Source of the DNA: an uncultured Bacilli bacterium | Lineage (GTDB): Bacteria > Bacillota_I > Bacilli_A > RF39 > UBA660 | Length of the DNA: 50,322 bases | Direction of reading: 5' to 3' | Assembly: GCA_947626425.1 (NCBI GenBank) | Contig: CANQRX010000002.1 | Location: 1-50,322, forward strand | Shown: positions 1-50,322 of the stretch, piece after piece | How the letters are laid out: each line of letters opens with the position of its first letter | Position numbering within the stretch: position 1 is the stretch's first letter | Made by a program: the position numbers and the translations under genes | Notes under the pieces: model-generated | What the model saw: only the letters and a program-made list of their open reading frames with translations | Database searches by the model: none | Told to the model about the DNA's origin: nothing

Positions 1-109
1 TGCCATCACCCTTCACATTTAACCTTATTTTACCACATATTTTTAACCTGTAGTAGTTTTTGGGGGCAAATCATAGTATAATTCAATAAGAAAGGGAGGA
101 GAAATTTTT

Positions 110-580
110 ATGCCAGAGGATGTAAATAAGAGTATTTTTTCTTATGCTTATGATTTAGACAAATCATCTCCACTTTTAACATTTTTAAATGTAGATCAAA
201 TATTGTTAAAAGATTTGGATTGCATTGTTTGTTTGGAAAGTGCTGCTGATTTACTTGGGTATACAAACGGTGGATTTCGTCATAAAATTTCAGTATATTC
301 TGAAAAAGATTTTCATAAACCTTACATTCAATGTATTCTTGTAAGTGATTTAAATAAAATACCATTTATTGTTCATAAGGGAATAAAAGTTTCTCCTATT
401 GAAGTAGCAATTAATGACATGTTAGAAAAAGATTCTACAGATGTTGAAGTATTATATGAAACATTTGCCCATTATTATTTTTTAAATAAAGAAAGTTATA
501 ATGGCTTAAATATTCCAAAAAAATTAGAAAAAAGGGCAAGTCATTTTAAAGAGGAGGGGGCTTTATTTTATGAGCAATGA
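110..580 (+). CDS. Putative AbiEi-like antitoxin (small protein preceding an AbiEii-like toxin)
   Basis: 156-aa ORF with a GGGAGGAG RBS just upstream. It overlaps the start of the AbiEii-like ORF by 11 nt. Its ESAADLLGYT segment resembles AbiEi-type antitoxin C-terminal regions. Family call is by recall only. Confidence 0.4.
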   Translation: MPEDVNKSIFSYAYDLDKSSPLLTFLNVDQILLKDLDCIVCLESAADLLGYTNGGFRHKISVYSEKDFHKPYIQCILVSDLNKIPFIVHKGIKVSPIEVAINDMLEKDSTDVEVLYETFAHYYFLNKESYNGLNIPKKLEKRASHFKEEGALFYEQ

Positions 581-1294
581 AAGTGAACGATTAGAAAAAT
601 TTTTAAAACAAGTAATTATTGAAATATCTAAGTTAGATGCACCTATTATTTTTAAAGGTGGTCTTGCTTTAAAGGATATATTGAAAAATATTAACCCAGC
701 CGAAACGATAGAAAGAAGAACGATTGATATTGACGGAAACTTGGTCGGGGAAGTCGATCCAAATAAAGTTACAAAAGTTTTATCACAAGCTATTAAAAAT
801 ATTGACCCATCTTATAATCTTGAATTATATCGAAATGCAGAAAAAAACAATCTATGGGTTTTAGAATACTAGATAATGAAAATGAAGTAATTACTGAAAT
901 AGATTTAGATATGAAGCAAAACCCATTTTACGTAATAGCTGAATTAAATAATATAAATGTAAAGTATTCTTCCATAGAAAAAATATTTGCTGATAAAATT
1001 TTTTCTTTATCAGGCCCTCGTGTATTTAGAAGAAGTAAAGATTTATTAGATATTTATTTAATACTTAAAAATCAACATATTCATATTAAAAAAGTAAAAG
1101 AAATATTAGATTTTGATAAAAGAGAGTTAGGAGATTTTAGTACAATGATACAAAATAAAGAAGATATGAAACACGCCTATGATTCCTTAAAGGAAATTAC
1201 CAATAAACCAACATTTGAAGAAGTATGGAAAGAAGTAAATGAGTTTTTAATTACAAATCACTTAATTGCAAATGAAGAAACATTTGAAAAATAA
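570..1294 (+). pseudogene. AbiEii/AbiGii-family (DUF1814) nucleotidyltransferase toxin, split by a frameshift at an A7 run
   Basis: ORFs 570-872 and 854-1294 fuse into one reading frame (..AEKKQSMGFRILDNE..) if one A is added to the A7 run at 841-847. The N-terminal part carries FKGGLALKDIL and RRTIDIDG, typical of AbiEii nucleotidyltransferases. Confidence 0.5.
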
Positions 1295-1570
1295 TGTTTT
1301 TTTAAATGTTGTTTCAATATTGCGGTTTATTACTTTTATATCTTATGAACCTTATATTGTAAGCACATTAATAATGGAATAGCCAAAGAATAATGATGCT
1401 AAGCAATCTTGTTTTTTTAAGAAAAATTTCTAAAAGATTATTGATACTTTACAATACAAAAATTTAATTAAACTTTACATTAATATAAAATCCTTCGCCC
1501 CAAAGTAAAAAATATTTTTAAATATGTCAAAATATGATAGAATATGATATATGGAATAGGAGGGACAAAA

Positions 1571-3289
1571 ATGAGTAAAGATATGTTAATCATTTTAGGT
1601 ATTGCAGCCTACATCGTAACTGTTACTGCAATTACAGTAGCCCTTAATTTTTTAAATAAACGGCAAAAAGATGTTTATTATAAACAAATTACTGAATTAG
1701 AAAGAGATAAAAATTTAATTATTTCGGCTTCAATTATGAGTGAATTAAATAAAATTCAACCTTTAATGAATAACGAATTGGTTAAACAAGCTTATGATAA
1801 TTTTGTTGAAAGATTTGAAAAAATTAAAAATGAAGATGTTGCTAAAATAACCGATATGCTTGTTGATGTCGAAGAATTGTATAACGATAAAAATTATAAA
1901 GAATTAAAAGAAAAATTAAATAAAACTGAATTAGAAATTTATTATGCGAAAACCAAAGCTAATACTTTATTAGAGGAAATTAAAGAAATTACTTTAAGTG
2001 AAGAAAGAAATCGGGAAACGATAACCAAATTAAAAGCTAGCTATCGGGAAATTTTGAGAAAATATCATGATCATAAAAATGAATATCAATTAATTAGTAG
2101 TCCTATTGAACTACAGTTTGAAAATGTTGATAAATTCTTTTCGGCTTTTGAAGTAGCTATGGAAAAAAACTCTTTTCAAGAAGTTGGGAAGATTGTAAAG
2201 GCTATTGATGACTTAGTAGGTAATTTAAAATTAGTAATTGAAGAATCACCAACCATTATTACATTAGGAAGGGCAATTATACCGAAAAAAATTGATGATA
2301 TTAAAGCCATTGCGACAAGAATGGAAAAAAATGGTTTTAATTTAGATTACTTAAATTTAGATTATAATATCAGTGAATCCAAAAAGAAAATTGCTGACAT
2401 TTTTCAGCGTCTAAATGTTTTGAATATTGAAGATTCCATTTTTGAATTAAAAACAATGGTTGATTATTTTGATTCCATTTATCAAGATTTTGATAAAGAA
2501 CGAATTAGTAAAAAGAATTTTGAAGATTTGTCACGAACGATTTTAATTAAAATTAGTAAATTAAGTAAAATAAATGATGCTTTGTTAAAAAAATTAAAAG
2601 ATATTAAATATAGTTATGATTTATCCGAAGAAGAAGTAAGTGTTGTATACGTTATTAAAGATGAATTAGTTAATGAACATAAAGAATATGATAGTCTTAT
2701 CAGCGAACATCGGTCTAAAACTTCTAGTTATTCGCATTTAGGAAAACAAATGGAATTATTAAATATCAAGGTTGGAAAAACCGAAGAAAAATTAGATTTT
2801 GCCTTACGAAGTTTAGGAAGTTTGAAAGAAGATGAAATAAGAGCTCGCGAACAACTTGATGAAATGAAAACGATTTTAAATCAAGCTAAAAAACAAATAC
2901 GGTCTTATAAATTGCCGGTTATTCCCGAGAATTATTTTGTCGAACTAGCTGAAGCAACCGAGGCGATCCAAAATTTAGTAGAAGAGTTAGAAAAAACACC
3001 AATTTCAATTAAAGCCTTAAACATTCGCGTTGATACTTCGAGAGATTTAGTTTTAAAAGTATACAATACAACTAAAGAAGTCGTCAAAACGGCCCGCATG
3101 GCAGAGATGACTATTGTTTATGGTAATCGCTATCGACCAATCAAAGAAGAAATAAATATTGGTTTAACCCGCGCTGAAAATTTTTTCTTTCAAGGTGACT
3201 TTAAAAAAGCTTTGGAAAATGCCATAAATGCAGTCAATATTATTGAACCAGGAATACATAAAAAATTATTAGATGAATACCAAGAGTAG
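1571..3289 (+). CDS. ezrA: Septation ring formation regulator EzrA
   Basis: GGAGGG RBS before ATG 1571 (MSKDMLIILGIAAYIV..). One N-terminal TM helix is followed by about 540 aa of K/E-rich coiled coil. Synteny with cysteine desulfurase and thiI matches Bacillus and Staphylococcus. Confidence 0.8.
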   Translation: MSKDMLIILGIAAYIVTVTAITVALNFLNKRQKDVYYKQITELERDKNLIISASIMSELNKIQPLMNNELVKQAYDNFVERFEKIKNEDVAKITDMLVDVEELYNDKNYKELKEKLNKTELEIYYAKTKANTLLEEIKEITLSEERNRETITKLKASYREILRKYHDHKNEYQLISSPIELQFENVDKFFSAFEVAMEKNSFQEVGKIVKAIDDLVGNLKLVIEESPTIITLGRAIIPKKIDDIKAIATRMEKNGFNLDYLNLDYNISESKKKIADIFQRLNVLNIEDSIFELKTMVDYFDSIYQDFDKERISKKNFEDLSRTILIKISKLSKINDALLKKLKDIKYSYDLSEEEVSVVYVIKDELVNEHKEYDSLISEHRSKTSSYSHLGKQMELLNIKVGKTEEKLDFALRSLGSLKEDEIRAREQLDEMKTILNQAKKQIRSYKLPVIPENYFVELAEATEAIQNLVEELEKTPISIKALNIRVDTSRDLVLKVYNTTKEVVKTARMAEMTIVYGNRYRPIKEEINIGLTRAENFFFQGDFKKALENAINAVNIIEPGIHKKLLDEYQE

Positions 3290-3305
3290 TAAGGAGTATG
3301 GTTAC

Positions 3306-3881
3306 ATGAAGAAAATAATGATTGATTTAGATGAAACAATCGTAATGGATGGTTATTTAAAAGCGGTTAATGATTATAAACATACCAATTATAAGGCTGA
3401 GGATATTGACACTTATTTTGTTGAGGATATTTTAGAACCGGAGGAAAAAGAAAAATTTTTAGATTATTTTTACGAAAAACTAAATATTTATGAAGATATT
3501 AAAGTCTTACCCAATGCAATTAAAGTAATTGAAGAACTTAGTAAACATTATGACGTTTATATTTGTACTGCTTTTGTGGATAAACGACGACCCTTAGATA
3601 GTAAAGTCATGGCCATGTATAAATATGAATGGATAATAAAAAATATGCCATTTATTGACCCTAAAAAAATCATCTTAACTGGTAGTAAAGATGTAATTAT
3701 GTGTGATATTAAAATTGATGATAAAGTAGGAAATTTGGAAAATGGTTATGGTGAAGTAAAACTCTTATTAGACCATCGGCATAACCAAAATTATGACTTT
3801 GAAAAGTTAAACTCTTTAGGAATTAGAAGAGTATATAACTGGGATGCTATTCGCGATATTTTGCTAGAAGGGTGTGAGTAA
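3306..3881 (+). CDS. HAD-superfamily phosphatase, 5'(3')-deoxyribonucleotidase-like
   Basis: AAGGAG RBS at 3291-3296. The N-terminus MKKIMIDLDETIV has the DxDxT HAD motif I. Size is about 190 aa. Confidence 0.55.
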   Translation: MKKIMIDLDETIVMDGYLKAVNDYKHTNYKAEDIDTYFVEDILEPEEKEKFLDYFYEKLNIYEDIKVLPNAIKVIEELSKHYDVYICTAFVDKRRPLDSKVMAMYKYEWIIKNMPFIDPKKIILTGSKDVIMCDIKIDDKVGNLENGYGEVKLLLDHRHNQNYDFEKLNSLGIRRVYNWDAIRDILLEGCE

Positions 3882-5007
3882 AATGATTTATTTGGATTAC
3901 AGTGCCACAACCCCAGTAAGTTATGATGTTTTAGAATCATATATTGGGGCAACAAAAAATTTTATGGGCAATCCTAATTCTTTACATAGTTTAGGTGTTA
4001 AAAGTAAAACCTTAATGGCTAGTGCTGTTAAACAAATTAGCGATATTTTTCATATTTTGGAAAGTGAAATCATTTTTACCGGAAGTGCCACGATGGCCAA
4101 TAATCTAGCAATCATTGGGGCTTGTTTAGCCAATATGAAAATGGGTAATCATGTTATTGTTTCCAAACTAGAGCATCCTTCAATTTATAAAATATGTGAG
4201 TATTTAGAAACTTTAGGTTTTGAAATTAGTTATGTTGATAATAATGAAGAAGGATTAATTGATTTTGAAGATTTAAAAAACTTAATTCGGGAAGATACTA
4301 TTTTGGTTAGTATCTGTGCCGTTAATAGCGAAACAGGGGCAAGACAACCCCTAAAAATGATTCGGCAAATAATTAAAAAAGAAAATGCAGAAACAATATT
4401 TCATAGTGATATGACCCAAGCATTAGGGAAAGTTTCGATTAGTTTTCATGATGTTGATCTAGCAAGTGCTTCAAGTCATAAAATTTATGGACCGAAAGGA
4501 ATAGGTTTGTTATATAAAAGTGAAAGAGTTAAAATAAAACCCCTTTTATATGGAAGTGGTCCAAATGAATACAACCCAGGAACCCCTCCCGTTCCTTTAA
4601 TTGTGGCCTTTTCTAAAGCAATTCGTCTAGCTACAAGTGATATTGATAAAAGAGAAAATTTTGTAAGACGATTAAATACCATAATTGTCAATGAATTAAA
4701 AAAAATTGATGGCGTATTAATAAACAGTAGTAAAATTTGTATTCCTCATATTTTAAATATAAGTTTAAAAAACATAAAACCAGAAACATTTATTCATGCG
4801 ATGGAAGAATATGAAATTTATTTAAGTACCAATACAGCTTGTGCCAGTGGGGAATTATCAACTTCGATTATGGCTATCTATAATGATCCAAAAAGAGCAA
4901 TGAGTACCATAAGAATTAGTTTATCTTATCTAACAACATCCGAAGAAGTTTATAAGTTTTTAGCTTGCTTTAAAAAAGTTTATAGTAAATTATCAAACTT
5001 CCATTAA
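3874..5007 (+). CDS. Cysteine desulfurase (class V aminotransferase, NifS/NifZ/IscS family)
   Basis: YLDYSATTP N-terminus, PLP-lysine motif SSHKIYGPKGIG, and active-site loop STNTACASGE. It lies directly upstream of thiI, like nifZ in Bacillus. Confidence 0.85.
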   Translation: MSKMIYLDYSATTPVSYDVLESYIGATKNFMGNPNSLHSLGVKSKTLMASAVKQISDIFHILESEIIFTGSATMANNLAIIGACLANMKMGNHVIVSKLEHPSIYKICEYLETLGFEISYVDNNEEGLIDFEDLKNLIREDTILVSICAVNSETGARQPLKMIRQIIKKENAETIFHSDMTQALGKVSISFHDVDLASASSHKIYGPKGIGLLYKSERVKIKPLLYGSGPNEYNPGTPPVPLIVAFSKAIRLATSDIDKRENFVRRLNTIIVNELKKIDGVLINSSKICIPHILNISLKNIKPETFIHAMEEYEIYLSTNTACASGELSTSIMAIYNDPKRAMSTIRISLSYLTTSEEVYKFLACFKKVYSKLSNFH

Positions 5008-5218
5008 AATTCAGCAACATCTTTCATAATAGGCAAAAACTTGTCATTCTTTACTCTTGTTAAAAAACTTCTAATTTATTAAAATTAAAGAAGAAAGGAG
5101 ATGGAATGAACAATTTTTAAAATTATAGTTTAATTTTCTAACATTTTAGCTATTTCGTGATTGATTTTTGAAAATTTTACTATATTAAAATTAACTTAAA
5201 TGTTTTAAATAAAAAATT

Positions 5219-5242
5219 AGAAGATGCAAATCTTCTTTTTTT
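5219..5242 (+). terminator. Rho-independent terminator hairpin
   Basis: AGAAGAT-GCAA-ATCTTCT perfect 7-bp stem followed by T6. Confidence 0.5.
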
Positions 5243-5404
5243 AATGACTTTTAACATTTTTTACTAGGTTTTAACAATATAAGATTAAACAGTTTTATAT
5301 AAATGTTAATTTTTCAAAAAATCTGTTTAATGATTTACCTAAAAGGAAATAGTTTCTTGTTTTTTAATGTTTTTTTTAGTATCCTAATGATGTTGGTGAT
5401 CAAT

Positions 5405-6592
5405 ATGAAAAAAATTATTATAATTAAATATGGAGAATTAAATACTAAAAAAGCTAATATTGGTTTATTTTTAAAAACTTTAAAAAATAATATTGCAAGA
5501 GTAATAGATGATGATTCAATTGTTATTAAATATGATAAAGGGCGAATGTATGTTGATTGCAAAGAAAACGATGAAGAAGAAATTTTAACAAAAATAAAAA
5601 ATGTTTTTGGTATTCATGAATTAACTATGGGTTATGAATTAGAAACTAATGATTTCGAATTAGTTAAAGAAGCTGTTAAAGCTTTGGTTTCTAATATAAA
5701 AGGGCAAACTTTTAAAGTTGAAACCAAAAGAAGTGATAAAAATTATTTTTTAACAAGTTTGGAAATAAGCCAAAAACTAGGGGCAATAATATTAAAAGAA
5801 AACTCTAATTTGCAAGTCGATGTTAAAAATCCTGAGAGCGTAGTTCACATTGAAATTCGACGAACTAATGCTTATATTTATTTAGAAACCCAGTTAGGAT
5901 TAGGTGGTTATCCTGTTGGGGTAATGGGAAAAGGTTTGTTAATGTTATCGGGAGGAATAGATAGTCCAGTTGCCGGTTTCTTGGCGATGAAAAGAGGAGT
6001 TAAAATTGCAGCCATTTATTTTGATAGTCCACCGCATACAAGTATTGAAGCGAAAAATAAAGTTTTAAAATTAGCTAGCATTTTAAGTTCATATCAAGGT
6101 AATATTAAAGTTTTTGTGGTGCCGTTTACGAAATTGCAAGAAACTATTTATAAAGAAGTGCCATCTGAATATATGATAACAATCATGCGCCGAATGATGT
6201 ATCGAATATCGCAAAAAGTTGCTCAAAAAAATAATTGTAAAATAATAATTAATGGCGAATCAATTGGTCAAGTAGCAAGCCAAACTTTAGATAGTATGAA
6301 TGTTATAAATGAAGTTGTAACAATGCCAGTTATAAGACCTGTCGCTTGTTTCGATAAATTAGAAATAATTGATTTGGCCAAAAAAATAAATACTTATGAA
6401 ACAAGTATTTTACCATATGAAGACTGTTGTACAATCTTTGTTCCCGAGCATCCAGTTATTTATCCTAAGCAAGAAAAGTGTCTAGAATATGAACAAAAAT
6501 TTGCTTATGAGGATTTAATAGAAGAAGCAGTAGCCAATGTGAAGGTCATTAATCCTAATGAAAAAAAAGATGAATTTAAAAAATATTTATAA
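5405..6592 (+). CDS. thiI: tRNA uracil 4-sulfurtransferase ThiI
   Basis: Begins MKKIIIIKYGELNTK (ThiI ferredoxin-like/THUMP N-terminus). PP-loop motif SGGIDSPVA. The 34 residues upstream in the ORF track are hydrophobic junk with no RBS. Confidence 0.9.
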   Translation: MKKIIIIKYGELNTKKANIGLFLKTLKNNIARVIDDDSIVIKYDKGRMYVDCKENDEEEILTKIKNVFGIHELTMGYELETNDFELVKEAVKALVSNIKGQTFKVETKRSDKNYFLTSLEISQKLGAIILKENSNLQVDVKNPESVVHIEIRRTNAYIYLETQLGLGGYPVGVMGKGLLMLSGGIDSPVAGFLAMKRGVKIAAIYFDSPPHTSIEAKNKVLKLASILSSYQGNIKVFVVPFTKLQETIYKEVPSEYMITIMRRMMYRISQKVAQKNNCKIIINGESIGQVASQTLDSMNVINEVVTMPVIRPVACFDKLEIIDLAKKINTYETSILPYEDCCTIFVPEHPVIYPKQEKCLEYEQKFAYEDLIEEAVANVKVINPNEKKDEFKKYL

Positions 6593-6733
6593 TTCATCTT
6601 TACATTTATATGATTTACAAATAGCATTGTTATTACCAACTTCAATCGCACCTAAGCCACATCTTTGATTGGCATAATAAGCACAGTTTTTAACTTCACA
6701 TGCAATTCGTTGATTAAAATATTCATTTTCCAT
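6587..6733 (-). CDS. Small Cys-rich protein (48 aa), DUF1540-like
   Basis: GAGGTG RBS, then MENEYFNQRIACEVKNCAYYANQRCGLGAIEVGNNNAICKSYKCKDEL. The C-x-V-x-N-C ... C ... I-x-V pattern matches DUF1540. Below the ORF-track size cut-off. Its stop overlaps the thiI stop region by 6 nt (convergent). Confidence 0.5.
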   Translation of the reverse strand: MENEYFNQRIACEVKNCAYYANQRCGLGAIEVGNNNAICKSYKCKDEL

Positions 6734-7111
6734 AATTTTCACCTCTATAAATAGAATGTATTACTTTTAAAAATTTATACATAATAATAATGGTGATTAA
6801 AATGGAAAATAAATTAAAAGGATTCTGTTTTAATGATGAATTAGTTAAAGAACCAATTAGTAAAGATGACTATGTGGAAAAAATTATTAAAATGGAAAAA
6901 TTAAATTGTTTTAAAATATAAGGATCTTAATTAAGGAATATCCTTATTTTTTTATTCTAATTATTCGACAATTTACTTATCAAGCATATATTATAATGAA
7001 TTTTGAGGTGATTTTCTTGACATCAATTAAAAAAATGTTTAGCATAATAAGCATCTTTTCAAAGCCGAAAAAACATGTTAAGATTTAACTAGAATGGAGG
7101 TTGTGCTTGGT

Positions 7112-7612
7112 ATGGAAAAAAATAAAAAAGGAATATTTAATGTATTAGATTTAGCAAAATATTTGAATTTTTTACATAATGATTTATACGATAGAAATAT
7201 ATCTCCTTTAAAATTGCAAAAAGTTTTGTTCTTTTTATTTGGCGAATGGGGAGCTTTTATAAAAAATTCATCAGCAGATAATGATGGTAAGGATTTAGTA
7301 AATTATTCCATGTATTTGTTTGATAGTGATTTTGAAGCATGGGTTTATGGTCCCGTAGTAATTGAAGTTTATAAAAAATTTAATAATGAAACATTATCTG
7401 AGGAAGAGATTTTTAATAGCTTCGAAAAAAAATATGTTGGACATTTTATTAAAGATTTGTGTAAAGAGCTTTTTGAGTTAAGTGATTTTCGATTAGTCGA
7501 ATTATCTCATCAAAAAAAATGTTGGAAAAATAATTACAAAGCAGAGGATACTTTTCATAACAAAATTATAAATAAGGATGATATTATTCATGAATTTGCA
7601 GGGGAAATATAA
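7112..7612 (+). CDS. Panacea (DUF4065) domain protein, SocA/PanA-like antitoxin
   Basis: GGAGG RBS before ATG 7112. ISPLKLQKVLFFLFGEWGAF is the hallmark Panacea/DUF4065 motif. Confidence 0.7.
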   Translation: MEKNKKGIFNVLDLAKYLNFLHNDLYDRNISPLKLQKVLFFLFGEWGAFIKNSSADNDGKDLVNYSMYLFDSDFEAWVYGPVVIEVYKKFNNETLSEEEIFNSFEKKYVGHFIKDLCKELFELSDFRLVELSHQKKCWKNNYKAEDTFHNKIINKDDIIHEFAGEI

Positions 7613-8150
7613 TAGTAAGAAATTTTTTCCTTCACAAATACATAAAAAGTATCAAAATAAATATCAAAATATTGCTACGAAAGAAATAATATTTTTAAAT
7701 CAATACTCGGTAAAAAGTGATAATTTAAAATTTACTAACTTTTTGCAAAGAGTTTGTTCTGATCGAAATGTCAAATTAAAAAAACATATAGATAACTGTA
7801 TGTTAAATCCTTCTTACTTTGATATGAACTTTACTGGAAGAGATGTCTCGCAACAAAGCGCATCAGATTTAAAAAAAATAAAAAGAGTAAATGGGATTTT
7901 AAACTTATATAAATATGTGCCTCAACAAACAGATATTTTATATAAAGCTACGTTGGTAAATTCTAATGAAAGAGGATTTCAACTATATTTTACTATGTGT
8001 GGAAATGTCAAATACGTTTATATAATCGATATTTATCATTTGCTAATTACAAGTAAATTAGATCGAAAAAAACAGCATTTTTCTTTAATCAATGAATATA
8101 ATATGAGAAAAAAATATAATAAAGATATAAAAGATGTATTATTTATATAA
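7590..8150 (+). CDS. Hypothetical protein, candidate toxin partner of the Panacea antitoxin
   Basis: 186-aa ORF overlapping the 3' end of the Panacea gene. AAGGATGA RBS lies 9 nt before ATG 7590. No recognisable motif. Confidence 0.45.
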   Translation: MNLQGKYNSKKFFPSQIHKKYQNKYQNIATKEIIFLNQYSVKSDNLKFTNFLQRVCSDRNVKLKKHIDNCMLNPSYFDMNFTGRDVSQQSASDLKKIKRVNGILNLYKYVPQQTDILYKATLVNSNERGFQLYFTMCGNVKYVYIIDIYHLLITSKLDRKKQHFSLINEYNMRKKYNKDIKDVLFI

Positions 8151-8155
8151 ATATA

Positions 8156-8184
8156 ATTAAAAAAAATCCTTCAATCAAGGATTT
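8156..8184 (-). terminator. Terminator hairpin downstream of the tRNA (may also act on the + strand)
   Basis: AAATCCTT-GATTG-AAGGATTT 8-bp stem followed on the minus strand by a T7-8 run. It sits between the convergent 7590-8150 CDS and the tRNA. Confidence 0.6.
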
Positions 8185-8195
8185 ACTTTTATTAT

Positions 8196-8272
8196 TGGTA
8201 GCCTGTACGGGGTTTGAACCCGTGAATACGAGCTTGAGAGGCGCGCGTGTTAAACCACTTCACCAACAGGCC
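8196..8272 (-). tRNA. tRNA-Glu (anticodon CUC), CCA encoded
   Basis: Reverse complement GGCCTGTTGGTGAAGTGGTTTAACACGCGCGCCTCTCAAGCTCGTATTCACGGGTTCAAACCCCGTACAGGCTACCA folds as a cloverleaf. It has a 7-bp acceptor stem (G1-U72), T arm ACGGG/TTCAAAC/CCCGT, and anticodon loop CTCTCAA. Acceptor, D and T arms closely resemble Bacillus tRNA-Glu. There is one C-U mismatch in the anticodon stem. Confidence 0.7.
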
Positions 8273-8370
8273 ATTGCTTTTTACGAAAAACATTGTAACA
8301 TTAAAATGATATTTTTACAATAGACAATTAGGGGTTTTCCCGATATAATAATTTTAAGTGAAGTGATATT

Positions 8371-9894
8371 ATGATTAATCGTCAAAACCTTAAAAAAAAG
8401 GCACGCGCAAACGTTAAAATCAATTATTTTCGAAATGTTATTTTAATTTTTATAGCCACTCTTTTAATAACAGGAACTTATCAGTATAAAACTAAAACTT
8501 ATTTTACAATTAATAATATGCAAATAAAGGAAATTGTTAATAATTATAAAAATGATTTAACTTTAAAGATTCCTTCTAGTAAAACGAATTATGAAACTAA
8601 ATACTATGCTGGAGTTTTGTCGGTTTTTGTTAATGAAATAAGCCAAAGTGGTTCTTTAGCTTACGGAACTTTAACGGCCTTAAATCGTCTTTTATTTCGA
8701 GGGAAAATTAGCGATTTAGTGACTGTTATTTTAGGTTTATTATTATCATTTTTCTTCTTTTTGTTTTTAAAAAACATTATTGTTATTGGTAAAAATCGGT
8801 ATTTTTTAGAACAAAGAATATATCCAGATACGAAGTTTGAAAAATTATTTTTTCCATATAAAGTTAAACAAACTTGTCATTTAGCCTACATTTTATTTTT
8901 AAAATATATTTATCAATTTCTGTGGTCCCTAACTATTGTGGGCGGTTTTATTAAATATTATGAATACATTATGATACCTTATATCTTGGCTGAAAATCCA
9001 ACGATAAATAAAAAGGATGCTTTTGCATTATCCAAACAATTAACTTTTAAAAATAAAAAAAATTTATTTAAATTAGATTTAAGTTTAATTGGTTGGTGGG
9101 TTTTAGGAATTTTATCTTTTAATTTAACAAATATCTTCTATTTTAATGTTTATAAAGAATGTTTGTATGCTCAAATCTATATGAATTTAAGAAAAAAGAA
9201 TAAAAATAAAGTTTTAGTAAAAAAATATTTAAAAGATGAGTATTTAGTTAATAATGAAGATAATGTTAAAACTTATCCTGATTCTAAATATTTTCTTCCT
9301 TTAACGAAAAACAGACGGTGGTTAACACTTAATTATAATAAAAAGTATAGTCTTTCTTCTTATATTTTGTTGTTTTTTACCTTTTCAATAATTGGTTATT
9401 TATCCGAATTATTAATTGCCTTTGTGGAGCAAGGAGTATTCGTTAATCGGGGAACTTTGTTTGGACCTTGGTTACCAATTTATGGGGCAGGGGGATTGTT
9501 AATTTTAATTGTTTTAAAAAAACTTCGTGATAAACCTTTTCTCTTATTTTTAAGCGCGATGGTTTTATGCGGCGTAGTTGAATTTTCAACTTCTGTATAC
9601 TTAGAGATTGTTCATCATATGAAATGGTGGGATTATACTGGCTTTTTTATGAACATTGATGGTCGTGTTTGTTTAGAAGGGTTGTTAATCTTTGGCTTAG
9701 GTGGGTGTGTTTTTACATATATTTTAGCACCTTTACTTGATAATTTATTTGCCAAAATGTCTAAAAAAGGGAAGTATTTCCTATGTGCGATTTTATTAAT
9801 ATTATTTGCCACCGATTTTATTTATTCAACCATTAAACCGAATGAAGGATATGGTATTACTTGTCAAGAAGCGGTTTTAAAGGTGATTTCATGA
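8371..9894 (+). CDS. Polytopic membrane protein, DUF975-like N-terminal half fused to a PF06541-like (putative ABC-transporter type IV) C-terminal half
   Basis: 507 aa with many TM segments. The C-terminal part (FSIIGYLSELL.., LFGPWLPIYGAGG, MKWWDYTG) resembles the PF06541/DUF1113 family. The N-terminus (NLKKKARANVKINYFRN) resembles DUF975. Confidence 0.55.
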   Translation: MINRQNLKKKARANVKINYFRNVILIFIATLLITGTYQYKTKTYFTINNMQIKEIVNNYKNDLTLKIPSSKTNYETKYYAGVLSVFVNEISQSGSLAYGTLTALNRLLFRGKISDLVTVILGLLLSFFFFLFLKNIIVIGKNRYFLEQRIYPDTKFEKLFFPYKVKQTCHLAYILFLKYIYQFLWSLTIVGGFIKYYEYIMIPYILAENPTINKKDAFALSKQLTFKNKKNLFKLDLSLIGWWVLGILSFNLTNIFYFNVYKECLYAQIYMNLRKKNKNKVLVKKYLKDEYLVNNEDNVKTYPDSKYFLPLTKNRRWLTLNYNKKYSLSSYILLFFTFSIIGYLSELLIAFVEQGVFVNRGTLFGPWLPIYGAGGLLILIVLKKLRDKPFLLFLSAMVLCGVVEFSTSVYLEIVHHMKWWDYTGFFMNIDGRVCLEGLLIFGLGGCVFTYILAPLLDNLFAKMSKKGKYFLCAILLILFATDFIYSTIKPNEGYGITCQEAVLKVIS

Positions 9895-10778
9895 TTTTGA
9901 ATATCAGTGGAAGAACCGACATTGTGGCTTTTTATACACCGTGGCTTATGAATCGCTTTGAAGAAGGCTTTATTGATGTTCGTAATCCCATTTGGCCTAA
10001 AAAGGTTTCAAGAATTTATATGAAAGATGTTGATGCCCTTGTTTTTTGTACAAAAAATCCTAAACCAATTATCCCTTATTTAGAAAAAATTAAAAAACCA
10101 ATTTTATTTCAAGTAACGATTACTCCTTATAAAGATGATATTGAAGTTAATGTTAATAAAAAAGAAGTAATTGAAAATGTCAAAAAAATCTCGGAAATTT
10201 TGGGAAGTGATCGAGTATATGTTCGATATGATCCTTTTTTTCTATCTGATAAATATTCGTTAGAATATCATGCCAAGGCTTTTCAAAAGTTAACCAAGGA
10301 ATTACAAGGTTATGTTAAACATTTTATTTTTTCTTTTTTAGATGATTATAAAAACGTTTGTAAAAATCAAAGTGAGATTAAAGCTCAAAAATTGACAAGT
10401 GAGGATATTAAAAATATTGGTCTAACTTTTGCTAAAATTGCTAAGGAAAGGGGAATGACAATTCAAACTTGTGGGGAAAAAGAAAACTTAGAAGAATATG
10501 GCTTTTTAAAAAGGGATTGTCTAGATCTTAATTTAGCTTTTGCGTTAACTGGTAAAACTAAATTTAAAAAATGGAATGCAAGGAAAAATAAATATTGTCA
10601 TTGTGTCGAAATGGTCGATATTGGGTCTTATAATTCTTGTCCCCATTTATGTAAGTATTGTTATGCCAATTTTTTAGAAGATGAAGTCCGAAAAAACTAT
10701 CAACAACATAATAAATCATCATCACTTTTAATTGGAAATTTACAAAAAGATGATGAAATTGTAGTCCGAAAAAAATAA
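9891..10778 (+). CDS. DUF1848 domain protein
   Basis: AAGGTGA RBS. N-terminus MILNISGRTDIVAFYTPWLMNRF.. and C-terminal CHCVEMVDIGSYNSCPHLCKYCYAN Cys cluster are typical of DUF1848. Confidence 0.7.
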   Translation: MILNISGRTDIVAFYTPWLMNRFEEGFIDVRNPIWPKKVSRIYMKDVDALVFCTKNPKPIIPYLEKIKKPILFQVTITPYKDDIEVNVNKKEVIENVKKISEILGSDRVYVRYDPFFLSDKYSLEYHAKAFQKLTKELQGYVKHFIFSFLDDYKNVCKNQSEIKAQKLTSEDIKNIGLTFAKIAKERGMTIQTCGEKENLEEYGFLKRDCLDLNLAFALTGKTKFKKWNARKNKYCHCVEMVDIGSYNSCPHLCKYCYANFLEDEVRKNYQQHNKSSSLLIGNLQKDDEIVVRKK

Positions 10779-10812
10779 ATATGGTATTATTATAATAGAG
10801 AGGATTGATGTA

Positions 10813-11451
10813 ATGAGAATAGCTTTAATAAATGAAAATAGCCAATTAAAGAAAAATGCATTTATTTATAAAACATTACAAAAAGTGGCTCAAAAATATG
10901 GGCATACAGTTTATAATTATGGGGTAAGTGTTAATAAAGACGCTAATATTAATTATGTGGGAGCTGGCTTTTTAACAGGCCTTTTACTAGCAACCCGAAC
11001 AGTTGATTTTGTGATAACGGGTTGTTCAAGTGGAATAGGGGTATGCATGGCTGCCAATAGTATGCCAAATGTTTCTTGTGGTTATGTTGCTGATGGAGTT
11101 GACGCGACTTTATTTGCCAAAGTAAATGCTGGAAATGCTGTAAGTATTCCGTTTGGAAAATATTTTGGAACGGGAGCAGAAATTAATTTAGAACAGATTT
11201 TTCATGCTTTATTTAAAACAGAGTTTGCAAGTGGATACCCAGAAGAGAGAAGAAATATTCAACAAGATCAACGAAAAGAATTAAAATTACTGCAAAAGGC
11301 CGCACGTAAAAGTCTATATGATGTTTTAGATGCCATTGATAAAGATTTTTTATACGAAATTATTGCCAATGACTATTTTGAAGAAAACTTTTTTGCTCAA
11401 TGTCGTGATGATGAAATAGCCGAATTTTTAAAAGAAGTTTTAGATGCTTAA
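10813..11451 (+). CDS. RpiB/LacA/LacB-family sugar-phosphate isomerase-like protein
   Basis: MRIALINENS.. and ITGCSSGIGVCMAANSMPNV match the RpiB CGTGIG-x-SIAANK core. There is an additional C-terminal extension. Confidence 0.6.
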   Translation: MRIALINENSQLKKNAFIYKTLQKVAQKYGHTVYNYGVSVNKDANINYVGAGFLTGLLLATRTVDFVITGCSSGIGVCMAANSMPNVSCGYVADGVDATLFAKVNAGNAVSIPFGKYFGTGAEINLEQIFHALFKTEFASGYPEERRNIQQDQRKELKLLQKAARKSLYDVLDAIDKDFLYEIIANDYFEENFFAQCRDDEIAEFLKEVLDA

Positions 11452-12284
11452 AAATCACTTGGTTTTAAAAAATCGGTATAAATTCCTTTAATTCCTTGCT
11501 TTAGATATTGTTTAGCTAAAGATAAATCATTTTCAGTATGAACATAAATATTGATATGATGCTCTTTAGCTATTTTTAAAATTTCTTCATTGGCAAGAGT
11601 TGTCCACATCGTAATATTGGTAATATTTTTTTCTTCGCACCAATCACATATTTTAGTAAATTCTTCATTGCCACCATTCCAACGCATATACATTGTAAAA
11701 ATATAAGTGGCATTAGGAATAATTTTGTTGATTGTTTCATACATTTCTTCATTATAAATCTGAATAATAAATCTCTTTAAAAGAGAAGGTTTATTTTTAA
11801 TTAAAAAGTACATATAAGAAAATTGTTTAGAAACGGATTCGTAATCAGAATATTTACTATCCGTAACAATATAAACATCTGGGTATTTTTCCATTAGGTT
11901 TAATAAATCGACAAAGGTTAAAGGAGTATATTTACCTAAAATTAAATTATTTAAAAAATCGTCTTTACTAGTAGAATTTTCACCTCCTAAATCATGGGCT
12001 AATACTAGTTCCTGATCACTAGTGAATTGAAAATCAACTTCAAAAGTTCTGATGCCTTCTTTATAACCATTTAAAAAAGCTTCTAAAGAATTAGTATAAC
12101 TAATATTATCAATTCCATAAAAAGCATGACCAATCAAAAAATCGTTTTGCCAAGAATATTGTTCTTCAAAAACTTTTTCGGTTTTATCATTAATACTAAA
12201 ACTTTCTTTATAAAAAAAGATTGCTCCAAATATTAGAAAAATCACTATAATAAGAAATATTTTTTTTATCATGTTATTCACCAT
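11448..12284 (-). CDS. Membrane-anchored glycerophosphodiester phosphodiesterase (GDPD) family protein
   Basis: N-terminal TM helix. GHAFYG..NSLEAF...EVDFQFTSDQELVLAHD matches the GDPD catalytic N-terminal pattern. Confidence 0.6.
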   Translation of the reverse strand: MVNNMIKKIFLIIVIFLIFGAIFFYKESFSINDKTEKVFEEQYSWQNDFLIGHAFYGIDNISYTNSLEAFLNGYKEGIRTFEVDFQFTSDQELVLAHDLGGENSTSKDDFLNNLILGKYTPLTFVDLLNLMEKYPDVYIVTDSKYSDYESVSKQFSYMYFLIKNKPSLLKRFIIQIYNEEMYETINKIIPNATYIFTMYMRWNGGNEEFTKICDWCEEKNITNITMWTTLANEEILKIAKEHHINIYVHTENDLSLAKQYLKQGIKGIYTDFLKPSDF

Positions 12285-12425
12285 AAATAACTATATCATC
12301 GTTTTTTGGGGAAGTCAAAATTTGTCAAGAAAAAAATCATTGCAAAAAATTAAATAATTTTAGATAAATGCTCTGTAATTTTAATAGAGTTTTTAACTTT
12401 AAATATTAACTTTTGTAAATGCTAA

Positions 12426-12454
12426 TTGAAAAGGTAAAAAAAATAGTATATACT
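12426..12454 (+). promoter_or_regulatory. Sigma-A-type promoter (TTGAAA-N17-TATACT) of paralog 1
   Basis: Hexamers and 17-nt spacing read directly. The same architecture is conserved upstream of all three paralogs. Confidence 0.6.
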
Positions 12455-12490
12455 GATAATAATAGAGGAAAAATAGTAAGGGATGAGTAA

Positions 12491-13105
12491 ATGAAAACAA
12501 AACATAAAATTTTATTGGTATTACTTTCATTATCATTGATAGCTAGTTTATATGTAGTTCAATCTTATGCTTTATGGTCTTACACCGCCCCTCAAACTAC
12601 AACAAACAGTGTTAGTTCTGGATGCTTTAATATACAATATAGTGAAACAAGTGGTTCAAATTTAAGTTTAACAAAGTCTTATCCTATAAGCGACGCAGAT
12701 GCTATAAAAAAAGAAACTAATCCGTATACTTTTACAATAACGAATAAGTGTACAATAAATACTGCTTATACAGTTACTTTGAATGTTATGAAAGGGAGTA
12801 ATTTAAGTACGTCATTTATTAAATATGCGTTAGTTTCAGGTACTACGACTCCAACTGGAAAATTTCTTAGTAAAGCTCCAACTAATACAGATACTACTAA
12901 TTATGAAAATAGTGCTAATATTCTAAATTCATATAAAGTTGCAACTGGTGTACTAGCCAATAACGGCGCCCATACATTTAAGTTGTATTTATGGATTGAT
13001 GAAAGTGCAACTACGGCAATTGCAGGACAAAAATTTGAAGCCGCTGTTTATGTCAACAATGTTCCAACTACAAGTGCTGCATCTGGTCCAATTATGAGCC
13101 AGTAA
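12491..13105 (+). CDS. Secreted/anchored protein, paralog 1 of 3, with TasA/SipW-like signal end (QSYALW)
   Basis: AAGGGA RBS. N-terminus MKTKHKILLVLLSLSLIASLYVVQSYALWSY, then SGCF, SYPISD, PYTFTITNKC, FKLYLWIDESA and AAVYVNNVPT. It is homologous to 13334-13951, 14091-14768 and residues 1-195 of the 39851-41695 product. Confidence 0.75.
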   Translation: MKTKHKILLVLLSLSLIASLYVVQSYALWSYTAPQTTTNSVSSGCFNIQYSETSGSNLSLTKSYPISDADAIKKETNPYTFTITNKCTINTAYTVTLNVMKGSNLSTSFIKYALVSGTTTPTGKFLSKAPTNTDTTNYENSANILNSYKVATGVLANNGAHTFKLYLWIDESATTAIAGQKFEAAVYVNNVPTTSAASGPIMSQ

Positions 13106-13267
13106 TATTCTCTTGATAATTTTAAATCTATTTAGGCAACTAAGATAATTGAAAATAGTTTTTTGAAAATAATTTCTTTAACTTTTTTAAATCTTTAACA
13201 TAAAAAAATTATTATCTTTTATTATGTCAAAGCTATAATTAGATTTTGTCAATTTATAAAATGTTTA

Positions 13268-13296
13268 TTGAAAAGATAAGAAAAATAGTTTATACT
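13268..13296 (+). promoter_or_regulatory. Sigma-A-type promoter (TTGAAA-N17-TATACT) of paralog 2
   Basis: Read directly. The conserved block continues to the RBS (..gataatagag..aaatagtaagggatg). Confidence 0.6.
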
Positions 13297-13333
13297 GATG
13301 ATAATAGAGAGAAAATAGTAAGGGATGGGTTTC

Positions 13334-13951
13334 ATGAAAACAAAATATAAAATTTTATTGGTATTACTTTCATTATCATTAATAGCCAGCTTATATATAG
13401 CCCAGTCTTATGCTTTATGGTCTTATACTGCCCCTCAAACTTCTACCAATAGTGTCAATTCGGGCTGCTTTAATATTACTTATACAGATACAGGGAGTTC
13501 CTCATTAAATTTATTACATAGTTTTCCAATAAGTGATACGGACGCATTAAGAATAGAGAGTCCATATACTTTTACAATTACAAATAGTTGCTCAATTAAT
13601 ACGGAATATACTGTTACTTTAAATGTAATAAATACTAGTACTTTAGATGCTGCAAATATTAAGTATGCTTTGGTTCCAAATAATGATAGTAATCCTACCG
13701 CTGGGAAATTTCTTAGTAGTGCTCCAATTAATAGTGATACTAATAATTATGACGCCAAAAGTACTATTAAAACTTCCTATAAATTAGCTAGTGGTGTGTT
13801 AGCACAAAATGGAACTGCAAAATTTAAGTTATATCTGTGGATAAAAGAGGAAGCAACAGATTCCATAAAAGGGCAAACATTTACATCGGCAGTTTATGTC
13901 AACAATGTTCCAACTAATAAAGGTGTAACTGGACCAACTATGAGTCAATAA
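13334..13951 (+). CDS. Secreted/anchored protein, paralog 2 of 3 (QSYALW signal end)
   Basis: Start chosen at MKTKYKILL by analogy with the other copies and by RBS position. Same conserved blocks as paralog 1. Confidence 0.75.
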   Translation: MKTKYKILLVLLSLSLIASLYIAQSYALWSYTAPQTSTNSVNSGCFNITYTDTGSSSLNLLHSFPISDTDALRIESPYTFTITNSCSINTEYTVTLNVINTSTLDAANIKYALVPNNDSNPTAGKFLSSAPINSDTNNYDAKSTIKTSYKLASGVLAQNGTAKFKLYLWIKEEATDSIKGQTFTSAVYVNNVPTNKGVTGPTMSQ

Positions 13952-14026
13952 ATTTTTAAATCTTATTTCTTTTAATAAAAAAGACATTAAAACATTTTTT
14001 GCTTTTGTTCGTTTTTAAAATGTTCA

Positions 14027-14055
14027 TTGAAAAGACAAGAAAAATAGTTTATACT
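14027..14055 (+). promoter_or_regulatory. Sigma-A-type promoter (TTGAAA-N17-TATACT) of paralog 3
   Basis: Read directly. Confidence 0.6.
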
Positions 14056-14090
14056 GATGATAATAGAGAAAAATAGTAAGGGATGAGGTC

Positions 14091-14768
14091 ATGAAAACAA
14101 AATATAAAATTTTATTAGGAATAATTTCTCTCGCGTTATTAGCTAGTTTATATATAGCTCAGTCTTATGCTTTATGGACTTTCACGGCCCCTCAAACTAC
14201 TACAAACAGTGTCAGTTCTGGTTGCTTTGATATAGAATACAGTGAAACAGCCAGTTCAACTTTGAATTTAACTCAGTCTTATCCTATAGATGACGCTCAA
14301 GCCTTAAGTAAAGAAACCCCATATACTTTTACAATTAAAAATAATTGTTCTATTAGTACTGAATATACTGTGACTTTAAATACATTAACTTCAAATACAT
14401 TAGATGATGCCAAAATTAAATATGCAATTGTGTCTGGAAGTAGCACTACTACAACTGGTAAAAAGTTATCTGAAGCCACGGCAAATGCTGATACTACAAA
14501 TTTTAATTTAGGTAGTACTTTAAAAAAATCTTATAAATTGGCTACAGGTGTATTAACGCAAAGTGGCTCTGTAACATTTAAGTTGTATTTATGGATCGAT
14601 GCTAGTGCCGGAAATGAAGTAATGAGTCAAAAATTTAATGCTGCTGTTTATGTTAACAATGTTCCAACTAATAAATCAGCAGCAAGTCCGACTATAAGTT
14701 CACCTAGTGTTGATGAAGGACCATCCTTTGAAGATGAAGTTCCTACTGATGAAAATGCTATTGAATAA
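14091..14768 (+). CDS. Secreted/anchored protein, paralog 3 of 3 (QSYALW signal end) with acidic C-terminal tail
   Basis: Same conserved blocks as paralogs 1 and 2, plus an extra SPSVDEGPSFEDEVPTDENAIE tail. Confidence 0.75.
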   Translation: MKTKYKILLGIISLALLASLYIAQSYALWTFTAPQTTTNSVSSGCFDIEYSETASSTLNLTQSYPIDDAQALSKETPYTFTIKNNCSISTEYTVTLNTLTSNTLDDAKIKYAIVSGSSTTTTGKKLSEATANADTTNFNLGSTLKKSYKLATGVLTQSGSVTFKLYLWIDASAGNEVMSQKFNAAVYVNNVPTNKSAASPTISSPSVDEGPSFEDEVPTDENAIE

Positions 14769-14778
14769 CGCTTAATGG

Positions 14779-14804
14779 ATAAAGATAACTAATCTTTATT
14801 TTTT
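14779..14804 (+). terminator. Rho-independent terminator after the three-paralog cluster
   Basis: ATAAAGAT-AACTA-ATCTTTAT 8-bp stem followed by T5. Confidence 0.6.
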
Positions 14805-14885
14805 AATTAAAAATTCAAAAGGCCTTTTTCTTGTTTTATAAGATGATATTTGTTAATATTAGAGTAAGAAAAGAGGGATAATATC

Positions 14886-16520
14886 ATGAAATCAGTGTCA
14901 ATAGGAAACGATGATTTTAGTGATTTAATAAAAAGTAATAGTTATTATGTCGATAAAACTAATGCTATTGAAGAATTATTAAAAAATAATAAAAAAGTAG
15001 TCTTATATACAAGACCGCGAAGATTTGGTAAAAGTTTGTTTATATCAATGTTAGAACATTTTTTTGACATTGATGAATCTTGTAGTAACAAAGATTTATT
15101 TAAAGGATTATATATATCCAAAAGTCCATATTTTAGTGAGTTTGGTAGTTTCCCAGTTATTAGTTTAACTTTTAAAAATTTAAAACAAAATACTTATGAA
15201 AGTGTTTATGCTCAGTTTGTTGCTATAATAAAACAAATATATGTTGATAAAAATTATGTTTTTGAGGTTTTAGATGATTCCGAAAAAGATTTATTCAACG
15301 GAATCAAAAATGGAACAGTTACGATTGAAGAATATAAATTATCAATATTTCTTTTATCAAGATGGTTAGAAAGGTATCATCAAAGGAAAGTTGTAATTTT
15401 AATTGATGAATACGATGTTCCAATTCAATGTGGTTATTTAAAAGGCTTTTACGATGAAGTAATAGATTTAATCAGCAGTGTTTTTTCGGCTTGTTTAAAA
15501 ACCAATAATTCTTTAAAAATGGGAATATTAACTGGTGTTTTACGAGTAAGTAAAGAATCAATTTTCAGTGATTTAAATAATTTAAAAGTATATGATATGA
15601 TGAGCTTTCATTATCTTGAATCATTTGGGTTTACGGAATCAGAAACAAAAGAATTATTAGAATATTATGGTTTAGAATTAACAAGTGATGTTAAAAATTT
15701 TTATGATGGATATAGTATGAATGGAGTAAGTATATATAATCCTTGGAGTATTCTAAATTATGCTGATGAAAAAATTTTAAATTCGTATTGGATAAATACT
15801 TCGGGAAATGATTTAATAATAAAATTATTAAGTGAAACAAGTAAAGAAGTTAAAATCGACATTGAAAAATTAGCAACTGGAGAAAGTATTTCATTTACCT
15901 ATAATGATAAATTAACCTATTTAGATTTGGATAAAAAACAAAGTAAAAATAATATTTTAAACTTAATGTATGCTTCAGGTTATTTAACAATCGATCAAGT
16001 TATTGATGAAGCATTTCGAAAGTACAGCGTAAAGATACCTAATGAAGAAGTAAAAATATTTATATTAAAAATTATTAGTTATGCTTATGCAAATGATGTA
16101 ATAGATGAATACGTTAGTAATTTTGGGGAGGCTTTAAAAAATGATAATAAAGAAGAAATGGAAAAAAGTTTAAATAAAATGTTAGAAAGTATGTCATATA
16201 TGGTAACTTGCGACAACTTTTATCATGGATATATGTTAGGAATTTTTCAAGGCTTTTTAAGAGGACAATATATTGTCAAATCAAACCGAGAAGGAGGATT
16301 AGGAAGATTTGATGTATTAATTGAGAAAAAAGATCGAAATTTTGGCTGTATTTTTGAATTTAAAATAGCTGAGAAAGAAAGTGAAATGGAAAATTTAGCA
16401 AGCCTTGCTAAAAAGCAAATGAAAGAAAAAGAATATTACAAAGAATTACAATTAGACAAAGTTGAAAATATAAAAGAATATGCTTTAGTATTTTATGAAA
16501 AGAAATGTGTTGTTAGGTAA
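14886..16520 (+). CDS. Predicted AAA-ATPase (PF09820-like) with C-terminal PD-(D/E)XK nuclease domain (PDDEXK_9-like), copy 1
   Basis: N-terminus IGNDDFSDLIKSNSYYVDKT..YTRPRRFGKSLFISMLEHFF is the signature of the predicted AAA-ATPase family. C-terminus GGLGRFDVLIE..IFEFK fits a PD-(D/E)XK core. Confidence 0.8.
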   Translation: MKSVSIGNDDFSDLIKSNSYYVDKTNAIEELLKNNKKVVLYTRPRRFGKSLFISMLEHFFDIDESCSNKDLFKGLYISKSPYFSEFGSFPVISLTFKNLKQNTYESVYAQFVAIIKQIYVDKNYVFEVLDDSEKDLFNGIKNGTVTIEEYKLSIFLLSRWLERYHQRKVVILIDEYDVPIQCGYLKGFYDEVIDLISSVFSACLKTNNSLKMGILTGVLRVSKESIFSDLNNLKVYDMMSFHYLESFGFTESETKELLEYYGLELTSDVKNFYDGYSMNGVSIYNPWSILNYADEKILNSYWINTSGNDLIIKLLSETSKEVKIDIEKLATGESISFTYNDKLTYLDLDKKQSKNNILNLMYASGYLTIDQVIDEAFRKYSVKIPNEEVKIFILKIISYAYANDVIDEYVSNFGEALKNDNKEEMEKSLNKMLESMSYMVTCDNFYHGYMLGIFQGFLRGQYIVKSNREGGLGRFDVLIEKKDRNFGCIFEFKIAEKESEMENLASLAKKQMKEKEYYKELQLDKVENIKEYALVFYEKKCVVR

Positions 16521-16535
16521 AGGAGGGATAATATC

Positions 16536-18170
16536 ATGAAATCAGTGTCAATAGGAAACGATGATTTTAGTGATTTAATAAAAAGTAATAGTTATTATGT
16601 CGATAAAACTAATGCTATTGAAGAATTATTAAAAAATAATAAAAAAGTAGTCTTATATACAAGACCGCGAAGATTTGGTAAAAGTTTGTTTATATCAATG
16701 TTAGAACATTTTTTTGACATTGATGAATCTTGTAGTAACAAAGATTTATTTAAAGGATTATATATATCCAAAAGTCCATATTTTAGTGAGTTTGGAAGTT
16801 TCCCAGTTATTAGTTTAACTTTTAAAAATTTAAAACAAAATACTTATGATGAAGTATATGAACAGTTTGTGATGCTTATAGAAAAACTATATACAGAAAA
16901 AAGTTATGTTTTAGAAGTATTAGATGAAGATGAAAAAAATAAATTCAAAAGAATAAAAAGTGGTCAAGCAAAATATAGTGAATATCAAGATTCGTTATTT
17001 CAATTATCAATATGGTTAGAAAGGTATCATCAAAAGAAAGTTGTAATTTTAATTGATGAATATGATGCTCCTATTCAAAGTGGTTATTTGAATGGCTTTT
17101 ATGATAAGGTAATAAATTTAATTAGAAGTGTTTTTTCAGCTTGTTTAAAAACCAATAAATCTTTAAAGATGGGAGTATTAACCGGAGTTTTACGAGTAAG
17201 TAAAGAATCAATTTTCAGTGATTTAAATAATTTAAAGGTATATGATATGATGAGCCTTCATTATCTTGAATCATTTGGTTTTACGGAAAAGGAAACTAAA
17301 GAATTATTAGAATATTATGGTTTAGAATTAACAAGTGATGTTAAAAATTTTTATGATGGATATAGTATGAATGGAGTAAGTATATATAATCCTTGGAGTA
17401 TTCTAAATTATGCTGATGAAAAAATTTTAAATTCGTATTGGATAAATACTTCGGGAAATGATTTAATAATAAAATTATTAAGTGAAACAAGTAAAGAAGT
17501 TAAAATCGACATTGAAAAATTAGCAACTGGAGAAAGTATTTCATTTACCTATAATGATAAATTAACCTATTTAGATTTGGATAAAAAACAAAGTAAAAAT
17601 AATATTTTAAACTTAATGTATGCTTCAGGTTATTTAACAATCGATCAAGTTATTGATGAAGCATTTCGAAAGTACAGCGTAAAGATACCTAATGAAGAAG
17701 TAAAAATATTTATATTAAAAATTATTAGTTATGCTTATGCAAATGATGTAATAGATGAATACGTTAGTAATTTTGGGGAGGCTTTAAAAAATGATAATAA
17801 AGAAGAAATGGAAAAAAGTTTAAATAAAATGTTAGAAAGTATGTCATATATGGTAACTTGCGACAACTTTTATCATGGATATATGTTAGGAATTTTTCAA
17901 GGCTTTTTAAGAGGACAATATATTGTCAAATCAAACCGAGAAGGAGGATTAGGAAGATTTGATGTATTAATTGAGAAAAAAGATCGAAATTTTGGCTGTA
18001 TTTTTGAATTTAAAATAGCTGAGAAAGAAAGTGAAATGGAAAATTTAGCAAGCCTTGCTAAAAAGCAAATGAAAGAAAAAGAATATTACAAAGAATTACA
18101 ATTAGACAAAGTTGAAAATATAAAAGAATATGCTTTAGTATTTTATGAAAAGAAATGTGTTGTTAGGTAA
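16536..18170 (+). CDS. Predicted AAA-ATPase with C-terminal PD-(D/E)XK domain, copy 2
   Basis: Same length (544 aa) and motifs as copy 1. Residues 1-104 and about 256-544 are identical to copy 1. Confidence 0.8.
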   Translation: MKSVSIGNDDFSDLIKSNSYYVDKTNAIEELLKNNKKVVLYTRPRRFGKSLFISMLEHFFDIDESCSNKDLFKGLYISKSPYFSEFGSFPVISLTFKNLKQNTYDEVYEQFVMLIEKLYTEKSYVLEVLDEDEKNKFKRIKSGQAKYSEYQDSLFQLSIWLERYHQKKVVILIDEYDAPIQSGYLNGFYDKVINLIRSVFSACLKTNKSLKMGVLTGVLRVSKESIFSDLNNLKVYDMMSLHYLESFGFTEKETKELLEYYGLELTSDVKNFYDGYSMNGVSIYNPWSILNYADEKILNSYWINTSGNDLIIKLLSETSKEVKIDIEKLATGESISFTYNDKLTYLDLDKKQSKNNILNLMYASGYLTIDQVIDEAFRKYSVKIPNEEVKIFILKIISYAYANDVIDEYVSNFGEALKNDNKEEMEKSLNKMLESMSYMVTCDNFYHGYMLGIFQGFLRGQYIVKSNREGGLGRFDVLIEKKDRNFGCIFEFKIAEKESEMENLASLAKKQMKEKEYYKELQLDKVENIKEYALVFYEKKCVVR

Positions 18171-18252
18171 ATAAAAAAACAGGGGGATTGATTTTAATAG
18201 ACTTTAAATCACCTTTTTGATAAAATTGTTAAAGTAATGAAGGGAGCTAGTT

Positions 18253-18768
18253 ATGACTGAAAAATTTGCAAAATTAATGGTAGGTTTATTTGGAACTTGG
18301 ACCTCTACTTTATACGGAAAATATATTATCGTTTTTATTTTATCAATGATTCCCATCTTAGAATTAAGAGGTGGCTTAATTGCTGCTTCCATACTTAATT
18401 TACCAATGTGGCAAAGTTTACTTATTTGTTTTATCGGAAATTTAATTCCTGTCCCTTTAATTTTGTGGTTTATTATGCCTTTATTCGAACGTTTAAAAAA
18501 AAGGAAATTTTTAAAATCGTTTGTAACTAAAATCGAAAAAAAAGCTAATAATAAAAAGGACCAGATTGAAAGATTAAAATATATTGGTTTATTTTTCTTT
18601 GTAGGAGTACCTTTGCCAGGAACAGGAGCTTGGACAGGTAGTTTAATCGCAGCTTTTTTAGGATTAGATAAAAAGAAATCCTTGATAGCTACAAGCTTAG
18701 GAGTGTTAATGGCAGGTATTATCATGCTTTTAGTATCATACGGTGTACTTGGAAATTTAATTAGATAA
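18253..18768 (+). CDS. Small membrane protein of the COG2426 / small multidrug export (PF06695-like) family
   Basis: IPILELRGGL and GVPLPGTGAWTGSLIAAFLG motifs, with 4-5 TM helices. Confidence 0.6.
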   Translation: MTEKFAKLMVGLFGTWTSTLYGKYIIVFILSMIPILELRGGLIAASILNLPMWQSLLICFIGNLIPVPLILWFIMPLFERLKKRKFLKSFVTKIEKKANNKKDQIERLKYIGLFFFVGVPLPGTGAWTGSLIAAFLGLDKKKSLIATSLGVLMAGIIMLLVSYGVLGNLIR

Positions 18769-18782
18769 GGAGAATTTAAATT

Positions 18783-19349
18783 ATGAAAACAATAAATGTA
18801 AGTGTTGGCATAAGTAATCGTCATGTTCATTTAACTAAAGAAGTTTATGAATCTTTATTTCATGATGAATGCTTAGCAGAAAGAAAATTAAATCAGCCAG
18901 GCGAATATGTTACAAGTCATTTTGTAACTTTAAAAGGACCAAAAGGAACAATTGAACATGTTCGAGTTATGGGACCCACTAGGGTCTATAATCAAGTAGA
19001 AGTTTCTTATTCAGATGCTTTTGAATTAGGCGTAAATCCGCCTGTTGTTAGAAGTGGCAATTTAGAAAATGCTGAAGATATAACAATAATTTATGAAAAT
19101 AAAGAAATTGTTTTAGAAAAATCCTGCATCATTGCGGAAAGTCATCTTCATATGAATCCTATAGACGCCAAAAAAATGGGTTTTGTTGATAAACAAATTG
19201 TACCAATAAAAATAAATTCAGTTCGGAAAGGAACAATTGAAGCTTTTGTTAAGATAACCCCAAATGGTTTTTTTGAACTTCATATTGACCGCGACCAAGC
19301 CAATTGTTTCTTATTAAAAAATAATGATCTTGTGGAAGCAAAATTATGA
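18783..19349 (+). CDS. pduL: Phosphate propanoyltransferase PduL
   Basis: Duplicated PduL motifs: GISNRHVHLTKEVYESLF, VRVMGPTR..QVEVSYSDAFELG, ESHLHMNPIDA, and ELHIDRDQAN. Confidence 0.8.
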   Translation: MKTINVSVGISNRHVHLTKEVYESLFHDECLAERKLNQPGEYVTSHFVTLKGPKGTIEHVRVMGPTRVYNQVEVSYSDAFELGVNPPVVRSGNLENAEDITIIYENKEIVLEKSCIIAESHLHMNPIDAKKMGFVDKQIVPIKINSVRKGTIEAFVKITPNGFFELHIDRDQANCFLLKNNDLVEAKL

Positions 19350-20323
19350 GTTTTTTTATCAAAAATGTCGAAATTAAAAATCCTGTTTGTCTAGCACCCA
19401 TGGCTGGTTATTCAAATACCAGTTTTCGGAAAATAATTAAGCAAATGGGGGCTGGTTTAATTTTTTGCGAAATGGTTAGCGATAAAGCTTTAGTTTATCA
19501 AAATGCCAAAACCCTAAAAATGTTAAAAATGAGTGAAGAAGAACGGCCAATTGCCCAACAAATATTTGGAAGTGATATCCCATCTTTCGTTGGAGCTGCC
19601 AAAATTGTGGAAGAAAAAATGAAGCCTGATATTATTGATATTAATATGGGTTGTCCTGTTCCTAAAGTTGCAATCGGGGCTCAAGCGGGAAGTGCTTTAT
19701 TAAAAGACCCTGACAAAATATATGAAATAGTGAAATCTGTTGTTGAAAATGTTGATGTTCCCGTAACTGTAAAAATAAGAAGTGGTTGGGACGAACAACA
19801 TATAAATGCAGTATTAGTTGCCAAAAAAATCGAACAAGCTGGAGCTAGTGCTATTACAATCCATGCTAGAACAAGAAGTCAAGGTTATTCCGGTAAAGCA
19901 GATTGGAATATTATAAAACAAGTAAAAGAAAGTGTAAAAATTCCCGTCATTGGCAATGGTGATGTAACAACACCTTTTTTAGCCAAAAAAATGCTTGATG
20001 AAACCGGTTGCGATGGGGTAATGATAGGCCGAGGTGCCCTAGGGAACCCTTGGTTAATCAAAGAATGCGTTGCCTATATAGAAAATAAAGAAATTTTACC
20101 ACCAGTTTCTAATCAAGAAAAAATAGCTATGATGAAATATCATTTTGAATTATTAAAACAAGATAAATCTTTAGAAGTGGCTTTATTAGAAATAAGATCA
20201 AATATATTATTTTATTTAAAAGGAATGCCTAATAATAAAGAAATAAAAAATAAAATTTGTAATTGTCACACTGAACAAGAAATTTTTGCAGTTTTAGATG
20301 AATACAAAAAATCTTTAGAATAA
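19346..20323 (+). CDS. dusB: tRNA-dihydrouridine synthase (DusB-type)
   Basis: LAPMAGYSNTSFR, DINMGCPV, VTVKIRSGW, ITIHARTR and GNGDV motifs of the Dus TIM barrel. Confidence 0.85.
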   Translation: MSFFIKNVEIKNPVCLAPMAGYSNTSFRKIIKQMGAGLIFCEMVSDKALVYQNAKTLKMLKMSEEERPIAQQIFGSDIPSFVGAAKIVEEKMKPDIIDINMGCPVPKVAIGAQAGSALLKDPDKIYEIVKSVVENVDVPVTVKIRSGWDEQHINAVLVAKKIEQAGASAITIHARTRSQGYSGKADWNIIKQVKESVKIPVIGNGDVTTPFLAKKMLDETGCDGVMIGRGALGNPWLIKECVAYIENKEILPPVSNQEKIAMMKYHFELLKQDKSLEVALLEIRSNILFYLKGMPNNKEIKNKICNCHTEQEIFAVLDEYKKSLE

Positions 20324-20348
20324 TGACTAATATAGATGGAGGCAAAAT

Positions 20349-21206
20349 ATGATTGATTTTACAAATGCTAAAGAAGAAATGAATAGTTATAAAGGTTCAG
20401 AAAAAAAGAAAACTTTAATTTATGACAATAAAAGATATTTAGTGAAATTTCCTGATCCAATAAGAAAAAAAAATAAAAATATTTCTTACATAAATAACGC
20501 TTTTTCTGAATATGTTGGAAGTAATATATTTAAGCTGGTGGGTTTTGAAACCCAAAATACAATATTGGGAGTTTATAAATATAATGATAAAGTTAAAATT
20601 GTATGTGCTTGTGAAGATTTTACTGATAAAAATCATGAATTATATGAGTTTGAAAATTTAGTTTTAAGTAGCAATCCTGATAAACAAATTAAAACAGAAT
20701 TAAAAGATATATTAGAAGTAATAGAAAATAGCAAATTATTAAATAAAAAAGATATAATTGAAAAATTTTGGGATATGTTTGTGATTGATAGTTTAATTGG
20801 CAATCCAGATCGCCATAATGGAAATTGGGGTTTTTTAGTAAACAAGCAAACAAATGATATTAAATTTTCACCAATTTTTGATTGTGGTTCGTGTTTAAAT
20901 CCGATGTTAGAAGATGAAGAATTACAAAAACTAACTGAAACAGAATTAAAAAATATAGCTATTAATTGTTATTCATGTTTTACTCAAAATAATAAAAAAA
21001 TAAATTATTTTTTATATATTAAAAGTTTAAAAAATGAAAATTGCAATAAAGCTATTACTCGTAATTTTAAAAAAATTGATATAAATGAAATTAACAATTT
21101 TTTAGATAATATGGATTTAATATCAAATGTTAGAAAAGAATTTTATAAAAAAATTATTAATTTAAGATATGAGATATTAAAAAAAGTTTTTAATGTTTTA
21201 AATTAA
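20349..21206 (+). CDS. HipA-C-like kinase domain protein
   Basis: DSLIGNPDRHNGNWGFL and SPIFDCGSCL resemble the HipA/CtkA catalytic loop (D-x-H-x-x-N) and the following D-x-G region. No adjacent HipB-like gene. Confidence 0.5.
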   Translation: MIDFTNAKEEMNSYKGSEKKKTLIYDNKRYLVKFPDPIRKKNKNISYINNAFSEYVGSNIFKLVGFETQNTILGVYKYNDKVKIVCACEDFTDKNHELYEFENLVLSSNPDKQIKTELKDILEVIENSKLLNKKDIIEKFWDMFVIDSLIGNPDRHNGNWGFLVNKQTNDIKFSPIFDCGSCLNPMLEDEELQKLTETELKNIAINCYSCFTQNNKKINYFLYIKSLKNENCNKAITRNFKKIDINEINNFLDNMDLISNVRKEFYKKIINLRYEILKKVFNVLN

Positions 21207-21221
21207 ACATAATAAAACATC

Positions 21222-21250
21222 TTGAAAAAAGAAAGTTATTAACTTATAAT
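21222..21250 (+). promoter_or_regulatory. Sigma-A-type promoter TTGAAA-N17-TATAAT
   Basis: Read directly. Nearly identical to 46466-46494. Confidence 0.6.
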
Positions 21251-21280
21251 TTTAATAGAAAATAGGAAGGAAAAAGATAA

Positions 21281-22661
21281 ATGAAAATAGAAAATTATAA
21301 GTTAAAAACAAGTAAAAAAGCAAAAATATTGATTGGAAGTATGGTAGGAATAATGGCTCTAGGGGGGGGGGTATCTACTAAATAAAAGTTTAGGAAAATA
21401 CCAAGTCGAACAAAGTTTTCCCATAATGAATGGGAAAATTCAAGCAAACAGTGGTGATGTTTCAATCATTGCTATTAAAGTTGATGGAGCTGTAGTAGAT
21501 GAAATTCCAGCTAAAGGTTCAGGAAAATATTTTGAAAGTGCGGAATGTTCAAATGGAGCTACGGGATCATGGGATCGAACGAATTGGCAATTTTTATTAA
21601 ATACAACCAAAAAAACCAAATGTACATTAAATTTTACAACAACAAAAAGTACAACTGGTGAACAAAGTGGTGCAAGTAAAATGGAAGATTTATTATCTCA
21701 AGAAGAAGATAAAGGATCAGGAATAACTATTGTCAGTGATGATAATAACATTAGATATATTGGTCAAAATCCTAGTAACTATATTTATTTTAATTGTAAA
21801 GATAGTACAACTCAAAACGCCGAAAATTGTGAAACATGGCGAATAATAGGATTAATGGATGGAATAAAAACCAAAGCCGGAAAAACGGAAAGATTGTTAA
21901 AAATCATAAGAGAAAAATTACCTGTTTCTTTAAGTTGGGACTCATCTGCTTCTAGTGTAAATCAAGGCTATGGAGTAAATGAATGGAGTCAAGCAGATTT
22001 AATGACTGTCTTAAATGGCGATTATTTTAAAGGCCAAAAAGGAACTGATAAATGTTATAGTAGTTCTGGCGTATCAACAACAGACTGTCCAGATTGGATC
22101 CAGTATGGTTTAAAAAAATCAGCCCAAGATATGATCGAAGAAGTGGTTTGGAATACGGGAACGGCCGCAGTAACAGAAAACACTTGGGAAAAAGGAAATA
22201 TGCCAGTAGTTCAATATATATGGGAACGAAGTGATTTTACAGGAAAGCAATGTAATGGTGGAAGTTATTGTAACGACGATGTTCAAAGACAAACCACATG
22301 GGAAGGCAAAGTAGGTTTGATGTATCCATCGGACTATGGTTATGCCACCGATGGTGGGAAAGACCAAGTGAAAAGAATGCAATGTTTATATACACCATTA
22401 TATGATTGGAATGATAACAGTAATTGTTATAGTAATGATTGGCTATATGATAGTCAAAATTATCAATGGACAATGACTCCTGCGCCGTATTCTTCGTATG
22501 CTAGCGCTGTGTTCATTGTCCACGCAATCGGGCGTGTCTACTACCGCAATGCCTACAATGCTAACGCGGCTCGCCCCGTCGTTTATTTAAAGTCTTCGGT
22601 AAAAATTACTGGGGGGACAGGCTCTGATTCTGATCCATTTCAATTAAAATTAGAAGAATAA
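21281..22661 (+). CDS. Phase-variable surface protein with C-terminal lectin-like domain; currently frameshifted (OFF) at a G10 tract
   Basis: ATG 21281 encodes MKIENYKLKTSKKAKILIGSMVGIMALGGG, then stops at 21383-21385. With G9, the frame continues YLLNKSLGKYQVEQSFPIMNGKIQ.. into ORF 21426-22661. The C-terminal domain (WRIIGL, YPSDYGYAT, RPVVYLKS) is shared with 39851-41695 and 46537-47938. Confidence 0.7.
21362..21371 (+). repeat. Homopolymeric G10 tract inside signal-anchor codons
   Basis: Counted directly as 10 consecutive G in a roughly 30% GC genome. It encodes the GGG at the end of the TM helix. Confidence 0.9.
22478..22583 (+). other. DGR variable-region-like segment (GC-rich, A-poor) at the 3' end of 21281-22661
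   Basis: About 56% G+C by hand count. AAY/TAY codons are interspersed with A-free codons (..cgc aat gcc tac aat gct aac gcg gct cgc ccc gtc gtt). Confidence 0.45.
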
Positions 22662-22734
22662 TAAAATTTTTAAACTTTGCTAATTCAAACTACTTCTTTT
22701 GTGATATAATCTTCTTAAGAATAGGGGTTAGATT

Positions 22735-23448
22735 ATGGAAGAATTAAAATTAAAAATGAAAGAATTAGAACTTTTAACATTAACACTCACTGATATTTAT
22801 TATAAATATGATATGATTTTAAGCAAAATCAAAGAAATTGAAGAATTATTAAAGAAAACTGAATATCAAGAGCATTATAAAATAATAATATGGCTTAAAA
22901 AAATTGGTGAAGATATAGCTAATTTTAAAAACGAAGAAATTTTAGTTGATAAAGAATTTAAATTAAAATTAGAAAATTTAGTTCATTTTTTAGTAAAATA
23001 TGACAAAATTTCGCAAAAACTTATTGATATAGATTTAGCTAAAAACGAAAAAATAAAAAAACAAATTAATAATTTATATCAAAGTTTGTTTCATAATCAA
23101 ACATTACTAATTAAAGAAGAGGCTGTTGATATTGATTTTGATAGTATAGTTCCTTATTTTAAAGAACAAGCAAATCATGATTTAAATTTTAAAATAAAAA
23201 TTAATTTAGATACAAAATTTTATTTGGATAGTGATTTTAAGGGTGTTTATACAACTTGCTTATATAATCCACGTTTAAAAAGAGATATAGTTGGTTATAG
23301 TCTAATAAAAGATAGCAAAATTACTGAAGTTTTTGATATTGAAAAAGTAAAGGAACTTTTAACATCTTCTTGGAAAATTTTAGGAGTTAAATTATCTTGT
23401 CAAAATATCTTTGAAGGTTGGTGTCTTTTAAAAGATATATCTATGTAA
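22735..23448 (+). CDS. Hypothetical cytoplasmic protein (K/E-rich helical N-terminal half)
   Basis: 237-aa ORF with no signal peptide or recognisable motif. Confidence 0.45.
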   Translation: MEELKLKMKELELLTLTLTDIYYKYDMILSKIKEIEELLKKTEYQEHYKIIIWLKKIGEDIANFKNEEILVDKEFKLKLENLVHFLVKYDKISQKLIDIDLAKNEKIKKQINNLYQSLFHNQTLLIKEEAVDIDFDSIVPYFKEQANHDLNFKIKINLDTKFYLDSDFKGVYTTCLYNPRLKRDIVGYSLIKDSKITEVFDIEKVKELLTSSWKILGVKLSCQNIFEGWCLLKDISM

Positions 23449-23465
23449 AGCCCTTTAATCACTTT

Positions 23466-24311
23466 TTAAATGATTCGATAACAATATATTGAAGGTATAT
23501 TAAATAATCTTACCGAAAAGTTTTGAGTACCTATACCATTATTGACAAAAACAACTGAATTATGATATTTGTACTCTCCTTTTTGAAATTCTTTGGTGTG
23601 AGTGTTATTAATTAACCCGCCAATCCCTGGCAATCTTACTAATCCTCCTAAAGAATGTCCACTGAAAAGATAATCGACCTTATCACTAATTTTTGTAATA
23701 ACTTCCGGTTCATGGCTTAAAAATAACTGTAAGCCTTCCTTTTTTTCTTGCATTAATTTTTCATAGTCCGGTGTAAATCGCGAAATAGAAGATATTCCAT
23801 TAATATAAATAGGCGTGTTTCCTTGATAAAAAATTGTTTTTCTTTCTCCATCTAAAATTGTGAAACCAGCTTCATTCATAATTTCCTTATAAAGATCAAC
23901 TTTGTCAGCATCATAATCACCAATCACCGCAAATTTATTTAATGATGCAGAAATGTTTTTTAAAGTCTTTTTTAAAAAGGCAATATTATTTTCCGATAAA
24001 GTAATATAGGTATCAAAAAGGTCACCTGAAAATAAAACTAAATCAGGTTTTGTTTCATTTATTTTAGTAACTACTTTTTCTAATTCTTTTTCATTTGTCG
24101 TTCGGCCAAAATGAATATCCGAAAAATGTGTAATTGTAAATCCTTTAAAAGAACTTGGAATAGCATTACTTGTTAAATTAAAATCTTTAACAATGACTAA
24201 TTTTGGTTCAATATAATGCATATAACTATATATTAAAATAATTATTAAAAATAATATAATTAAGTATTTTTTAAAAAAATGCTTTTTTTTACTTTCTTGT
24301 ATTTCTTCCAT
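23466..24311 (-). CDS. Membrane-anchored metallophosphoesterase (YkuE-like)
   Basis: AGGAG RBS before MEEIQ. One TM helix, then the HFSDIHFG, FSGDLFD and GHSLGG calcineurin-like phosphoesterase motifs. Confidence 0.8.
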   Translation of the reverse strand: MEEIQESKKKHFFKKYLIILFLIIILIYSYMHYIEPKLVIVKDFNLTSNAIPSSFKGFTITHFSDIHFGRTTNEKELEKVVTKINETKPDLVLFSGDLFDTYITLSENNIAFLKKTLKNISASLNKFAVIGDYDADKVDLYKEIMNEAGFTILDGERKTIFYQGNTPIYINGISSISRFTPDYEKLMQEKKEGLQLFLSHEPEVITKISDKVDYLFSGHSLGGLVRLPGIGGLINNTHTKEFQKGEYKYHNSVVFVNNGIGTQNFSVRLFNIPSIYCYRII

Positions 24312-24320
24312 GGGCAACTC

Positions 24321-25016
24321 CTAAAACAAATTTAAAATTAAAATTAAGCCAATTGTTAAGGCATTATGAAAAATATGGCTTATTATACTTGTATAAATAC
24401 AATCTGTTTCATAATAAGCATTTGCAAAAAAATAACCTAAACTTCCATAAGGTAAAATATAGACAATTTCCTTAAAAAATTGAAGCATATTTGTTAAATC
24501 AAGATTATTAATAACGTGTCCTAATCCAAAAAGAAAAGCTGTAAAAATTAAAAATGCTTGTTTATTTTTAAAAGCTTTTTTAAAACTTTTTCGAAAAACA
24601 ATTTCTTCTAAAATAGGTCCTAAAATAACCATAGCTATAACAGACAAAAATAAATAATTTTCTAAAAATTCACGATTTTGTTGTTCATTAACGGGCATAT
24701 TATTATTGAAAAAAGCAAGTATCAAAATATTAAAAAGAACCATAAATAAAAAACCTTTTAACCAATTTTTTAAAGCAATTTTGCCAAATTTTTGCCAATT
24801 TTTAGTAAAATTATGCCATTCGTTAATTAAACTTTTACGATACATAAAAAAGATAATAAAAAATTCAATAAGATAAATAATTACATTTAAAAGCGCTAAA
24901 TTAATCGCTGATGTATCTTTAAAAAAAATGACAACACCAAGCCCAACAAACATCGGAATTATTATTAAGTAAAGAATTATTGTTCCAAAACCTTTGCCTA
25001 ATTCTTTAAAATTCAT
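24321..25016 (-). CDS. CPBP-family intramembrane glutamic endopeptidase (CAAX protease/Abi)
   Basis: Polytopic membrane protein with EEIVFR, FGLGH and HIFHN motifs. Confidence 0.8.
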   Translation of the reverse strand: MNFKELGKGFGTIILYLIIIPMFVGLGVVIFFKDTSAINLALLNVIIYLIEFFIIFFMYRKSLINEWHNFTKNWQKFGKIALKNWLKGFLFMVLFNILILAFFNNNMPVNEQQNREFLENYLFLSVIAMVILGPILEEIVFRKSFKKAFKNKQAFLIFTAFLFGLGHVINNLDLTNMLQFFKEIVYILPYGSLGYFFANAYYETDCIYTSIISHIFHNALTIGLILILNLF

Positions 25017-25144
25017 TTTCTCACCTTCTATTAACTAAATTAATATTACCATACATATAATGAAATTTAAAGTTTTAAAAAGTAAAGTAGTTGAAAAATA
25101 ATGATAATTTTGATAAAGTTATATTAAGAATTGAGGCGAAGATA

Positions 25145-25897
25145 ATGAAAGGAAAAGCCGTGTTAATTTTATTATTTATAATTATTTTGTCATGTCATCA
25201 AGTAAATGCTGAATGCAACAATAATTTACGAAGTGAAGCTGCCAATGTAACTGCTAATTATGTATTGGGGGAAGTAGTTGTAGATAATAAAGGGGTTGAA
25301 CACCCTGAACTAGATGTGGAAAAAATTAAAGAAGAAATTCAAAACAGTGCCGTCGCAGAAAATTTATCAACAAGTGATTATACAATTGTCGATATCGTTT
25401 TATTAAAAGTTTATAATATTACAAAAAATTTATATGTGACTGTTGAAGAAAGTACGGAAAACACCTTAGATACTTACTATTACGAAAATACAAACGATGG
25501 TGAATTGACCATCCGAGTACCAGACACCGATAAAATTCGTGATTATAAAGTTCGCATTTTTTCTAACGACAATTCTTGTCTAAATGAAGAAATTACCTCT
25601 TTGCCTTCGGTCAAAACGCCAATGTATAACCCTTATTCTGAATATGAAATTTGTTTAAACCAAACTAAATATTATTGTCAACCATATGTAACTACCGAGA
25701 TCACAATCACCGAAGAACAACTGTTTGCTGAATTATACAAAGAAGATGAAAACAATAATAACAATTCAGAAATTAACCAAAAAGAAAATATTGTGGTAAA
25801 AATTTTGAAAATTGGGTTACCAATCGGAATTGGCATACTGGCTTTAATTGTAGCAATTATATCAATTAGTAAAAAAGATAGGAGGAGTGACAAATGA
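25145..25897 (+). CDS. Type-I membrane protein, paralog 1 of 3 (signal peptide, 4 conserved Cys, C-terminal TM anchor)
   Basis: MKGKAVLILLFIIILSCHQVNA/ECNNNLRSEAANV.., conserved ..KTPMYNPYSEYEICLNQTKYYCQPYVTTEIT.., and a C-terminal TM helix plus basic tail. The TTG-extended start in the ORF track is unlikely. Confidence 0.7.
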   Translation: MKGKAVLILLFIIILSCHQVNAECNNNLRSEAANVTANYVLGEVVVDNKGVEHPELDVEKIKEEIQNSAVAENLSTSDYTIVDIVLLKVYNITKNLYVTVEESTENTLDTYYYENTNDGELTIRVPDTDKIRDYKVRIFSNDNSCLNEEITSLPSVKTPMYNPYSEYEICLNQTKYYCQPYVTTEITITEEQLFAELYKEDENNNNNSEINQKENIVVKILKIGLPIGIGILALIVAIISISKKDRRSDK

Positions 25898-26628
25898 AAA
25901 AAATCGGTTATTTAATTTTAGCAATATTTTGTTTATCGGCCAAAAATGTGGTAGCAGAGTGTAATCTCGATTTAAGAACTCAAGCAGCCAATGTCAAAAC
26001 AAACTATGTTATGAGTGAAATAGTTCTTGATGAATTTGGTAATGAAGTAACAAATATAAGTGTTGAAGAGGCCAAAAAAGACATTGAAGCCCATCAAGTT
26101 GCTGAAAATGTTAATACAAGTAAGTATTCTATATCAGAAATAGTTCTTTTAAAAATTTATAATTTAACAGATAAATTGTATGTGACTGTAAACGAAAGTA
26201 AAAGTAATACTTTAACTACCTATCATTACCAAGATTCTAATAATGGCGAAATAACTATAAAAGTTCCTGATGTTGATACAATTCGGGAATACAAAGTTCG
26301 CGTCTTTTCTAATGATACATCTTGTTTAGGAGAGGAAATATCATCTCCACCTTCCGTAAAAACCCCAATGTATAATCCTTATTCCGAATATGAAGTATGT
26401 TTAAATCAATCAAAATATTACTGTCAGCCTTATGTAACAACTGAAATAACTACTAATGAAGAAGATATTTTTAATGAATTATATAAAGATGAGGCTGTAA
26501 CAGACGAGGAAGAACAAGTTAAAACTAATTATTGGAAATCTTTAAAAGTGATAATTCCTTTTCTAACTGTTTTGATCTTATTAGGAGCAATTGGTTATAT
26601 ATATTTTAAGAAAAAAGGAAAAAAATAA
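25894..26628 (+). CDS. Type-I membrane protein, paralog 2 of 3
   Basis: Start overlaps the previous stop (translational coupling). Same architecture and conserved blocks as paralog 1. Confidence 0.7.
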   Translation: MKKIGYLILAIFCLSAKNVVAECNLDLRTQAANVKTNYVMSEIVLDEFGNEVTNISVEEAKKDIEAHQVAENVNTSKYSISEIVLLKIYNLTDKLYVTVNESKSNTLTTYHYQDSNNGEITIKVPDVDTIREYKVRVFSNDTSCLGEEISSPPSVKTPMYNPYSEYEVCLNQSKYYCQPYVTTEITTNEEDIFNELYKDEAVTDEEEQVKTNYWKSLKVIIPFLTVLILLGAIGYIYFKKKGKK

Positions 26629-26642
26629 AAGAGGAGAAGCTT

Positions 26643-27401
26643 ATGAAAAAAATACTTTTTTTATTAATTTTGATGATTTATCTTACGATAGATGTCAAAG
26701 CTACCTGTAATAATCAACTCCGTTCGCAGGCTGCCAATGTAAGTGTTAATTATGTTTTAGGGGAAGTTGCAATTACCGAAGATGGTGTTGAACACCCTGA
26801 AGTTGATCTTGAAGAATTAAGAAAAACTATTGCGGAAGGAGCGAAAATAGATCCCAACTTACGGGTAAGCGATTACTTAATTGCGGACATTGTCAATTTA
26901 AAAATTTATAATTTAACAGATAAATTATATGTAACTGTCGAAGAACAAGACGAAGGAATGATTGGCACTTTTACCTATGATGATGTAGTCGATGGCGAAA
27001 TTACAATTCGTGTTCCCGATACTGAAAAAATTCGAGAATATAAAGTTCGCGTCTTTTCTAATGATGAGAGCTGTAAGGATGAAGAAATAACATCACCTCC
27101 AGCCATTAAAACCCCAATGTATAACCCATACTCGGCTTATGAAATATGTGCTGATCAAAATGCCAATAAATATTATTGTCAAGATTATGTTGTAACTGAT
27201 GTAAATATTGATGAAGATGAATTATTTAAAAATTGGAATAATGGAAATGGTCAGAATGAAAATAATTTAAGCGACCAAACAAAAAGAACTTTTAAATTTC
27301 TCCTTTTATATGTTTTGCCTGTAACATTAATAATTTTGGTAATTTTTGTAGGTATTAAAATAAAAAGAAAGAAAAATAAAAATAAGGTTAATAATTTATA
27401 G
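26643..27401 (+). CDS. Type-I membrane protein, paralog 3 of 3
   Basis: GAGGAG RBS. Same architecture (TCNNQLRSQAANV.., KTPMYNPYSAYEICADQNANKYYCQDYV, C-terminal TM plus KRKKNKNK). Confidence 0.7.
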   Translation: MKKILFLLILMIYLTIDVKATCNNQLRSQAANVSVNYVLGEVAITEDGVEHPEVDLEELRKTIAEGAKIDPNLRVSDYLIADIVNLKIYNLTDKLYVTVEEQDEGMIGTFTYDDVVDGEITIRVPDTEKIREYKVRVFSNDESCKDEEITSPPAIKTPMYNPYSAYEICADQNANKYYCQDYVVTDVNIDEDELFKNWNNGNGQNENNLSDQTKRTFKFLLLYVLPVTLIILVIFVGIKIKRKKNKNKVNNL

Positions 27402-30400
27402 GTGATGAATGTGAAAAAAATTGGTTTGTTGATAATAATTAGTTTATTAAGCATTAATGTTGTTAATGCAGCAAAAGTAAGCGATTTAGATTACTATGAC
27501 AGAGAAGAAGAAAAATACAAATTAACAGCTGATGGCTTCAGCGCTGAATCTTCAACTTTAGAAAATGATTATTTAAAACCCGGTAGTCGAATATTAACAA
27601 AATATGACGCTTATTTAAAAGATAAAAATATAGGAGCATTTTTTTGTATATCTCCTTCTAAACCACATGGCGCAACGTATACAATAAAAAGCCAAATTGA
27701 TATCGATTCAACGAGTAAATCCCAAAAAAAAGCTTTCTATGCGGCTTTACTTAAGGCCTATCAAGAATTTATCTCGAGAGGTTTTATAAAAACTAGTACC
27801 AAAAATTATGGTGATCGAACTCGACAACTTATTACTTTGGTGTACCGTTGGATTGCTAGCTACTATGGATATTTGGATACCGATTATGCCCGTGGGGGTG
27901 TTTCTGAAGATAACTATGTTATATACACATACAGTAAACGCAAAAGTTGGGGAAGTAAAAATTGGAAAGATGATAATGGTGATGGCCTAGCGACAGTTGC
28001 TAGAGATATACTTGCTAATGCAATTCGTGTTGGTAATAAAGTAAAAAACGGTAAAACAATCAGAGAATTAGCTAATAAAGGGGAACTTTGGGATATTAAT
28101 TTTAATGTAACTGCTACCGTTTTAGATAATACAGACAAAAGCAAAGTTAAAATTCAACTAGACATTGTTCCTAAAGGAGCTACGAAAGGAACAGATATAA
28201 ATTACGACGATTTTAAAGTTGAGTGTGATTATGATTTTGAGTGTAGTAAATTTAAAATGACAGGTGATATTAAAGTTAATGGAAAAAAAGGTAAAAGATT
28301 TACTTTAACCGTAAATACTAAAAATGGTCGAACAAGTGCTGCCGAAAAAGCTGGTAAACCGTATGGAATAACTATTAAAACAAATTATAATGATATTCGC
28401 GATGGGGCATTTCTTTATGAAATGACACCAGCTAGTAAATATGTTCAAGAAATGCTTTTAATTTTATATTTTCGTCCTGATTTTGAAATTATTTCCACAG
28501 AAACTCCTAGTTGGGAAGACAAATGCTACTGTCAACGTAATAGTAAAGGAAAATTGACAGGACGTTATGAATATAAAAAATATACCGAAAGTAAGGTTAT
28601 TACAGGAACAATAGATTTATTAGATACCGAGAAAGCCGAAAAATATGAATGCCCTCCACCAGAAGATTGTGGTGTAAAAACAGTTTGCCAGTGTGATTAC
28701 GATGAAAATAACGTGTTCACTAATCAATATGCCGTTACTTATAAAAGTGAAAAAGACACTAAGGTTGAAAAATTCTCAGCAACGGATACTGAAAAAAGTG
28801 AAAAATATGCCTGCCCTCCAGCAGATTCATGTGTTAAAACTACTTGCAGTTGTCAATTTGACGATAATGTCTATACTGGAAATTATGTAGTAGAGCAAAC
28901 TGAAAACGGCGAAACAACGGAAATTATTGTTTCCGCTAATGATGTAAAAGCAAGTGAATATGGCTGTCCGCCAGTTACTTATTGTAGCGAATGTTCTTGT
29001 GAAACTGACACTAAAGGTAATTTTACAGGAAATTATTTATATTATAAAAATGGTAATTTATTTGAAAAATTTAAATTAGATGATGCGACTAAAGCTACTA
29101 AATATAGTTGTCCACCAGCCACTGATTGTGCAAATGATTGTTTTTGTCAAGTAGATGAAAATAATGAATATACCGAAAAATATCAATACAATGGTTTTGA
29201 AGATGGACGTTTAGTAACCGAAGTATTTGATTTTGATGATCCACGAGCTGAAAACTATAATTGCCCAAGTAGTAAAACATGTCATCCCCAAAGAAAAGAA
29301 TGTACTTATGAAGATGATGGAACATATTATGGTAAAAATGGTGTTGAAGTAACCAAAGATGAATATATTGCTCAATGTGTAACTAGTTGTAAAACTGAAC
29401 CTACTGGTGATGGAAATACCAAGTATTATTGCAACAGTGACAGCGAACTTATAAGTGGACCAGAATGTAGTAAAGAAGAATACGAAGAAGATTGTATATG
29501 TACACCTATGAAAGAAAAATGTGATAACGGAGATACGGCTTCTTGTGAAGAATACCAAGATAAATGTCTTCCAATTCCTTCGGATTGCAGTGCCAAAGTA
29601 ACTATTCCCGATGAGTGTGCTAATTTTGATGCAGACACCATGTTAGAAGCTGAAATTGATGATGTAAATCTTGATCCTGGTTGTGGTAAAGATAACTCAA
29701 TCAAAAAATGTGTAGTTAATGGAACCGATCAAGCTGGCAACTCTTATTTACATTTTAAAAATAATTATTGTACTGTTTGGTGTAAAGAAAAATATAATTT
29801 TACGTTACCAACAGCAAGACATACTAGAAGTGGAGGTTACTTTACATTAAGTGCTAAAATAACTGGAGAAAGAACATGCTATGCTACAGGAAGTGATGAC
29901 ACAACAACTCCAATTGATGAGCCAAGATTTCATAGAGATTTAGAGGATGCCGAAGCGGCATTACAACTGGCTTACGAAAATTATATAAGTGCCAAAAATA
30001 ATAAAGAAAACTCGGAAAGAACGTTAGAAAATTTAAATAATCAAACAACAAGTATCGAAAATGCAGTATCATATGCTCAATCAGAACTTACAATTGCCCA
30101 ATCATTATATTCAAGTGCTCGATCAGCATTGTCAAGTGCCGAATCAGAATTATCAAGTGCCGAATCAGAATTATCAAGTGCTCAAAGTGCTTTAAATTCA
30201 ATACCTGAAGGTGATGAAGCTGCAAGGACAAGTGCGTTAGCTAATGTTTCTAGAGCCAGTATTAGAGTTTCAAACGCACAAACTGCTGTTCACATAGCAC
30301 AAGCTGATATTTCTAGTGCCGCATCAAGAGCACAAAGTGCCCAAAATTCTCTAAGCGATGCCATCACTGCCAGAGATAATCATTATATAAGCATAACGAA

Positions 30401-31745
30401 TACGGAAAGAAATATTGAACTCGCAAAACAAGAGATGGCAAAAAATGAAGCCTCAATGAACGACTTAAATTCCAAAATTCAAACCTTTTTCAATGAATAT
30501 AATAGTTGTGCAAGTTGGGAAGTAGAATTTAAGTTTGATCCAAAAATTGATTATTGGTATAACGAAAAATATATGGATATTCTAACCACAGGTAATAGCG
30601 GAACATTTGAAGCAGATGGAACAACATCGCTAGATAGCACTGAAGAATATTGTTCCGGAATTGCTGATGAAAATTTTGAATGTGAAAATGGCCAAACAAG
30701 CCAAGTAAAATATAAAGATCAAAATTATGTATATTGTACAATCGAAGGGTGTGTAACTAAAAGTTCTAGATTAAATGATGTAAAGTGGATTCGTAAAAAT
30801 GAAAAATCTTCTAATTCTTATCGACCTCATGCCAACTTTTCAACATCTACTGGTTTTGGAACAATAAAAAGAAATGCCCCAGAGTGTAATGGAAACGACT
30901 GTTTATTTACGAAGTTGCCTATTAATGCTTTACCAGTTGAATTATCAACCGGCCGTGGAGTATTCCCATTTGTTTTGAAATTTAGAGATATCGGTCAATA
31001 TGCTAGTGGTTCTTTAGGAAGATTACTTGGAGCAAGTCAAAGTGTTGTAACAAGCCTATCAAGAGCTGATTCAATGTGTTCAACTCCTGGTTATAAAGCA
31101 ACAACAAGTACCTCATATGTATGTGAATATATTAATGACTGCTCTGAGTGTGAAGCTGATTGTATCAATTGTGGTAGCACCCCATATGACCCTGGTGACC
31201 CATATGACCCACCTAACATACCCGAGACTGAATGTAAAGGTCAAACATGTCCTTTAACTTGCTCATCGTGTATATATGATGGTGGTAAAACACAATTTTC
31301 ATTCCGGACAGTTTCCGTAAATAATGTTTTCCCAAATTCATGCAATAAGGCCCTAAGCAACTGTCGAAAAGAAGGATATAACTGGGATACTAATAATCCA
31401 AAAGCTAAAAAAACCTTAGAAGAAATTGAGGAAAAAGGCGAGTCAGCATATCAAGAACCAGAATATTCCTATACCCTTAATCCAGGTCAATTGCAAAATA
31501 TAAGAAAATATAATGATAAAGCCGGTACATATTTAAATACAACAATTCCTGATTCCGGCGATACAGCCTTAAAATGTGAAAGATTAGATATCAATGGAAA
31601 ATTATATAATGTAAAATGTACAAGTTCCTTTTTAGACCAAAATTCTCAAACTTATTTTAGCGAACAAAAAAGAAACACAACCTTTACATTATGGGATACT
31701 AATAATGTTAATGACTTAATTGGCATCGGACCATCTTGGAAATAA
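27402..31745 (+). CDS. Giant secreted Cys-rich protein 1 (1447 aa), putative surface adhesin/fibre component
   Basis: Signal peptide KKIGLLIIISLLSINVVNA/AK. The N-terminal domain of about 370 aa is shared with 32071-35589. Five modules of about 50 aa (C-x-C ... C-P-P-x-x-x-C) lie at about 28524-29300. There is a Ser/Ala-rich helical insert, and a Cys-rich conserved C-terminal region ending GIGPSWK. No LPXTG and no C-terminal TM. The real start may be ATG 27405 or GTG 27411 (AGGTGA at 27400-27405). Confidence 0.8.
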   Translation: MMNVKKIGLLIIISLLSINVVNAAKVSDLDYYDREEEKYKLTADGFSAESSTLENDYLKPGSRILTKYDAYLKDKNIGAFFCISPSKPHGATYTIKSQIDIDSTSKSQKKAFYAALLKAYQEFISRGFIKTSTKNYGDRTRQLITLVYRWIASYYGYLDTDYARGGVSEDNYVIYTYSKRKSWGSKNWKDDNGDGLATVARDILANAIRVGNKVKNGKTIRELANKGELWDINFNVTATVLDNTDKSKVKIQLDIVPKGATKGTDINYDDFKVECDYDFECSKFKMTGDIKVNGKKGKRFTLTVNTKNGRTSAAEKAGKPYGITIKTNYNDIRDGAFLYEMTPASKYVQEMLLILYFRPDFEIISTETPSWEDKCYCQRNSKGKLTGRYEYKKYTESKVITGTIDLLDTEKAEKYECPPPEDCGVKTVCQCDYDENNVFTNQYAVTYKSEKDTKVEKFSATDTEKSEKYACPPADSCVKTTCSCQFDDNVYTGNYVVEQTENGETTEIIVSANDVKASEYGCPPVTYCSECSCETDTKGNFTGNYLYYKNGNLFEKFKLDDATKATKYSCPPATDCANDCFCQVDENNEYTEKYQYNGFEDGRLVTEVFDFDDPRAENYNCPSSKTCHPQRKECTYEDDGTYYGKNGVEVTKDEYIAQCVTSCKTEPTGDGNTKYYCNSDSELISGPECSKEEYEEDCICTPMKEKCDNGDTASCEEYQDKCLPIPSDCSAKVTIPDECANFDADTMLEAEIDDVNLDPGCGKDNSIKKCVVNGTDQAGNSYLHFKNNYCTVWCKEKYNFTLPTARHTRSGGYFTLSAKITGERTCYATGSDDTTTPIDEPRFHRDLEDAEAALQLAYENYISAKNNKENSERTLENLNNQTTSIENAVSYAQSELTIAQSLYSSARSALSSAESELSSAESELSSAQSALNSIPEGDEAARTSALANVSRASIRVSNAQTAVHIAQADISSAASRAQSAQNSLSDAITARDNHYISITNTERNIELAKQEMAKNEASMNDLNSKIQTFFNEYNSCASWEVEFKFDPKIDYWYNEKYMDILTTGNSGTFEADGTTSLDSTEEYCSGIADENFECENGQTSQVKYKDQNYVYCTIEGCVTKSSRLNDVKWIRKNEKSSNSYRPHANFSTSTGFGTIKRNAPECNGNDCLFTKLPINALPVELSTGRGVFPFVLKFRDIGQYASGSLGRLLGASQSVVTSLSRADSMCSTPGYKATTSTSYVCEYINDCSECEADCINCGSTPYDPGDPYDPPNIPETECKGQTCPLTCSSCIYDGGKTQFSFRTVSVNNVFPNSCNKALSNCRKEGYNWDTNNPKAKKTLEEIEEKGESAYQEPEYSYTLNPGQLQNIRKYNDKAGTYLNTTIPDSGDTALKCERLDINGKLYNVKCTSSFLDQNSQTYFSEQKRNTTFTLWDTNNVNDLIGIGPSWK

Positions 31746-31935
31746 ACTAAGATGGTTTTTTTGTAGTTATTAAGGTTCAAAAAATTTCTAGTTGAAAAAA
31801 GGGAAAATGTTTGGTATTATTAACCTCATATATCTGGTTGTTGAATTTTAAATAAATCAAGAAAAAGATATAAAAAATTTTAACAACTTTGCTAAATCAG
31901 AATTTATAAAAAATAAAATGGAGTATATTAAGACA

Positions 31936-31964
31936 TTGAAAAAATTAAGAGTATTTGTTATAAT
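31936..31964 (+). promoter_or_regulatory. Sigma-A-type promoter TTGAAA-N17-TATAAT upstream of giant gene 2
   Basis: Read directly, about 107 nt upstream of ATG 32071. Confidence 0.55.
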
Positions 31965-32070
31965 AAATTTATATTAACTGGGTTGGTGAAAATATGAAAA
32001 CAAATATTATTAATTTAGAGGTGTGTAATACTTTGAAAAAAAACTTAAATATGCATAGGGGGAATGTATA

Positions 32071-35000
32071 ATGAAAAAGAAGTTAACAATATTTTTGTTA
32101 AGTTTAAGTTTATTTTTGGGTGTTTGTTTAAAAAATACCCAAGCTGCCGAGGTCTATGATCGGGTTAAAAGTGGATACAAAATATCTGGAACATTTACCA
32201 ATACAGGTATTAGTTATTTTCTCGAAGTAGGTTATAAATATGGTGCTCCTAGTACCGGTAGTTATAATGCTTATAAAAATGGCATTGATGGAATATTTAT
32301 ATGTATTTCACCAGATAAAGATGCTGGAACCTATTATAAAGCGGTTACCGAAGTTAACCCAGATTCACCATCTGTTAAAAATAAAAATACGCGTGCTTTT
32401 TATGTTGCTGTAATTAAGGCATATCAAATTATGGTTGACAGTGGGGAAATTACAACTAAAAAAAGTAATGGTCGCTATTCATATACTGACCGTCAAAAAT
32501 TCTTATTAATTGTTCGTTGGTTAGCAAGTAAATATGGATTATTAGATACTAGCCACCCAAGTAGTTCAACAACTCCGGCTGGTAACTATAAAAAATATGT
32601 TTATTCTGATAGAAGCAAATATTGGAATACGTCCAATTCAACTATTAAAAGAGCTGAAGCTGTAACTAAAGCTGCGATAAAAGTTGGAGATAAAATACTA
32701 AAAGGTTCAACTTACCAAAAACTTATTGATAATGGTGATGTTTGGGGCGCTAGATGGGAAAGTACTGCTCCAACTGTCGAAACCAATGCAAAGAAACCAA
32801 ATTTAGTAACTATAAAGTTTGATGTCAAAGCTAAAAACAGTATTCAAAAAATAAATTACAAAGATTTTAAAGTAGAATGTAATTATGGTTATAAGTGTAA
32901 AGATGTAACAATTAAGACTAAAAAGGAAACTACGAAAAAAGGTAAAGAAAAACAATACATAAGTGTAAGTATTGTTGTCGATACAACTAATGGTAAAAAA
33001 CATAAAGCTCAAAATGCTGGGCAACCATATGGAGTTGTTGTTAAAACTAATTTTTATGATTACCATGATTCATCTCATTTATTCTTATTTAATCCAACAG
33101 TTAGTACAAAACAAAAGATGTTACTAATTAGAGATTATAACCAATCAATGCAAATTGTTACTAAGTTTGTTCCAGAATGGGAAGATATTTGTTCTTGCCA
33201 AAAAGATAGCAACGGCAATTACACTGGAAAATATGAGTTGAAAACAATTGTTAATGGTGTTGTAAAAACCGAAGAATTTGGTTTTAACGATAAAAAAGCT
33301 AAAAAATATGATTGTCCTGATTCTTCAAAATGTGTTAGTGAACCTAATCCATCATGTCAAACACCAGATGAAAGTGATGATGGAAATTATCATTGTAAAG
33401 ATGGTGAAGTTTGTGACGAAGAAAAATACAAAGAAGACTGTGATACAGGTAAGAAACCATCATGTCAAACACCAGATGAAAGCGATGACGGAAAATATCA
33501 CTGCAAAGATGGCGAAGTTTGTGACGAAGAAAAATACAAAGAAGACTGTGATACAGGTAAGAAACCATCATGTCAAACACCAGATGAAAGCGATGACGGA
33601 AAATATCACTGCAAAGATGGCGAAGTTTGTGACGAAGAAAAATACAAAGAAGACTGTGATACAGGTAAGAAACCATCATGTCAAATACCAAGTGAAAGTG
33701 ATGATGGAAATTATCATTGTAAAGATGGTGAAGTTTGTGACAAAGATGAATATGAAGATGACTGTTTATGCCCTGAATTAAAGGATAAATGTGAAGAAAA
33801 TCCTGATGATCCTGCTTGCGGTGAATACAAGGAAAAATGTCCAAATTGTTCAGCAACGGTTACAGTTCCAAACAATTGTAATGATTTTGATGCTGAATCA
33901 ACAGTAGACGGTGTTATTAGCGATATTAATGAAACAGCAAGTAGTTGTAATCCAACAGCTAACTTAGTTAAAACCTGTGTAATTGATAAAAAGGATCAAG
34001 CTGGTTCAAGTTTTGAAGCAACCAATGAAATAAAAAATAACCCTTATTGTAAAGTATGGTGTAAAGAAAAATATGAATTCTCATTACCAACAGCAAAATA
34101 TACTCAAAGTGGTGGTTATTTCCAATTAACAATGAAAATAGCTGCTAAAAGAGATTGTTATGTAAGTGCAGCAGATGACCCAGATAATCCAATTGATAAG
34201 ACAAAATTCTTAAGTGATTTAAGTACTGCTGAAACTGCGGTTAAAAATGCTTATAACGAATATAGTAAATTAAACAATGATGCTAATTTATCTGCTTTAA
34301 ATTCTGCTAAAGAAAAAGTGGAAAGTATTATTAGTGATTTTAATAGTTGTTCAAATGGTTGGAGTAATAATTTCGTTTATAACCCAGAAATTGAATATGA
34401 TTATTACAATGACTATTTAACTAATAGTAAAGGAACATTTGAAAAAATTGAAGGAACCGATACAATGACTAGTGAAGATACTTATTGCTCTGGAGATACT
34501 GATGAAAGTTACAATTGTAAATCAGGTGCATCAAACACTATGCAAACTGAAACTCAAAGCTATGAAAATTGTGATGCTCAAGGATGTAGTGTTAAAACTG
34601 CTCAAATAAGTACAGCTAAATGGATTCAAAAAACTAAAATAGTTGCCAATGCTCAATATCAACCAAAAGAAAAATTCTCAACTTATACAAGTTATGGTAT
34701 AATAAAAATAGATGAACCTAGATGTAATGGTAAAGATTGCTTATATACAAGACTTCCAGATAGTTCATTACCTGTTCAATTAACAACTGGTAAAGGAGTA
34801 TTCCCATTCACATTTACATTTAAAAATATTGGTCAATCAAATACTGATAATAATTTAGGTCGTCTAATTGGTTCTGATAACAGTATTGTAAAAGCCTTTA
34901 ATGAATTACCTGATGAATACCGTTGTTCAAAAGACAATGCAACTGATGCATATGGTGGATATGTTTGTCATTACATTAACAACTGTGATGGATGTGACTT

Positions 35001-35589
35001 TGAATGTGTTGGTGACGATTGTAAGTTTGAAGATGAAGAAGAAAATTGCGAAGGTCCAACTTGTCCATTAACATGTGTAAACTGTGTATTTGATGGTCAA
35101 GAAGCAACTTATACCTTTAGAGCTGTGTCCCTTGCTAATTTATTCCCAAATGAATGTGATGAAAATTCTGATAGTAGTGAATGTCGTACAACCGGCTATA
35201 ACTGGGACGTTGGTGAAAAAGCTAGTTTAACTAAGAAAGCAATCCAAGAAGAAGGTAATAATATCTATATTGAACCAGAATATTCATATACAATGAATTC
35301 CTCACAACTAAGTGCTATTAGAGAATATAATCAAAAAGTTGGTTCATATTCTAATACCACAACTGGAGCATTCTTTAACAACGAACCAGCATTGAAATGC
35401 AATGTTGTTGAAATAAATGGAATTCAATATGAGGTTGAATGTTTATCTACATTCTTATCAAACGGAAATGGTAAATACTTTACCGAAAATAAACGAAATA
35501 CTGAATTTGAACTATGGTCAAATACAGAATATTGCTTAAGCGGTAGCTGTTTAGATCGTAAAAAAGGCGTAGGACCGTCTTGGAAGTAG
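32071..35589 (+). CDS. Giant secreted Cys-rich protein 2 (1172 aa), paralog of 27402-31745
   Basis: GGGGGA RBS and signal peptide (..CLKNTQA/AEV). Shares the N-terminal domain, one C-x-C...C-P module and the entire Cys-rich C-terminal region (..YCKVWCKEKYEFSLPTAKYTQSGGYF.., ends GVGPSWK) with protein 1. Contains four 36-aa tandem repeats. Confidence 0.8.
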   Translation: MKKKLTIFLLSLSLFLGVCLKNTQAAEVYDRVKSGYKISGTFTNTGISYFLEVGYKYGAPSTGSYNAYKNGIDGIFICISPDKDAGTYYKAVTEVNPDSPSVKNKNTRAFYVAVIKAYQIMVDSGEITTKKSNGRYSYTDRQKFLLIVRWLASKYGLLDTSHPSSSTTPAGNYKKYVYSDRSKYWNTSNSTIKRAEAVTKAAIKVGDKILKGSTYQKLIDNGDVWGARWESTAPTVETNAKKPNLVTIKFDVKAKNSIQKINYKDFKVECNYGYKCKDVTIKTKKETTKKGKEKQYISVSIVVDTTNGKKHKAQNAGQPYGVVVKTNFYDYHDSSHLFLFNPTVSTKQKMLLIRDYNQSMQIVTKFVPEWEDICSCQKDSNGNYTGKYELKTIVNGVVKTEEFGFNDKKAKKYDCPDSSKCVSEPNPSCQTPDESDDGNYHCKDGEVCDEEKYKEDCDTGKKPSCQTPDESDDGKYHCKDGEVCDEEKYKEDCDTGKKPSCQTPDESDDGKYHCKDGEVCDEEKYKEDCDTGKKPSCQIPSESDDGNYHCKDGEVCDKDEYEDDCLCPELKDKCEENPDDPACGEYKEKCPNCSATVTVPNNCNDFDAESTVDGVISDINETASSCNPTANLVKTCVIDKKDQAGSSFEATNEIKNNPYCKVWCKEKYEFSLPTAKYTQSGGYFQLTMKIAAKRDCYVSAADDPDNPIDKTKFLSDLSTAETAVKNAYNEYSKLNNDANLSALNSAKEKVESIISDFNSCSNGWSNNFVYNPEIEYDYYNDYLTNSKGTFEKIEGTDTMTSEDTYCSGDTDESYNCKSGASNTMQTETQSYENCDAQGCSVKTAQISTAKWIQKTKIVANAQYQPKEKFSTYTSYGIIKIDEPRCNGKDCLYTRLPDSSLPVQLTTGKGVFPFTFTFKNIGQSNTDNNLGRLIGSDNSIVKAFNELPDEYRCSKDNATDAYGGYVCHYINNCDGCDFECVGDDCKFEDEEENCEGPTCPLTCVNCVFDGQEATYTFRAVSLANLFPNECDENSDSSECRTTGYNWDVGEKASLTKKAIQEEGNNIYIEPEYSYTMNSSQLSAIREYNQKVGSYSNTTTGAFFNNEPALKCNVVEINGIQYEVECLSTFLSNGNGKYFTENKRNTEFELWSNTEYCLSGSCLDRKKGVGPSWK
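33349..33780 (+). repeat. In-frame tandem repeat, 4 x 108 bp (36 aa: PSCQTPDESDDG-N/K-YHCKDGEVCDEEKYKEDCDTGKK)
   Basis: Units start at 33349, 33457, 33565 and 33673. Units 2 and 3 are identical. Units 1 and 4 share a different set of synonymous variants, and unit 4 diverges at its 3' end. Confidence 0.9.
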
Positions 35590-35598
35590 GAGGATATT

Positions 35599-36042
35599 AT
35601 GAAAGAATCTTATTGGGGTTATTGGATAATTGTACTAGGTGTATTTATCATCGTCATAATGATGTTAATATCTAATGTGACAACGACTAATACTCAAGAC
35701 TATTATTTAATAAAAGAAGTATCAGAAGCTTCGATGGTAGATGCAATAGATTATGCGTATTATCGTCAAAGTGGTGAATTAAGAATTAATCGTGAAAAAT
35801 TTGTAGAAAGCTTTTTAAGACGCTTTGCTGAAAATGTTTCACTTAGTACATATACTGTAAATTTTTACGATATATATGAAGCACCACCTAAAGCAAGTGT
35901 TGAAGTTATAACCAAAAGCAATACTTATAATATAAATTCTGATGCCCAAAGTTTTGATATTGTTAATAGAATAGATGCAATATTAGAACTAGATGGTACT
36001 GCAGAATCAGGAACGTTTGATAACTTACAATCAAATCCTTAA
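35599..36042 (+). CDS. Small N-terminally membrane-anchored protein (possible pseudopilin-like or assembly factor)
   Basis: AGGAGG RBS 10 nt after the giant gene stop. MKESYWGYWIIVLGVFIIVIMMLIS hydrophobic N-terminus, then a soluble domain of about 115 aa. It sits directly upstream of the Tad-like core. Confidence 0.55.
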   Translation: MKESYWGYWIIVLGVFIIVIMMLISNVTTTNTQDYYLIKEVSEASMVDAIDYAYYRQSGELRINREKFVESFLRRFAENVSLSTYTVNFYDIYEAPPKASVEVITKSNTYNINSDAQSFDIVNRIDAILELDGTAESGTFDNLQSNP

Positions 36043-36080
36043 AAAATTGCTTTAAAAAATATTAGTTAGGAGGAATAAAA

Positions 36081-36914
36081 ATGGGAAATTTATTATCAAA
36101 ACTTAAAAGGTTTTTAGAAAATAAAAATACAGTAACAATTTTATGTGTAATCGCGGGAATTGCAGTTTTGTATATTGGTTATAATTGGCGGGTTAATTCA
36201 GCTATTAGTCCGACATCTATTCCTTATGCAAAAACTGCTTTACCTTCACGTCATGTTATAACATCAGATGATATTGGTTATATGGAAGTTTCTAGTGCGG
36301 TCGTTAATCGTAGTTCTAATATTATTAGAAATTCCAATTTAATTATTGGTAAAGAGGTAATGTATGGTACTACCATTCCTCAAAATAGTTTTTTCTATGA
36401 TAGTGCAATTACCGATTCTAATTTACAACCAGATGATGTTATGGCTGATATTCCAAACGGCTATACATTGTTTACTTTATCAGTAGACTTACATACTACT
36501 TATGGTAACTCTATTTATCCTGGAAATTATATTGATTTATGGTTTAAGGGTGTAGATGATTACAACAAAATAATGTATACCAACTTAATAAGAAGTATTA
36601 AAGTTTCCGATGTTCGGGATAGTAATGGTCAATCTGTTTTTGAAACATCTATGGAAAAAAGAACACCATCTGAATTATTATTTGCAGTTCCTGATGATAT
36701 GTATTCTTTGCTTAAAAAAGCTCAATACATTGGTGGGGTAGAAATAATACCAGTTCCAAGAAACCGTAATTATACTGCCAATCCTGGAGAAACAGAAGTT
36801 GCTAGTGATTATGTAAAAGAATTTATTTTATCAAAAACCGCAATTATTCCAGATGAAAATATAAGTACAAACACAAATGATAATAACGATGAAAACAATA
36901 ATGTAGAAGAATAA
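36081..36914 (+). CDS. CpaB/RcpC-like Flp pilus assembly protein (SAF-domain protein)
   Basis: AGGAGG RBS and an N-terminal TM helix. This is followed by a SAF-like segment (IPYAKTALPSRHVITSDDIGYMEV...IIGKEVMYGTTIPQNSFF). It lies immediately upstream of a CpaF/TadA-type ATPase. Confidence 0.5.
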   Translation: MGNLLSKLKRFLENKNTVTILCVIAGIAVLYIGYNWRVNSAISPTSIPYAKTALPSRHVITSDDIGYMEVSSAVVNRSSNIIRNSNLIIGKEVMYGTTIPQNSFFYDSAITDSNLQPDDVMADIPNGYTLFTLSVDLHTTYGNSIYPGNYIDLWFKGVDDYNKIMYTNLIRSIKVSDVRDSNGQSVFETSMEKRTPSELLFAVPDDMYSLLKKAQYIGGVEIIPVPRNRNYTANPGETEVASDYVKEFILSKTAIIPDENISTNTNDNNDENNNVEE

Positions 36915-36933
36915 CAAGAAAGGGGTGCCGGCC

Positions 36934-38061
36934 ATGAATGATGCTATATTTTCGCAATTAGACTTTGGGCCAATCGAAGAATTTTTAAGAAATGAAGATG
37001 TAACAGATATTTCTTATAGTAATAATGGCTGTGTTTGGTTAAAATCACTTTCTCAAGGTTGCTATAAAGTTGAACGACCTGAAATAAATAATGCACTTAT
37101 GGAAAAATTAGCATTTCAGTGTGCAAATGTTATGGGTAAAACATTTAACATGGCCCATCCTTTCTTAGATGCAGAAAGTGCCGAATTACGTTTAAATTTT
37201 GTTCATGATTCCATTGCTACAAATGGAATTGCTTGCGTTATCCGTAAAACACCAGCCAAAATCCGATTAAATAAAACTAAATTATTAGATGAAAAATACG
37301 TTTCCGAAAGTGTTCATGATTTTTTGATTAAATGTGTAGAAGGTCATGCCAATATAATTGTCAGTGGAGAAACTGGTTCCGGAAAAACCGAATTAGTTAA
37401 ATACTTAGCTTCACATACCAAAGAAAACGAAAAAGTTATTACCATTGAAGATACATTGGAGTTACATTTAGACCGAATTTTTCCTCATCGGGATATTGTG
37501 GCAATGAAAACTAATAATATTGCGAGTTATTCAGATGTTTTAGTAACATGTATGCGTCAAAATCCCATTTGGATATTACTTTCCGAAGTTCGTAGTGCTG
37601 AAGCGGTTATGGCCGTCCGTAACTCGATTTCTTCAGGGCACCACATTTTATCAACAATTCACTCCGATAAAGCAAGTTTAATTCCGATGCGTATGTATTC
37701 TTTAGTTGAATCAAACATTGATGTCGAACAGTTTGTCGCGACAATTCACCGATACGTCCAAATAGGAGTCTATGTAAAAGGTTATTTAAGTAAAGAACTG
37801 GGTAGATTTCAAAGAGAAATATTGGAAGTTTGTGAATTTTATGTTGATGATAATAATAAGCCAAAAACAAATATTATATTTAAAAAAACTTTAACAGGTG
37901 AGATTACTATGAATAATCCTACCGAACATTTAAGAGATTATTTAGGTATTTCAGGGGTTCTTTTACCAGATGACATTTTTGCATCAGAAAAAGATAATTC
38001 TGATTCTAGTCAAATGGCTAATAATACTTCATCTGATATTGAGCAGATAGAAACTTTATAA
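36934..38061 (+). CDS. CpaF/TadA-type secretion ATPase (VirB11/GspE superfamily)
   Basis: Walker A VSGETGSGKTE, ITIEDTLEL, Walker B-like IWILLSEVRSAEA, and His-box-like HHILSTIHS. Size of about 375 aa is typical of TadA/CpaF. Confidence 0.8.
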   Translation: MNDAIFSQLDFGPIEEFLRNEDVTDISYSNNGCVWLKSLSQGCYKVERPEINNALMEKLAFQCANVMGKTFNMAHPFLDAESAELRLNFVHDSIATNGIACVIRKTPAKIRLNKTKLLDEKYVSESVHDFLIKCVEGHANIIVSGETGSGKTELVKYLASHTKENEKVITIEDTLELHLDRIFPHRDIVAMKTNNIASYSDVLVTCMRQNPIWILLSEVRSAEAVMAVRNSISSGHHILSTIHSDKASLIPMRMYSLVESNIDVEQFVATIHRYVQIGVYVKGYLSKELGRFQREILEVCEFYVDDNNKPKTNIIFKKTLTGEITMNNPTEHLRDYLGISGVLLPDDIFASEKDNSDSSQMANNTSSDIEQIETL

Positions 38062-38077
38062 GAAGGAGAGAGGACCA

Positions 38078-38974
38078 ATGATTGAGCTTATAATTTTAAT
38101 AGCCTTAGCAGTTTTTGCTTTATCATACCGATTTAATAATGGAGAAAATATTTACAAATTTTTTGTTACCAAAATTTCAATGGCTTATGATCGATATGCT
38201 CCATATAGTTTTAAAACGGTTCGGGAAAAAACCAAAGAATTAGGAAAAGAGTACACTGCTAAAGATTATTTAACCCAAGTAGCGCTCTTTGTTGCCGTTG
38301 CTGGAGGAATATCTTATCTATATTTTTACAATATTATTATTTCTGCTATTTATGCAGGTGTAGCGGTTTTGTTTATCCCGTTTTTAGCTTATTTAAGGTG
38401 TCAAAAAGCTTATTCAGAATTTTTATTCGAGCAAACCCAGGTTTATACAACCAATGTTATAATGGAATTTAATACCACTCAAAGTTTTGTAAAATCTTTA
38501 GAAGGCGTTCGGGATTCTGGAATCTTAGAAAATCCTCTTTTGGATGATGTTAAAACAATGATTGATATGTCTTACCAAAATGGAACAATTGATGAATCAA
38601 TAGAATTCTTTAATAAAAAGTATCCTTACTATATGGTAAAAAATATGCACCAATTATTTTTACAAATAACAAAAGAAGGTGCAAAAGACTCTGGTGAAGC
38701 CTTAGAAAATATGTCCATGGATATCGATGCCTTAGTTGAAGGTGTTTATCGAGACCAAATCGACAGAGCAAACTTTCACAAACGATTTATAACTTTTGGA
38801 TTAGCCTTATTTCTATTAGTAATGGCCATGCAATTTCTACTCGGAACAGAATCTTATTTAAAATTATTAGATATGTGGTATGTACAAGTAGTCCTTCACT
38901 TAATAATCTGGATTAACTGTTTCTTTCTATACCGCGGCGAACGTTTCTATTATGAAGATGTGGGGGTAGAATAA
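38078..38974 (+). CDS. TadB-like platform protein (T2SS-F-type membrane protein)
   Basis: 298 aa. An N-terminal TM helix, a helical cytoplasmic domain, then C-terminal TM helices. Position is directly after the ATPase. The call rests on topology and context. Confidence 0.5.
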   Translation: MIELIILIALAVFALSYRFNNGENIYKFFVTKISMAYDRYAPYSFKTVREKTKELGKEYTAKDYLTQVALFVAVAGGISYLYFYNIIISAIYAGVAVLFIPFLAYLRCQKAYSEFLFEQTQVYTTNVIMEFNTTQSFVKSLEGVRDSGILENPLLDDVKTMIDMSYQNGTIDESIEFFNKKYPYYMVKNMHQLFLQITKEGAKDSGEALENMSMDIDALVEGVYRDQIDRANFHKRFITFGLALFLLVMAMQFLLGTESYLKLLDMWYVQVVLHLIIWINCFFLYRGERFYYEDVGVE

Positions 38975-39762
38975 TGTACTGGGAAATAATTACCTTAGCA
39001 ATTATAATATTGTTTGTTTTAAATTATACCGGAAGGATTTCTGCTTCTCGTTTCGTTAGCGATAATGAAGTAATCTTTCAAAAATTAAAAGAAAAAGATT
39101 GGGATTTTTATGTAAAGATTAGATATGGAGATACGGTAAACCCAGACTTCTTATTTACCAAAAGAGTTCAAAACGGGTTAATAATAATTGTCATCATGCT
39201 TTGCTTCTTTATTTCTAATTTATCTTATGTAACCATTTTGTTTAGTTTAATTGCCGGCTATTTAGTATTTAAAATGCAATATAATAATTTAAAGAATTAT
39301 TATAAAAGACATTTACATGAAATAGACGCCATGTTACCACATTATTTAAAAAGTTTGGAAATTTTAATTCAACATTACACCGTTCCAGTAGCTTTAGGAA
39401 AATCAATTGAAGATGCCCCAGCTATATTTAAAGACGGTTTACAAGAATTAATTAGTCAAATCAACAGTGGGGATAGTTCAATTAATCCTTATATGCAATT
39501 CGCCAAAGTTTATCCAGTTCGTGATTCAATGCGAATGATGCGTTTATTATATCGTTTATCATTAGGACGACAAGAACATAAACAAGAACAATTAATTACT
39601 TTCTCAAGAACCATTTCTAATTTACAACAAAAAGCAAGAGAAATAAAATACAAAGAACGTCTTGACAAAATGGAAAAGAAAACCATGCAAATGCTAGTTG
39701 TAACCGGTGTTGGGGTAATGATATTACTAGTTTTAGCGGTTTTAATGATGATGAATATGTAA
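38974..39762 (+). CDS. TadC-like platform protein (T2SS-F-type membrane protein)
   Basis: 262 aa. Start overlaps the previous stop (TAATG). Same TM - cytoplasmic domain - TM topology as the preceding gene. Confidence 0.5.
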   Translation: MYWEIITLAIIILFVLNYTGRISASRFVSDNEVIFQKLKEKDWDFYVKIRYGDTVNPDFLFTKRVQNGLIIIVIMLCFFISNLSYVTILFSLIAGYLVFKMQYNNLKNYYKRHLHEIDAMLPHYLKSLEILIQHYTVPVALGKSIEDAPAIFKDGLQELISQINSGDSSINPYMQFAKVYPVRDSMRMMRLLYRLSLGRQEHKQEQLITFSRTISNLQQKAREIKYKERLDKMEKKTMQMLVVTGVGVMILLVLAVLMMMNM

Positions 39763-39794
39763 GACAGCTTTTTATAAGTTGTTTTTATTTTAAA

Positions 39795-39826
39795 TTGACA
39801 AACGGGGGGGGGGTATATGATAAAAT
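39795..39826 (+). promoter_or_regulatory. Putative promoter whose -35/-10 spacer contains a G10 tract
   Basis: TTGACA (39795-39800), then AAC plus G10. Candidate -10 elements are TATGAT (39816-39821, spacer 15) or extended TG-A-TAAAAT (39818-39826, spacer 20). Confidence 0.5.
39804..39813 (+). repeat. Homopolymeric G10 tract (intergenic)
   Basis: Counted directly. The in-frame stop at 39827-39829 shows it is not part of the 39851 ORF. Confidence 0.9.
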
Positions 39827-39850
39827 TAATTAAGAGTAAGGTGTTGGAAT

Positions 39851-41695
39851 ATGGAAAAGAAAACAAATACTTTTAATTATTTTATTGTTGTATTAATTAT
39901 TTTAGTTATTGCTTTTTTAGGAATAACGTATGCTTATTGGAATGTAACAATTAATCAAGAAAATAAAAATGTAGTAAAATCAGTTTGTTTAAAAGTAAGT
40001 ATGGCTAAAGATGAAAATGAAATAAGTCTACCTAAAGCTATGCCCATCAGTGACGAAGAAGGTGTAGCTTTAGCACCATATACCTTTAGCATTAAAAATA
40101 CTTGTAATGATAATGCAAGTTACCAAATAAATTTAGAGTCTTTATCCAAAATAAATGGAACAGAAGAAATACCTTTTAATGATAGATTAGCACCCAAATA
40201 TGTTCGCTTTAAATTAAATAAAACCGAAAAACCAGATGAAGGAACAATGTTATTATTAAGTAATACGGATGAAGTAACCCCAATTTTAGATAATACCTAT
40301 AGTTCCCATAAATTAATGACCGGATATTTAAGTCCAAGTGAAACCAAAGATTTTGAATTAAGATTATGGATAGATGAAGATGCTGATGAAGGAGCGATGA
40401 ATAAAACATTTGCCAGTAAAGTAACCATAACCAATGCTTATTTAGAGGAAGATAAAATACCACCAACAGCCACTTTAGATTTAGCGGTTTGTGATAATCT
40501 AATTACAGCTACCGGAAGTGGTCAAGCAAATAAAGACAAAACAATTTCTAAATATGAATATAAATTAGATGATGATGATTGGTATGAAACAACAAGTACT
40601 GAACCAAAAACATTTACAGTTGAAGATTATGGCTTACATAAAATAAGTTTAAGAGTAACGGATAATACCAATAATGTAAGTGGTGAAGTAATAAAAGAAG
40701 TTGAAATAAAAAAACCAGAAACTGTAAATATTAAAGGTAAAGATATTCCAGTAGCAACCTGTGGAGATGGATTATATCGAGTGGAACATAAAGATGGCCC
40801 TGATAACTGGAAAGAAACAGAATATCGTTTTGCCGGAGTAAACTATACTAATGATAGCACTTCATATGTCCATAATTATGTAAGCTTTAATGAAGAAATT
40901 TGGCGAATTATAGGATTAGTAAATGTTAAAACAGAAGATGGAAAATATGACCAACGATTAAAAATTGTCCGAACTGATGGAGTAGGTAACCAAAAGAATT
41001 TTGGCAGTTATCAATGGAATAATACAGCTAATAGTGACTGGACGAAATCATCATTAAAAAATATGTTAAACGGAATTTACTATACTAGTGAAAATGGAGA
41101 TTGTTATACAACAAGTAGTACAGCAACCCAATGTGATTTTAGTCAAGAAAGTACTACTTTACCAAATGGTTTAAATGAAACAGCCCGAGGAATGGTCGAT
41201 GATGGAGTAATCTGGAATTTAGGAGGAACAGCAGCATATCAAACTACAACAGTAACCCAATTTTATAATTATGAACGAGGAACGACAGTGTATAATGATA
41301 GACCAAAGGAATGGACAAAAACCAATGATGCAAGTGAACATAAAGGAGTAGGCTTAATTTATCCAAGTGATTATGGGTATGCCACGAATGGTGGAACCTC
41401 GGGAAGAGATTATTGTTTTAAAAAAGCACTATACAGTTGGGCCGGAAGTGGTTATAAAGAAGAATGTGCCAATAAAGATTGGTTAAAGCCAAGTAGTAGC
41501 TATTTATGGACGATTACGCCGAATTCGGGCAGTTCCCACGCTGCGTTCAGTGTCCACTCGTCGGGGTTTGTCATCGGCAACTACAGCGTCGCGAACTCCT
41601 ACGTCGTCTGGCCCGTCGTGTATCTGAAATCGAATATTCAGATTTCCGGCGGTGATGGGACTTTTGAAAATCCCTTTACTCTTGAATTAGATTAA
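39851..41695 (+). CDS. Fusion surface protein: TasA-like-signal N-terminal domain + Ig-like linker + lectin-like C-terminal domain with DGR-VR-like end
   Basis: N-terminus ..IILVIAFLGITYAYWNV. Residues 1-195 align with the 12.5-14.8 kb paralogs (PISD, PYTFSIKNTC, FELRLWIDEDA). Residues about 200-614 align with 46537-47938, with long identical DNA stretches. Confidence 0.8.
   Translation: MEKKTNTFNYFIVVLIILVIAFLGITYAYWNVTINQENKNVVKSVCLKVSMAKDENEISLPKAMPISDEEGVALAPYTFSIKNTCNDNASYQINLESLSKINGTEEIPFNDRLAPKYVRFKLNKTEKPDEGTMLLLSNTDEVTPILDNTYSSHKLMTGYLSPSETKDFELRLWIDEDADEGAMNKTFASKVTITNAYLEEDKIPPTATLDLAVCDNLITATGSGQANKDKTISKYEYKLDDDDWYETTSTEPKTFTVEDYGLHKISLRVTDNTNNVSGEVIKEVEIKKPETVNIKGKDIPVATCGDGLYRVEHKDGPDNWKETEYRFAGVNYTNDSTSYVHNYVSFNEEIWRIIGLVNVKTEDGKYDQRLKIVRTDGVGNQKNFGSYQWNNTANSDWTKSSLKNMLNGIYYTSENGDCYTTSSTATQCDFSQESTTLPNGLNETARGMVDDGVIWNLGGTAAYQTTTVTQFYNYERGTTVYNDRPKEWTKTNDASEHKGVGLIYPSDYGYATNGGTSGRDYCFKKALYSWAGSGYKEECANKDWLKPSSSYLWTITPNSGSSHAAFSVHSSGFVIGNYSVANSYVVWPVVYLKSNIQISGGDGTFENPFTLELD
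41519..41620 (+). other. DGR variable-region-like segment
   Basis: About 62% G+C and 14% A by hand count. See the codon comparison with 47759-47860 in the findings. Confidence 0.55.
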
Positions 41696-41766
41696 ATTGT
41701 CTTTTCGACAAAATTGTGTATATTTTTTGATCTTTAATCCACACTATAAGTGGAAAGGAGATCTCT

Positions 41767-42519
41767 ATGTTAAAAGAAGTAAAAGCATTTTTTCTTACTT
41801 TAATTGTCGGAATAGTCGCTTTAACTCTAAATGTTAATGCTGCATCAACTGCTACAGTAAATTCTCAAGCTGATTTAAAAGAAGCCTTAGATGATGAAAG
41901 TATTACCACAATTATTTTAGGTAGCGATATTGATACTACGGAAAAAATTAATATTGTTCGACCTGTTACAATTGATGGTCAAAATCATACTATTCGTTAT
42001 GTAGGAACTTTTGGTGATGAAGGAAGTAGAGACAATACTGTTTGGTCTGGAATTTATGTTTTACAATTTTATAAAACAACTGGAACCTTAAAAGACATTA
42101 AATTAACAGGCGGGAATGCTGGCCTTTTACTTAATGGTTCAGAAGTAACTTTTGAAGGAACAATTGATGTTTCTGGTAATGGTTTTGGCGGTATTGAATT
42201 AGGCCAAGGTGCTAATGTAACCGAAACTCCTCATTTAAAATTAGAAGGCGATGCCGAAATTGTTAACACAACCGAAGCCGAAGATGCTCCAACATTATGG
42301 GTTCCTGATGATACTAAAACCGCAATTTTAGAAAGTAATGGAATGCAAGAAACAATATCAGCTGGCGAAGAATTAACTATTATAGAAGCCCTAAGTTATT
42401 TTAATGTCCCAACTGAAAATCCTCAAACAGCCGATTTTAACAAATTATCAATTGTTTTAGGATTTATGAGCTTATTTATCTTTGCTTTAACTATGTCAAA
42501 GATTATGTTAAGAAAATAA
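41767..42519 (+). CDS. Secreted protein with class-B-sortase-type sorting signal (NPQTA + TM + basic tail)
   Basis: GGAGA RBS and signal peptide ..LTLNVNA/AST. The C-terminus NPQTADFNKLSIVLGFMSLFIFALTMSKIMLRK has the motif at 42418-42432. Confidence 0.7.
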   Translation: MLKEVKAFFLTLIVGIVALTLNVNAASTATVNSQADLKEALDDESITTIILGSDIDTTEKINIVRPVTIDGQNHTIRYVGTFGDEGSRDNTVWSGIYVLQFYKTTGTLKDIKLTGGNAGLLLNGSEVTFEGTIDVSGNGFGGIELGQGANVTETPHLKLEGDAEIVNTTEAEDAPTLWVPDDTKTAILESNGMQETISAGEELTIIEALSYFNVPTENPQTADFNKLSIVLGFMSLFIFALTMSKIMLRK

Positions 42520-42576
42520 GGTATTGAAATTAACTTTCGGTTCTTCCAAAAGTTTCCGAAAAGGCTGAATATTCGA

Positions 42577-42602
42577 AGTAGATAGAAATATCTGCTTTTT
42601 TA
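42577..42602 (+). terminator. Rho-independent terminator closing the long + strand gene array
   Basis: AGTAGATA-GAAA-TATCTGCT 8-bp stem (one G-U pair) followed by T6. Confidence 0.6.
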
Positions 42603-42839
42603 CGTTGATACAATAAATAGAAAATTTTAATTCATTCTTATGGAACCAAATATTTTAAAGTTCAGGGGTACGTAAAAGAAGAATTCAAGATACTCTATTT
42701 TTATAAAAGTGTTTATATTGAATTAAGGGAATGTAGCTTCCAAACTTAAAAATTTTTACATAAAAAATTCCGTTTGCAAGAAAAAAATTAAAAAAAGTTC
42801 TTCCAGAAACTTTCGAGAGAACCTAAATATAAGTTATAT

Positions 42840-42868
42840 TTGTACAGAGAACATTTGTTCAATATAAT
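42840..42868 (+). promoter_or_regulatory. Orphan sigma-A-type promoter TTGTAC-N17-TATAAT
   Basis: Read directly. No ORF of 60 aa or more follows on the + strand. Confidence 0.4.
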
Positions 42869-42874
42869 GTTAAT

Positions 42875-43090
42875 GGATACATTTGGAATATATCAGGTGT
42901 TTTCCCTTTCAATTATCAAAAGATAAAAGAGAACTTTCTCAATTTATTATAATTTTGCTATTATTCTTTGTAGTAATCACCTTACTATACAGATAATAAA
43001 AACATCTGATTTCAACAATTGTTGATTTCAGATGAAACCCATAAGGGATAACATCTGATTCTCGCAATCAAATGTATCCTTTTTTATTTT
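42875..43090 (+). ncRNA. Candidate small structured RNA or leader (promoter to terminator unit)
   Basis: Bounded by the promoter at 42840-42868 and the terminator at 43046-43090. Contains the 32-nt near-palindrome 43003-43034. Purely structural inference. Confidence 0.25.
43046..43090 (+). terminator. Rho-independent terminator
   Basis: GGATAACATCTGAT / ATCAAATGTATCC stem (12 bp with one bulge and one mismatch), 7-nt loop, followed by TTTTTTATTTT. Confidence 0.55.
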
Positions 43091-43190
43091 ATGCAAGTTT
43101 CCTTGACGTATTCATAATAACATAAAAAAGACCTTTTTACAAGGTGCTTTCGGCTCTTCTGGGAAACTTTGGGGAAGTTGCGAAGAACCC

Positions 43191-44009
43191 TTAGCTTTTG
43201 ATTTCTTTTTTTATTAGTTTCGCATGTAAAACAACGCGTTCATTACCAATTCCATCCTTGCAAGTTGATAAGGTTAAAACTTTATCATTGGTATTTAAAC
43301 TCGTTTGAAAATCATAAATGCTTCGATTTTTAATAGTTGTTAAAAATTGTTGATAATCATTCTCAGTTAAAAAATGAGTTGTTAAATAATACGTTTCACT
43401 AGGAATTACATAAACCGAAAAAACTTGAAAAATCATATTCGTTTGGGGAGTAGATATTTTAACTATATGGTTTTGTAAGTCGCTTAACCAATTTTCCTCT
43501 AAGGTATATTTTAAACTACCAAACATGCTTTCATCATTGCGGCGGTGCCCATAAATAATCGAGTTATTATTTAGATAATCCAAATTATTTCGATAATCAG
43601 AAAAAATCCAACCGGCTTTATTTTCCGTTTTATCAAATGAATGGGTTAAATAAAAATCATTATTTTTGGTTTTAACAATAGGGTAATTAATAAGAGTATT
43701 AGGTATATTTATCCAACCTACCGTGTCGTTATTCTGACTTTTTAACTCTTCAAAATTAATATTAAGATAGGGAATATCAACATAATTATAATAACTATCC
43801 GAAATATCATTCGGTGGATTAACTAAATCAGCAGTATAATCTTCTTTTAAAAATTCATCTAAATAATTTATTTGAATTTCCTTAATCAATTCTTTATTTT
43901 TTCTATTATCTAATTCCCACATGGCATACTGATAAAAAAAATAAATTGTTAAACTAAAAGTTAAAATCATGACAATATATAACTTATTTTTCTTTTTTCT
44001 TGGTTCCAT
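43191..44009 (-). CDS. srtB: Class B sortase
   Basis: N-terminal TM anchor, GWINIPNT..INYPIV, YGHRR, catalytic TLSTC motif, and a conserved downstream Arg (ERVVLHAKL). Confidence 0.85.
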   Translation of the reverse strand: MEPRKKKNKLYIVMILTFSLTIYFFYQYAMWELDNRKNKELIKEIQINYLDEFLKEDYTADLVNPPNDISDSYYNYVDIPYLNINFEELKSQNNDTVGWINIPNTLINYPIVKTKNNDFYLTHSFDKTENKAGWIFSDYRNNLDYLNNNSIIYGHRRNDESMFGSLKYTLEENWLSDLQNHIVKISTPQTNMIFQVFSVYVIPSETYYLTTHFLTENDYQQFLTTIKNRSIYDFQTSLNTNDKVLTLSTCKDGIGNERVVLHAKLIKKEIKS

Positions 44010-44063
44010 TTAATTCCTCTTTCTTTTTATAATAATGTTAAAAAAAAGCTAATTTTATACAAA

Positions 44064-44384
44064 TTAGTTTAAAAAAGAAATTTTAGTTATTTGTTCAAAA
44101 TAAAGGGAAGTATGATCATCAAAATATATTTGTTTGTTTTGAAAATTAAAGTGATCAATAATTCCTAATTTTCGATAAAACTGATTTTTCCAAAAATAAA
44201 TTATTTGGATTTTTTCTTTCGTGTGATAAGCTTTTTGAATATTTTGTTCAAGATTTTCTTTGTCATCTTCACTTAAAATCGATAATTTTTGTTGATTTCT
44301 TTTTTCTTTTAATTCCTGTAATACTTCGCTTGCAGGTACTACGGCATTAAAGGGTTGCCACTTAACTTCGCCACGATTACTCAT
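44064..44384 (-). CDS. YolD-like protein
   Basis: AAAGGTGG RBS. MSNRGEVKWQPFNAV.. and its size and position downstream of a UmuC-like polymerase match the Bacillus yolD/yqzH arrangement. Confidence 0.7.
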   Translation of the reverse strand: MSNRGEVKWQPFNAVVPASEVLQELKEKRNQQKLSILSEDDKENLEQNIQKAYHTKEKIQIIYFWKNQFYRKLGIIDHFNFQNKQIYFDDHTSLYFEQITKISFLN

Positions 44385-45639
44385 AATGACCACCTTTCTT
44401 TTTATTACGTTCTTTAATCGTTGAATTGCTTAAAAGACTTGTTGCTTTTAAAACACTATTTTTGCCAAACTGTTGATGAATTTGATCTAAAACCAAATCT
44501 AAATCATTTTGTTTTTCTTGCTTTTCTAAAGGATTAAATAAATCTAATTGAATACCTTGATACTTCGATAATTTTCCTAAAGCAATACTAACTTTTCTTA
44601 TTGGTGTATTTTCTTCATAATAACGATCAAAAATAATTTTGCAAACTTGAAATAAACTTTCCGTCGAGCGAGTAGGTAAATCTAATTTTGTGGAATGATA
44701 AAAACCTCCTCCGATATTTAAGGAATAACTAATTCCTAAATAAATTAAATTAGTTTCTAAATTTTTACTTCGAAGCCTTTTCGTTAACACCTCTAACATT
44801 TCTTCAATTATTAAAAATATTTCTTCATTGTAATAATCCTTAAAAAGGACTTGACTATGACTAATTGATTTTTCTTTTGGAGCATGGTTAAAATCGCTAA
44901 TTAAAGAGTTATCTATCCCATTCGCATGTTCCCATAATTCCTGACCAATAACACCAAACTTATTTTTTAAAAGCTCAGGGTTATAGTTTGCTAAATCCCC
45001 AACCGTTATTATTCCTAAATTATTAAGCCGTTTTTCCATTCGTGATCCAATTCCCCACATTTTGGAAAGGGGAGTGATTGGCCAAAGTTTAGAAGGCACA
45101 TCATTATAAGTCCATTTAGCTATGCCATTTTTATATTTTTTCGCTTCGACATCCATAGCTATTTTAGCTAAAAGTAAATTAGGTCCAATTCCACAAGTCG
45201 CAGTTAAACCTGTTTTTGCTTCAATCGTTTGTAAAATTTTTAATGCTAGCTGTTCATCCGTTAATTGGTAATAATCTAAATAAGTTGTAACATCTAAAAA
45301 ACATTCATCAATCGAATAAATATGTAAGTCATTTTCGCTAACAAAGTCTAAATAAATGTTAATAACTTCTTTACTTTTTTGGGTATATAAACCCATTCGT
45401 GGCGGAACAATTTGATATTTTATTTCTTTGGGAATATTATAAAGCCTAGTCCGAGAAGGAATATTTTGAGCTTTTAAAAAAGGCGTTATCGCTAAAGTAA
45501 TGGCACCCTTACCTTGTTTATCATTCGCAACGACTAAGGCAGTTGTAAAAGGATTTATTCCTCGTTCGACACATTCACAAGAAGCAAAAAAACTTTTTAA
45601 ATCAATACATAAAATATGGCGATTACTTTTTTGGTCCAT
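44377..45639 (-). CDS. Y-family DNA polymerase (UmuC/DinB-like, UvrX/YqjW type)
   Basis: GGAGGTG RBS before MDQKSNRHILCIDLKSFFASCE (catalytic D-x-K-x-F-F-A), SIDECFLDVT, and an HhH region. Confidence 0.85.
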   Translation of the reverse strand: MDQKSNRHILCIDLKSFFASCECVERGINPFTTALVVANDKQGKGAITLAITPFLKAQNIPSRTRLYNIPKEIKYQIVPPRMGLYTQKSKEVINIYLDFVSENDLHIYSIDECFLDVTTYLDYYQLTDEQLALKILQTIEAKTGLTATCGIGPNLLLAKIAMDVEAKKYKNGIAKWTYNDVPSKLWPITPLSKMWGIGSRMEKRLNNLGIITVGDLANYNPELLKNKFGVIGQELWEHANGIDNSLISDFNHAPKEKSISHSQVLFKDYYNEEIFLIIEEMLEVLTKRLRSKNLETNLIYLGISYSLNIGGGFYHSTKLDLPTRSTESLFQVCKIIFDRYYEENTPIRKVSIALGKLSKYQGIQLDLFNPLEKQEKQNDLDLVLDQIHQQFGKNSVLKATSLLSNSTIKERNKKKGGHYE

Positions 45640-45744
45640 TAAAAACACCTCCCAAACTTTTGTTCAATAACATTATAACAAAATTAGAAGGAAATACAAT
45701 TGACAAAAATTAACAATTTTGGGAAGATAAAACAGGTGAAGAAA

Positions 45745-46452
45745 ATGAACTTAAAAAAATCCGAATGGAACCAAACTGATTATAAAGAATATCTTAATTA
45801 CTTGTTATCTTTACAAGATAAAGAATACCTTACATTTCAACAAAAAATAGTTTTTACCAAATACGAAATGATTGGAATAAGAGTTCCTCTTCAAAGACAA
45901 ATAGCCAAGGAAATAATTAAAGGTAATGTTCAATCCTTTATCAAAGTTTGCCAAAATAAATATTACGAAGAAGTAAATATCAAAGGTTTAGTTATTGCTT
46001 ATTTAAAAGACCAAGGGGAAATTTATCTTGATGAATTTATAAAAGAAATTGATAACTGGGCCATTTGTGATGGATTTTGTAGTAGCTTAAAAATTGTTTT
46101 AAAGAGTCAAGACCAATATTTTCTAAAAATAAAAGAATATTTACAAAGTGATGAACCATATCCAATTCGGGTTGGACTCGTTTTATTATTAAATTATTAC
46201 GTGGAAGAAAAATATCTTTACCAAATCTTTGCCTTTGTAAAAGAAGTAAAACACCAAAATTATTATGTTAAAATGGCCATCGCTTGGTTAATAAGTATTT
46301 GCTTTATTAAATTTCCCAGCCAAACCGAAGAGCTTCTAAAAGCCAAAGAATTAGATGCTTTTATTCAAAATAAAGCGATTAGTAAAATTAGAGATTCGCA
46401 ACGTATTTCCAAAAGTGTTAAAGATAGTTTACTTATTTATCGAAAATTTTGA
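45745..46452 (+). CDS. DNA alkylation repair protein (AlkD/AlkC-like HEAT-repeat family)
   Basis: AGGTGA RBS before MNLKK. FQQKIVFTKYEMIGIRVPLQRQIAKE and NWAICDGFCSS are typical of the PF08713-like family. Confidence 0.7.
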   Translation: MNLKKSEWNQTDYKEYLNYLLSLQDKEYLTFQQKIVFTKYEMIGIRVPLQRQIAKEIIKGNVQSFIKVCQNKYYEEVNIKGLVIAYLKDQGEIYLDEFIKEIDNWAICDGFCSSLKIVLKSQDQYFLKIKEYLQSDEPYPIRVGLVLLLNYYVEEKYLYQIFAFVKEVKHQNYYVKMAIAWLISICFIKFPSQTEELLKAKELDAFIQNKAISKIRDSQRISKSVKDSLLIYRKF

Positions 46453-46465
46453 TGGTTTTTTAATC

Positions 46466-46494
46466 TTGAAAAAAAGAAGTTATTAACTTATAAT
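46466..46494 (+). promoter_or_regulatory. Sigma-A-type promoter TTGAAA-N17-TATAAT
   Basis: Read directly. Part of the 5' cassette shared with 21220-21430. Confidence 0.6.
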
Positions 46495-46536
46495 TTTAAG
46501 TAGAAAAACTAGGTAAAAAATGAAAGGAAAAAGAAA

Positions 46537-47938
46537 ATGAAAATTGATAATTATAAGTTAAAAAACAGAAAAAAAGCAAAAATTTTAATAGGAAGTATGG
46601 CCGGAATAATAGCCCTAGGGGGGGGGGTATATATTAAGTAGAAGTTATGGAAAATACCAAGTAGAACAAAGCTTTCCCATAATGGAAGGCCAAATAAAAA
46701 TTAGAAAAATAACAGTAGATTTAAGTTTAGAACCTTGTGATGATACAATTTTAGCTACAACAGAAGTAACCCCAGCAGATAATATTAAAAAGTATGAATA
46801 TCAAATTGACAGTGAAAGTTGGAAAGAAGGTTCTGCTACACAGAATTTTATTGTACCGTCGAGAGGGCATCATACAGTAAAAGTTAAAGTAACTGCGGGA
46901 TCAAAAACAGCTGAAACAAGTAAAGAGATAGATATGCCAGCCTCAGTAACCGTAGATATCTCTGGAAAAGCAATTCCACTTGTATCATGTGATCCAAATG
47001 GATTATATAAAGTCGAACATAACGAAGCGGATGTTGATGAAGGATTTAGCCATGAAGAATATCGTTATGCGGGAGTAAATTATACTGATGCAGATACACC
47101 ATATGTTCATAATTATGTAAAATTTAATGAAGAAAAATGGCGAATCATCGGATTAGTGAATGTAAAAACTGGAGAAGGCGCCTATGACCAACGATTAAAA
47201 ATCGTGCGAACTAGTGGAGTAGGTAACCAAAATAATTTTGGAAGTTATTATTGGAATAATAAAAGTAAAAATGATTGGACAAGTTCATCATTAAAAAATA
47301 TGTTAAACGGAATTTACTATAATAGTGGAAGTGGAAGTTGTTATACAACAAGTATTACAGCAACCCAATGTGATTTTAATTCTGAAAGTGGAACTTTACC
47401 AAAAGGATTAAGTCAAGAAGCTCGAGAAATGGTAGATGGAGAAGTAACATGGAATTTAGGAGGAACAAATGCTAATACTACTTCTACTTCTACAGTAACC
47501 CAATTTTATAATTATGAGCGAGGAACGACAGTGTATAGTAATCGACCAACGGAATGGACAAAAACCAATGATGCAAGTGAACATAAAGGAGTAGGCTTAA
47601 TTTATCCGAGTGATTATGGGTATGCCACGAATGGTGGAACCTCGGGAAGAGATTATTGCTTTTCAGAAGCATTATTTAAATGGGATACAGGAGATTATAA
47701 AACAAACTGTTCAAGTAATGATTGGTTAAAATCAAGTGGTTTAGTGTGGACGATTACGCCGGATTCGGGCAAATCCGGCAATGCGTTCTATGTCAACTCG
47801 TCGGGGTCTGTCGACGGCCGCTTCAGCGTCATTTACTCCCGAGTCGTCTGGCCCGTCGTATATCTGAAATCGAATGTTAAAATTATTGATGGAGATGGCA
47901 CTTTTCAAAATCCGTACATCTTATCTGTTCAAAATTAA
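46537..47938 (+). CDS. Phase-variable surface protein with Ig-like and lectin-like domains; currently frameshifted (OFF) at a G10 tract
   Basis: ATG 46537 encodes MKIDNYKLKNRKKAKILIGSMAGIIALGGG, then stops at 46639-46641. With G9, the frame continues YILSRSYGKYQVEQSFPIMEGQIK.. into ORF 46682-47938. Confidence 0.7.
46618..46627 (+). repeat. Homopolymeric G10 tract inside signal-anchor codons
   Basis: Counted directly. Confidence 0.9.
47759..47860 (+). other. DGR variable-region-like segment
   Basis: Same frame and length as 41519-41620. All 20 invariant codons are shared, and differences are confined to 14 codons. Confidence 0.55.
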
Positions 47939-47945
47939 AAGTTAG

Positions 47946-48002
47946 TCGAAGAGGTGTACTATCTAGTGTGTAAATATTATACACTAGATAGTACACCTTC
48001 GA
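47946..48002. other. Long perfect-stem hairpin/palindrome 8 nt after the stop codon
   Basis: GGTGTACTATCTAGTGT (47953-47969) pairs perfectly with ACACTAGATAGTACACC (47981-47997). Extra pairs on both sides extend the stem. No T-run follows. Confidence 0.7.
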
Positions 48003-48205
48003 TAATTTATAAAATGTGACCTTGTAAAGGTCGGCCAAAACAATAAATTTTGGACAAGTTATTGCAACACTTATTAGACATGTAAGTGCAACTACTTTAT
48101 TAATAATTGCATTTACTTGTCTAATTAAGAATTTATCGAAAATAATCTAGGAAATTTGTTAATTTCTTAATTTTTTAGTATAATAGGCCCCGAAGGACTG
48201 GTGCT

Positions 48206-50191
48206 ATGGATTTACAAGAAATTAAAGGTCTTGGCGAAAAAAATATTGAAACATTTTCGAAAGCTGGAATTGTTAGTTTACAAGATTTAATTCATTATTA
48301 TCCTTATCGTTATCAAATATTATCACCTACAAATATTTTATTTTGTCATGAAAATGAAACCGTTACTTTAAATGCTGAAATTATTGAAATAGGTAAAGTT
48401 GCCTATATCAGACCTAATTTTAATTCTTTACGGTTAAAAGTTCAAACTGATGGTATGATTATTAACGTTATAATTTTTAATCGAGGTTTTATGCGAAGTA
48501 AATTAAAAATTGGGCAAAACATAATTATAACGGGTAAGTATAAAATATCGACCAAAACTTTCACGGCTAATACTTTAAAAATCGGTAAATTAAAAGATGA
48601 TGAAATTATTCCAATGTATCATTCTATTAAAGGTTTAAAAAGTGTGCAAATTGAAAAAATAATGGCCAAAGTGTTAAAAAAAAATATAACAGATGCTGAT
48701 TATATACCTTATGTTTATTTAAAAAAATATCATTTTATGGATAAAAAAACGGCTTTGTTAAACATTCACAAACCTCAAGATGTTAACAGCCTTAATCAAG
48801 CTAAGCAACGGTTAATTTATGAAGAATTATTTGTTTTTCTTTTTAAAATGCAATATTTACAAAATCAAAAAATAAAAGAAGCAACATTATCGAAAAAAAT
48901 TGATCTTAACCAAGTTAAATCTTTTATAAACAATTTACCTTTTACTTTAACTAATGATCAAATCTCGGCAATTAAAGATGGCTTAAAAGACTTTATCTCT
49001 CAAAAACGTATGAATAGATTACTTTTAGGTGATGTCGGTAGTGGAAAAACGATTGTTGCTATAACTTTAATGTACGCTAATTATTTAGCTGGTTTTCAAA
49101 GTGCTTTTATGGCTCCTACCGAAATTTTAGCTACCCAACATTTTTATTCCGTTTATAATTTATTAAAACCTTATAATATTGAAGTCGAATTATTAATTGG
49201 AAGTATGACCAAAAGAGAAAAGAATCGTGTGATTGAAAAAGTTAAAAACAATGAAGTTAGTATTTTAATCGGAACGCATGCTATTTTAAATGACGAGTTA
49301 ATTTTTGCTAATTTAGGTTTTGTCATTACTGATGAACAGCATCGTTTTGGTGTTAATCAAAGAACAACCTTGCAAAATAAAGGAATTAAACCTGATGTTT
49401 TATTTATGAGCGCTACACCAATCCCTAGAACTTATGCTTTAACTATTTATGGAGATATGGATACTTCTTTTATTAAACAAAAACCAAATGGTCGGATGCC
49501 AGTTATCACTAAAGTTAAAAAAGAAAATGAATTAAAAGAGGTTTTATATCAAGTTTTAGAAGAAATTAAAAAAAATTATCAAGTATATGTTGTCGCCCCA
49601 ATGATTGTTGAAAATGAAGATACTAATTTAAAAAATGTCACCTTATTAAAAGAAAAATTTGCTTTGGCCTTTCATAATAAAGTTCCGACCGATATTTTGC
49701 ATGGTAAACTAAAAAACAAAGAAAAAGATGAAATAATGAATCGTTTTAAAAATGGCGAGACAAAAATTTTAATTTCCACAACTGTAATTGAAGTTGGTGT
49801 TGATGTTCCTAAAGCAACCACTATAATTATATTTAATGCGGAACGTTTTGGCTTAGCTACTTTGCATCAGTTACGCGGACGAGTAGGGCGTAATAATTTA
49901 CAAGGCTATTGCTATTTAATTTGTAATCAAGATATTGAAAGATTAAAAGTTTTAGAAGAAAGTAATGATGGTTTTTATATAAGTGAGAAAGACTTTCAAT
50001 TCCGAGGTGAAGGTGATTTATTTGGCGAAAAACAAAGTGGAGATATGTCTTTTTCTTTAGCTAACATTAAAAGAGACTATAATATTTTGTTGCAAGCCAA
50101 AGAAGATGTTGTCAAGTGGATGATGTCAAACGAATATCAAACAAATGTCAACTATAAAGAAATTGTCAAACAAATGAAATTTAATAATTGA
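48206..50191 (+). CDS. recG: ATP-dependent DNA helicase RecG
   Basis: Wedge-domain N-terminus, Walker A GDVGSGKT, DEQHRFG box, SATPIPRT, and QLRGRVGR motifs. Confidence 0.9.
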   Translation: MDLQEIKGLGEKNIETFSKAGIVSLQDLIHYYPYRYQILSPTNILFCHENETVTLNAEIIEIGKVAYIRPNFNSLRLKVQTDGMIINVIIFNRGFMRSKLKIGQNIIITGKYKISTKTFTANTLKIGKLKDDEIIPMYHSIKGLKSVQIEKIMAKVLKKNITDADYIPYVYLKKYHFMDKKTALLNIHKPQDVNSLNQAKQRLIYEELFVFLFKMQYLQNQKIKEATLSKKIDLNQVKSFINNLPFTLTNDQISAIKDGLKDFISQKRMNRLLLGDVGSGKTIVAITLMYANYLAGFQSAFMAPTEILATQHFYSVYNLLKPYNIEVELLIGSMTKREKNRVIEKVKNNEVSILIGTHAILNDELIFANLGFVITDEQHRFGVNQRTTLQNKGIKPDVLFMSATPIPRTYALTIYGDMDTSFIKQKPNGRMPVITKVKKENELKEVLYQVLEEIKKNYQVYVVAPMIVENEDTNLKNVTLLKEKFALAFHNKVPTDILHGKLKNKEKDEIMNRFKNGETKILISTTVIEVGVDVPKATTIIIFNAERFGLATLHQLRGRVGRNNLQGYCYLICNQDIERLKVLEESNDGFYISEKDFQFRGEGDLFGEKQSGDMSFSLANIKRDYNILLQAKEDVVKWMMSNEYQTNVNYKEIVKQMKFNN

Positions 50192-50295
50192 CAAAATTCT
50201 TATAATATATTAAATTGTATGTAGCGTAGCTATAAACGCTACGCCGATTCATGATCACGACCTTTAAATGAGAGTGAATCAACAAACCCCCTGAA

Positions 50296-50317
50296 GGAGC
50301 CGAAAGGCTCCATTTTT
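50296..50317 (+). terminator. Rho-independent terminator
   Basis: GGAGCC-GAAA-GGCTCC stem, then A and T5. Confidence 0.6.
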
Positions 50318-50322
50318 GTTGG

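Follow-up and report, generated by a model that had tools for sequence, protein, structure and literature searches.

The window analysed here, a stretch of 50,322 nucleotides from an uncultured Bacilli bacterium, carries three forward-strand genes of one protein family, hereafter target genes 1 to 3. Target gene 1 (39851-41695) is an open reading frame of 614 aa whose product, according to AF2 modelling and Foldseek, comprises an N-terminal membrane anchor, a beta-sandwich module, a PKD/Ig-like domain and a C-terminal DUF6273-like domain, in this order. Target gene 2 (46537-47938) starts with a 27-aa leader (ATG at 46537), which is followed by a G10 tract and by the body of the gene (ORF 46682-47938, 418 aa), and target gene 3 (21281-22661) is likewise made up of a leader (ATG at 21281), a G10 tract and a body (ORF 21426-22661, 411 aa). 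At the 3' end of target gene 1, within the C-terminal domain, lies the 102-nt segment (41519-41620, forward strand) that the earlier note had reported as a variable region (VR) of the DGR type; we refer to it as VR1, and to its counterpart with the same scaffold in target gene 2 (47759-47860, forward strand) as VR2. A secretion-ATPase, CpaB-like gene cluster immediately precedes target gene 1. A Tad-like reading of these upstream genes was dropped as their CpaB and TadA-class matches stayed below threshold, and so was a pilin assignment for the N-terminal module of the target, the model of which matched only generic Ig/FN3 tandems.

VR1 has a GC content of 61.8% and an A content of 13.7%, in a window of 28.9% GC, and VR2 is similar (59.8% GC, 14.7% A). 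Our recount thus agrees with the earlier note on the coordinates and composition of VR1, and also on the comparison between the two copies, in which 20 of 34 codons are identical and 24 nucleotide positions differ, with A in one copy at 19 of them. One of the differing codons is synonymous and 13 are non-synonymous, and the differences distribute over codon positions 1, 2 and 3 as 10/10/4, so that the first two positions hold 20 of the 24. The identical codons contain a single A in 60 nt, and scaffold identity over the non-differing positions is 78/78. The composition is therefore of the DGR type: the scaffold avoids A, and the variable codons are of the AAY type and vary at codon positions 1-2. 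The flanks, too, are identical in the alignment as had been claimed, over 12 nt and 15 nt, in surroundings of paralogous DNA that is 65-80% identical. Among the VR codons that specify the same amino acid in both copies, 20/21 are also identical in nucleotides (the exception being the last one, GTG/GTA), compared with 84% in the flanking domain. This excess of identical codons over the flank, like that of non-synonymous changes, is modest because the paralogs are ~80% identical throughout. Nor does the count of 19/24 discriminate by itself, since differences involving A make up 79% in VR1/VR2 and already 75% further upstream in this pair of paralogs, where the sequence is AT-rich; it is significant only against the local A content of 14% (expected fraction 0.33, p = 5.5e-6).

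Besides VR1 and VR2, the window holds a third family copy that the earlier note had overlooked, namely ORF 21426-22661, with a VR-like region at 22485-22583 (forward strand) that is again GC-rich and A-poor (GC 0.57, A 0.16). Its scaffold differs from that of VR1 and VR2, and it would thus need another template repeat (TR). Across the 50 kb, 102-nt segments reach 50% GC only at the three VR regions (22460-22532, 41465-41576 and 47717-47802), where GC lies ~5 SD above the window mean. So strong a deviation is what a foreign or artefactual GC-rich insert, acquired by horizontal transfer or created by a chimeric assembly, would produce. However, the segment is in frame inside a conserved domain, is confidently modelled as part of the fold and recurs at the equivalent position not only in three paralogs but also in dozens of homologs that were assembled independently, which effectively refutes this explanation and leaves it a negligible probability.

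Further evidence comes from relatives of the target. The protein family counts > 1200 members and is expanded in MAGs of "uncultured Bacilli" from the rabbit gut, with at least 21 copies in a single MAG; its homologs have in common the C-terminal scaffold WT.sP.S..S..aF.V.S.G.V...VWP.VYL, interspersed with scrambled positions. One related locus, L018, is a canonical DGR cassette, in which a target with its VR (11726-11815) is accompanied by a TR (12058-12147), a bAvd gene and a DGR-type reverse transcriptase (RT) gene. Its bAvd scores above the cut-off of PF22296, and its RT matches RVT_1 at 5e-17, bears the motif GNLTSQ...YVRYMDD and finds its best solved-structure match in 8ub7_A, a 328-aa RT (8e-24; group II intron RTs reach ~1e-6), which is presumably the bRT of BPP-1. 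From about position 17 onward, the VR and TR of this cassette differ only at TR adenines. In the MAG that carries it, the one TR is matched by four VRs on four contigs, with 14-20 differences at adenine sites and 2-4 at non-adenine sites.

When VR1 and VR2 are aligned to the L018 TR, 19 of the 23 alignable differences between them fall on its adenines (table 19 / 4 / 9 / 67, Fisher p = 3.6e-10, odds ratio 35), and a comparison with the adenines of a TR-like copy at a second related locus, L032, points the same way (p = 5e-8). The earlier claim that the segment is the VR of a DGR target is hence supported by the homology to the L018 cassette target together with this coincidence of the differences with template adenines. 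Moreover, the C-termini of 65 family members are bimodal in composition. The verified DGR VRs and the three window copies form a GC-rich, A-poor class (GC 0.50-0.62, A 0.07-0.19), and the remaining C-termini are ordinary, AT-rich sequence (GC 0.26-0.40). A homolog with 79% identity, L079, has VR edges as in the window and different variable codons; another, P0002 from ENA, sits on a 2.2-kb contig without flank.

These relationships also bear on the idea that the hypervariability arose without any DGR, because lectin-like binding loops are under diversifying selection or exchange sequence between paralogs by gene conversion, the GC-rich scaffold then being retained for reasons of structure or codon use. 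The family has undergone a large paralogous expansion, to 21 or more copies within a MAG, and families of this sort often recombine; and, with the paralogs ~80% identical overall, the identity of scaffold codons exceeds the background only modestly. Yet the differences coincide with the adenines of the verified TR from the homologous cassette (p = 3.6e-10); copies subject to gene conversion should become alike instead of retaining 24 differences that are limited to codons of the AAY type; the avoidance of A in the scaffold (1 in 60 nt) has no obvious reason at the protein level; and the GC-rich, A-poor state co-occurs in the family with verified, TR-matched VRs. We therefore rate an origin without a DGR as very improbable.

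As for the structural setting of the VR, sequence profiles are of limited help. The protein of target gene 1 has no Pfam match at E<=0.01 (PKD appears sub-threshold at E<=0.1), none of the three window proteins matches Pfam DUF6273 (PF19789) by sequence, and a profile search of PDB sequences gave no match. Within the family, PF19789 was matched by one of the 25 members tested (E = 0.018) and by the L018 target at E = 0.0079 (16.5 bits, below the 23.5 cut-off), and precomputed matches exist for a few distant members. The AF2 model of the C-terminal domain, on the other hand, is of high confidence (pLDDT 96.5) and places VR1 (aa 557-590 of 614, model residues 268-301) in a series of short beta-strands. 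In Foldseek, this model matched at least eight DUF6273 phage proteins with probability 1.0 (E 1e-6 to 1e-3) as well as the DUF6273 N-terminal domain of PDB 9qa6 (E = 2e-6, probability 1.0), with weaker matches to DUF1566 and Lcl; the TM-scores to DUF6273 proteins, about 0.33-0.42, indicate a common core with large differences. In the literature, DUF6273 is on record as a domain that DGRs target, its VR being C-terminal (PMC10743442, PMC11792537, PMC12402451), and it has been described as C-lectin-like (PMC10743442, PMC11792537). Model and Foldseek matches thus put the VR at the C-terminus of a predicted lectin-like ligand-binding domain. The assignment to a C-type-lectin ligand-binding domain made in the earlier note accordingly stands indirectly, via the model's likeness to the C-lectin-like DUF6273 (PMC10743442), but not by a direct match, Mtd and TvpA being absent from the PDB Foldseek matches of the C-terminal model.

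The remaining components of a DGR are not encoded nearby. A motif scan and tblastn with the L018 RT and Avd found neither an RT nor an Avd in the 50-kb window, and a sensitive blastn of VR1 and VR2 against the window returned no TR and no third copy of their scaffold, which confirms the earlier note in that the window has no RT, Avd or TR. The ORFs between VR1 and VR2 were considered for these roles and rejected; they encode a class B sortase, YolD, a Y-family polymerase and a DNA-alkylation-repair protein instead. Beyond the window, an exact-scaffold pattern with N at the variable sites had 0 matches in genome, viral and metagenome contig collections, which did not return even the window's own VRs, and a broader pattern, gapped and based on the edges in common with L079, had 0 matches in viral and metagenome contigs. 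A tblastn search of 50,697 phage genomes likewise gave no match. Placing A at each VR1/VR2 difference, we predict the TR to read CCGAATTCGGGCAAATCCAACAATGCGTTCAATGTCAACTCGTCGGGGTATGTCAACGGCAACTACAGCGTCAAAAACTCCAAAGTCGTCTGGCCCGTCGTA. Since the window is devoid of RT, Avd and TR and no cognate TR turned up in the collections, current activity of a DGR in this genome is unproven.

The same negative results would be expected if VR1 and VR2 were fossils, that is, written by an ancestral DGR whose RT and TR have since been lost or become inactive, with the pattern persisting as a relic under ordinary evolution. Many family members in relatives have ordinary AT-rich C-termini, from which it follows that DGR templating does get lost in this family. 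The L032 locus, which combines a target with the TR-like copy and has no RT nearby, suggests decaying components: this copy fits poorly as the template of its MAG's VRs, with mismatches at 7-12 non-adenine sites, and we did not accept it as such. A relic would also account for the four third-position differences between VR1 and VR2 (4/24; indices 14, 74, 83 and 101), which lie off the adenines of the homologous TR and would require either AAA-type TR codons or ordinary substitutions. Against this stand the identity of the VR1/VR2 scaffold and of the 12-nt and 15-nt flanks amid surroundings of 65-80% identity, and the fact that no drift towards AT is seen although the genome is 29% GC; both points favour the view that a common TR overwrote the two copies once the paralogs had diverged. 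Besides, it is normal in the related L018 MAG for targets to be remote, on contigs other than that of the RT. On balance, we regard a purely fossil origin as unlikely.

We thus conclude with high confidence that VR1 and VR2 are the variable regions of two paralogous surface proteins and have been rewritten, through mutagenic retrohoming specific for adenines, from one TR outside the window. In this process, a DGR RT and its Avd partner would copy the TR RNA into cDNA, misreading the template adenines at about half of the sites, and the cDNA would then replace the VR, so that the non-adenine scaffold would be reset to the TR sequence and AAY-type codons would be randomised. As every adenine of the TR is mutable, the scaffold must avoid A, and a scaffold that avoids A stands out in a 29% GC genome as a conspicuous GC-rich, A-poor island. 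The VR would correspond to the C-terminal beta-hairpin region of the DUF6273-like (lectin-like) domain. For a protein with such a head on an Ig-like stalk and with an N-terminal membrane anchor, a role as a variable, ligand-binding adhesin is the most likely one. By inference, this genome would also contain a TR and an RT, diversification may still be under way and the target protein may bind a ligand.

The 3' end of the VR offers a candidate for the IMH element. The A-free 3'-terminal 17-mer of VR1, GTCGTCTGGCCCGTCGT (41603-41619, forward strand), is its positional equivalent and occurs in exactly two copies in the window, where none is expected by chance. In the L018 cassette, the homology between VR and TR stops at an equivalent A-free 18-mer, just 5' of the TAT CTG codons. 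The proposal of the earlier note that the shared 3' edge could be the IMH is therefore plausible for GTCGTCTGGCCCGTCGT in position only; neither a distinction between IMH and IMH* nor a conserved hairpin could be made out. A hairpin downstream of the VR is present after VR1 and in L079 (z = -1.8) and absent after VR2 and in L018; unconserved across VRs and not statistically distinctive, it was rejected as a DGR target-recognition element.

Compared with the prototypic DGR of BPP-1 (Mtd / TR / Avd / bRT), the window genes resemble the known system in the C-terminal position of the VR within a predicted ligand-binding domain, in the apparently adenine-specific variation at AAY-type codons and in the A-free 3' end of the VR, and the homologous L018 cassette adds a bAvd and an RT that best matches 8ub7_A. 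In contrast to the phage tail fibre diversified there, the proteins here are chromosomal, membrane-anchored and bacterial; a common scaffold serves at least two targets, neither an RT nor a TR lies close by, an IMH/IMH* pair or a hairpin conserved downstream of the VR could not be made out, and Mtd did not appear in the fold search. Closer in structural class (Foldseek probability 1.0) are the DUF6273 targets of gut Firmicute phages and prophages, such as the tentaclins and the Faecalibacterium prophage targets, whose VR likewise lies in the C-terminal beta-hairpin region (PMC10743442, PMC11792537). Unlike these, however, the window proteins fall below the Pfam DUF6273 model and reach TM-scores of only ~0.4, and they have an N-terminal anchor, an Ig-like stalk, a large C-terminal region of 325 aa and a cellular, multi-paralog context. 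In Bacteroides, DGRs act on type V pili, whose adhesive tips they diversify (bioRxiv 10.1101/2024.11.15.621889), and these, too, are adhesin-type surface targets of a gut commensal, to which the position of target gene 1 downstream of the secretion-ATPase, CpaB-like cluster could be likened; yet phylum and surface machinery are different, and a link to pili is here suggested by weak, sub-threshold matches.

DGRs with several targets and remote VRs are known, e.g. for the TvpA paralogs of Treponema denticola and in Legionella. The use of one TR for several unlinked targets, as seen in the related L018 MAG, parallels them, whereas the target family is another one and its paralogs are far more numerous and only partly DGR-templated.

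A second potential source of variation lies at the 5' end of all three target genes, each of which carries a G10 tract. That of target gene 1 (39804-39813) is located upstream of the gene, between a -35 element TTGACA (39795-39800) and a -10-like TATGAT / TGATAAAAT, and with ten G residues the search for a promoter whose spacer has the canonical 16-18 nt gave none for this gene. The tracts of target gene 2 (46618-46627) and target gene 3 (21362-21371), all on the forward strand, follow the respective leader. Target gene 2, upstream of which there is a promoter-like TTGAAA-17-TATAAT at 46466-46494, has its body out of the leader frame with G10 and would have it in frame with G9 or G12; the frame-shift arrangement of target gene 3 is the same. 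An ortholog of target gene 2, P0023 (459 aa), represents the in-frame form, and truncated forms also occur. In related loci, 52 G tracts range from G8 to G12 and vary among paralogs and orthologs, homopolymer assembly error being a possible contributor to these lengths. Judging from the sequences, the tracts suggest slipped-strand phase variation. Known homopolymer contingency loci include the poly-G and poly-C tracts of Neisseria and Haemophilus and the poly-A tracts in Mycoplasma vlp promoters. With these, the tracts described here have in common their varying length and their placement in genes for surface proteins, where they occupy the promoter spacer or the start of the coding region; they differ in residing on genes that also bear DGR-type VRs.

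Taken on their own, the window genes are very probably a new DGR target of a known sort, solid but unsurprising, with the DGR presumably encoded elsewhere in the genome. DGRs are the only targeted protein hypermutation system known in prokaryotes, and nowhere are they known to be denser than in the gut. Records of the DUF6273-like head have so far come mainly from gut phages; the present work contributes a bacterial target family that is chromosomal and membrane-anchored, has such a head in divergent form and is expanded to dozens of paralogs per genome in a lineage of uncultured Bacilli. As templated VRs are A-depleted GC islands in very AT-rich genomes, orphan targets can be flagged even without their TR. 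More tentatively, and with somewhat less than even confidence, we propose that these AT-rich rabbit-gut Bacilli superimpose two layers of variation on one membrane-anchored, lectin-like family, with poly-G tracts (G8-G12, in promoter spacer or leader) switching individual paralogs on and off through slipped-strand mispairing and one or few trans-acting DGRs, unlinked from most targets, rewriting the ligand-binding hairpin of a subset of them. If so, all three window genes would be 'off', and silent copies could diversify and later be sampled by phase switching. The presence of a DGR-type VR and a homopolymer tract on the same genes hints at a possible coupling of both mechanisms, which, if real, would amount to a combinatorial strategy of surface variation.

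Two GC-rich, adenine-poor segments share a scaffold in this window of 28.9% GC. VR1 (positions 41519–41620; 102 nt, 61.8% GC, 13.7% A) lies in the 614-aa gene 1 (39851–41695), and its paralog VR2 (47759–47860; 59.8% GC, 14.7% A) lies 6240 nt downstream in the 418-aa ORF of gene 2 (46682–47938), the two products having their C-terminal ~410 aa in common at 60% identity. In a sliding 102-nt scan, at least 50% GC was reached at only three window sites, namely VR1, VR2 and ~22460–22532. When recomputed, the coordinates, the 24 differences, the 20 of 34 identical codons and the identical flanks (12 nt upstream, 15 nt downstream) were as the earlier note had reported them; one further codon differs synonymously and 13 non-synonymously, with 10, 10 and 4 of the differences at codon positions 1, 2 and 3, respectively. 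Besides, GTCGTCTGGCCCGTCGT occurs exactly twice in the window, with 0 copies expected by chance. The observed pattern is thus genuine and exceeds chance by a wide margin. The same note had also counted an adenine in 19 of the 24 differences. While that count is right (expected 0.33 at the local 14% A, p = 5.5e-6), it is weaker than it appears, being unusual only against this local composition: further upstream, where this gene pair is AT-rich, A is likewise involved in 75% of the differences.

Homologs of the 614-aa protein number more than 1200, nearly all without Pfam assignment, and their C-termini follow the scaffold WT(I/L)(T/S)P.S..S..(A/V)F.V.S.G.V...VWP.VYL, with the residues in between scrambled in practically all of them. 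A scan of one genome per species yielded 78 loci, all from rabbit-gut MAGs labelled 'uncultured Bacilli bacterium', and at least 21 VR-type C-termini were present within one MAG. By its sequence, one locus of these related assemblies, L018, is a textbook diversity-generating retroelement (DGR), with a target gene (9983–11890; variable region, VR, at 11726–11815), a template repeat (TR) 332 nt downstream (12058–12147), a 123-aa ORF, the accessory protein bAvd (PF22296, exceeding the cut-off) and a 357-aa reverse transcriptase (RT). The latter matches RVT_1 (5e-17), carries the motif GNLTSQ...YVRYMDD and has 8ub7_A, a 328-aa RT, as its best solved structure (8e-24), with group II intron RTs at ~1e-6. 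Counted from the ~17th aligned base, all L018 VR/TR mismatches sit on TR adenines. The L018 MAG has four VRs on four contigs (L018, L019, L033, L056) against the one TR, from which they depart by 14–20 adenine-site differences and at only 2–4 of ~67 non-adenine sites.

We aligned VR1 and VR2 with this verified TR, which covered 23 of their 24 differences. TR adenines lie under 19 of these 23, against 9 of 76 identical positions (Fisher p = 3.6e-10, odds ratio 35), and the four differences off TR adenines are exactly the four at third codon positions. Judged from this alignment, the adenines of a homologous template predict where VR1 and VR2 differ, which bears out the DGR adenine signature that had been noted from A counts alone. 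The differences likewise coincide with the adenines of an adenine-rich, TR-like copy in a second locus, L032 (12829–12924; p = 5e-8). A target gene lies immediately upstream of this copy and mraZ, rsmH and ftsL directly downstream, RT and Avd both being absent there. With the TR of L018, a locus from another MAG, it shares 90% identity, 12 nt beyond the repeat end (CTGTAGCCCCTT) included; its fit to its own MAG's VRs is loose and less clean than in L018.

Within the window, the VR1/VR2 scaffold has no third copy, none of the ORFs contains the DGR-RT motif, and tblastn with the verified DGR RT and Avd gave zero matches, in agreement with the earlier statement that RT, Avd and TR are all absent here. 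For this lineage, remote targets are nothing unusual: a single RT was seen across ~1 Mb of target-centred loci, and a window with two to three targets is therefore expected to have neither RT nor TR. On the sequence evidence, VR1 and VR2 are very probably DGR variable regions; a residual possibility is that they are remnants of an element since lost. Pattern scans of genome, viral and metagenome collections that lack the source genome returned zero matches, the window's own VRs included.

Composition itself appears to be diagnostic. Among 65 VR-type C-termini we observed two classes, one (GC 0.50–0.62, A 0.07–0.19) holding all TR-matched VRs and all three window copies, and another with GC 0.26–0.40 and A 0.25–0.43. 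The cause is likely mechanistic: under the established DGR mechanism, each TR adenine would be mutable, so that invariant scaffold codons would have to be A-free, and an A-free scaffold in a genome of 27–29% GC would stand out as a GC island.

At the 3' edge, the L018 VR/TR homology stops at an A-free 18-mer directly before the TAT CTG codons. In the window, this place is taken by GTCGTCTGGCCCGTCGT, which would therefore be the 3' anchor of the VR; a distinction between IMH and IMH* was not demonstrable at this edge. In L079, a 79% homolog found in an ENA assembly, the VR edges agree with those of the window, TGGACGATTACGCCG ... GTCTGGCCCGTCGTGTATCTGAAA, while the variable codons are different and the VR is two codons longer. 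A hairpin follows VR1 and the L079 VR; none follows VR2 or the L018 VR. Just past the stop of the 418-aa gene, a long, near-perfect inverted repeat seen by eye (47950–48000; GGTGTACTATCTAGTGTGTA ... TACACTAGATAGTACACC) is probably a transcription terminator.

VR1 and VR2 share an identical scaffold (78 of 78 non-differing positions) and identical flanks on both sides. They encode the same amino acid at 21 codons, 20 of which agree in nucleotides as well, the lone synonymous difference being the last codon (GTG/GTA); in the flanking domain, only 84% of the codons that agree in amino acid also agree in nucleotides. This suggests that both VRs were overwritten from one TR after the paralogs diverged, a suggestion short of proof because the excess over the 84% background is modest.

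An AF2 model of aa 290–614 (pLDDT 96.5, pTM 0.94) places the VR at model residues 268–301, in a predicted run of short beta-strands near the C-terminus. Foldseek matched it to the Thomasclavelia ramosa IgA peptidase's N-terminal domain (9qa6, E = 2e-6), identified as DUF6273 (PMC12402451), to many DUF6273 phage proteins (probability 1.0, TM-scores ~0.33–0.42) and, more weakly, to DUF1566 and to the Lcl domain of Legionella; Mtd and TvpA were both absent from the direct matches. DUF6273 is C-type-lectin-like and DGR-hypermutated in gut phages, with the VR at the C-terminal hairpin (PMC10743442, PMC11792537). By sequence, the window proteins fall below the Pfam DUF6273 model, and tblastn against phage genomes found no match; the family would thus be cellular and remotely related to DUF6273. 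For the first 290 aa, the model (pLDDT 83) has one TM helix plus two Ig-like beta-sandwiches and gave generic matches only. Three tandem small ORFs (12491–13105, 13325–13951, 14091–14768; 204–225 aa, without Pfam matches) have only the N-terminal anchor and beta-sandwich module in common with the 614-aa protein (26–28% identity), with a conserved SYALW motif behind the hydrophobic segment, and may encode partners in the structure or a version of the family reduced to its stalk.

Overlooked in the earlier note, gene 3 (ORF 21426–22661) is a third family member, sharing the last ~270 aa with the products of genes 1 and 2 at 35% identity. Its VR3-like block (22485–22583) is GC-rich and A-poor on a scaffold unlike that of VR1/VR2, which would imply either a further TR or templating at an earlier time. 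The VR1- and VR2-bearing genes are separated by a class B sortase, YolD, a Y-family polymerase and a DNA-alkylation-repair protein. The YolD-like gene and the error-prone polymerase (ImpB/MucB/SamB; 44064–45648, minus strand) are probably unrelated to the VR pattern, an adenine-specific one that fits a retroelement template. Directly upstream of gene 1, a cluster at 35599–39762 (DUF5411, a weak CpaB/RcpC-like match, a T2SSE/TadA/VirB11-class ATPase and two unassigned membrane proteins) may tentatively represent a Tad-like filament or secretion system, its matches being below curated cut-offs. Tandem 544-aa paralogs (14886–16520, 16536–18170), each a predicted AAA-ATPase with a PD-(D/E)XK nuclease (PF09820 and PF08011), are unrelated to the VR finding.

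The window has only three G/C homopolymers of at least 8 nt, all of them G10 (21362–21371, 39804–39813, 46618–46627), and each of the family's three genes has one at its 5' end. In genes 2 and 3, a 27-aa leader (MKI(D/E)NYKLK...AL) precedes the tract, which takes the body out of its reading frame; with G9 or G12, the proteins would be in frame and 459–467 aa long, exactly the form of the closest ortholog, P0023. In gene 1, G10 separates a TTGACA -35 from the -10 region, and no promoter of canonical spacing was found in the G10 state. Loci L001–L078 contain 52 tracts of G8–G12, mostly G10 (e.g. L042:9582-9591, L036:1132-1141, L007:405-413), all 52 on the gene strand and 0 on the other (~0.6 expected per strand); for 42 of them, a family C-domain lies less than 2.6 kb downstream. 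Most are closely followed by a -10-like box of TATAAT type, in many cases with an extended-10 TG, then an RBS and ATG. Some contigs break off at the tract (L013:1-12, L035:1-8). The tracts look like candidate switches, by which slipped-strand phase variation would be layered on DGR diversification; homopolymer assembly error is a possible alternative.

In summary, the finding in this window is very probably a remote, multi-copy DGR target of a DUF6273-like class in an uncultured gut Bacilli lineage, and the possible coupling of poly-G phase variation with DGR diversification is the most novel lead of the analysis.

Follow-up and report, generated by a model that had tools for sequence, protein, structure and literature searches.

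The question raised by this locus is whether the segment at 47759-47860 is a variable region (VR) of a DGR target gene, with a template common to it and to the similar segment at 41519-41620, and whether the long hairpin that follows the gene belongs to the DGR machinery. The window, by which we mean the whole stretch of DNA analyzed, comprises 50,322 nucleotides of contig CANQRX010000002.1 from an uncultured Bacilli bacterium; all features are given on its forward strand.

The preliminary description had proposed that 47759-47860 (VR2) has the length, frame and invariant scaffold of 41519-41620 (VR1) but different variable codons, and both points were borne out. As quoted, the segment starts one codon early, at CCG (Pro); its translation from 47762 is DSGKSGNAFYVNSSGSVDGRFSVIYSRVVWPVV, and its mutable part (47762-47842) consists of 13 variable codons alternating with A-free invariant codons. 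When VR1 and VR2 were aligned with their surroundings over 134 nt, ungapped, 108 positions were identical (108/134), the next-best match to this piece anywhere in the window, on both strands, being 59/134. A 21-nt scaffold pattern matched the VR1 and VR2 sites only within the window (0.00 expected). Over the 102 nt the two copies differ at 24 sites in 14 codons, with 10, 10 and 4 differences at codon positions 1, 2 and 3, respectively (20/24 at positions 1-2), and the remaining 20 codons (60 nt) show 100% identity. The coding flanks have diverged by 13% upstream (208/240 identical) and by 22% downstream (42/54 identical); at 13% divergence, the probability of finding no difference in 60 nt is 2e-4.

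The base composition of the segment is equally distinctive. VR2 forms a GC island (57% GC vs a background of about 28%), and the 60 invariant nucleotides include one A, whereas the gene bodies are 40% A. Of the 24 differing sites, 19 have an A in one copy (binomial p = 0.003), in agreement with the earlier remark that the VR2 codons aaa, aat and aac resemble unmutated template; the template codons derived from the VR1/VR2 variable sites are AAT, AAC, AAA and TAC. The onset of both the VR1-shared sequence and the GC-type codon usage is at TGG ACG ATT ACG CCG (47747-47761), which is probably the 5' edge of homology to the template repeat (TR). On the 3' side of the last variable codon, both copies possess an invariant GC-rich block of 17 nt + 15 nt, GTCGTCTGGCCCGTCGT(A/G)TATCTGAAATCGAAT (47843-47875), in which the sole difference between VR1 and VR2 is synonymous and lies at 47860. 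This block is a candidate IMH, by definition the invariant GC-rich sequence that limits mutagenesis on the 3' side of a VR and is not the same as its TR counterpart. VR2 ends 26 codons upstream of the stop codon. As far as sequence can tell, VR2 is confirmed to bear the signature of a DGR, namely adenine-specific rewriting from a TR of AAY codons on an A-free scaffold, and its description as a VR-like DGR target on a scaffold common with 41519-41620 is supported. TCG and GGC are found at two positions in both VR1 and VR2 where the wider family varies, and this needs either a lineage-specific TR or coincidence.

The body of the VR2 gene (46682-47938) is a 418-aa ORF, its frame being open from 46619, and is preceded by a short ORF (46537-46641; MKIDNYKLKNRKKAKILIGSMAGIIALGGG...), out of frame with the body here, which specifies the N-terminal signal/membrane-anchor peptide. 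The N-terminal domain of the body product is Ig/PKD-like, and behind it lies an enlarged C-type-lectin-like domain, about 320 aa long. Homologues of the gene product number more than 4,267. A Pfam scan of the body product gave no family match, a PDB sequence profile search 0 matches, and NCBIfam a weak OmpL47/PKD-like match alone, in the N-terminal domain. The C-terminal 319 aa were modelled with a pLDDT of 93, and Foldseek gave as the best PDB fold match the T. ramosa IgA peptidase (9qa6, E = 2.4e-7), the N-terminal domain of which has been reported as an enlarged C-type-lectin-like domain (PMC12237041). Next were the C-terminal domain of Legionella Lcl (8q4e_A, probability 0.9) and, with weak E-values, many C-type lectin domains. 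Based upon the model, VR2 is located at the C-terminus of a predicted C-type-lectin-like fold. The fold thus resembles the Lcl C-terminal (DUF1566-type) and T. ramosa IgA peptidase N-terminal domains, although a relationship to them is undetectable in sequence by the PDB profile and Pfam searches, and diversification is not known in those proteins.

Among eight close homologues, 4-7 kinds of residue occur in each VR2 variable column, nearly all belonging to the NNY repertoire (Y, N, S, F, G, D, I, A, R, H, T, L, V, C), and the intervening columns are invariant. VR1 lies inside a gene at 39851-41695 (614 aa), directly 3' of a Tad-like pilus/secretion cluster. A third GC-rich segment of VR type, VR3 (22467-22589; 53% GC), was located in the gene at 21426-22661; its scaffold and length are unlike those of VR1 and VR2. 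Through a protein-guided search of genome contigs we collected 78 related loci with 10 kb flanks, 948 kb in all, in which the C-termini of the paralogues fall into two groups, one with 47-59% GC and 7% third-position A, the other with about 30% GC and 29% third-position A. Several related genomes each carry at least two GC-rich VRs on one scaffold, and some relatives have VR segments of intermediate GC (37-45%). The same kind of search in viral and metagenome contigs revealed no family loci, and tblastn of phage and plasmid sequences for the target family gave no matches. A GC-island survey of the 948 kb also picked up other target classes (L066, L070 and L071), together with collagen-like and low-complexity genes.

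Two targets on one scaffold had earlier been taken to suggest that one TR serves several remote VRs. When both strands of the window were scanned, ungapped, with pieces of VR1, VR2 and VR3 (134 nt and 60 nt), no third copy emerged, and in the 948 kb of related loci all-against-all blastn and the GC-island survey gave only more VRs, with no non-coding A-rich partner. Scans of genome, viral and metagenome contig collections with scaffold patterns yielded 0 matches, the first pattern used on the genome contigs having been overly specific, and the predicted TR, translated into a peptide, had no index words in common with any protein. Pfam scans of the ORFs, an RT-motif scan and tblastn with the BPP-1 Brt revealed no reverse transcriptase (RT) in the 50 kb window, nor did tblastn with Brt and an RT-motif scan in the 78 related loci with their flanks; BPP-1 Avd likewise had no tblastn match in the window or these loci. 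Since the window and the 10 kb around each of the 78 loci contain no recognizable TR or RT, we can only infer, though reasonably and with good support, that one TR serves VR1 and VR2 remotely. A Y-family polymerase (44377-45648) and YolD (44064-44393), encoded between the VR1 and VR2 genes, were considered as a mutator and rejected, because A-specific, cassette-wide rewriting is beyond such a pair; they are an ordinary translesion-synthesis pair, syntenic in the related locus L022.

We consider it likely that 47762-47842 is the VR of a chromosomal DGR target gene, the TR and RT of which lie elsewhere in the genome. The RT would copy a TR RNA made of AAY/AAA codons on an A-free scaffold and would misincorporate opposite template adenines; the cDNA would then replace VR2 as far as the invariant 3' block at 47843-47875. 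Each replacement would rewrite 13 codons within the ligand-binding face of the C-terminal C-type-lectin-like domain. VR1 would be rewritten from the TR of VR2, the two scaffolds presumably being identical in otherwise diverged paralogous genes because the same TR rewrites both, and VR3 would require a different one.

Unlikely, in our opinion, is that these are relics of a DGR formerly present in the lineage, the GC-rich cassettes being frozen, the RT and TR gone, and no rewriting taking place today. This would account for the failure to find either component in the window or in the 78 related loci, and the segments of intermediate GC in relatives do resemble decaying cassettes. It also agrees with a comparison of VR1 and VR3 with three further samples of this species, one of which (L085) has an identical VR1 and the other two (L088 and L089) an identical VR3, even though L089 differs at 27 sites elsewhere in the VR3 gene, in a 480-nt patch of the gene body; VR2 did not turn up in other samples. 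With VR1 and VR3 unchanged, these samples do not reveal ongoing diversification; two contigs from two samples both begin at 41601, within the final variable codon of VR1, which is a weak hint of heterogeneity there. However, since DGR homing is rare per generation, identical VRs are to be expected in near-clonal samples, and AT-biased decay is not evident in a scaffold with one A in 60 nt within a 29% GC genome. Moreover, the identity of the scaffolds over 60 nt, with 13-22% divergence immediately on either side, implies that rewriting took place later than the divergence of the paralogues, and the activity of the DGR may well have been recent. An explanation that dispenses with a retroelement, in which gene conversion keeps the cassette uniform and ordinary diversifying selection varies the codons, draws on the same patch in L089, since the family is highly paralogous and has mosaic tracts, and on the 83-86% identity of the 3' halves of the paralogues. 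We regard it as most improbable, as it leaves unexplained the near-absence of A from the invariant codons, the GC-type codon usage against a genomic GC of 29%, the confinement of the variable residues to those of NNY, and the excess of A at variable sites.

Remote and multiple targets of a DGR are documented in Treponema denticola, with TvpA and seven remote targets, and in other non-phage DGRs the RT and its targets are over 100 kb apart (Wu et al. 2018, PMC5758913). As in these systems, the targets described here are scattered, paralogous chromosomal genes with a C-terminal VR in a C-type-lectin-type fold, several VRs use one scaffold, and most targets have no adjacent RT. Unlike them, the present system is known from its targets alone, the RT and TR being unseen; its host is an uncultured low-GC gut Bacilli bacterium; each target has a poly-G switch; and no Pfam model exists for the target family, which is undescribed and has a double-sized lectin-like domain related to the N-terminal domain of the T. 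ramosa IgA peptidase. Like Mtd and VR1 of phage BPP-1 (Guo et al. 2011, PMC3240598), it has a lectin-fold protein whose C-terminus combines an invariant scaffold with variable codons of the AAY type, and a GC-rich invariant block that closes the VR on its 3' side; in BPP-1 the components form a compact cassette (mtd-avd-TR-brt), whereas no cassette is found here. Few DGRs are known to have several remote chromosomal targets, and the present case adds to them a rabbit/chicken gut Bacilli lineage known solely from metagenome-assembled genomes, as well as a previously undescribed target family whose members number in the thousands. Because diversified and non-diversified paralogues can be separated by base composition alone, DGR targets could be found cheaply when the RT is on another contig.

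The window contains only three G/C tracts of at least 8 nt, each at the 5' end of a VR gene. In the VR2 gene a G10 tract (46618-46627) lies in the 5' coding region, where G10 would be the OFF state and G9 or G12 the ON state. Deletion of one G fuses the short ORF (46537-46641) to the VR2 body, and the fused product matches the N-terminus of the homologue P0002 (459 aa) almost residue for residue. Read from its protein, P0002 represents the in-frame state (G9-type), and both the window and a second homologue, P0003, are out of frame. The VR3 gene, with its ATG at 21281, has its G10 (21362-21371) likewise in the 5' coding region, out of frame as it stands and in frame with G9 or G12. That of the VR1 gene (39804-39813) occupies the promoter spacer, in the arrangement TTGACA-AAC-G10-TATATGAT, and the motif TTGAC-N-polyG-TAT is also present 5' of family genes in relatives. 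Over the 948 kb of window and related loci, 52 tracts of G8-12 were counted against 0.6 expected, all on the gene strand; of the 52, 36 come directly after TTGAC and 40 precede a family gene.

Slipped-strand homopolymer contingency loci, in promoter spacers or 5' coding regions, are familiar from surface proteins of Neisseria, Haemophilus and Mycoplasma. The tracts described here are like them in consisting of G8-12, placed either in the spacer that separates TTGACA from the -10 box or immediately behind the signal peptide, and in showing ON and OFF frames among orthologues. We take the G10 tracts to be a family-wide phase-variation switch of the homopolymer contingency type. They differ in that the switch sits on genes that also bear DGR-type VRs. 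Such a coupling has not been described for DGR targets, and a full-text literature search returned no paper linking DGR-type VRs with homopolymer phase switches. Perhaps variation takes place at two levels, with a poly-G ON/OFF switch on every gene of the large surface lectin-like family, in the promoter spacer or the reading frame, and an unlinked DGR that acts in trans, with at least two templates, to rewrite the ligand-binding face in a subset of them (three here); we see the chances of this as evenly balanced. If true, the cell would determine the set of variable adhesins or receptors that it expresses as well as the ligands they bind. One switch per target suggests that expression state and binding specificity vary independently, which bears on the evasion of phage or of host IgA by gut commensals; among solved structures, the nearest fold belongs to an IgA-cleaving enzyme, in its non-catalytic N-terminal domain.

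The second part of the question concerns the hairpin. A 17-bp perfect-stem hairpin starting 8 nt past the stop codon had been reported and was confirmed; it ranks first among the inverted repeats of the whole window. It is long and AT-rich, spans 47946-48002, and follows the TAA stop at 47936-47938. The perfect 17-bp stem (47953-47969 / 47981-47997) grows to 22 bp with one G-T pair (core arms 47952-47973 / 47977-47998), and outside it lies the arm pair TCGAA/TTCGA. A 100-nt stretch comprising the stem and one small neighbouring hairpin has a folding energy of -46 kcal/mol, and the 281-nt intergenic stretch has a folding z of -8.2. Rfam gave no family match for the hairpin, only sub-threshold microRNA-precursor hairpin models. 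No copies of it were found in related loci or viral contigs, nor was homology of the intergenic region detected in the related loci.

The proposal that this hairpin is a DGR retrohoming structure did not hold. It would have to be a new, long-stem and distal type of target-recognition or cruciform element promoting retrohoming into VR2, which we judge very unlikely. Its position downstream of a VR as the strongest inverted repeat in the window speaks for it, as does the dependence of BPP-1 on stem structure rather than stem sequence (PMC3240598). Nevertheless, hairpins described for phage-type DGRs lie 4-34 bp after the VR and have a GC-rich stem of 7-10 bp with a 4-nt GRNA loop, and in BPP-1, where an 8-bp GC-rich stem with a GAAA loop directly follows the VR, a longer stem or conversion of GC to AT pairs lowered function (PMC3240598). 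Here the sole hairpin has an AT-rich stem of 17-22 bp, the loop is not GRNA, and the core stem begins 92 nt beyond the last VR2 scaffold base (86 nt for the outer arms). Furthermore, the comparison with other VRs that had been suggested revealed no comparable hairpin after VR1, which has the same scaffold, after VR3, or after 22 related GC-rich VRs. The longest perfect stems within 90 nt after VR1, VR2 and VR3 are 5, 3 and 4 bp, respectively, and the mean longest stem 3' of GC-rich VRs (7.1 bp) is no different from that of the AT-rich paralogues (6.7 bp). The comparison of VRs with and without the hairpin largely refutes its role as a DGR element, and a hairpin downstream of a VR is by itself no evidence of such an element.

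Judged by its sequence and placement, then, the hairpin is not part of the DGR machinery. Most probably, although we make the assignment weakly, it serves as a 3'-end or terminator stem-loop between the VR2 gene and recG. A canonical terminator is present at the corresponding position in the syntenic relative L022. Against this reading, the sequence after the hairpin, UAAUUUAUAAAAU, has no clean U-run, a 22-bp stem is atypical, and a terminator consensus scan made no call. The same intergenic region contains a second, imperfect inverted repeat (48073-48125), upstream of a promoter-like site of recG at 48156-48184.

The segment at 47759–47860 (VR2) had been described as a second copy of a variable region (VR)-like segment at 41519–41620 (VR1), and both sequences are as the preliminary description gave them. 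Compared without gaps, the 134-nt stretches around each segment are identical at 108/134 positions; on both strands no third match elsewhere in the window exceeded 59/134. A scaffold pattern with 17 specified bases matches only VR1 and VR2 in the window, with 0.00 matches expected by chance. The second segment with a common scaffold is confirmed, far beyond chance. Both are GC islands (56–57% GC) in DNA which is otherwise about 25–35%. Within the 102 nt, 24 differences fall in 14 codons, distributed 10, 10 and 4 over codon positions 1, 2 and 3, and the remaining 20 codons (60 nt) are identical. The coding flanks are far less similar (208/240 identical upstream, 42/54 downstream), a divergence at which 60 bases would all be identical with a probability of ~2e-4. 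A accounts for just 1 of the 60 invariant bases versus 40–41% of both gene bodies; of the 24 sites that differ, 19 have A in one copy (p = 0.003). The codon pairs (AAT/GAT, AGT/AAA, CAC/GGC, GCT/AAT, AGT/TAT, CAC/AAC, TTT/TCT, ATC/GAC, AAC/CGC, TAC/TTC, GCG/ATT, AAC/TAC and TAC/CGA) are as would be expected of two segments derived from a template whose codons at these sites were AAT, AAC, AAA or TAC.

The VR1 gene (39851–41695, 614 aa) and the VR2 gene (46682–47938, 418 aa) are paralogues, and Pfam has no family for either product. A protein search returned more than 4,267 homologues, all with one C-terminal plan: W-T-[IL]-[TS]-P, about 27 residues, then V-W-P-x-x-Y-L, with invariant and hypervariable columns alternating between these anchors. 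Among the eight closest homologues each variable column holds 4–7 different residues. Apart from one K and one E, these all belong to the NNY-codon repertoire (Y, N, S, F, G, D, I, A, R, H, T, L, V and C). For the full-length VR2 protein AlphaFold predicts an Ig/PKD-like N-terminal domain (pLDDT 93.7). When the C-terminal 319 aa were modelled on their own (pLDDT 93.2), the best match was the Thomasclavelia ramosa IgA peptidase (9qa6, E = 2.4e-7), followed by the Legionella Lcl C-terminal domain and then C-type lectin domains (weak E-values). The N-terminal domain of 9qa6 is a double-sized C-type-lectin-like domain resembling Lcl (PMC12237041). Together these matches place the VR2 segment at the C-terminal end of a predicted lectin-type fold, the usual home of the variable regions of diversity-generating retroelements (DGRs).

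A protein-guided scan of one genome per species gave 78 related loci, each genome contributing many paralogues. Nearly all of these loci belong to metagenome-assembled genomes of uncultured Bacilli or "Tenericutes" from the gut of rabbits ("Lapin") and chickens. The VR-equivalent segments fall into two groups: one with 47–59% GC, A-free invariant codons, NNY variable codons and 7% third-position A, the other with about 30% GC, codon usage normal for the genome and 29% third-position A. Several genomes carry at least two GC-rich VRs on one scaffold (e.g. loci L012/L015, L052/L063 and L039/L048/L026), the pattern that a single template serving several dispersed VRs would produce. The window itself has a third GC-rich VR-like segment, VR3 (22467–22589, 53% GC, WTMTPAPYSSYASAVFIVHAIGRVYYRNAYNANAARPVVYL), in the gene at 21426–22661. 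Since its scaffold and length are unlike those of VR1 and VR2, it would imply a second template. In the relatives, other protein classes also have GC-rich C-terminal segments (L071, 3684–3854; L070, 8094–8264 and 9295–9456; L066, 2891–3157), one class being FGE-sulfatase-like and ending in ...RGG...FRLVLAF and another ending in ...GVRP...; these look like additional DGR target classes in the same lineages.

The window contains no template-like copy of VR1, VR2 or VR3, and no reverse transcriptase (RT) gene is found among its genes. A tblastn search with Brt and Avd of phage BPP-1 gave no match in the window or the 78 loci, nor did an RT motif scan. A GC-island survey of the related loci returned only more VRs, other target classes included, and no non-coding A-rich partner; the scaffold patterns had zero matches in genome, viral and metagenome collections, and the family was not found in viral contigs, JGI metagenomes, phage records or plasmid records. 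As neither element is on the contig, we infer a template repeat and an RT located off it. Non-phage DGRs are well known to have remote targets: Wu et al. reported 45 DGRs with a total of 73 non-adjacent targets, in ten of these DGRs at distances of more than 100 kb, and Treponema denticola has seven remote DGR targets (PMC5758913). The VR1/VR2/VR3 system is probably a DGR of this known kind, with scattered remote targets belonging to an undescribed family. Signature, fold and comparative evidence all give the VR reading good support; what keeps it incomplete is that template and RT lie off the contig.

The same species is present in three ENA assemblies at about 3x coverage. VR1 is unchanged in one same-species contig (L085) and VR3 in two others from two samples (L088 and L089), and VR2 was not recovered from these assemblies; with VR1 and VR3 identical, current diversification is not demonstrated by this comparison. 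That the VRs are a long-dead relic is nevertheless unlikely, because the scaffolds are identical although the paralogues have diverged, so that rewriting came after their separation. L089 differs from the window by 27 substitutions in the body of the VR3 gene, all in a 480-nt patch (21947–22425), and is otherwise identical, VR3 included; the patch has the appearance of a tract acquired from a paralogue by gene conversion or recombination. Contigs from two samples (L083 and L086) both start at 41601, within the final variable codon of VR1, which may hint at heterogeneity upstream of there or at repeat-induced graph breaks. Another (L080) starts at 48078, inside the second inverted repeat upstream of recG, and ends 22 nt before the window end, and two more (L081 and L082) start at 21, 20 nt from the window's own start. 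Such recurring break points suggest repeats or heterogeneity.

The stop codon of the VR2 gene is followed by a hairpin that had been linked to DGR retrohoming. The structure itself is real: a 22-bp stem with one G-T pair (47952–47973/47977–47998), with outer arms spanning 47946–48002, ranks best among the inverted repeats of the window, and the 281-nt intergenic stretch containing it has a folding z of −8.2. The retrohoming link is largely refuted, as the other VR copies lack a comparable downstream structure, both VR1, on the same scaffold, and VR3. The DGR hairpins of Guo et al. have 7–10 bp GC-rich stems and 4-nt GRNA loops 4–34 bp after the VR, and function is reported to be lost on stem lengthening or GC to AT pair changes (PMC3240598). 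The VR2 hairpin does not match this description: it has an AT-rich stem of 17–22 bp and another kind of loop, and its core stem begins 92 nt beyond the last scaffold base, past the stop codon. The longest perfect downstream stem averages 7.1 bp in 25 GC-rich VR genes versus 6.7 bp in 40 AT-rich paralogues, with the VR2 hairpin the sole outlier. In the syntenic related locus L022, where yolD, polymerase and alkylation-repair genes likewise precede the target gene, that gene ends in an ordinary terminator (AAGTATG...CATACTT, then nine T). No Rfam family matches the hairpin and no copies were found elsewhere. Most likely it is a 3'-end or terminator stem-loop before the promoter-like site of recG at 48156–48184, an assignment weakened by its tail, which lacks a clean U-run.

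Only three G/C homopolymers of at least 8 nt occur in the window, all G10 and each at the 5' end of a VR gene. Two lie in the 5' coding region after a signal/anchor peptide, at 46618–46627 in the VR2 gene (ATG 46537) and at 21362–21371 in the VR3 gene (ATG 21281); the third, at 39804–39813, is in the promoter spacer of the VR1 gene between TTGACA and the -10 region (TTGACA-AAC-G10-TATATGAT). A tract of G10 leaves the VR2 and VR3 gene bodies out of frame; with G9 or G12 they would be in frame. The N-terminus of P0002, a close homologue of the VR2 protein, is nearly identical to the peptide that the G9 form would encode, and the start of a second homologue, P0003, resembles the out-of-frame form. 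The 948 kb of window and related loci contain 52 G8–12 tracts versus 0.6 expected. All are on the family-gene strand; TTGAC immediately precedes 36 of them, and a family gene follows 40 (examples are L032 9555–9564, L017 1132–1141, L036 4194–4203 and L070 403–412). Most belong to a motif, cTTGACA-N2-3-polyG-TAT...TATAAT, directly upstream of a family gene. The tract excess, its placement and the two homologue forms argue that this is a family-wide phase-variation switch, predicted to act by slipped-strand mispairing. Every DGR-type target in the window carries the poly-G switch. A full-text literature search found no paper tying DGR targets to homopolymer phase variation, and the pairing of the two is unreported. 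From the upstream region into the 5' end, the VR3 and VR2 genes (21259–21439 and 46515–46695) are 83% identical, a stretch that takes in promoter region, signal peptide and poly-G tract; their bodies are more diverged.

Between the VR1 and VR2 genes are genes for a class B sortase, YolD, a Y-family polymerase and a DNA-alkylation repair protein, and RecG follows the VR2 gene. Elsewhere the window carries housekeeping genes (EzrA, ThiI, Dus), a Tad-like pilus/secretion cluster and paralogous surface proteins. The Tad-like cluster (36081–39762; an RcpC/CpaB-like protein, a T2SSE/CpaF-like ATPase and two polytopic membrane proteins) is directly upstream of the VR1 gene, so the VR1 target could possibly be displayed on, or secreted by, this machinery. 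Just upstream of the cluster are a DUF5411 gene (35599–36042) and a gene for a 1,172-aa cysteine-rich protein (32071–35589) with 108-nt tandem repeats (36-aa Cys-rich units) at 33346–33765. The region is rich in duplicated surface and unknown genes. Tandem paralogues include three small proteins of about 205–225 aa with common upstream regions (12397–14768), two AAA-ATPase/PD-(D/E)XK genes that are 90–99% identical (14869–18170), and three proteins of about 250 aa (25091–27401). In a 1,447-aa protein, the window and the same-species contig L087 differ by 111 nt in frame at 30877–30986.

Follow-up and report, generated by a model that had tools for sequence, protein, structure and literature searches.

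A G10 tract in the signal-anchor coding region of a lectin-like adhesin gene from an uncultured gut bacterium: a candidate homopolymer contingency switch

A 50,322-nt stretch of DNA from an uncultured Bacilli bacterium (the window) exhibits an uninterrupted run of ten guanines (position 46618 to 46627), flanked by A and T, near the 5' end of the ORF of a gene for a lectin-like protein. The best reading of the feature is a homopolymer contingency switch within the signal-anchor codons of an adhesin gene, a known kind of device in an unusual lineage and gene family. Slipped-strand phase variation, with the gene ON at G9 and OFF at G10, is in our view probable, though well short of certain. The gene (46537-47938) is here called paralogue C; paralogues A and B are the genes associated with the tracts starting at 21362 and 39804, respectively. 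In C the tract encodes GGG (codons 28-30 of the ORF) within a membrane-anchor helix. The coordinates of the features are collected in Table 1.

As assembled, translation from ATG 46537 yields a 34-aa product, MKIDNYKLKNRKKAKILIGSMAGIIALGGGVYIK, with a basic N-terminus and a partial hydrophobic helix followed by an early stop (TAG 46639-46641). Products of the same type are called in other assemblies (P0122, P0123 and P0233, the stub of the last being 40 aa long from an upstream start). The body of the protein lies in the +1 frame, which is closed upstream at G10 by a TAG overlapping the tract. Besides the remaining anchor and linker (YILSRSYGKYQVEQSFPIM), this frame encodes two domains, one PKD/Ig-like and the other an enlarged C-type-lectin-like domain. 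The body ORF (46682-47938, 418 aa) starts from the first ATG of the frame. When the tract was resized in silico from G8 to G12, one continuous ORF appeared only at G9 and G12, reading ...ALGGGYILSRSYGKYQVEQSFPIMEGQIK... (the rebuilt region is also given as ...GIIALGGGYILSRSYGKYQVEQSFPIMEGQIK...), and G8, G10 and G11 all ran into a stop within three to four codons of the tract. The loss of a single G would join the two frames. The original prediction had read ten guanines here, a product from ATG 46537 stopping at 46639-46641, and a reading frame that is OFF at G10 and ON at G9; the letters, the ORF listing and the resizing bear out all of this, and G12 joins the frames too.

Table 1. Coordinates of the candidate switch, of the signals and reading frames around it and of its sister tracts (positions in the window)
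Feature	Position	Strand	Basis or remark
Sigma-A-type promoter TTGAAA-17-TATAAT, leader and body transcript	46466..46494	+	11/12 consensus positions
Shine-Dalgarno-like AAGGA, 8 nt ahead of ATG 46537	46524..46528	+	read from sequence
Leader ORF, as assembled at G10	46537..46641	+	34-aa product, ORF listing
+1-frame TAG, overlapping the tract by one G	46616..46618	+	sequence, frame table
G10 homopolymer tract, candidate slipped-strand switch	46618..46627	+	read from sequence, run census, frame table
Body reading frame, +1 relative to ATG 46537	46619..47938	+	ORF listing, frame table
DGR-type VR-like segment, inside GC-rich island 47701-47880	47747..47870	+	GC scan, B/C comparison
22-bp inverted repeat just 3' of the stop codon	47952..47998	+	probably terminator hairpin
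Coding-region G10, paralogue A	21362..21371	+	same layout as C
Intergenic G10, paralogue B	39804..39813	+	promoter spacer

The joined G9 protein is 466 aa long. A hydrophobic 19-mer in its N-terminus, ILIGSMAGIIALGGGYILS, exhibits a Kyte-Doolittle mean of 1.82, and the three glycines of the tract sit inside this anchor helix. The membrane anchor is exclusive to the joined protein: the Kyte-Doolittle value for the product of the internal start at ATG 46682 is only 0.38. No Shine-Dalgarno element precedes that ATG (aaagctttcccata). Internal initiation at this codon was rejected on these two grounds.

Long G runs are exceptional in this DNA. The GC content of the window is about 28%, and runs of eight or more G occur only at the three tracts of Table 1. 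Counted as overlapping G8 matches, nine are observed for 0.15 expected, and none of 100 dinucleotide shuffles reached nine. A census over 117 kb (the window and related low-GC loci) gave a bimodal length distribution, with 18 G5, one G6, no run from G7 to G9, and eight G10; a T10 run is likewise present. The G10 tracts are not a product of chance.

The two sister tracts differ in their setting. Paralogue A (leader ORF 21281-21385, body ORF 21426-22661, VR-like island 22471-22620) is preceded by a promoter of the same TTGAAA-17-TATAAT type as that of C (21222-21250). The A and C leaders are 83% identical over 181 nt, with identical frame relations and the tract at the same codon, so that the proposed parallel between the two layouts holds. 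The tract of paralogue B (39851-41695, VR-like segment 41507-41630) is located between the stop of ORF 38974-39762 and ATG 39851, 37 nt ahead of the latter. There it separates TTGACA (39795-39800) from two -10 candidates, TATGAT (39816-21) and TAAAAT (39821-26), the spacer at G10 being 15 nt or 20 nt, respectively; a promoter scan at the G10 length found none with a 16-18 nt spacer at B. The earlier idea that three G10 tracts govern three lectin-like or VR-bearing genes stands in so far as all of them lie at the 5' ends of three paralogues with a lectin-like C-terminal domain, and GC-rich, adenine-poor C-terminal segments with a DGR-like pattern occur in all three. The tracts do not form one set of coding switches, the one at 39804 being intergenic in a promoter spacer. 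Combinatorial ON/OFF control of the three genes would be a reasonable model.

The protein models built by AF2 on homologue alignments are confident (pLDDT 92.5 and 92.3). In the fold search, residues from about 10 to 100 correspond to a PKD/Ig-like sandwich, and the best match of the C-terminal 318 residues is the IgA peptidase of Thomasclavelia ramosa (9qa6; E-value 8.9e-7, 326 columns, TM 0.42 normalised to the query). The second match is the C-terminal domain of Legionella Lcl (probability 0.92), followed by many weak matches to C-type lectins. T. ramosa is a gut bacterium of the Erysipelotrichaceae, and the N-terminal domain of its IgA peptidase is described as a double-sized CTLD core with irregular insertions, related to Lcl (PMC12237041). 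Judging from its size and the lectin-type hits, the match presumably falls on this CTLD-like N-terminal domain of 9qa6, which would make it the best structural counterpart of the C-terminal part of C. The two proteins exhibit no detectable sequence similarity, and the CTLD of the peptidase differs in being N-terminal to a metalloprotease, dispensable for activity and without reported variability. No Pfam or NCBIfam family was matched by A, B or C, a PDB sequence-profile search gave no matching family, and there was no sequence match to the Pfam CLec, DUF1566 or FGE families. The term lectin-like is supported at the level of the modelled fold.

The gene B comes after a Tad-like pilus set (DUF5411, an RcpC/CpaB-like gene, a T2SSE ATPase and two membrane proteins), and downstream of it are a gene with a pectate-lyase-like adhesive domain and a sortase. 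A type IV pilin signal occurs in some of the distant homologues (P0166, MNKKRNGFTLVELL). The pilus gene setting of B and the pilin signal of P0166 point to a surface- or pilus-displayed family, the products of which are probably surface or pilus-associated binding proteins. Surface binding proteins are the usual class of contingency gene.

Homologues of these genes are numerous, and in the more distant ones the leader is intact and reads GIGGIF or GVGGVF without a G run; the tract is therefore derived. A scan of genome contigs for relatives found only one, a distant one, in an uncultured Erysipelotrichaceae MAG, and a back-translated leader pattern had no match in JGI metagenomes. Alleles reading in frame through LGGGY exist for the C type (P0002, ...LGGGYILSRSYGKYQ) and the A type (P0137), both known from protein sequence only. 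Eleven of the 13 distinct alleles are split or N-terminally truncated, starting at or near the internal Met or exhibiting a separate leader stub. Five diverged coding alleles all keep an uninterrupted G10 in the same OFF frame, with differing flanks. Their variable sites at codon positions 1, 2 and 3 number 6/4/14 before the tract, counted in frame 0, and 6/4/9 after it, counted in frame +1. The peptide following the tract, Y(I/L)L(N/S)(K/R)S(L/Y)GKYQV..SFPIM, is conserved among the five, the 54 nt between the tract and ATG 46682 evolve as coding sequence in the body frame, and the body ORF, of some 400 codons, is undamaged in every allele. The third-position bias on both sides of the tract, each in its own frame, argues for selection on the joined protein, although the assembled genotype is split. 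The gene thus appears to be kept under purifying selection though OFF in the assembled sequence. Decaying frameshift pseudogenes, without any switching, would account for the genes being split in most assemblies and for the 11 of 13 alleles that lack the leader. At least five diverged alleles share the lesion, as do two paralogues, always at the same codon, upstream of intact ORFs and amid coding substitution patterns on both sides; a perfect G10 has been maintained in a genome of 28% GC, and in-frame alleles exist. Such decay is in our judgement highly improbable.

The readable tracts are exactly G10 in 21 of 22 cases, in independent assemblies, coding and promoter contexts, and at coverages from 3x to 30x, with all of the DNA apparently coming from one project (ERZ27249xxx / GCA_9476...), so that the samples are perhaps not independent, and with exact-protein look-ups biased towards identical strains. 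The coding tracts are all G10 (L003, L004, L005, L006, L007, L144 and L145), and the promoter tract of B is G10 in L008 and G9 in L009, this sole G9 lying 5 nt short of a contig end at 2.6x coverage. Related-species DNA (L010-L013; GCA_947623995.1 and ENA samples, 23-30x) adds three more G10 tracts, which lie in promoter spacers of family members with the pattern TTGACA-N1-2-G10-N7-10-TATAAT and spacers totalling 20, 21 and 19 nt; the remaining paralogues of that species lack a G10 tract. The single project leaves room for a sequencing or assembly artefact, the true length being G9 or variable and the pipeline reporting G10, as does the fact that low-coverage contigs often end 5-130 nt from the tract (L002, L005-L009, L144 and L145), G runs being hard for short-read chemistry. 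The ends of 3x contigs near the tracts could reflect differing tract lengths among the reads or poor sequencing through G runs. Against an artefact, G10 is reproduced in more than 20 assemblies over the whole coverage range, and a systematic +1 error is unusual for an Illumina consensus. A hard homopolymer cap in the assembly pipeline is unlikely, since both G9 (L009) and T10 are reported by it. On balance there is very little probability that the length is artefactual. A split gene downstream of L145 was considered as another SSR and rejected, the difference amounting to only three SNPs at 3x coverage.

Under slipped-strand phase variation, the G10 would be a hypermutable simple-sequence contingency tract, the length of which changes by one G through replication slippage. 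In the OFF state (G10), only the 34-aa stub would be made, with the body out of frame and without its membrane anchor; in the ON state (G9), the cell would produce the 466-aa protein with its N-terminal signal anchor, PKD/Ig-like and C-type-lectin-like domains. The promoter appears to be constitutive, so that control would be translational. The same device, always a G run, would operate in A at the same codon and in the promoter spacers of B and of the three related-species genes, and the members of the family would be switched individually and independently. One property of a perfect G run, the mutability of its length, would explain why it was recruited to differing positions in homologous genes. 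That the length changes frequently and reversibly, with expression following, we infer from this sequence pattern.

Campylobacter jejuni offers the closest measure of such tracts. Its insertions dominate at G8-G9 and its deletions at G10-G11, funnelling tracts to G9/G10 (PMC3401435). The gene cj0031 is ON at G9 and OFF at G10, with rates of 10.3 × 10^-4 for G9 to G10 and 17.9 × 10^-4 for G10 to G9 (PMC3401435). The polyG/C genes of C. jejuni resemble C in their low-GC genome, their isolated G9-G10 runs in 5' gene parts, their surface or host-interaction functions and the one-nucleotide frame switch. In contrast, their tract lengths vary between strains and within cultures, with a modal G9, whereas nearly every readable tract here is G10 and OFF, in an Erysipelotrichaceae-like uncultured Firmicute and in a lectin-like adhesin family. 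Length polymorphism is almost absent where the DNA is readable, an observation against phase variation. With the rates of C. jejuni, G9 would be commoner than G10 in a neutral tract, unlike the uniform G10 observed. The consensus at every locus is the predicted OFF or poor state; for the promoter spacers (19, 20, 21 and 20 nt) the optimum needs the loss of two or three G's, not of one. The uniform readings would reflect either an OFF state favoured in gut populations, a differing mutational spectrum, non-independent samples or a tract that does not drift.

This uniformity of length is unexplained, and programmed slippage is therefore kept alive as a rival. Recoding at a fixed G10, through RNA polymerase slippage producing G9 transcripts or a +1 ribosomal slip of tRNA-Gly on GGG GGG GGG G, would let a stable G10 genotype make the full-length adhesin as a constant fraction of the product, together with the 34-aa peptide. 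The five coding alleles, of exactly G10 and one OFF frame with flanks that diverge yet code across the junction, are in keeping with it, as is the leader search, which found no stubs in the G11 or G8 frame. A G run is moreover slippery and Shine-Dalgarno-like, and at 28% GC the codon GGG is presumably rare in the genome. It has no means to explain the same G10 in the non-transcribed promoter spacers of paralogues, where recoding has no effect, nor the in-frame G9-type alleles (P0002 and P0137, from protein sequences). The usual stimulators are also missing. The stimulatory context for slippage (a stop or rare codon next to the run, a hairpin 5-9 nt beyond it or a nascent-RNA hairpin ahead of it) is absent at the tract: the RNA fold upstream is no better than that of shuffles, the sole conserved hairpin lies about 25-45 nt downstream, the 0-frame stop is four codons downstream with no hungry codon adjacent, and no Rfam element was found in the leader. 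Most of the known sites of transcriptional slippage in bacteria are A/T runs, a further point against recoding, which we consider unlikely. A broader version, in which the G run is an element fixed at exactly ten, read by programmed slippage on poly-G or by a dedicated G10 factor, is somewhat less likely again; under it, the lineage would have placed G10 within a single adhesin family, at signal-anchor codons or in promoter spacers.

The promoter tracts bear on another possibility, that G10 is a length-conserved element acting at the DNA level, such as a regulator binding or structural site, with translation of the body starting at the internal ATG 46682, if it occurs at all. Exact G10 is kept while the total promoter spacer varies from 19 to 21 nt, there are no G7-G9 runs, and the consensus is never the "optimal" state, all of which would suit such an element. 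This proposal meets the difficulty that ATG 46682 has no Shine-Dalgarno element and yields a product without the anchor present in every intact homologue. The coding evolution of the 54 nt preceding this ATG is likewise against it, a binding site has no reason to break the frame at the same codon in two paralogues, and no candidate regulator was identified. We rate it as very unlikely.

Contingency switching of the kind preferred here has several precedents. In Neisseria pilC, a poly-G lies in the signal-peptide coding region, and in Mycoplasma hominis vaa and M. fermentans p78 a poly-A lies near the N-terminus. As in C, the homopolymer falls within the codons for the secretion signal or the N-terminus of an adhesin, and a frameshift aborts the product before its functional domains. 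The families are unrelated, and their switching has been shown by experiment, whereas that of C is proposed from sequence. For the sister tracts, rather than for the one at 46618, the counterparts are homopolymer switches in promoter spacers, known from N. meningitidis porA and opc, Bordetella fim and Mycoplasma hyorhinis vlp. The tract of B and the three tracts of L010-L013 similarly lie between a perfect TTGACA and TATAAT-like hexamers, where length sets the spacing, with the difference that the spacers here measure 19-21 nt (or 15) at G10 and none is optimal. A literature search found no report of poly-G switches in Erysipelotrichaceae.

The C-terminal ends of A, B and C exhibit a second kind of variability. 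With the threshold set at 48% GC or more per 120 nt, the GC islands of the window are confined to these three ends (22471-22620, 41461-41670 and 47701-47880), where adenine amounts to about 16%. Over the VR-like segment, 24 of the 124 nt distinguish B from C; 20 of the differences fall at codon positions 1-2, and 19 involve an A in one of the two copies. In 20 close homologues the scaffold columns are invariant and alternate with hypervariable ones (2.5-3.2 bits), the residues of which are almost all reachable from AAY codons. The TR predicted from the B/C comparison would resemble TGGACGATTACGCCGAATTCGGGCAAATCCAACAATGCGTTCAATGTCAACTCG.... In the AF2 model of pLDDT 92.3, matched to 9qa6, the VR-like segment lies at the C-terminus of the CTLD-like fold. 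DGR variable proteins (Bordetella phage Mtd, Treponema TvpA, DUF1566/Lcl-like) share with C the C-terminal VR on a CTLD-like scaffold, the alternation of invariant and hypervariable columns, the AAY-reachable residues, the differences at codon positions 1-2 and an A often retained. Unlike in those systems, no TR, RT or accessory DGR gene is found within 50 kb: low-stringency blastn of the three VR-like segments against the 50-kb window gave VR-to-VR matches only, and the window ORFs scanned contained no reverse transcriptase domain. Two longer VR/TR patterns had no match in viral contigs, a profile search of viral contigs for the lectin-like domain found no relatives, and a 17-mer (GTCGTCTGGCCCGTCGT) gave only chance matches in metagenomes, GC-rich and without extended similarity. 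DGR diversification is therefore suggested only by the variable-region signature, a classic one on a CTLD scaffold, with no TR or RT found in the window or the viral contigs. The signature makes A, B and C likely targets of a DGR, at present or in the recent past. The stacking of a homopolymer switch with a DGR, a combination for which a literature search found no paper on SSR phase variation at a DGR target, is plausible.

Phase variation in gut Firmicutes is usually described as promoter inversion. If the tracts switch, an uncultured Erysipelotrichaceae-like gut bacterium would possess homopolymer contingency of the Campylobacter or Neisseria style, gating single members of a pilus- or surface-displayed C-type-lectin-like family, the binding tips of which carry a retroelement-hypermutation signature. 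If instead the length is fixed at G10 and read by a programmed mechanism, the expression of a DGR-diversified lectin-like adhesin would be set without a change of genotype. In most MAGs these genes come out of gene calling split or truncated, and the family is therefore systematically mis-annotated. Two stacked layers of diversification, if true, would decide which paralogues are ON and what each of them binds, and would be relevant to IgA evasion and mucosal attachment.

The length of the G tracts associated with this family of lectin-like surface proteins (adhesins) is highly uniform. A run of exactly 10 G was found in 21 of the 22 readable tracts (the window and, from other assemblies, loci L003-L009, L144-L145 and L010-L013), with no run of G7-G9 in 117 kb. 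Many contigs at 3x coverage end 5-130 nt from a G tract. This exact-10 uniformity could be caused by a mutational funnel, by selection for the OFF state, by non-independent samples or by a fixed-length element.

In the related species of L010-L013, each G10 tract lies 5' of one of three adhesin-family paralogues. The three L010 tracts are flanked by perfect TTGACA and TATAAT hexamers, with spacers of 20, 21 and 19 nt. Other adhesin-family paralogues of that species (L010 5061, L010 19653 and L146 10001) exhibit no G10 tract.

In the paralogous genes A and C, which carry their G10 tracts within the coding region, a hairpin surrounds the internal ATG. The hairpin of A (TTTTCCCAT-AATGA-ATGGGAAAA) has a fold z of -2; the C version is weaker than that of A, and a modified form is present in L006. 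This structure could block internal initiation, or it could arise incidentally from the SFPIM(N/E)G codons. Further upstream in gene C, ATG 46520 and ATG 46537 are in different frames in the window. In another assembly the two share a frame, and the product from the upstream ATG is a stub of 40 aa (P0233, MKGKRKMKIDNY...); this implies a 1-base difference in the A run between both ATGs.

Location of the features in the window and in loci of other assemblies
Feature	Location	Remarks
G10 tracts	L010 8372-8381, 9952-9961, 16026-16035	repeated in L011-L013
Hairpin around internal ATG	21414-21440 (A), 46671-46690 (C)	just 3' of leader
Upstream ATG and ATG 46537	46520-46539	
Y-family DNA polymerase (IMS domains), YolD-like partner	44064-45648	- strand; ~1 kb upstream of tract C
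Tad/Flp-like pilus assembly set, adhesive-domain protein and sortase genes	35599-39762, 41767-42519, 43191-44009	
Three tandem paralogues	12397-14768	~205-225 aa each; promoter regions conserved
AAA-ATPase_like + PD-(D/E)XK_9 protein genes	14886-16520, 16536-18170	neighbouring duplicates
In-frame tandem repeats, 21-nt units	30063-30183	in very large ORF 27402-31745
In-frame tandem repeats, 108-nt units	33346-33765	in very large ORF 32071-35589
Two tandem copies, C-terminal end of lectin-like domain	L014 11084-11305, 11900-12127	distant homologue P0050

Y-family DNA polymerases are known to produce -1 frameshifts in G runs; the location of such a polymerase beside tract C is probably a coincidence of position. 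Immediately 5' of tract B and gene B, the third paralogue, the Tad/Flp-like set comprises DUF5411, RcpC/CpaB-like, T2SSE ATPase and two membrane proteins. Gene B is followed by a pectate-lyase-like adhesive-domain protein, then a sortase. In the distant homologue P0050, only the last copy exhibits a GC-rich island resembling a variable region.

The neighbouring AAA-ATPase_like duplicates share 90-99% identity over the compared repeat blocks. The three tandem paralogues matched no Pfam or NCBIfam family; a 50-nt motif encoding PYTF(T/S)IKN is common to them, gene B and a 1172-aa ORF (the latter two at 34803-34852 and 40075-40124). The two very large ORFs, likewise matching no family, are candidate length-variable surface proteins.
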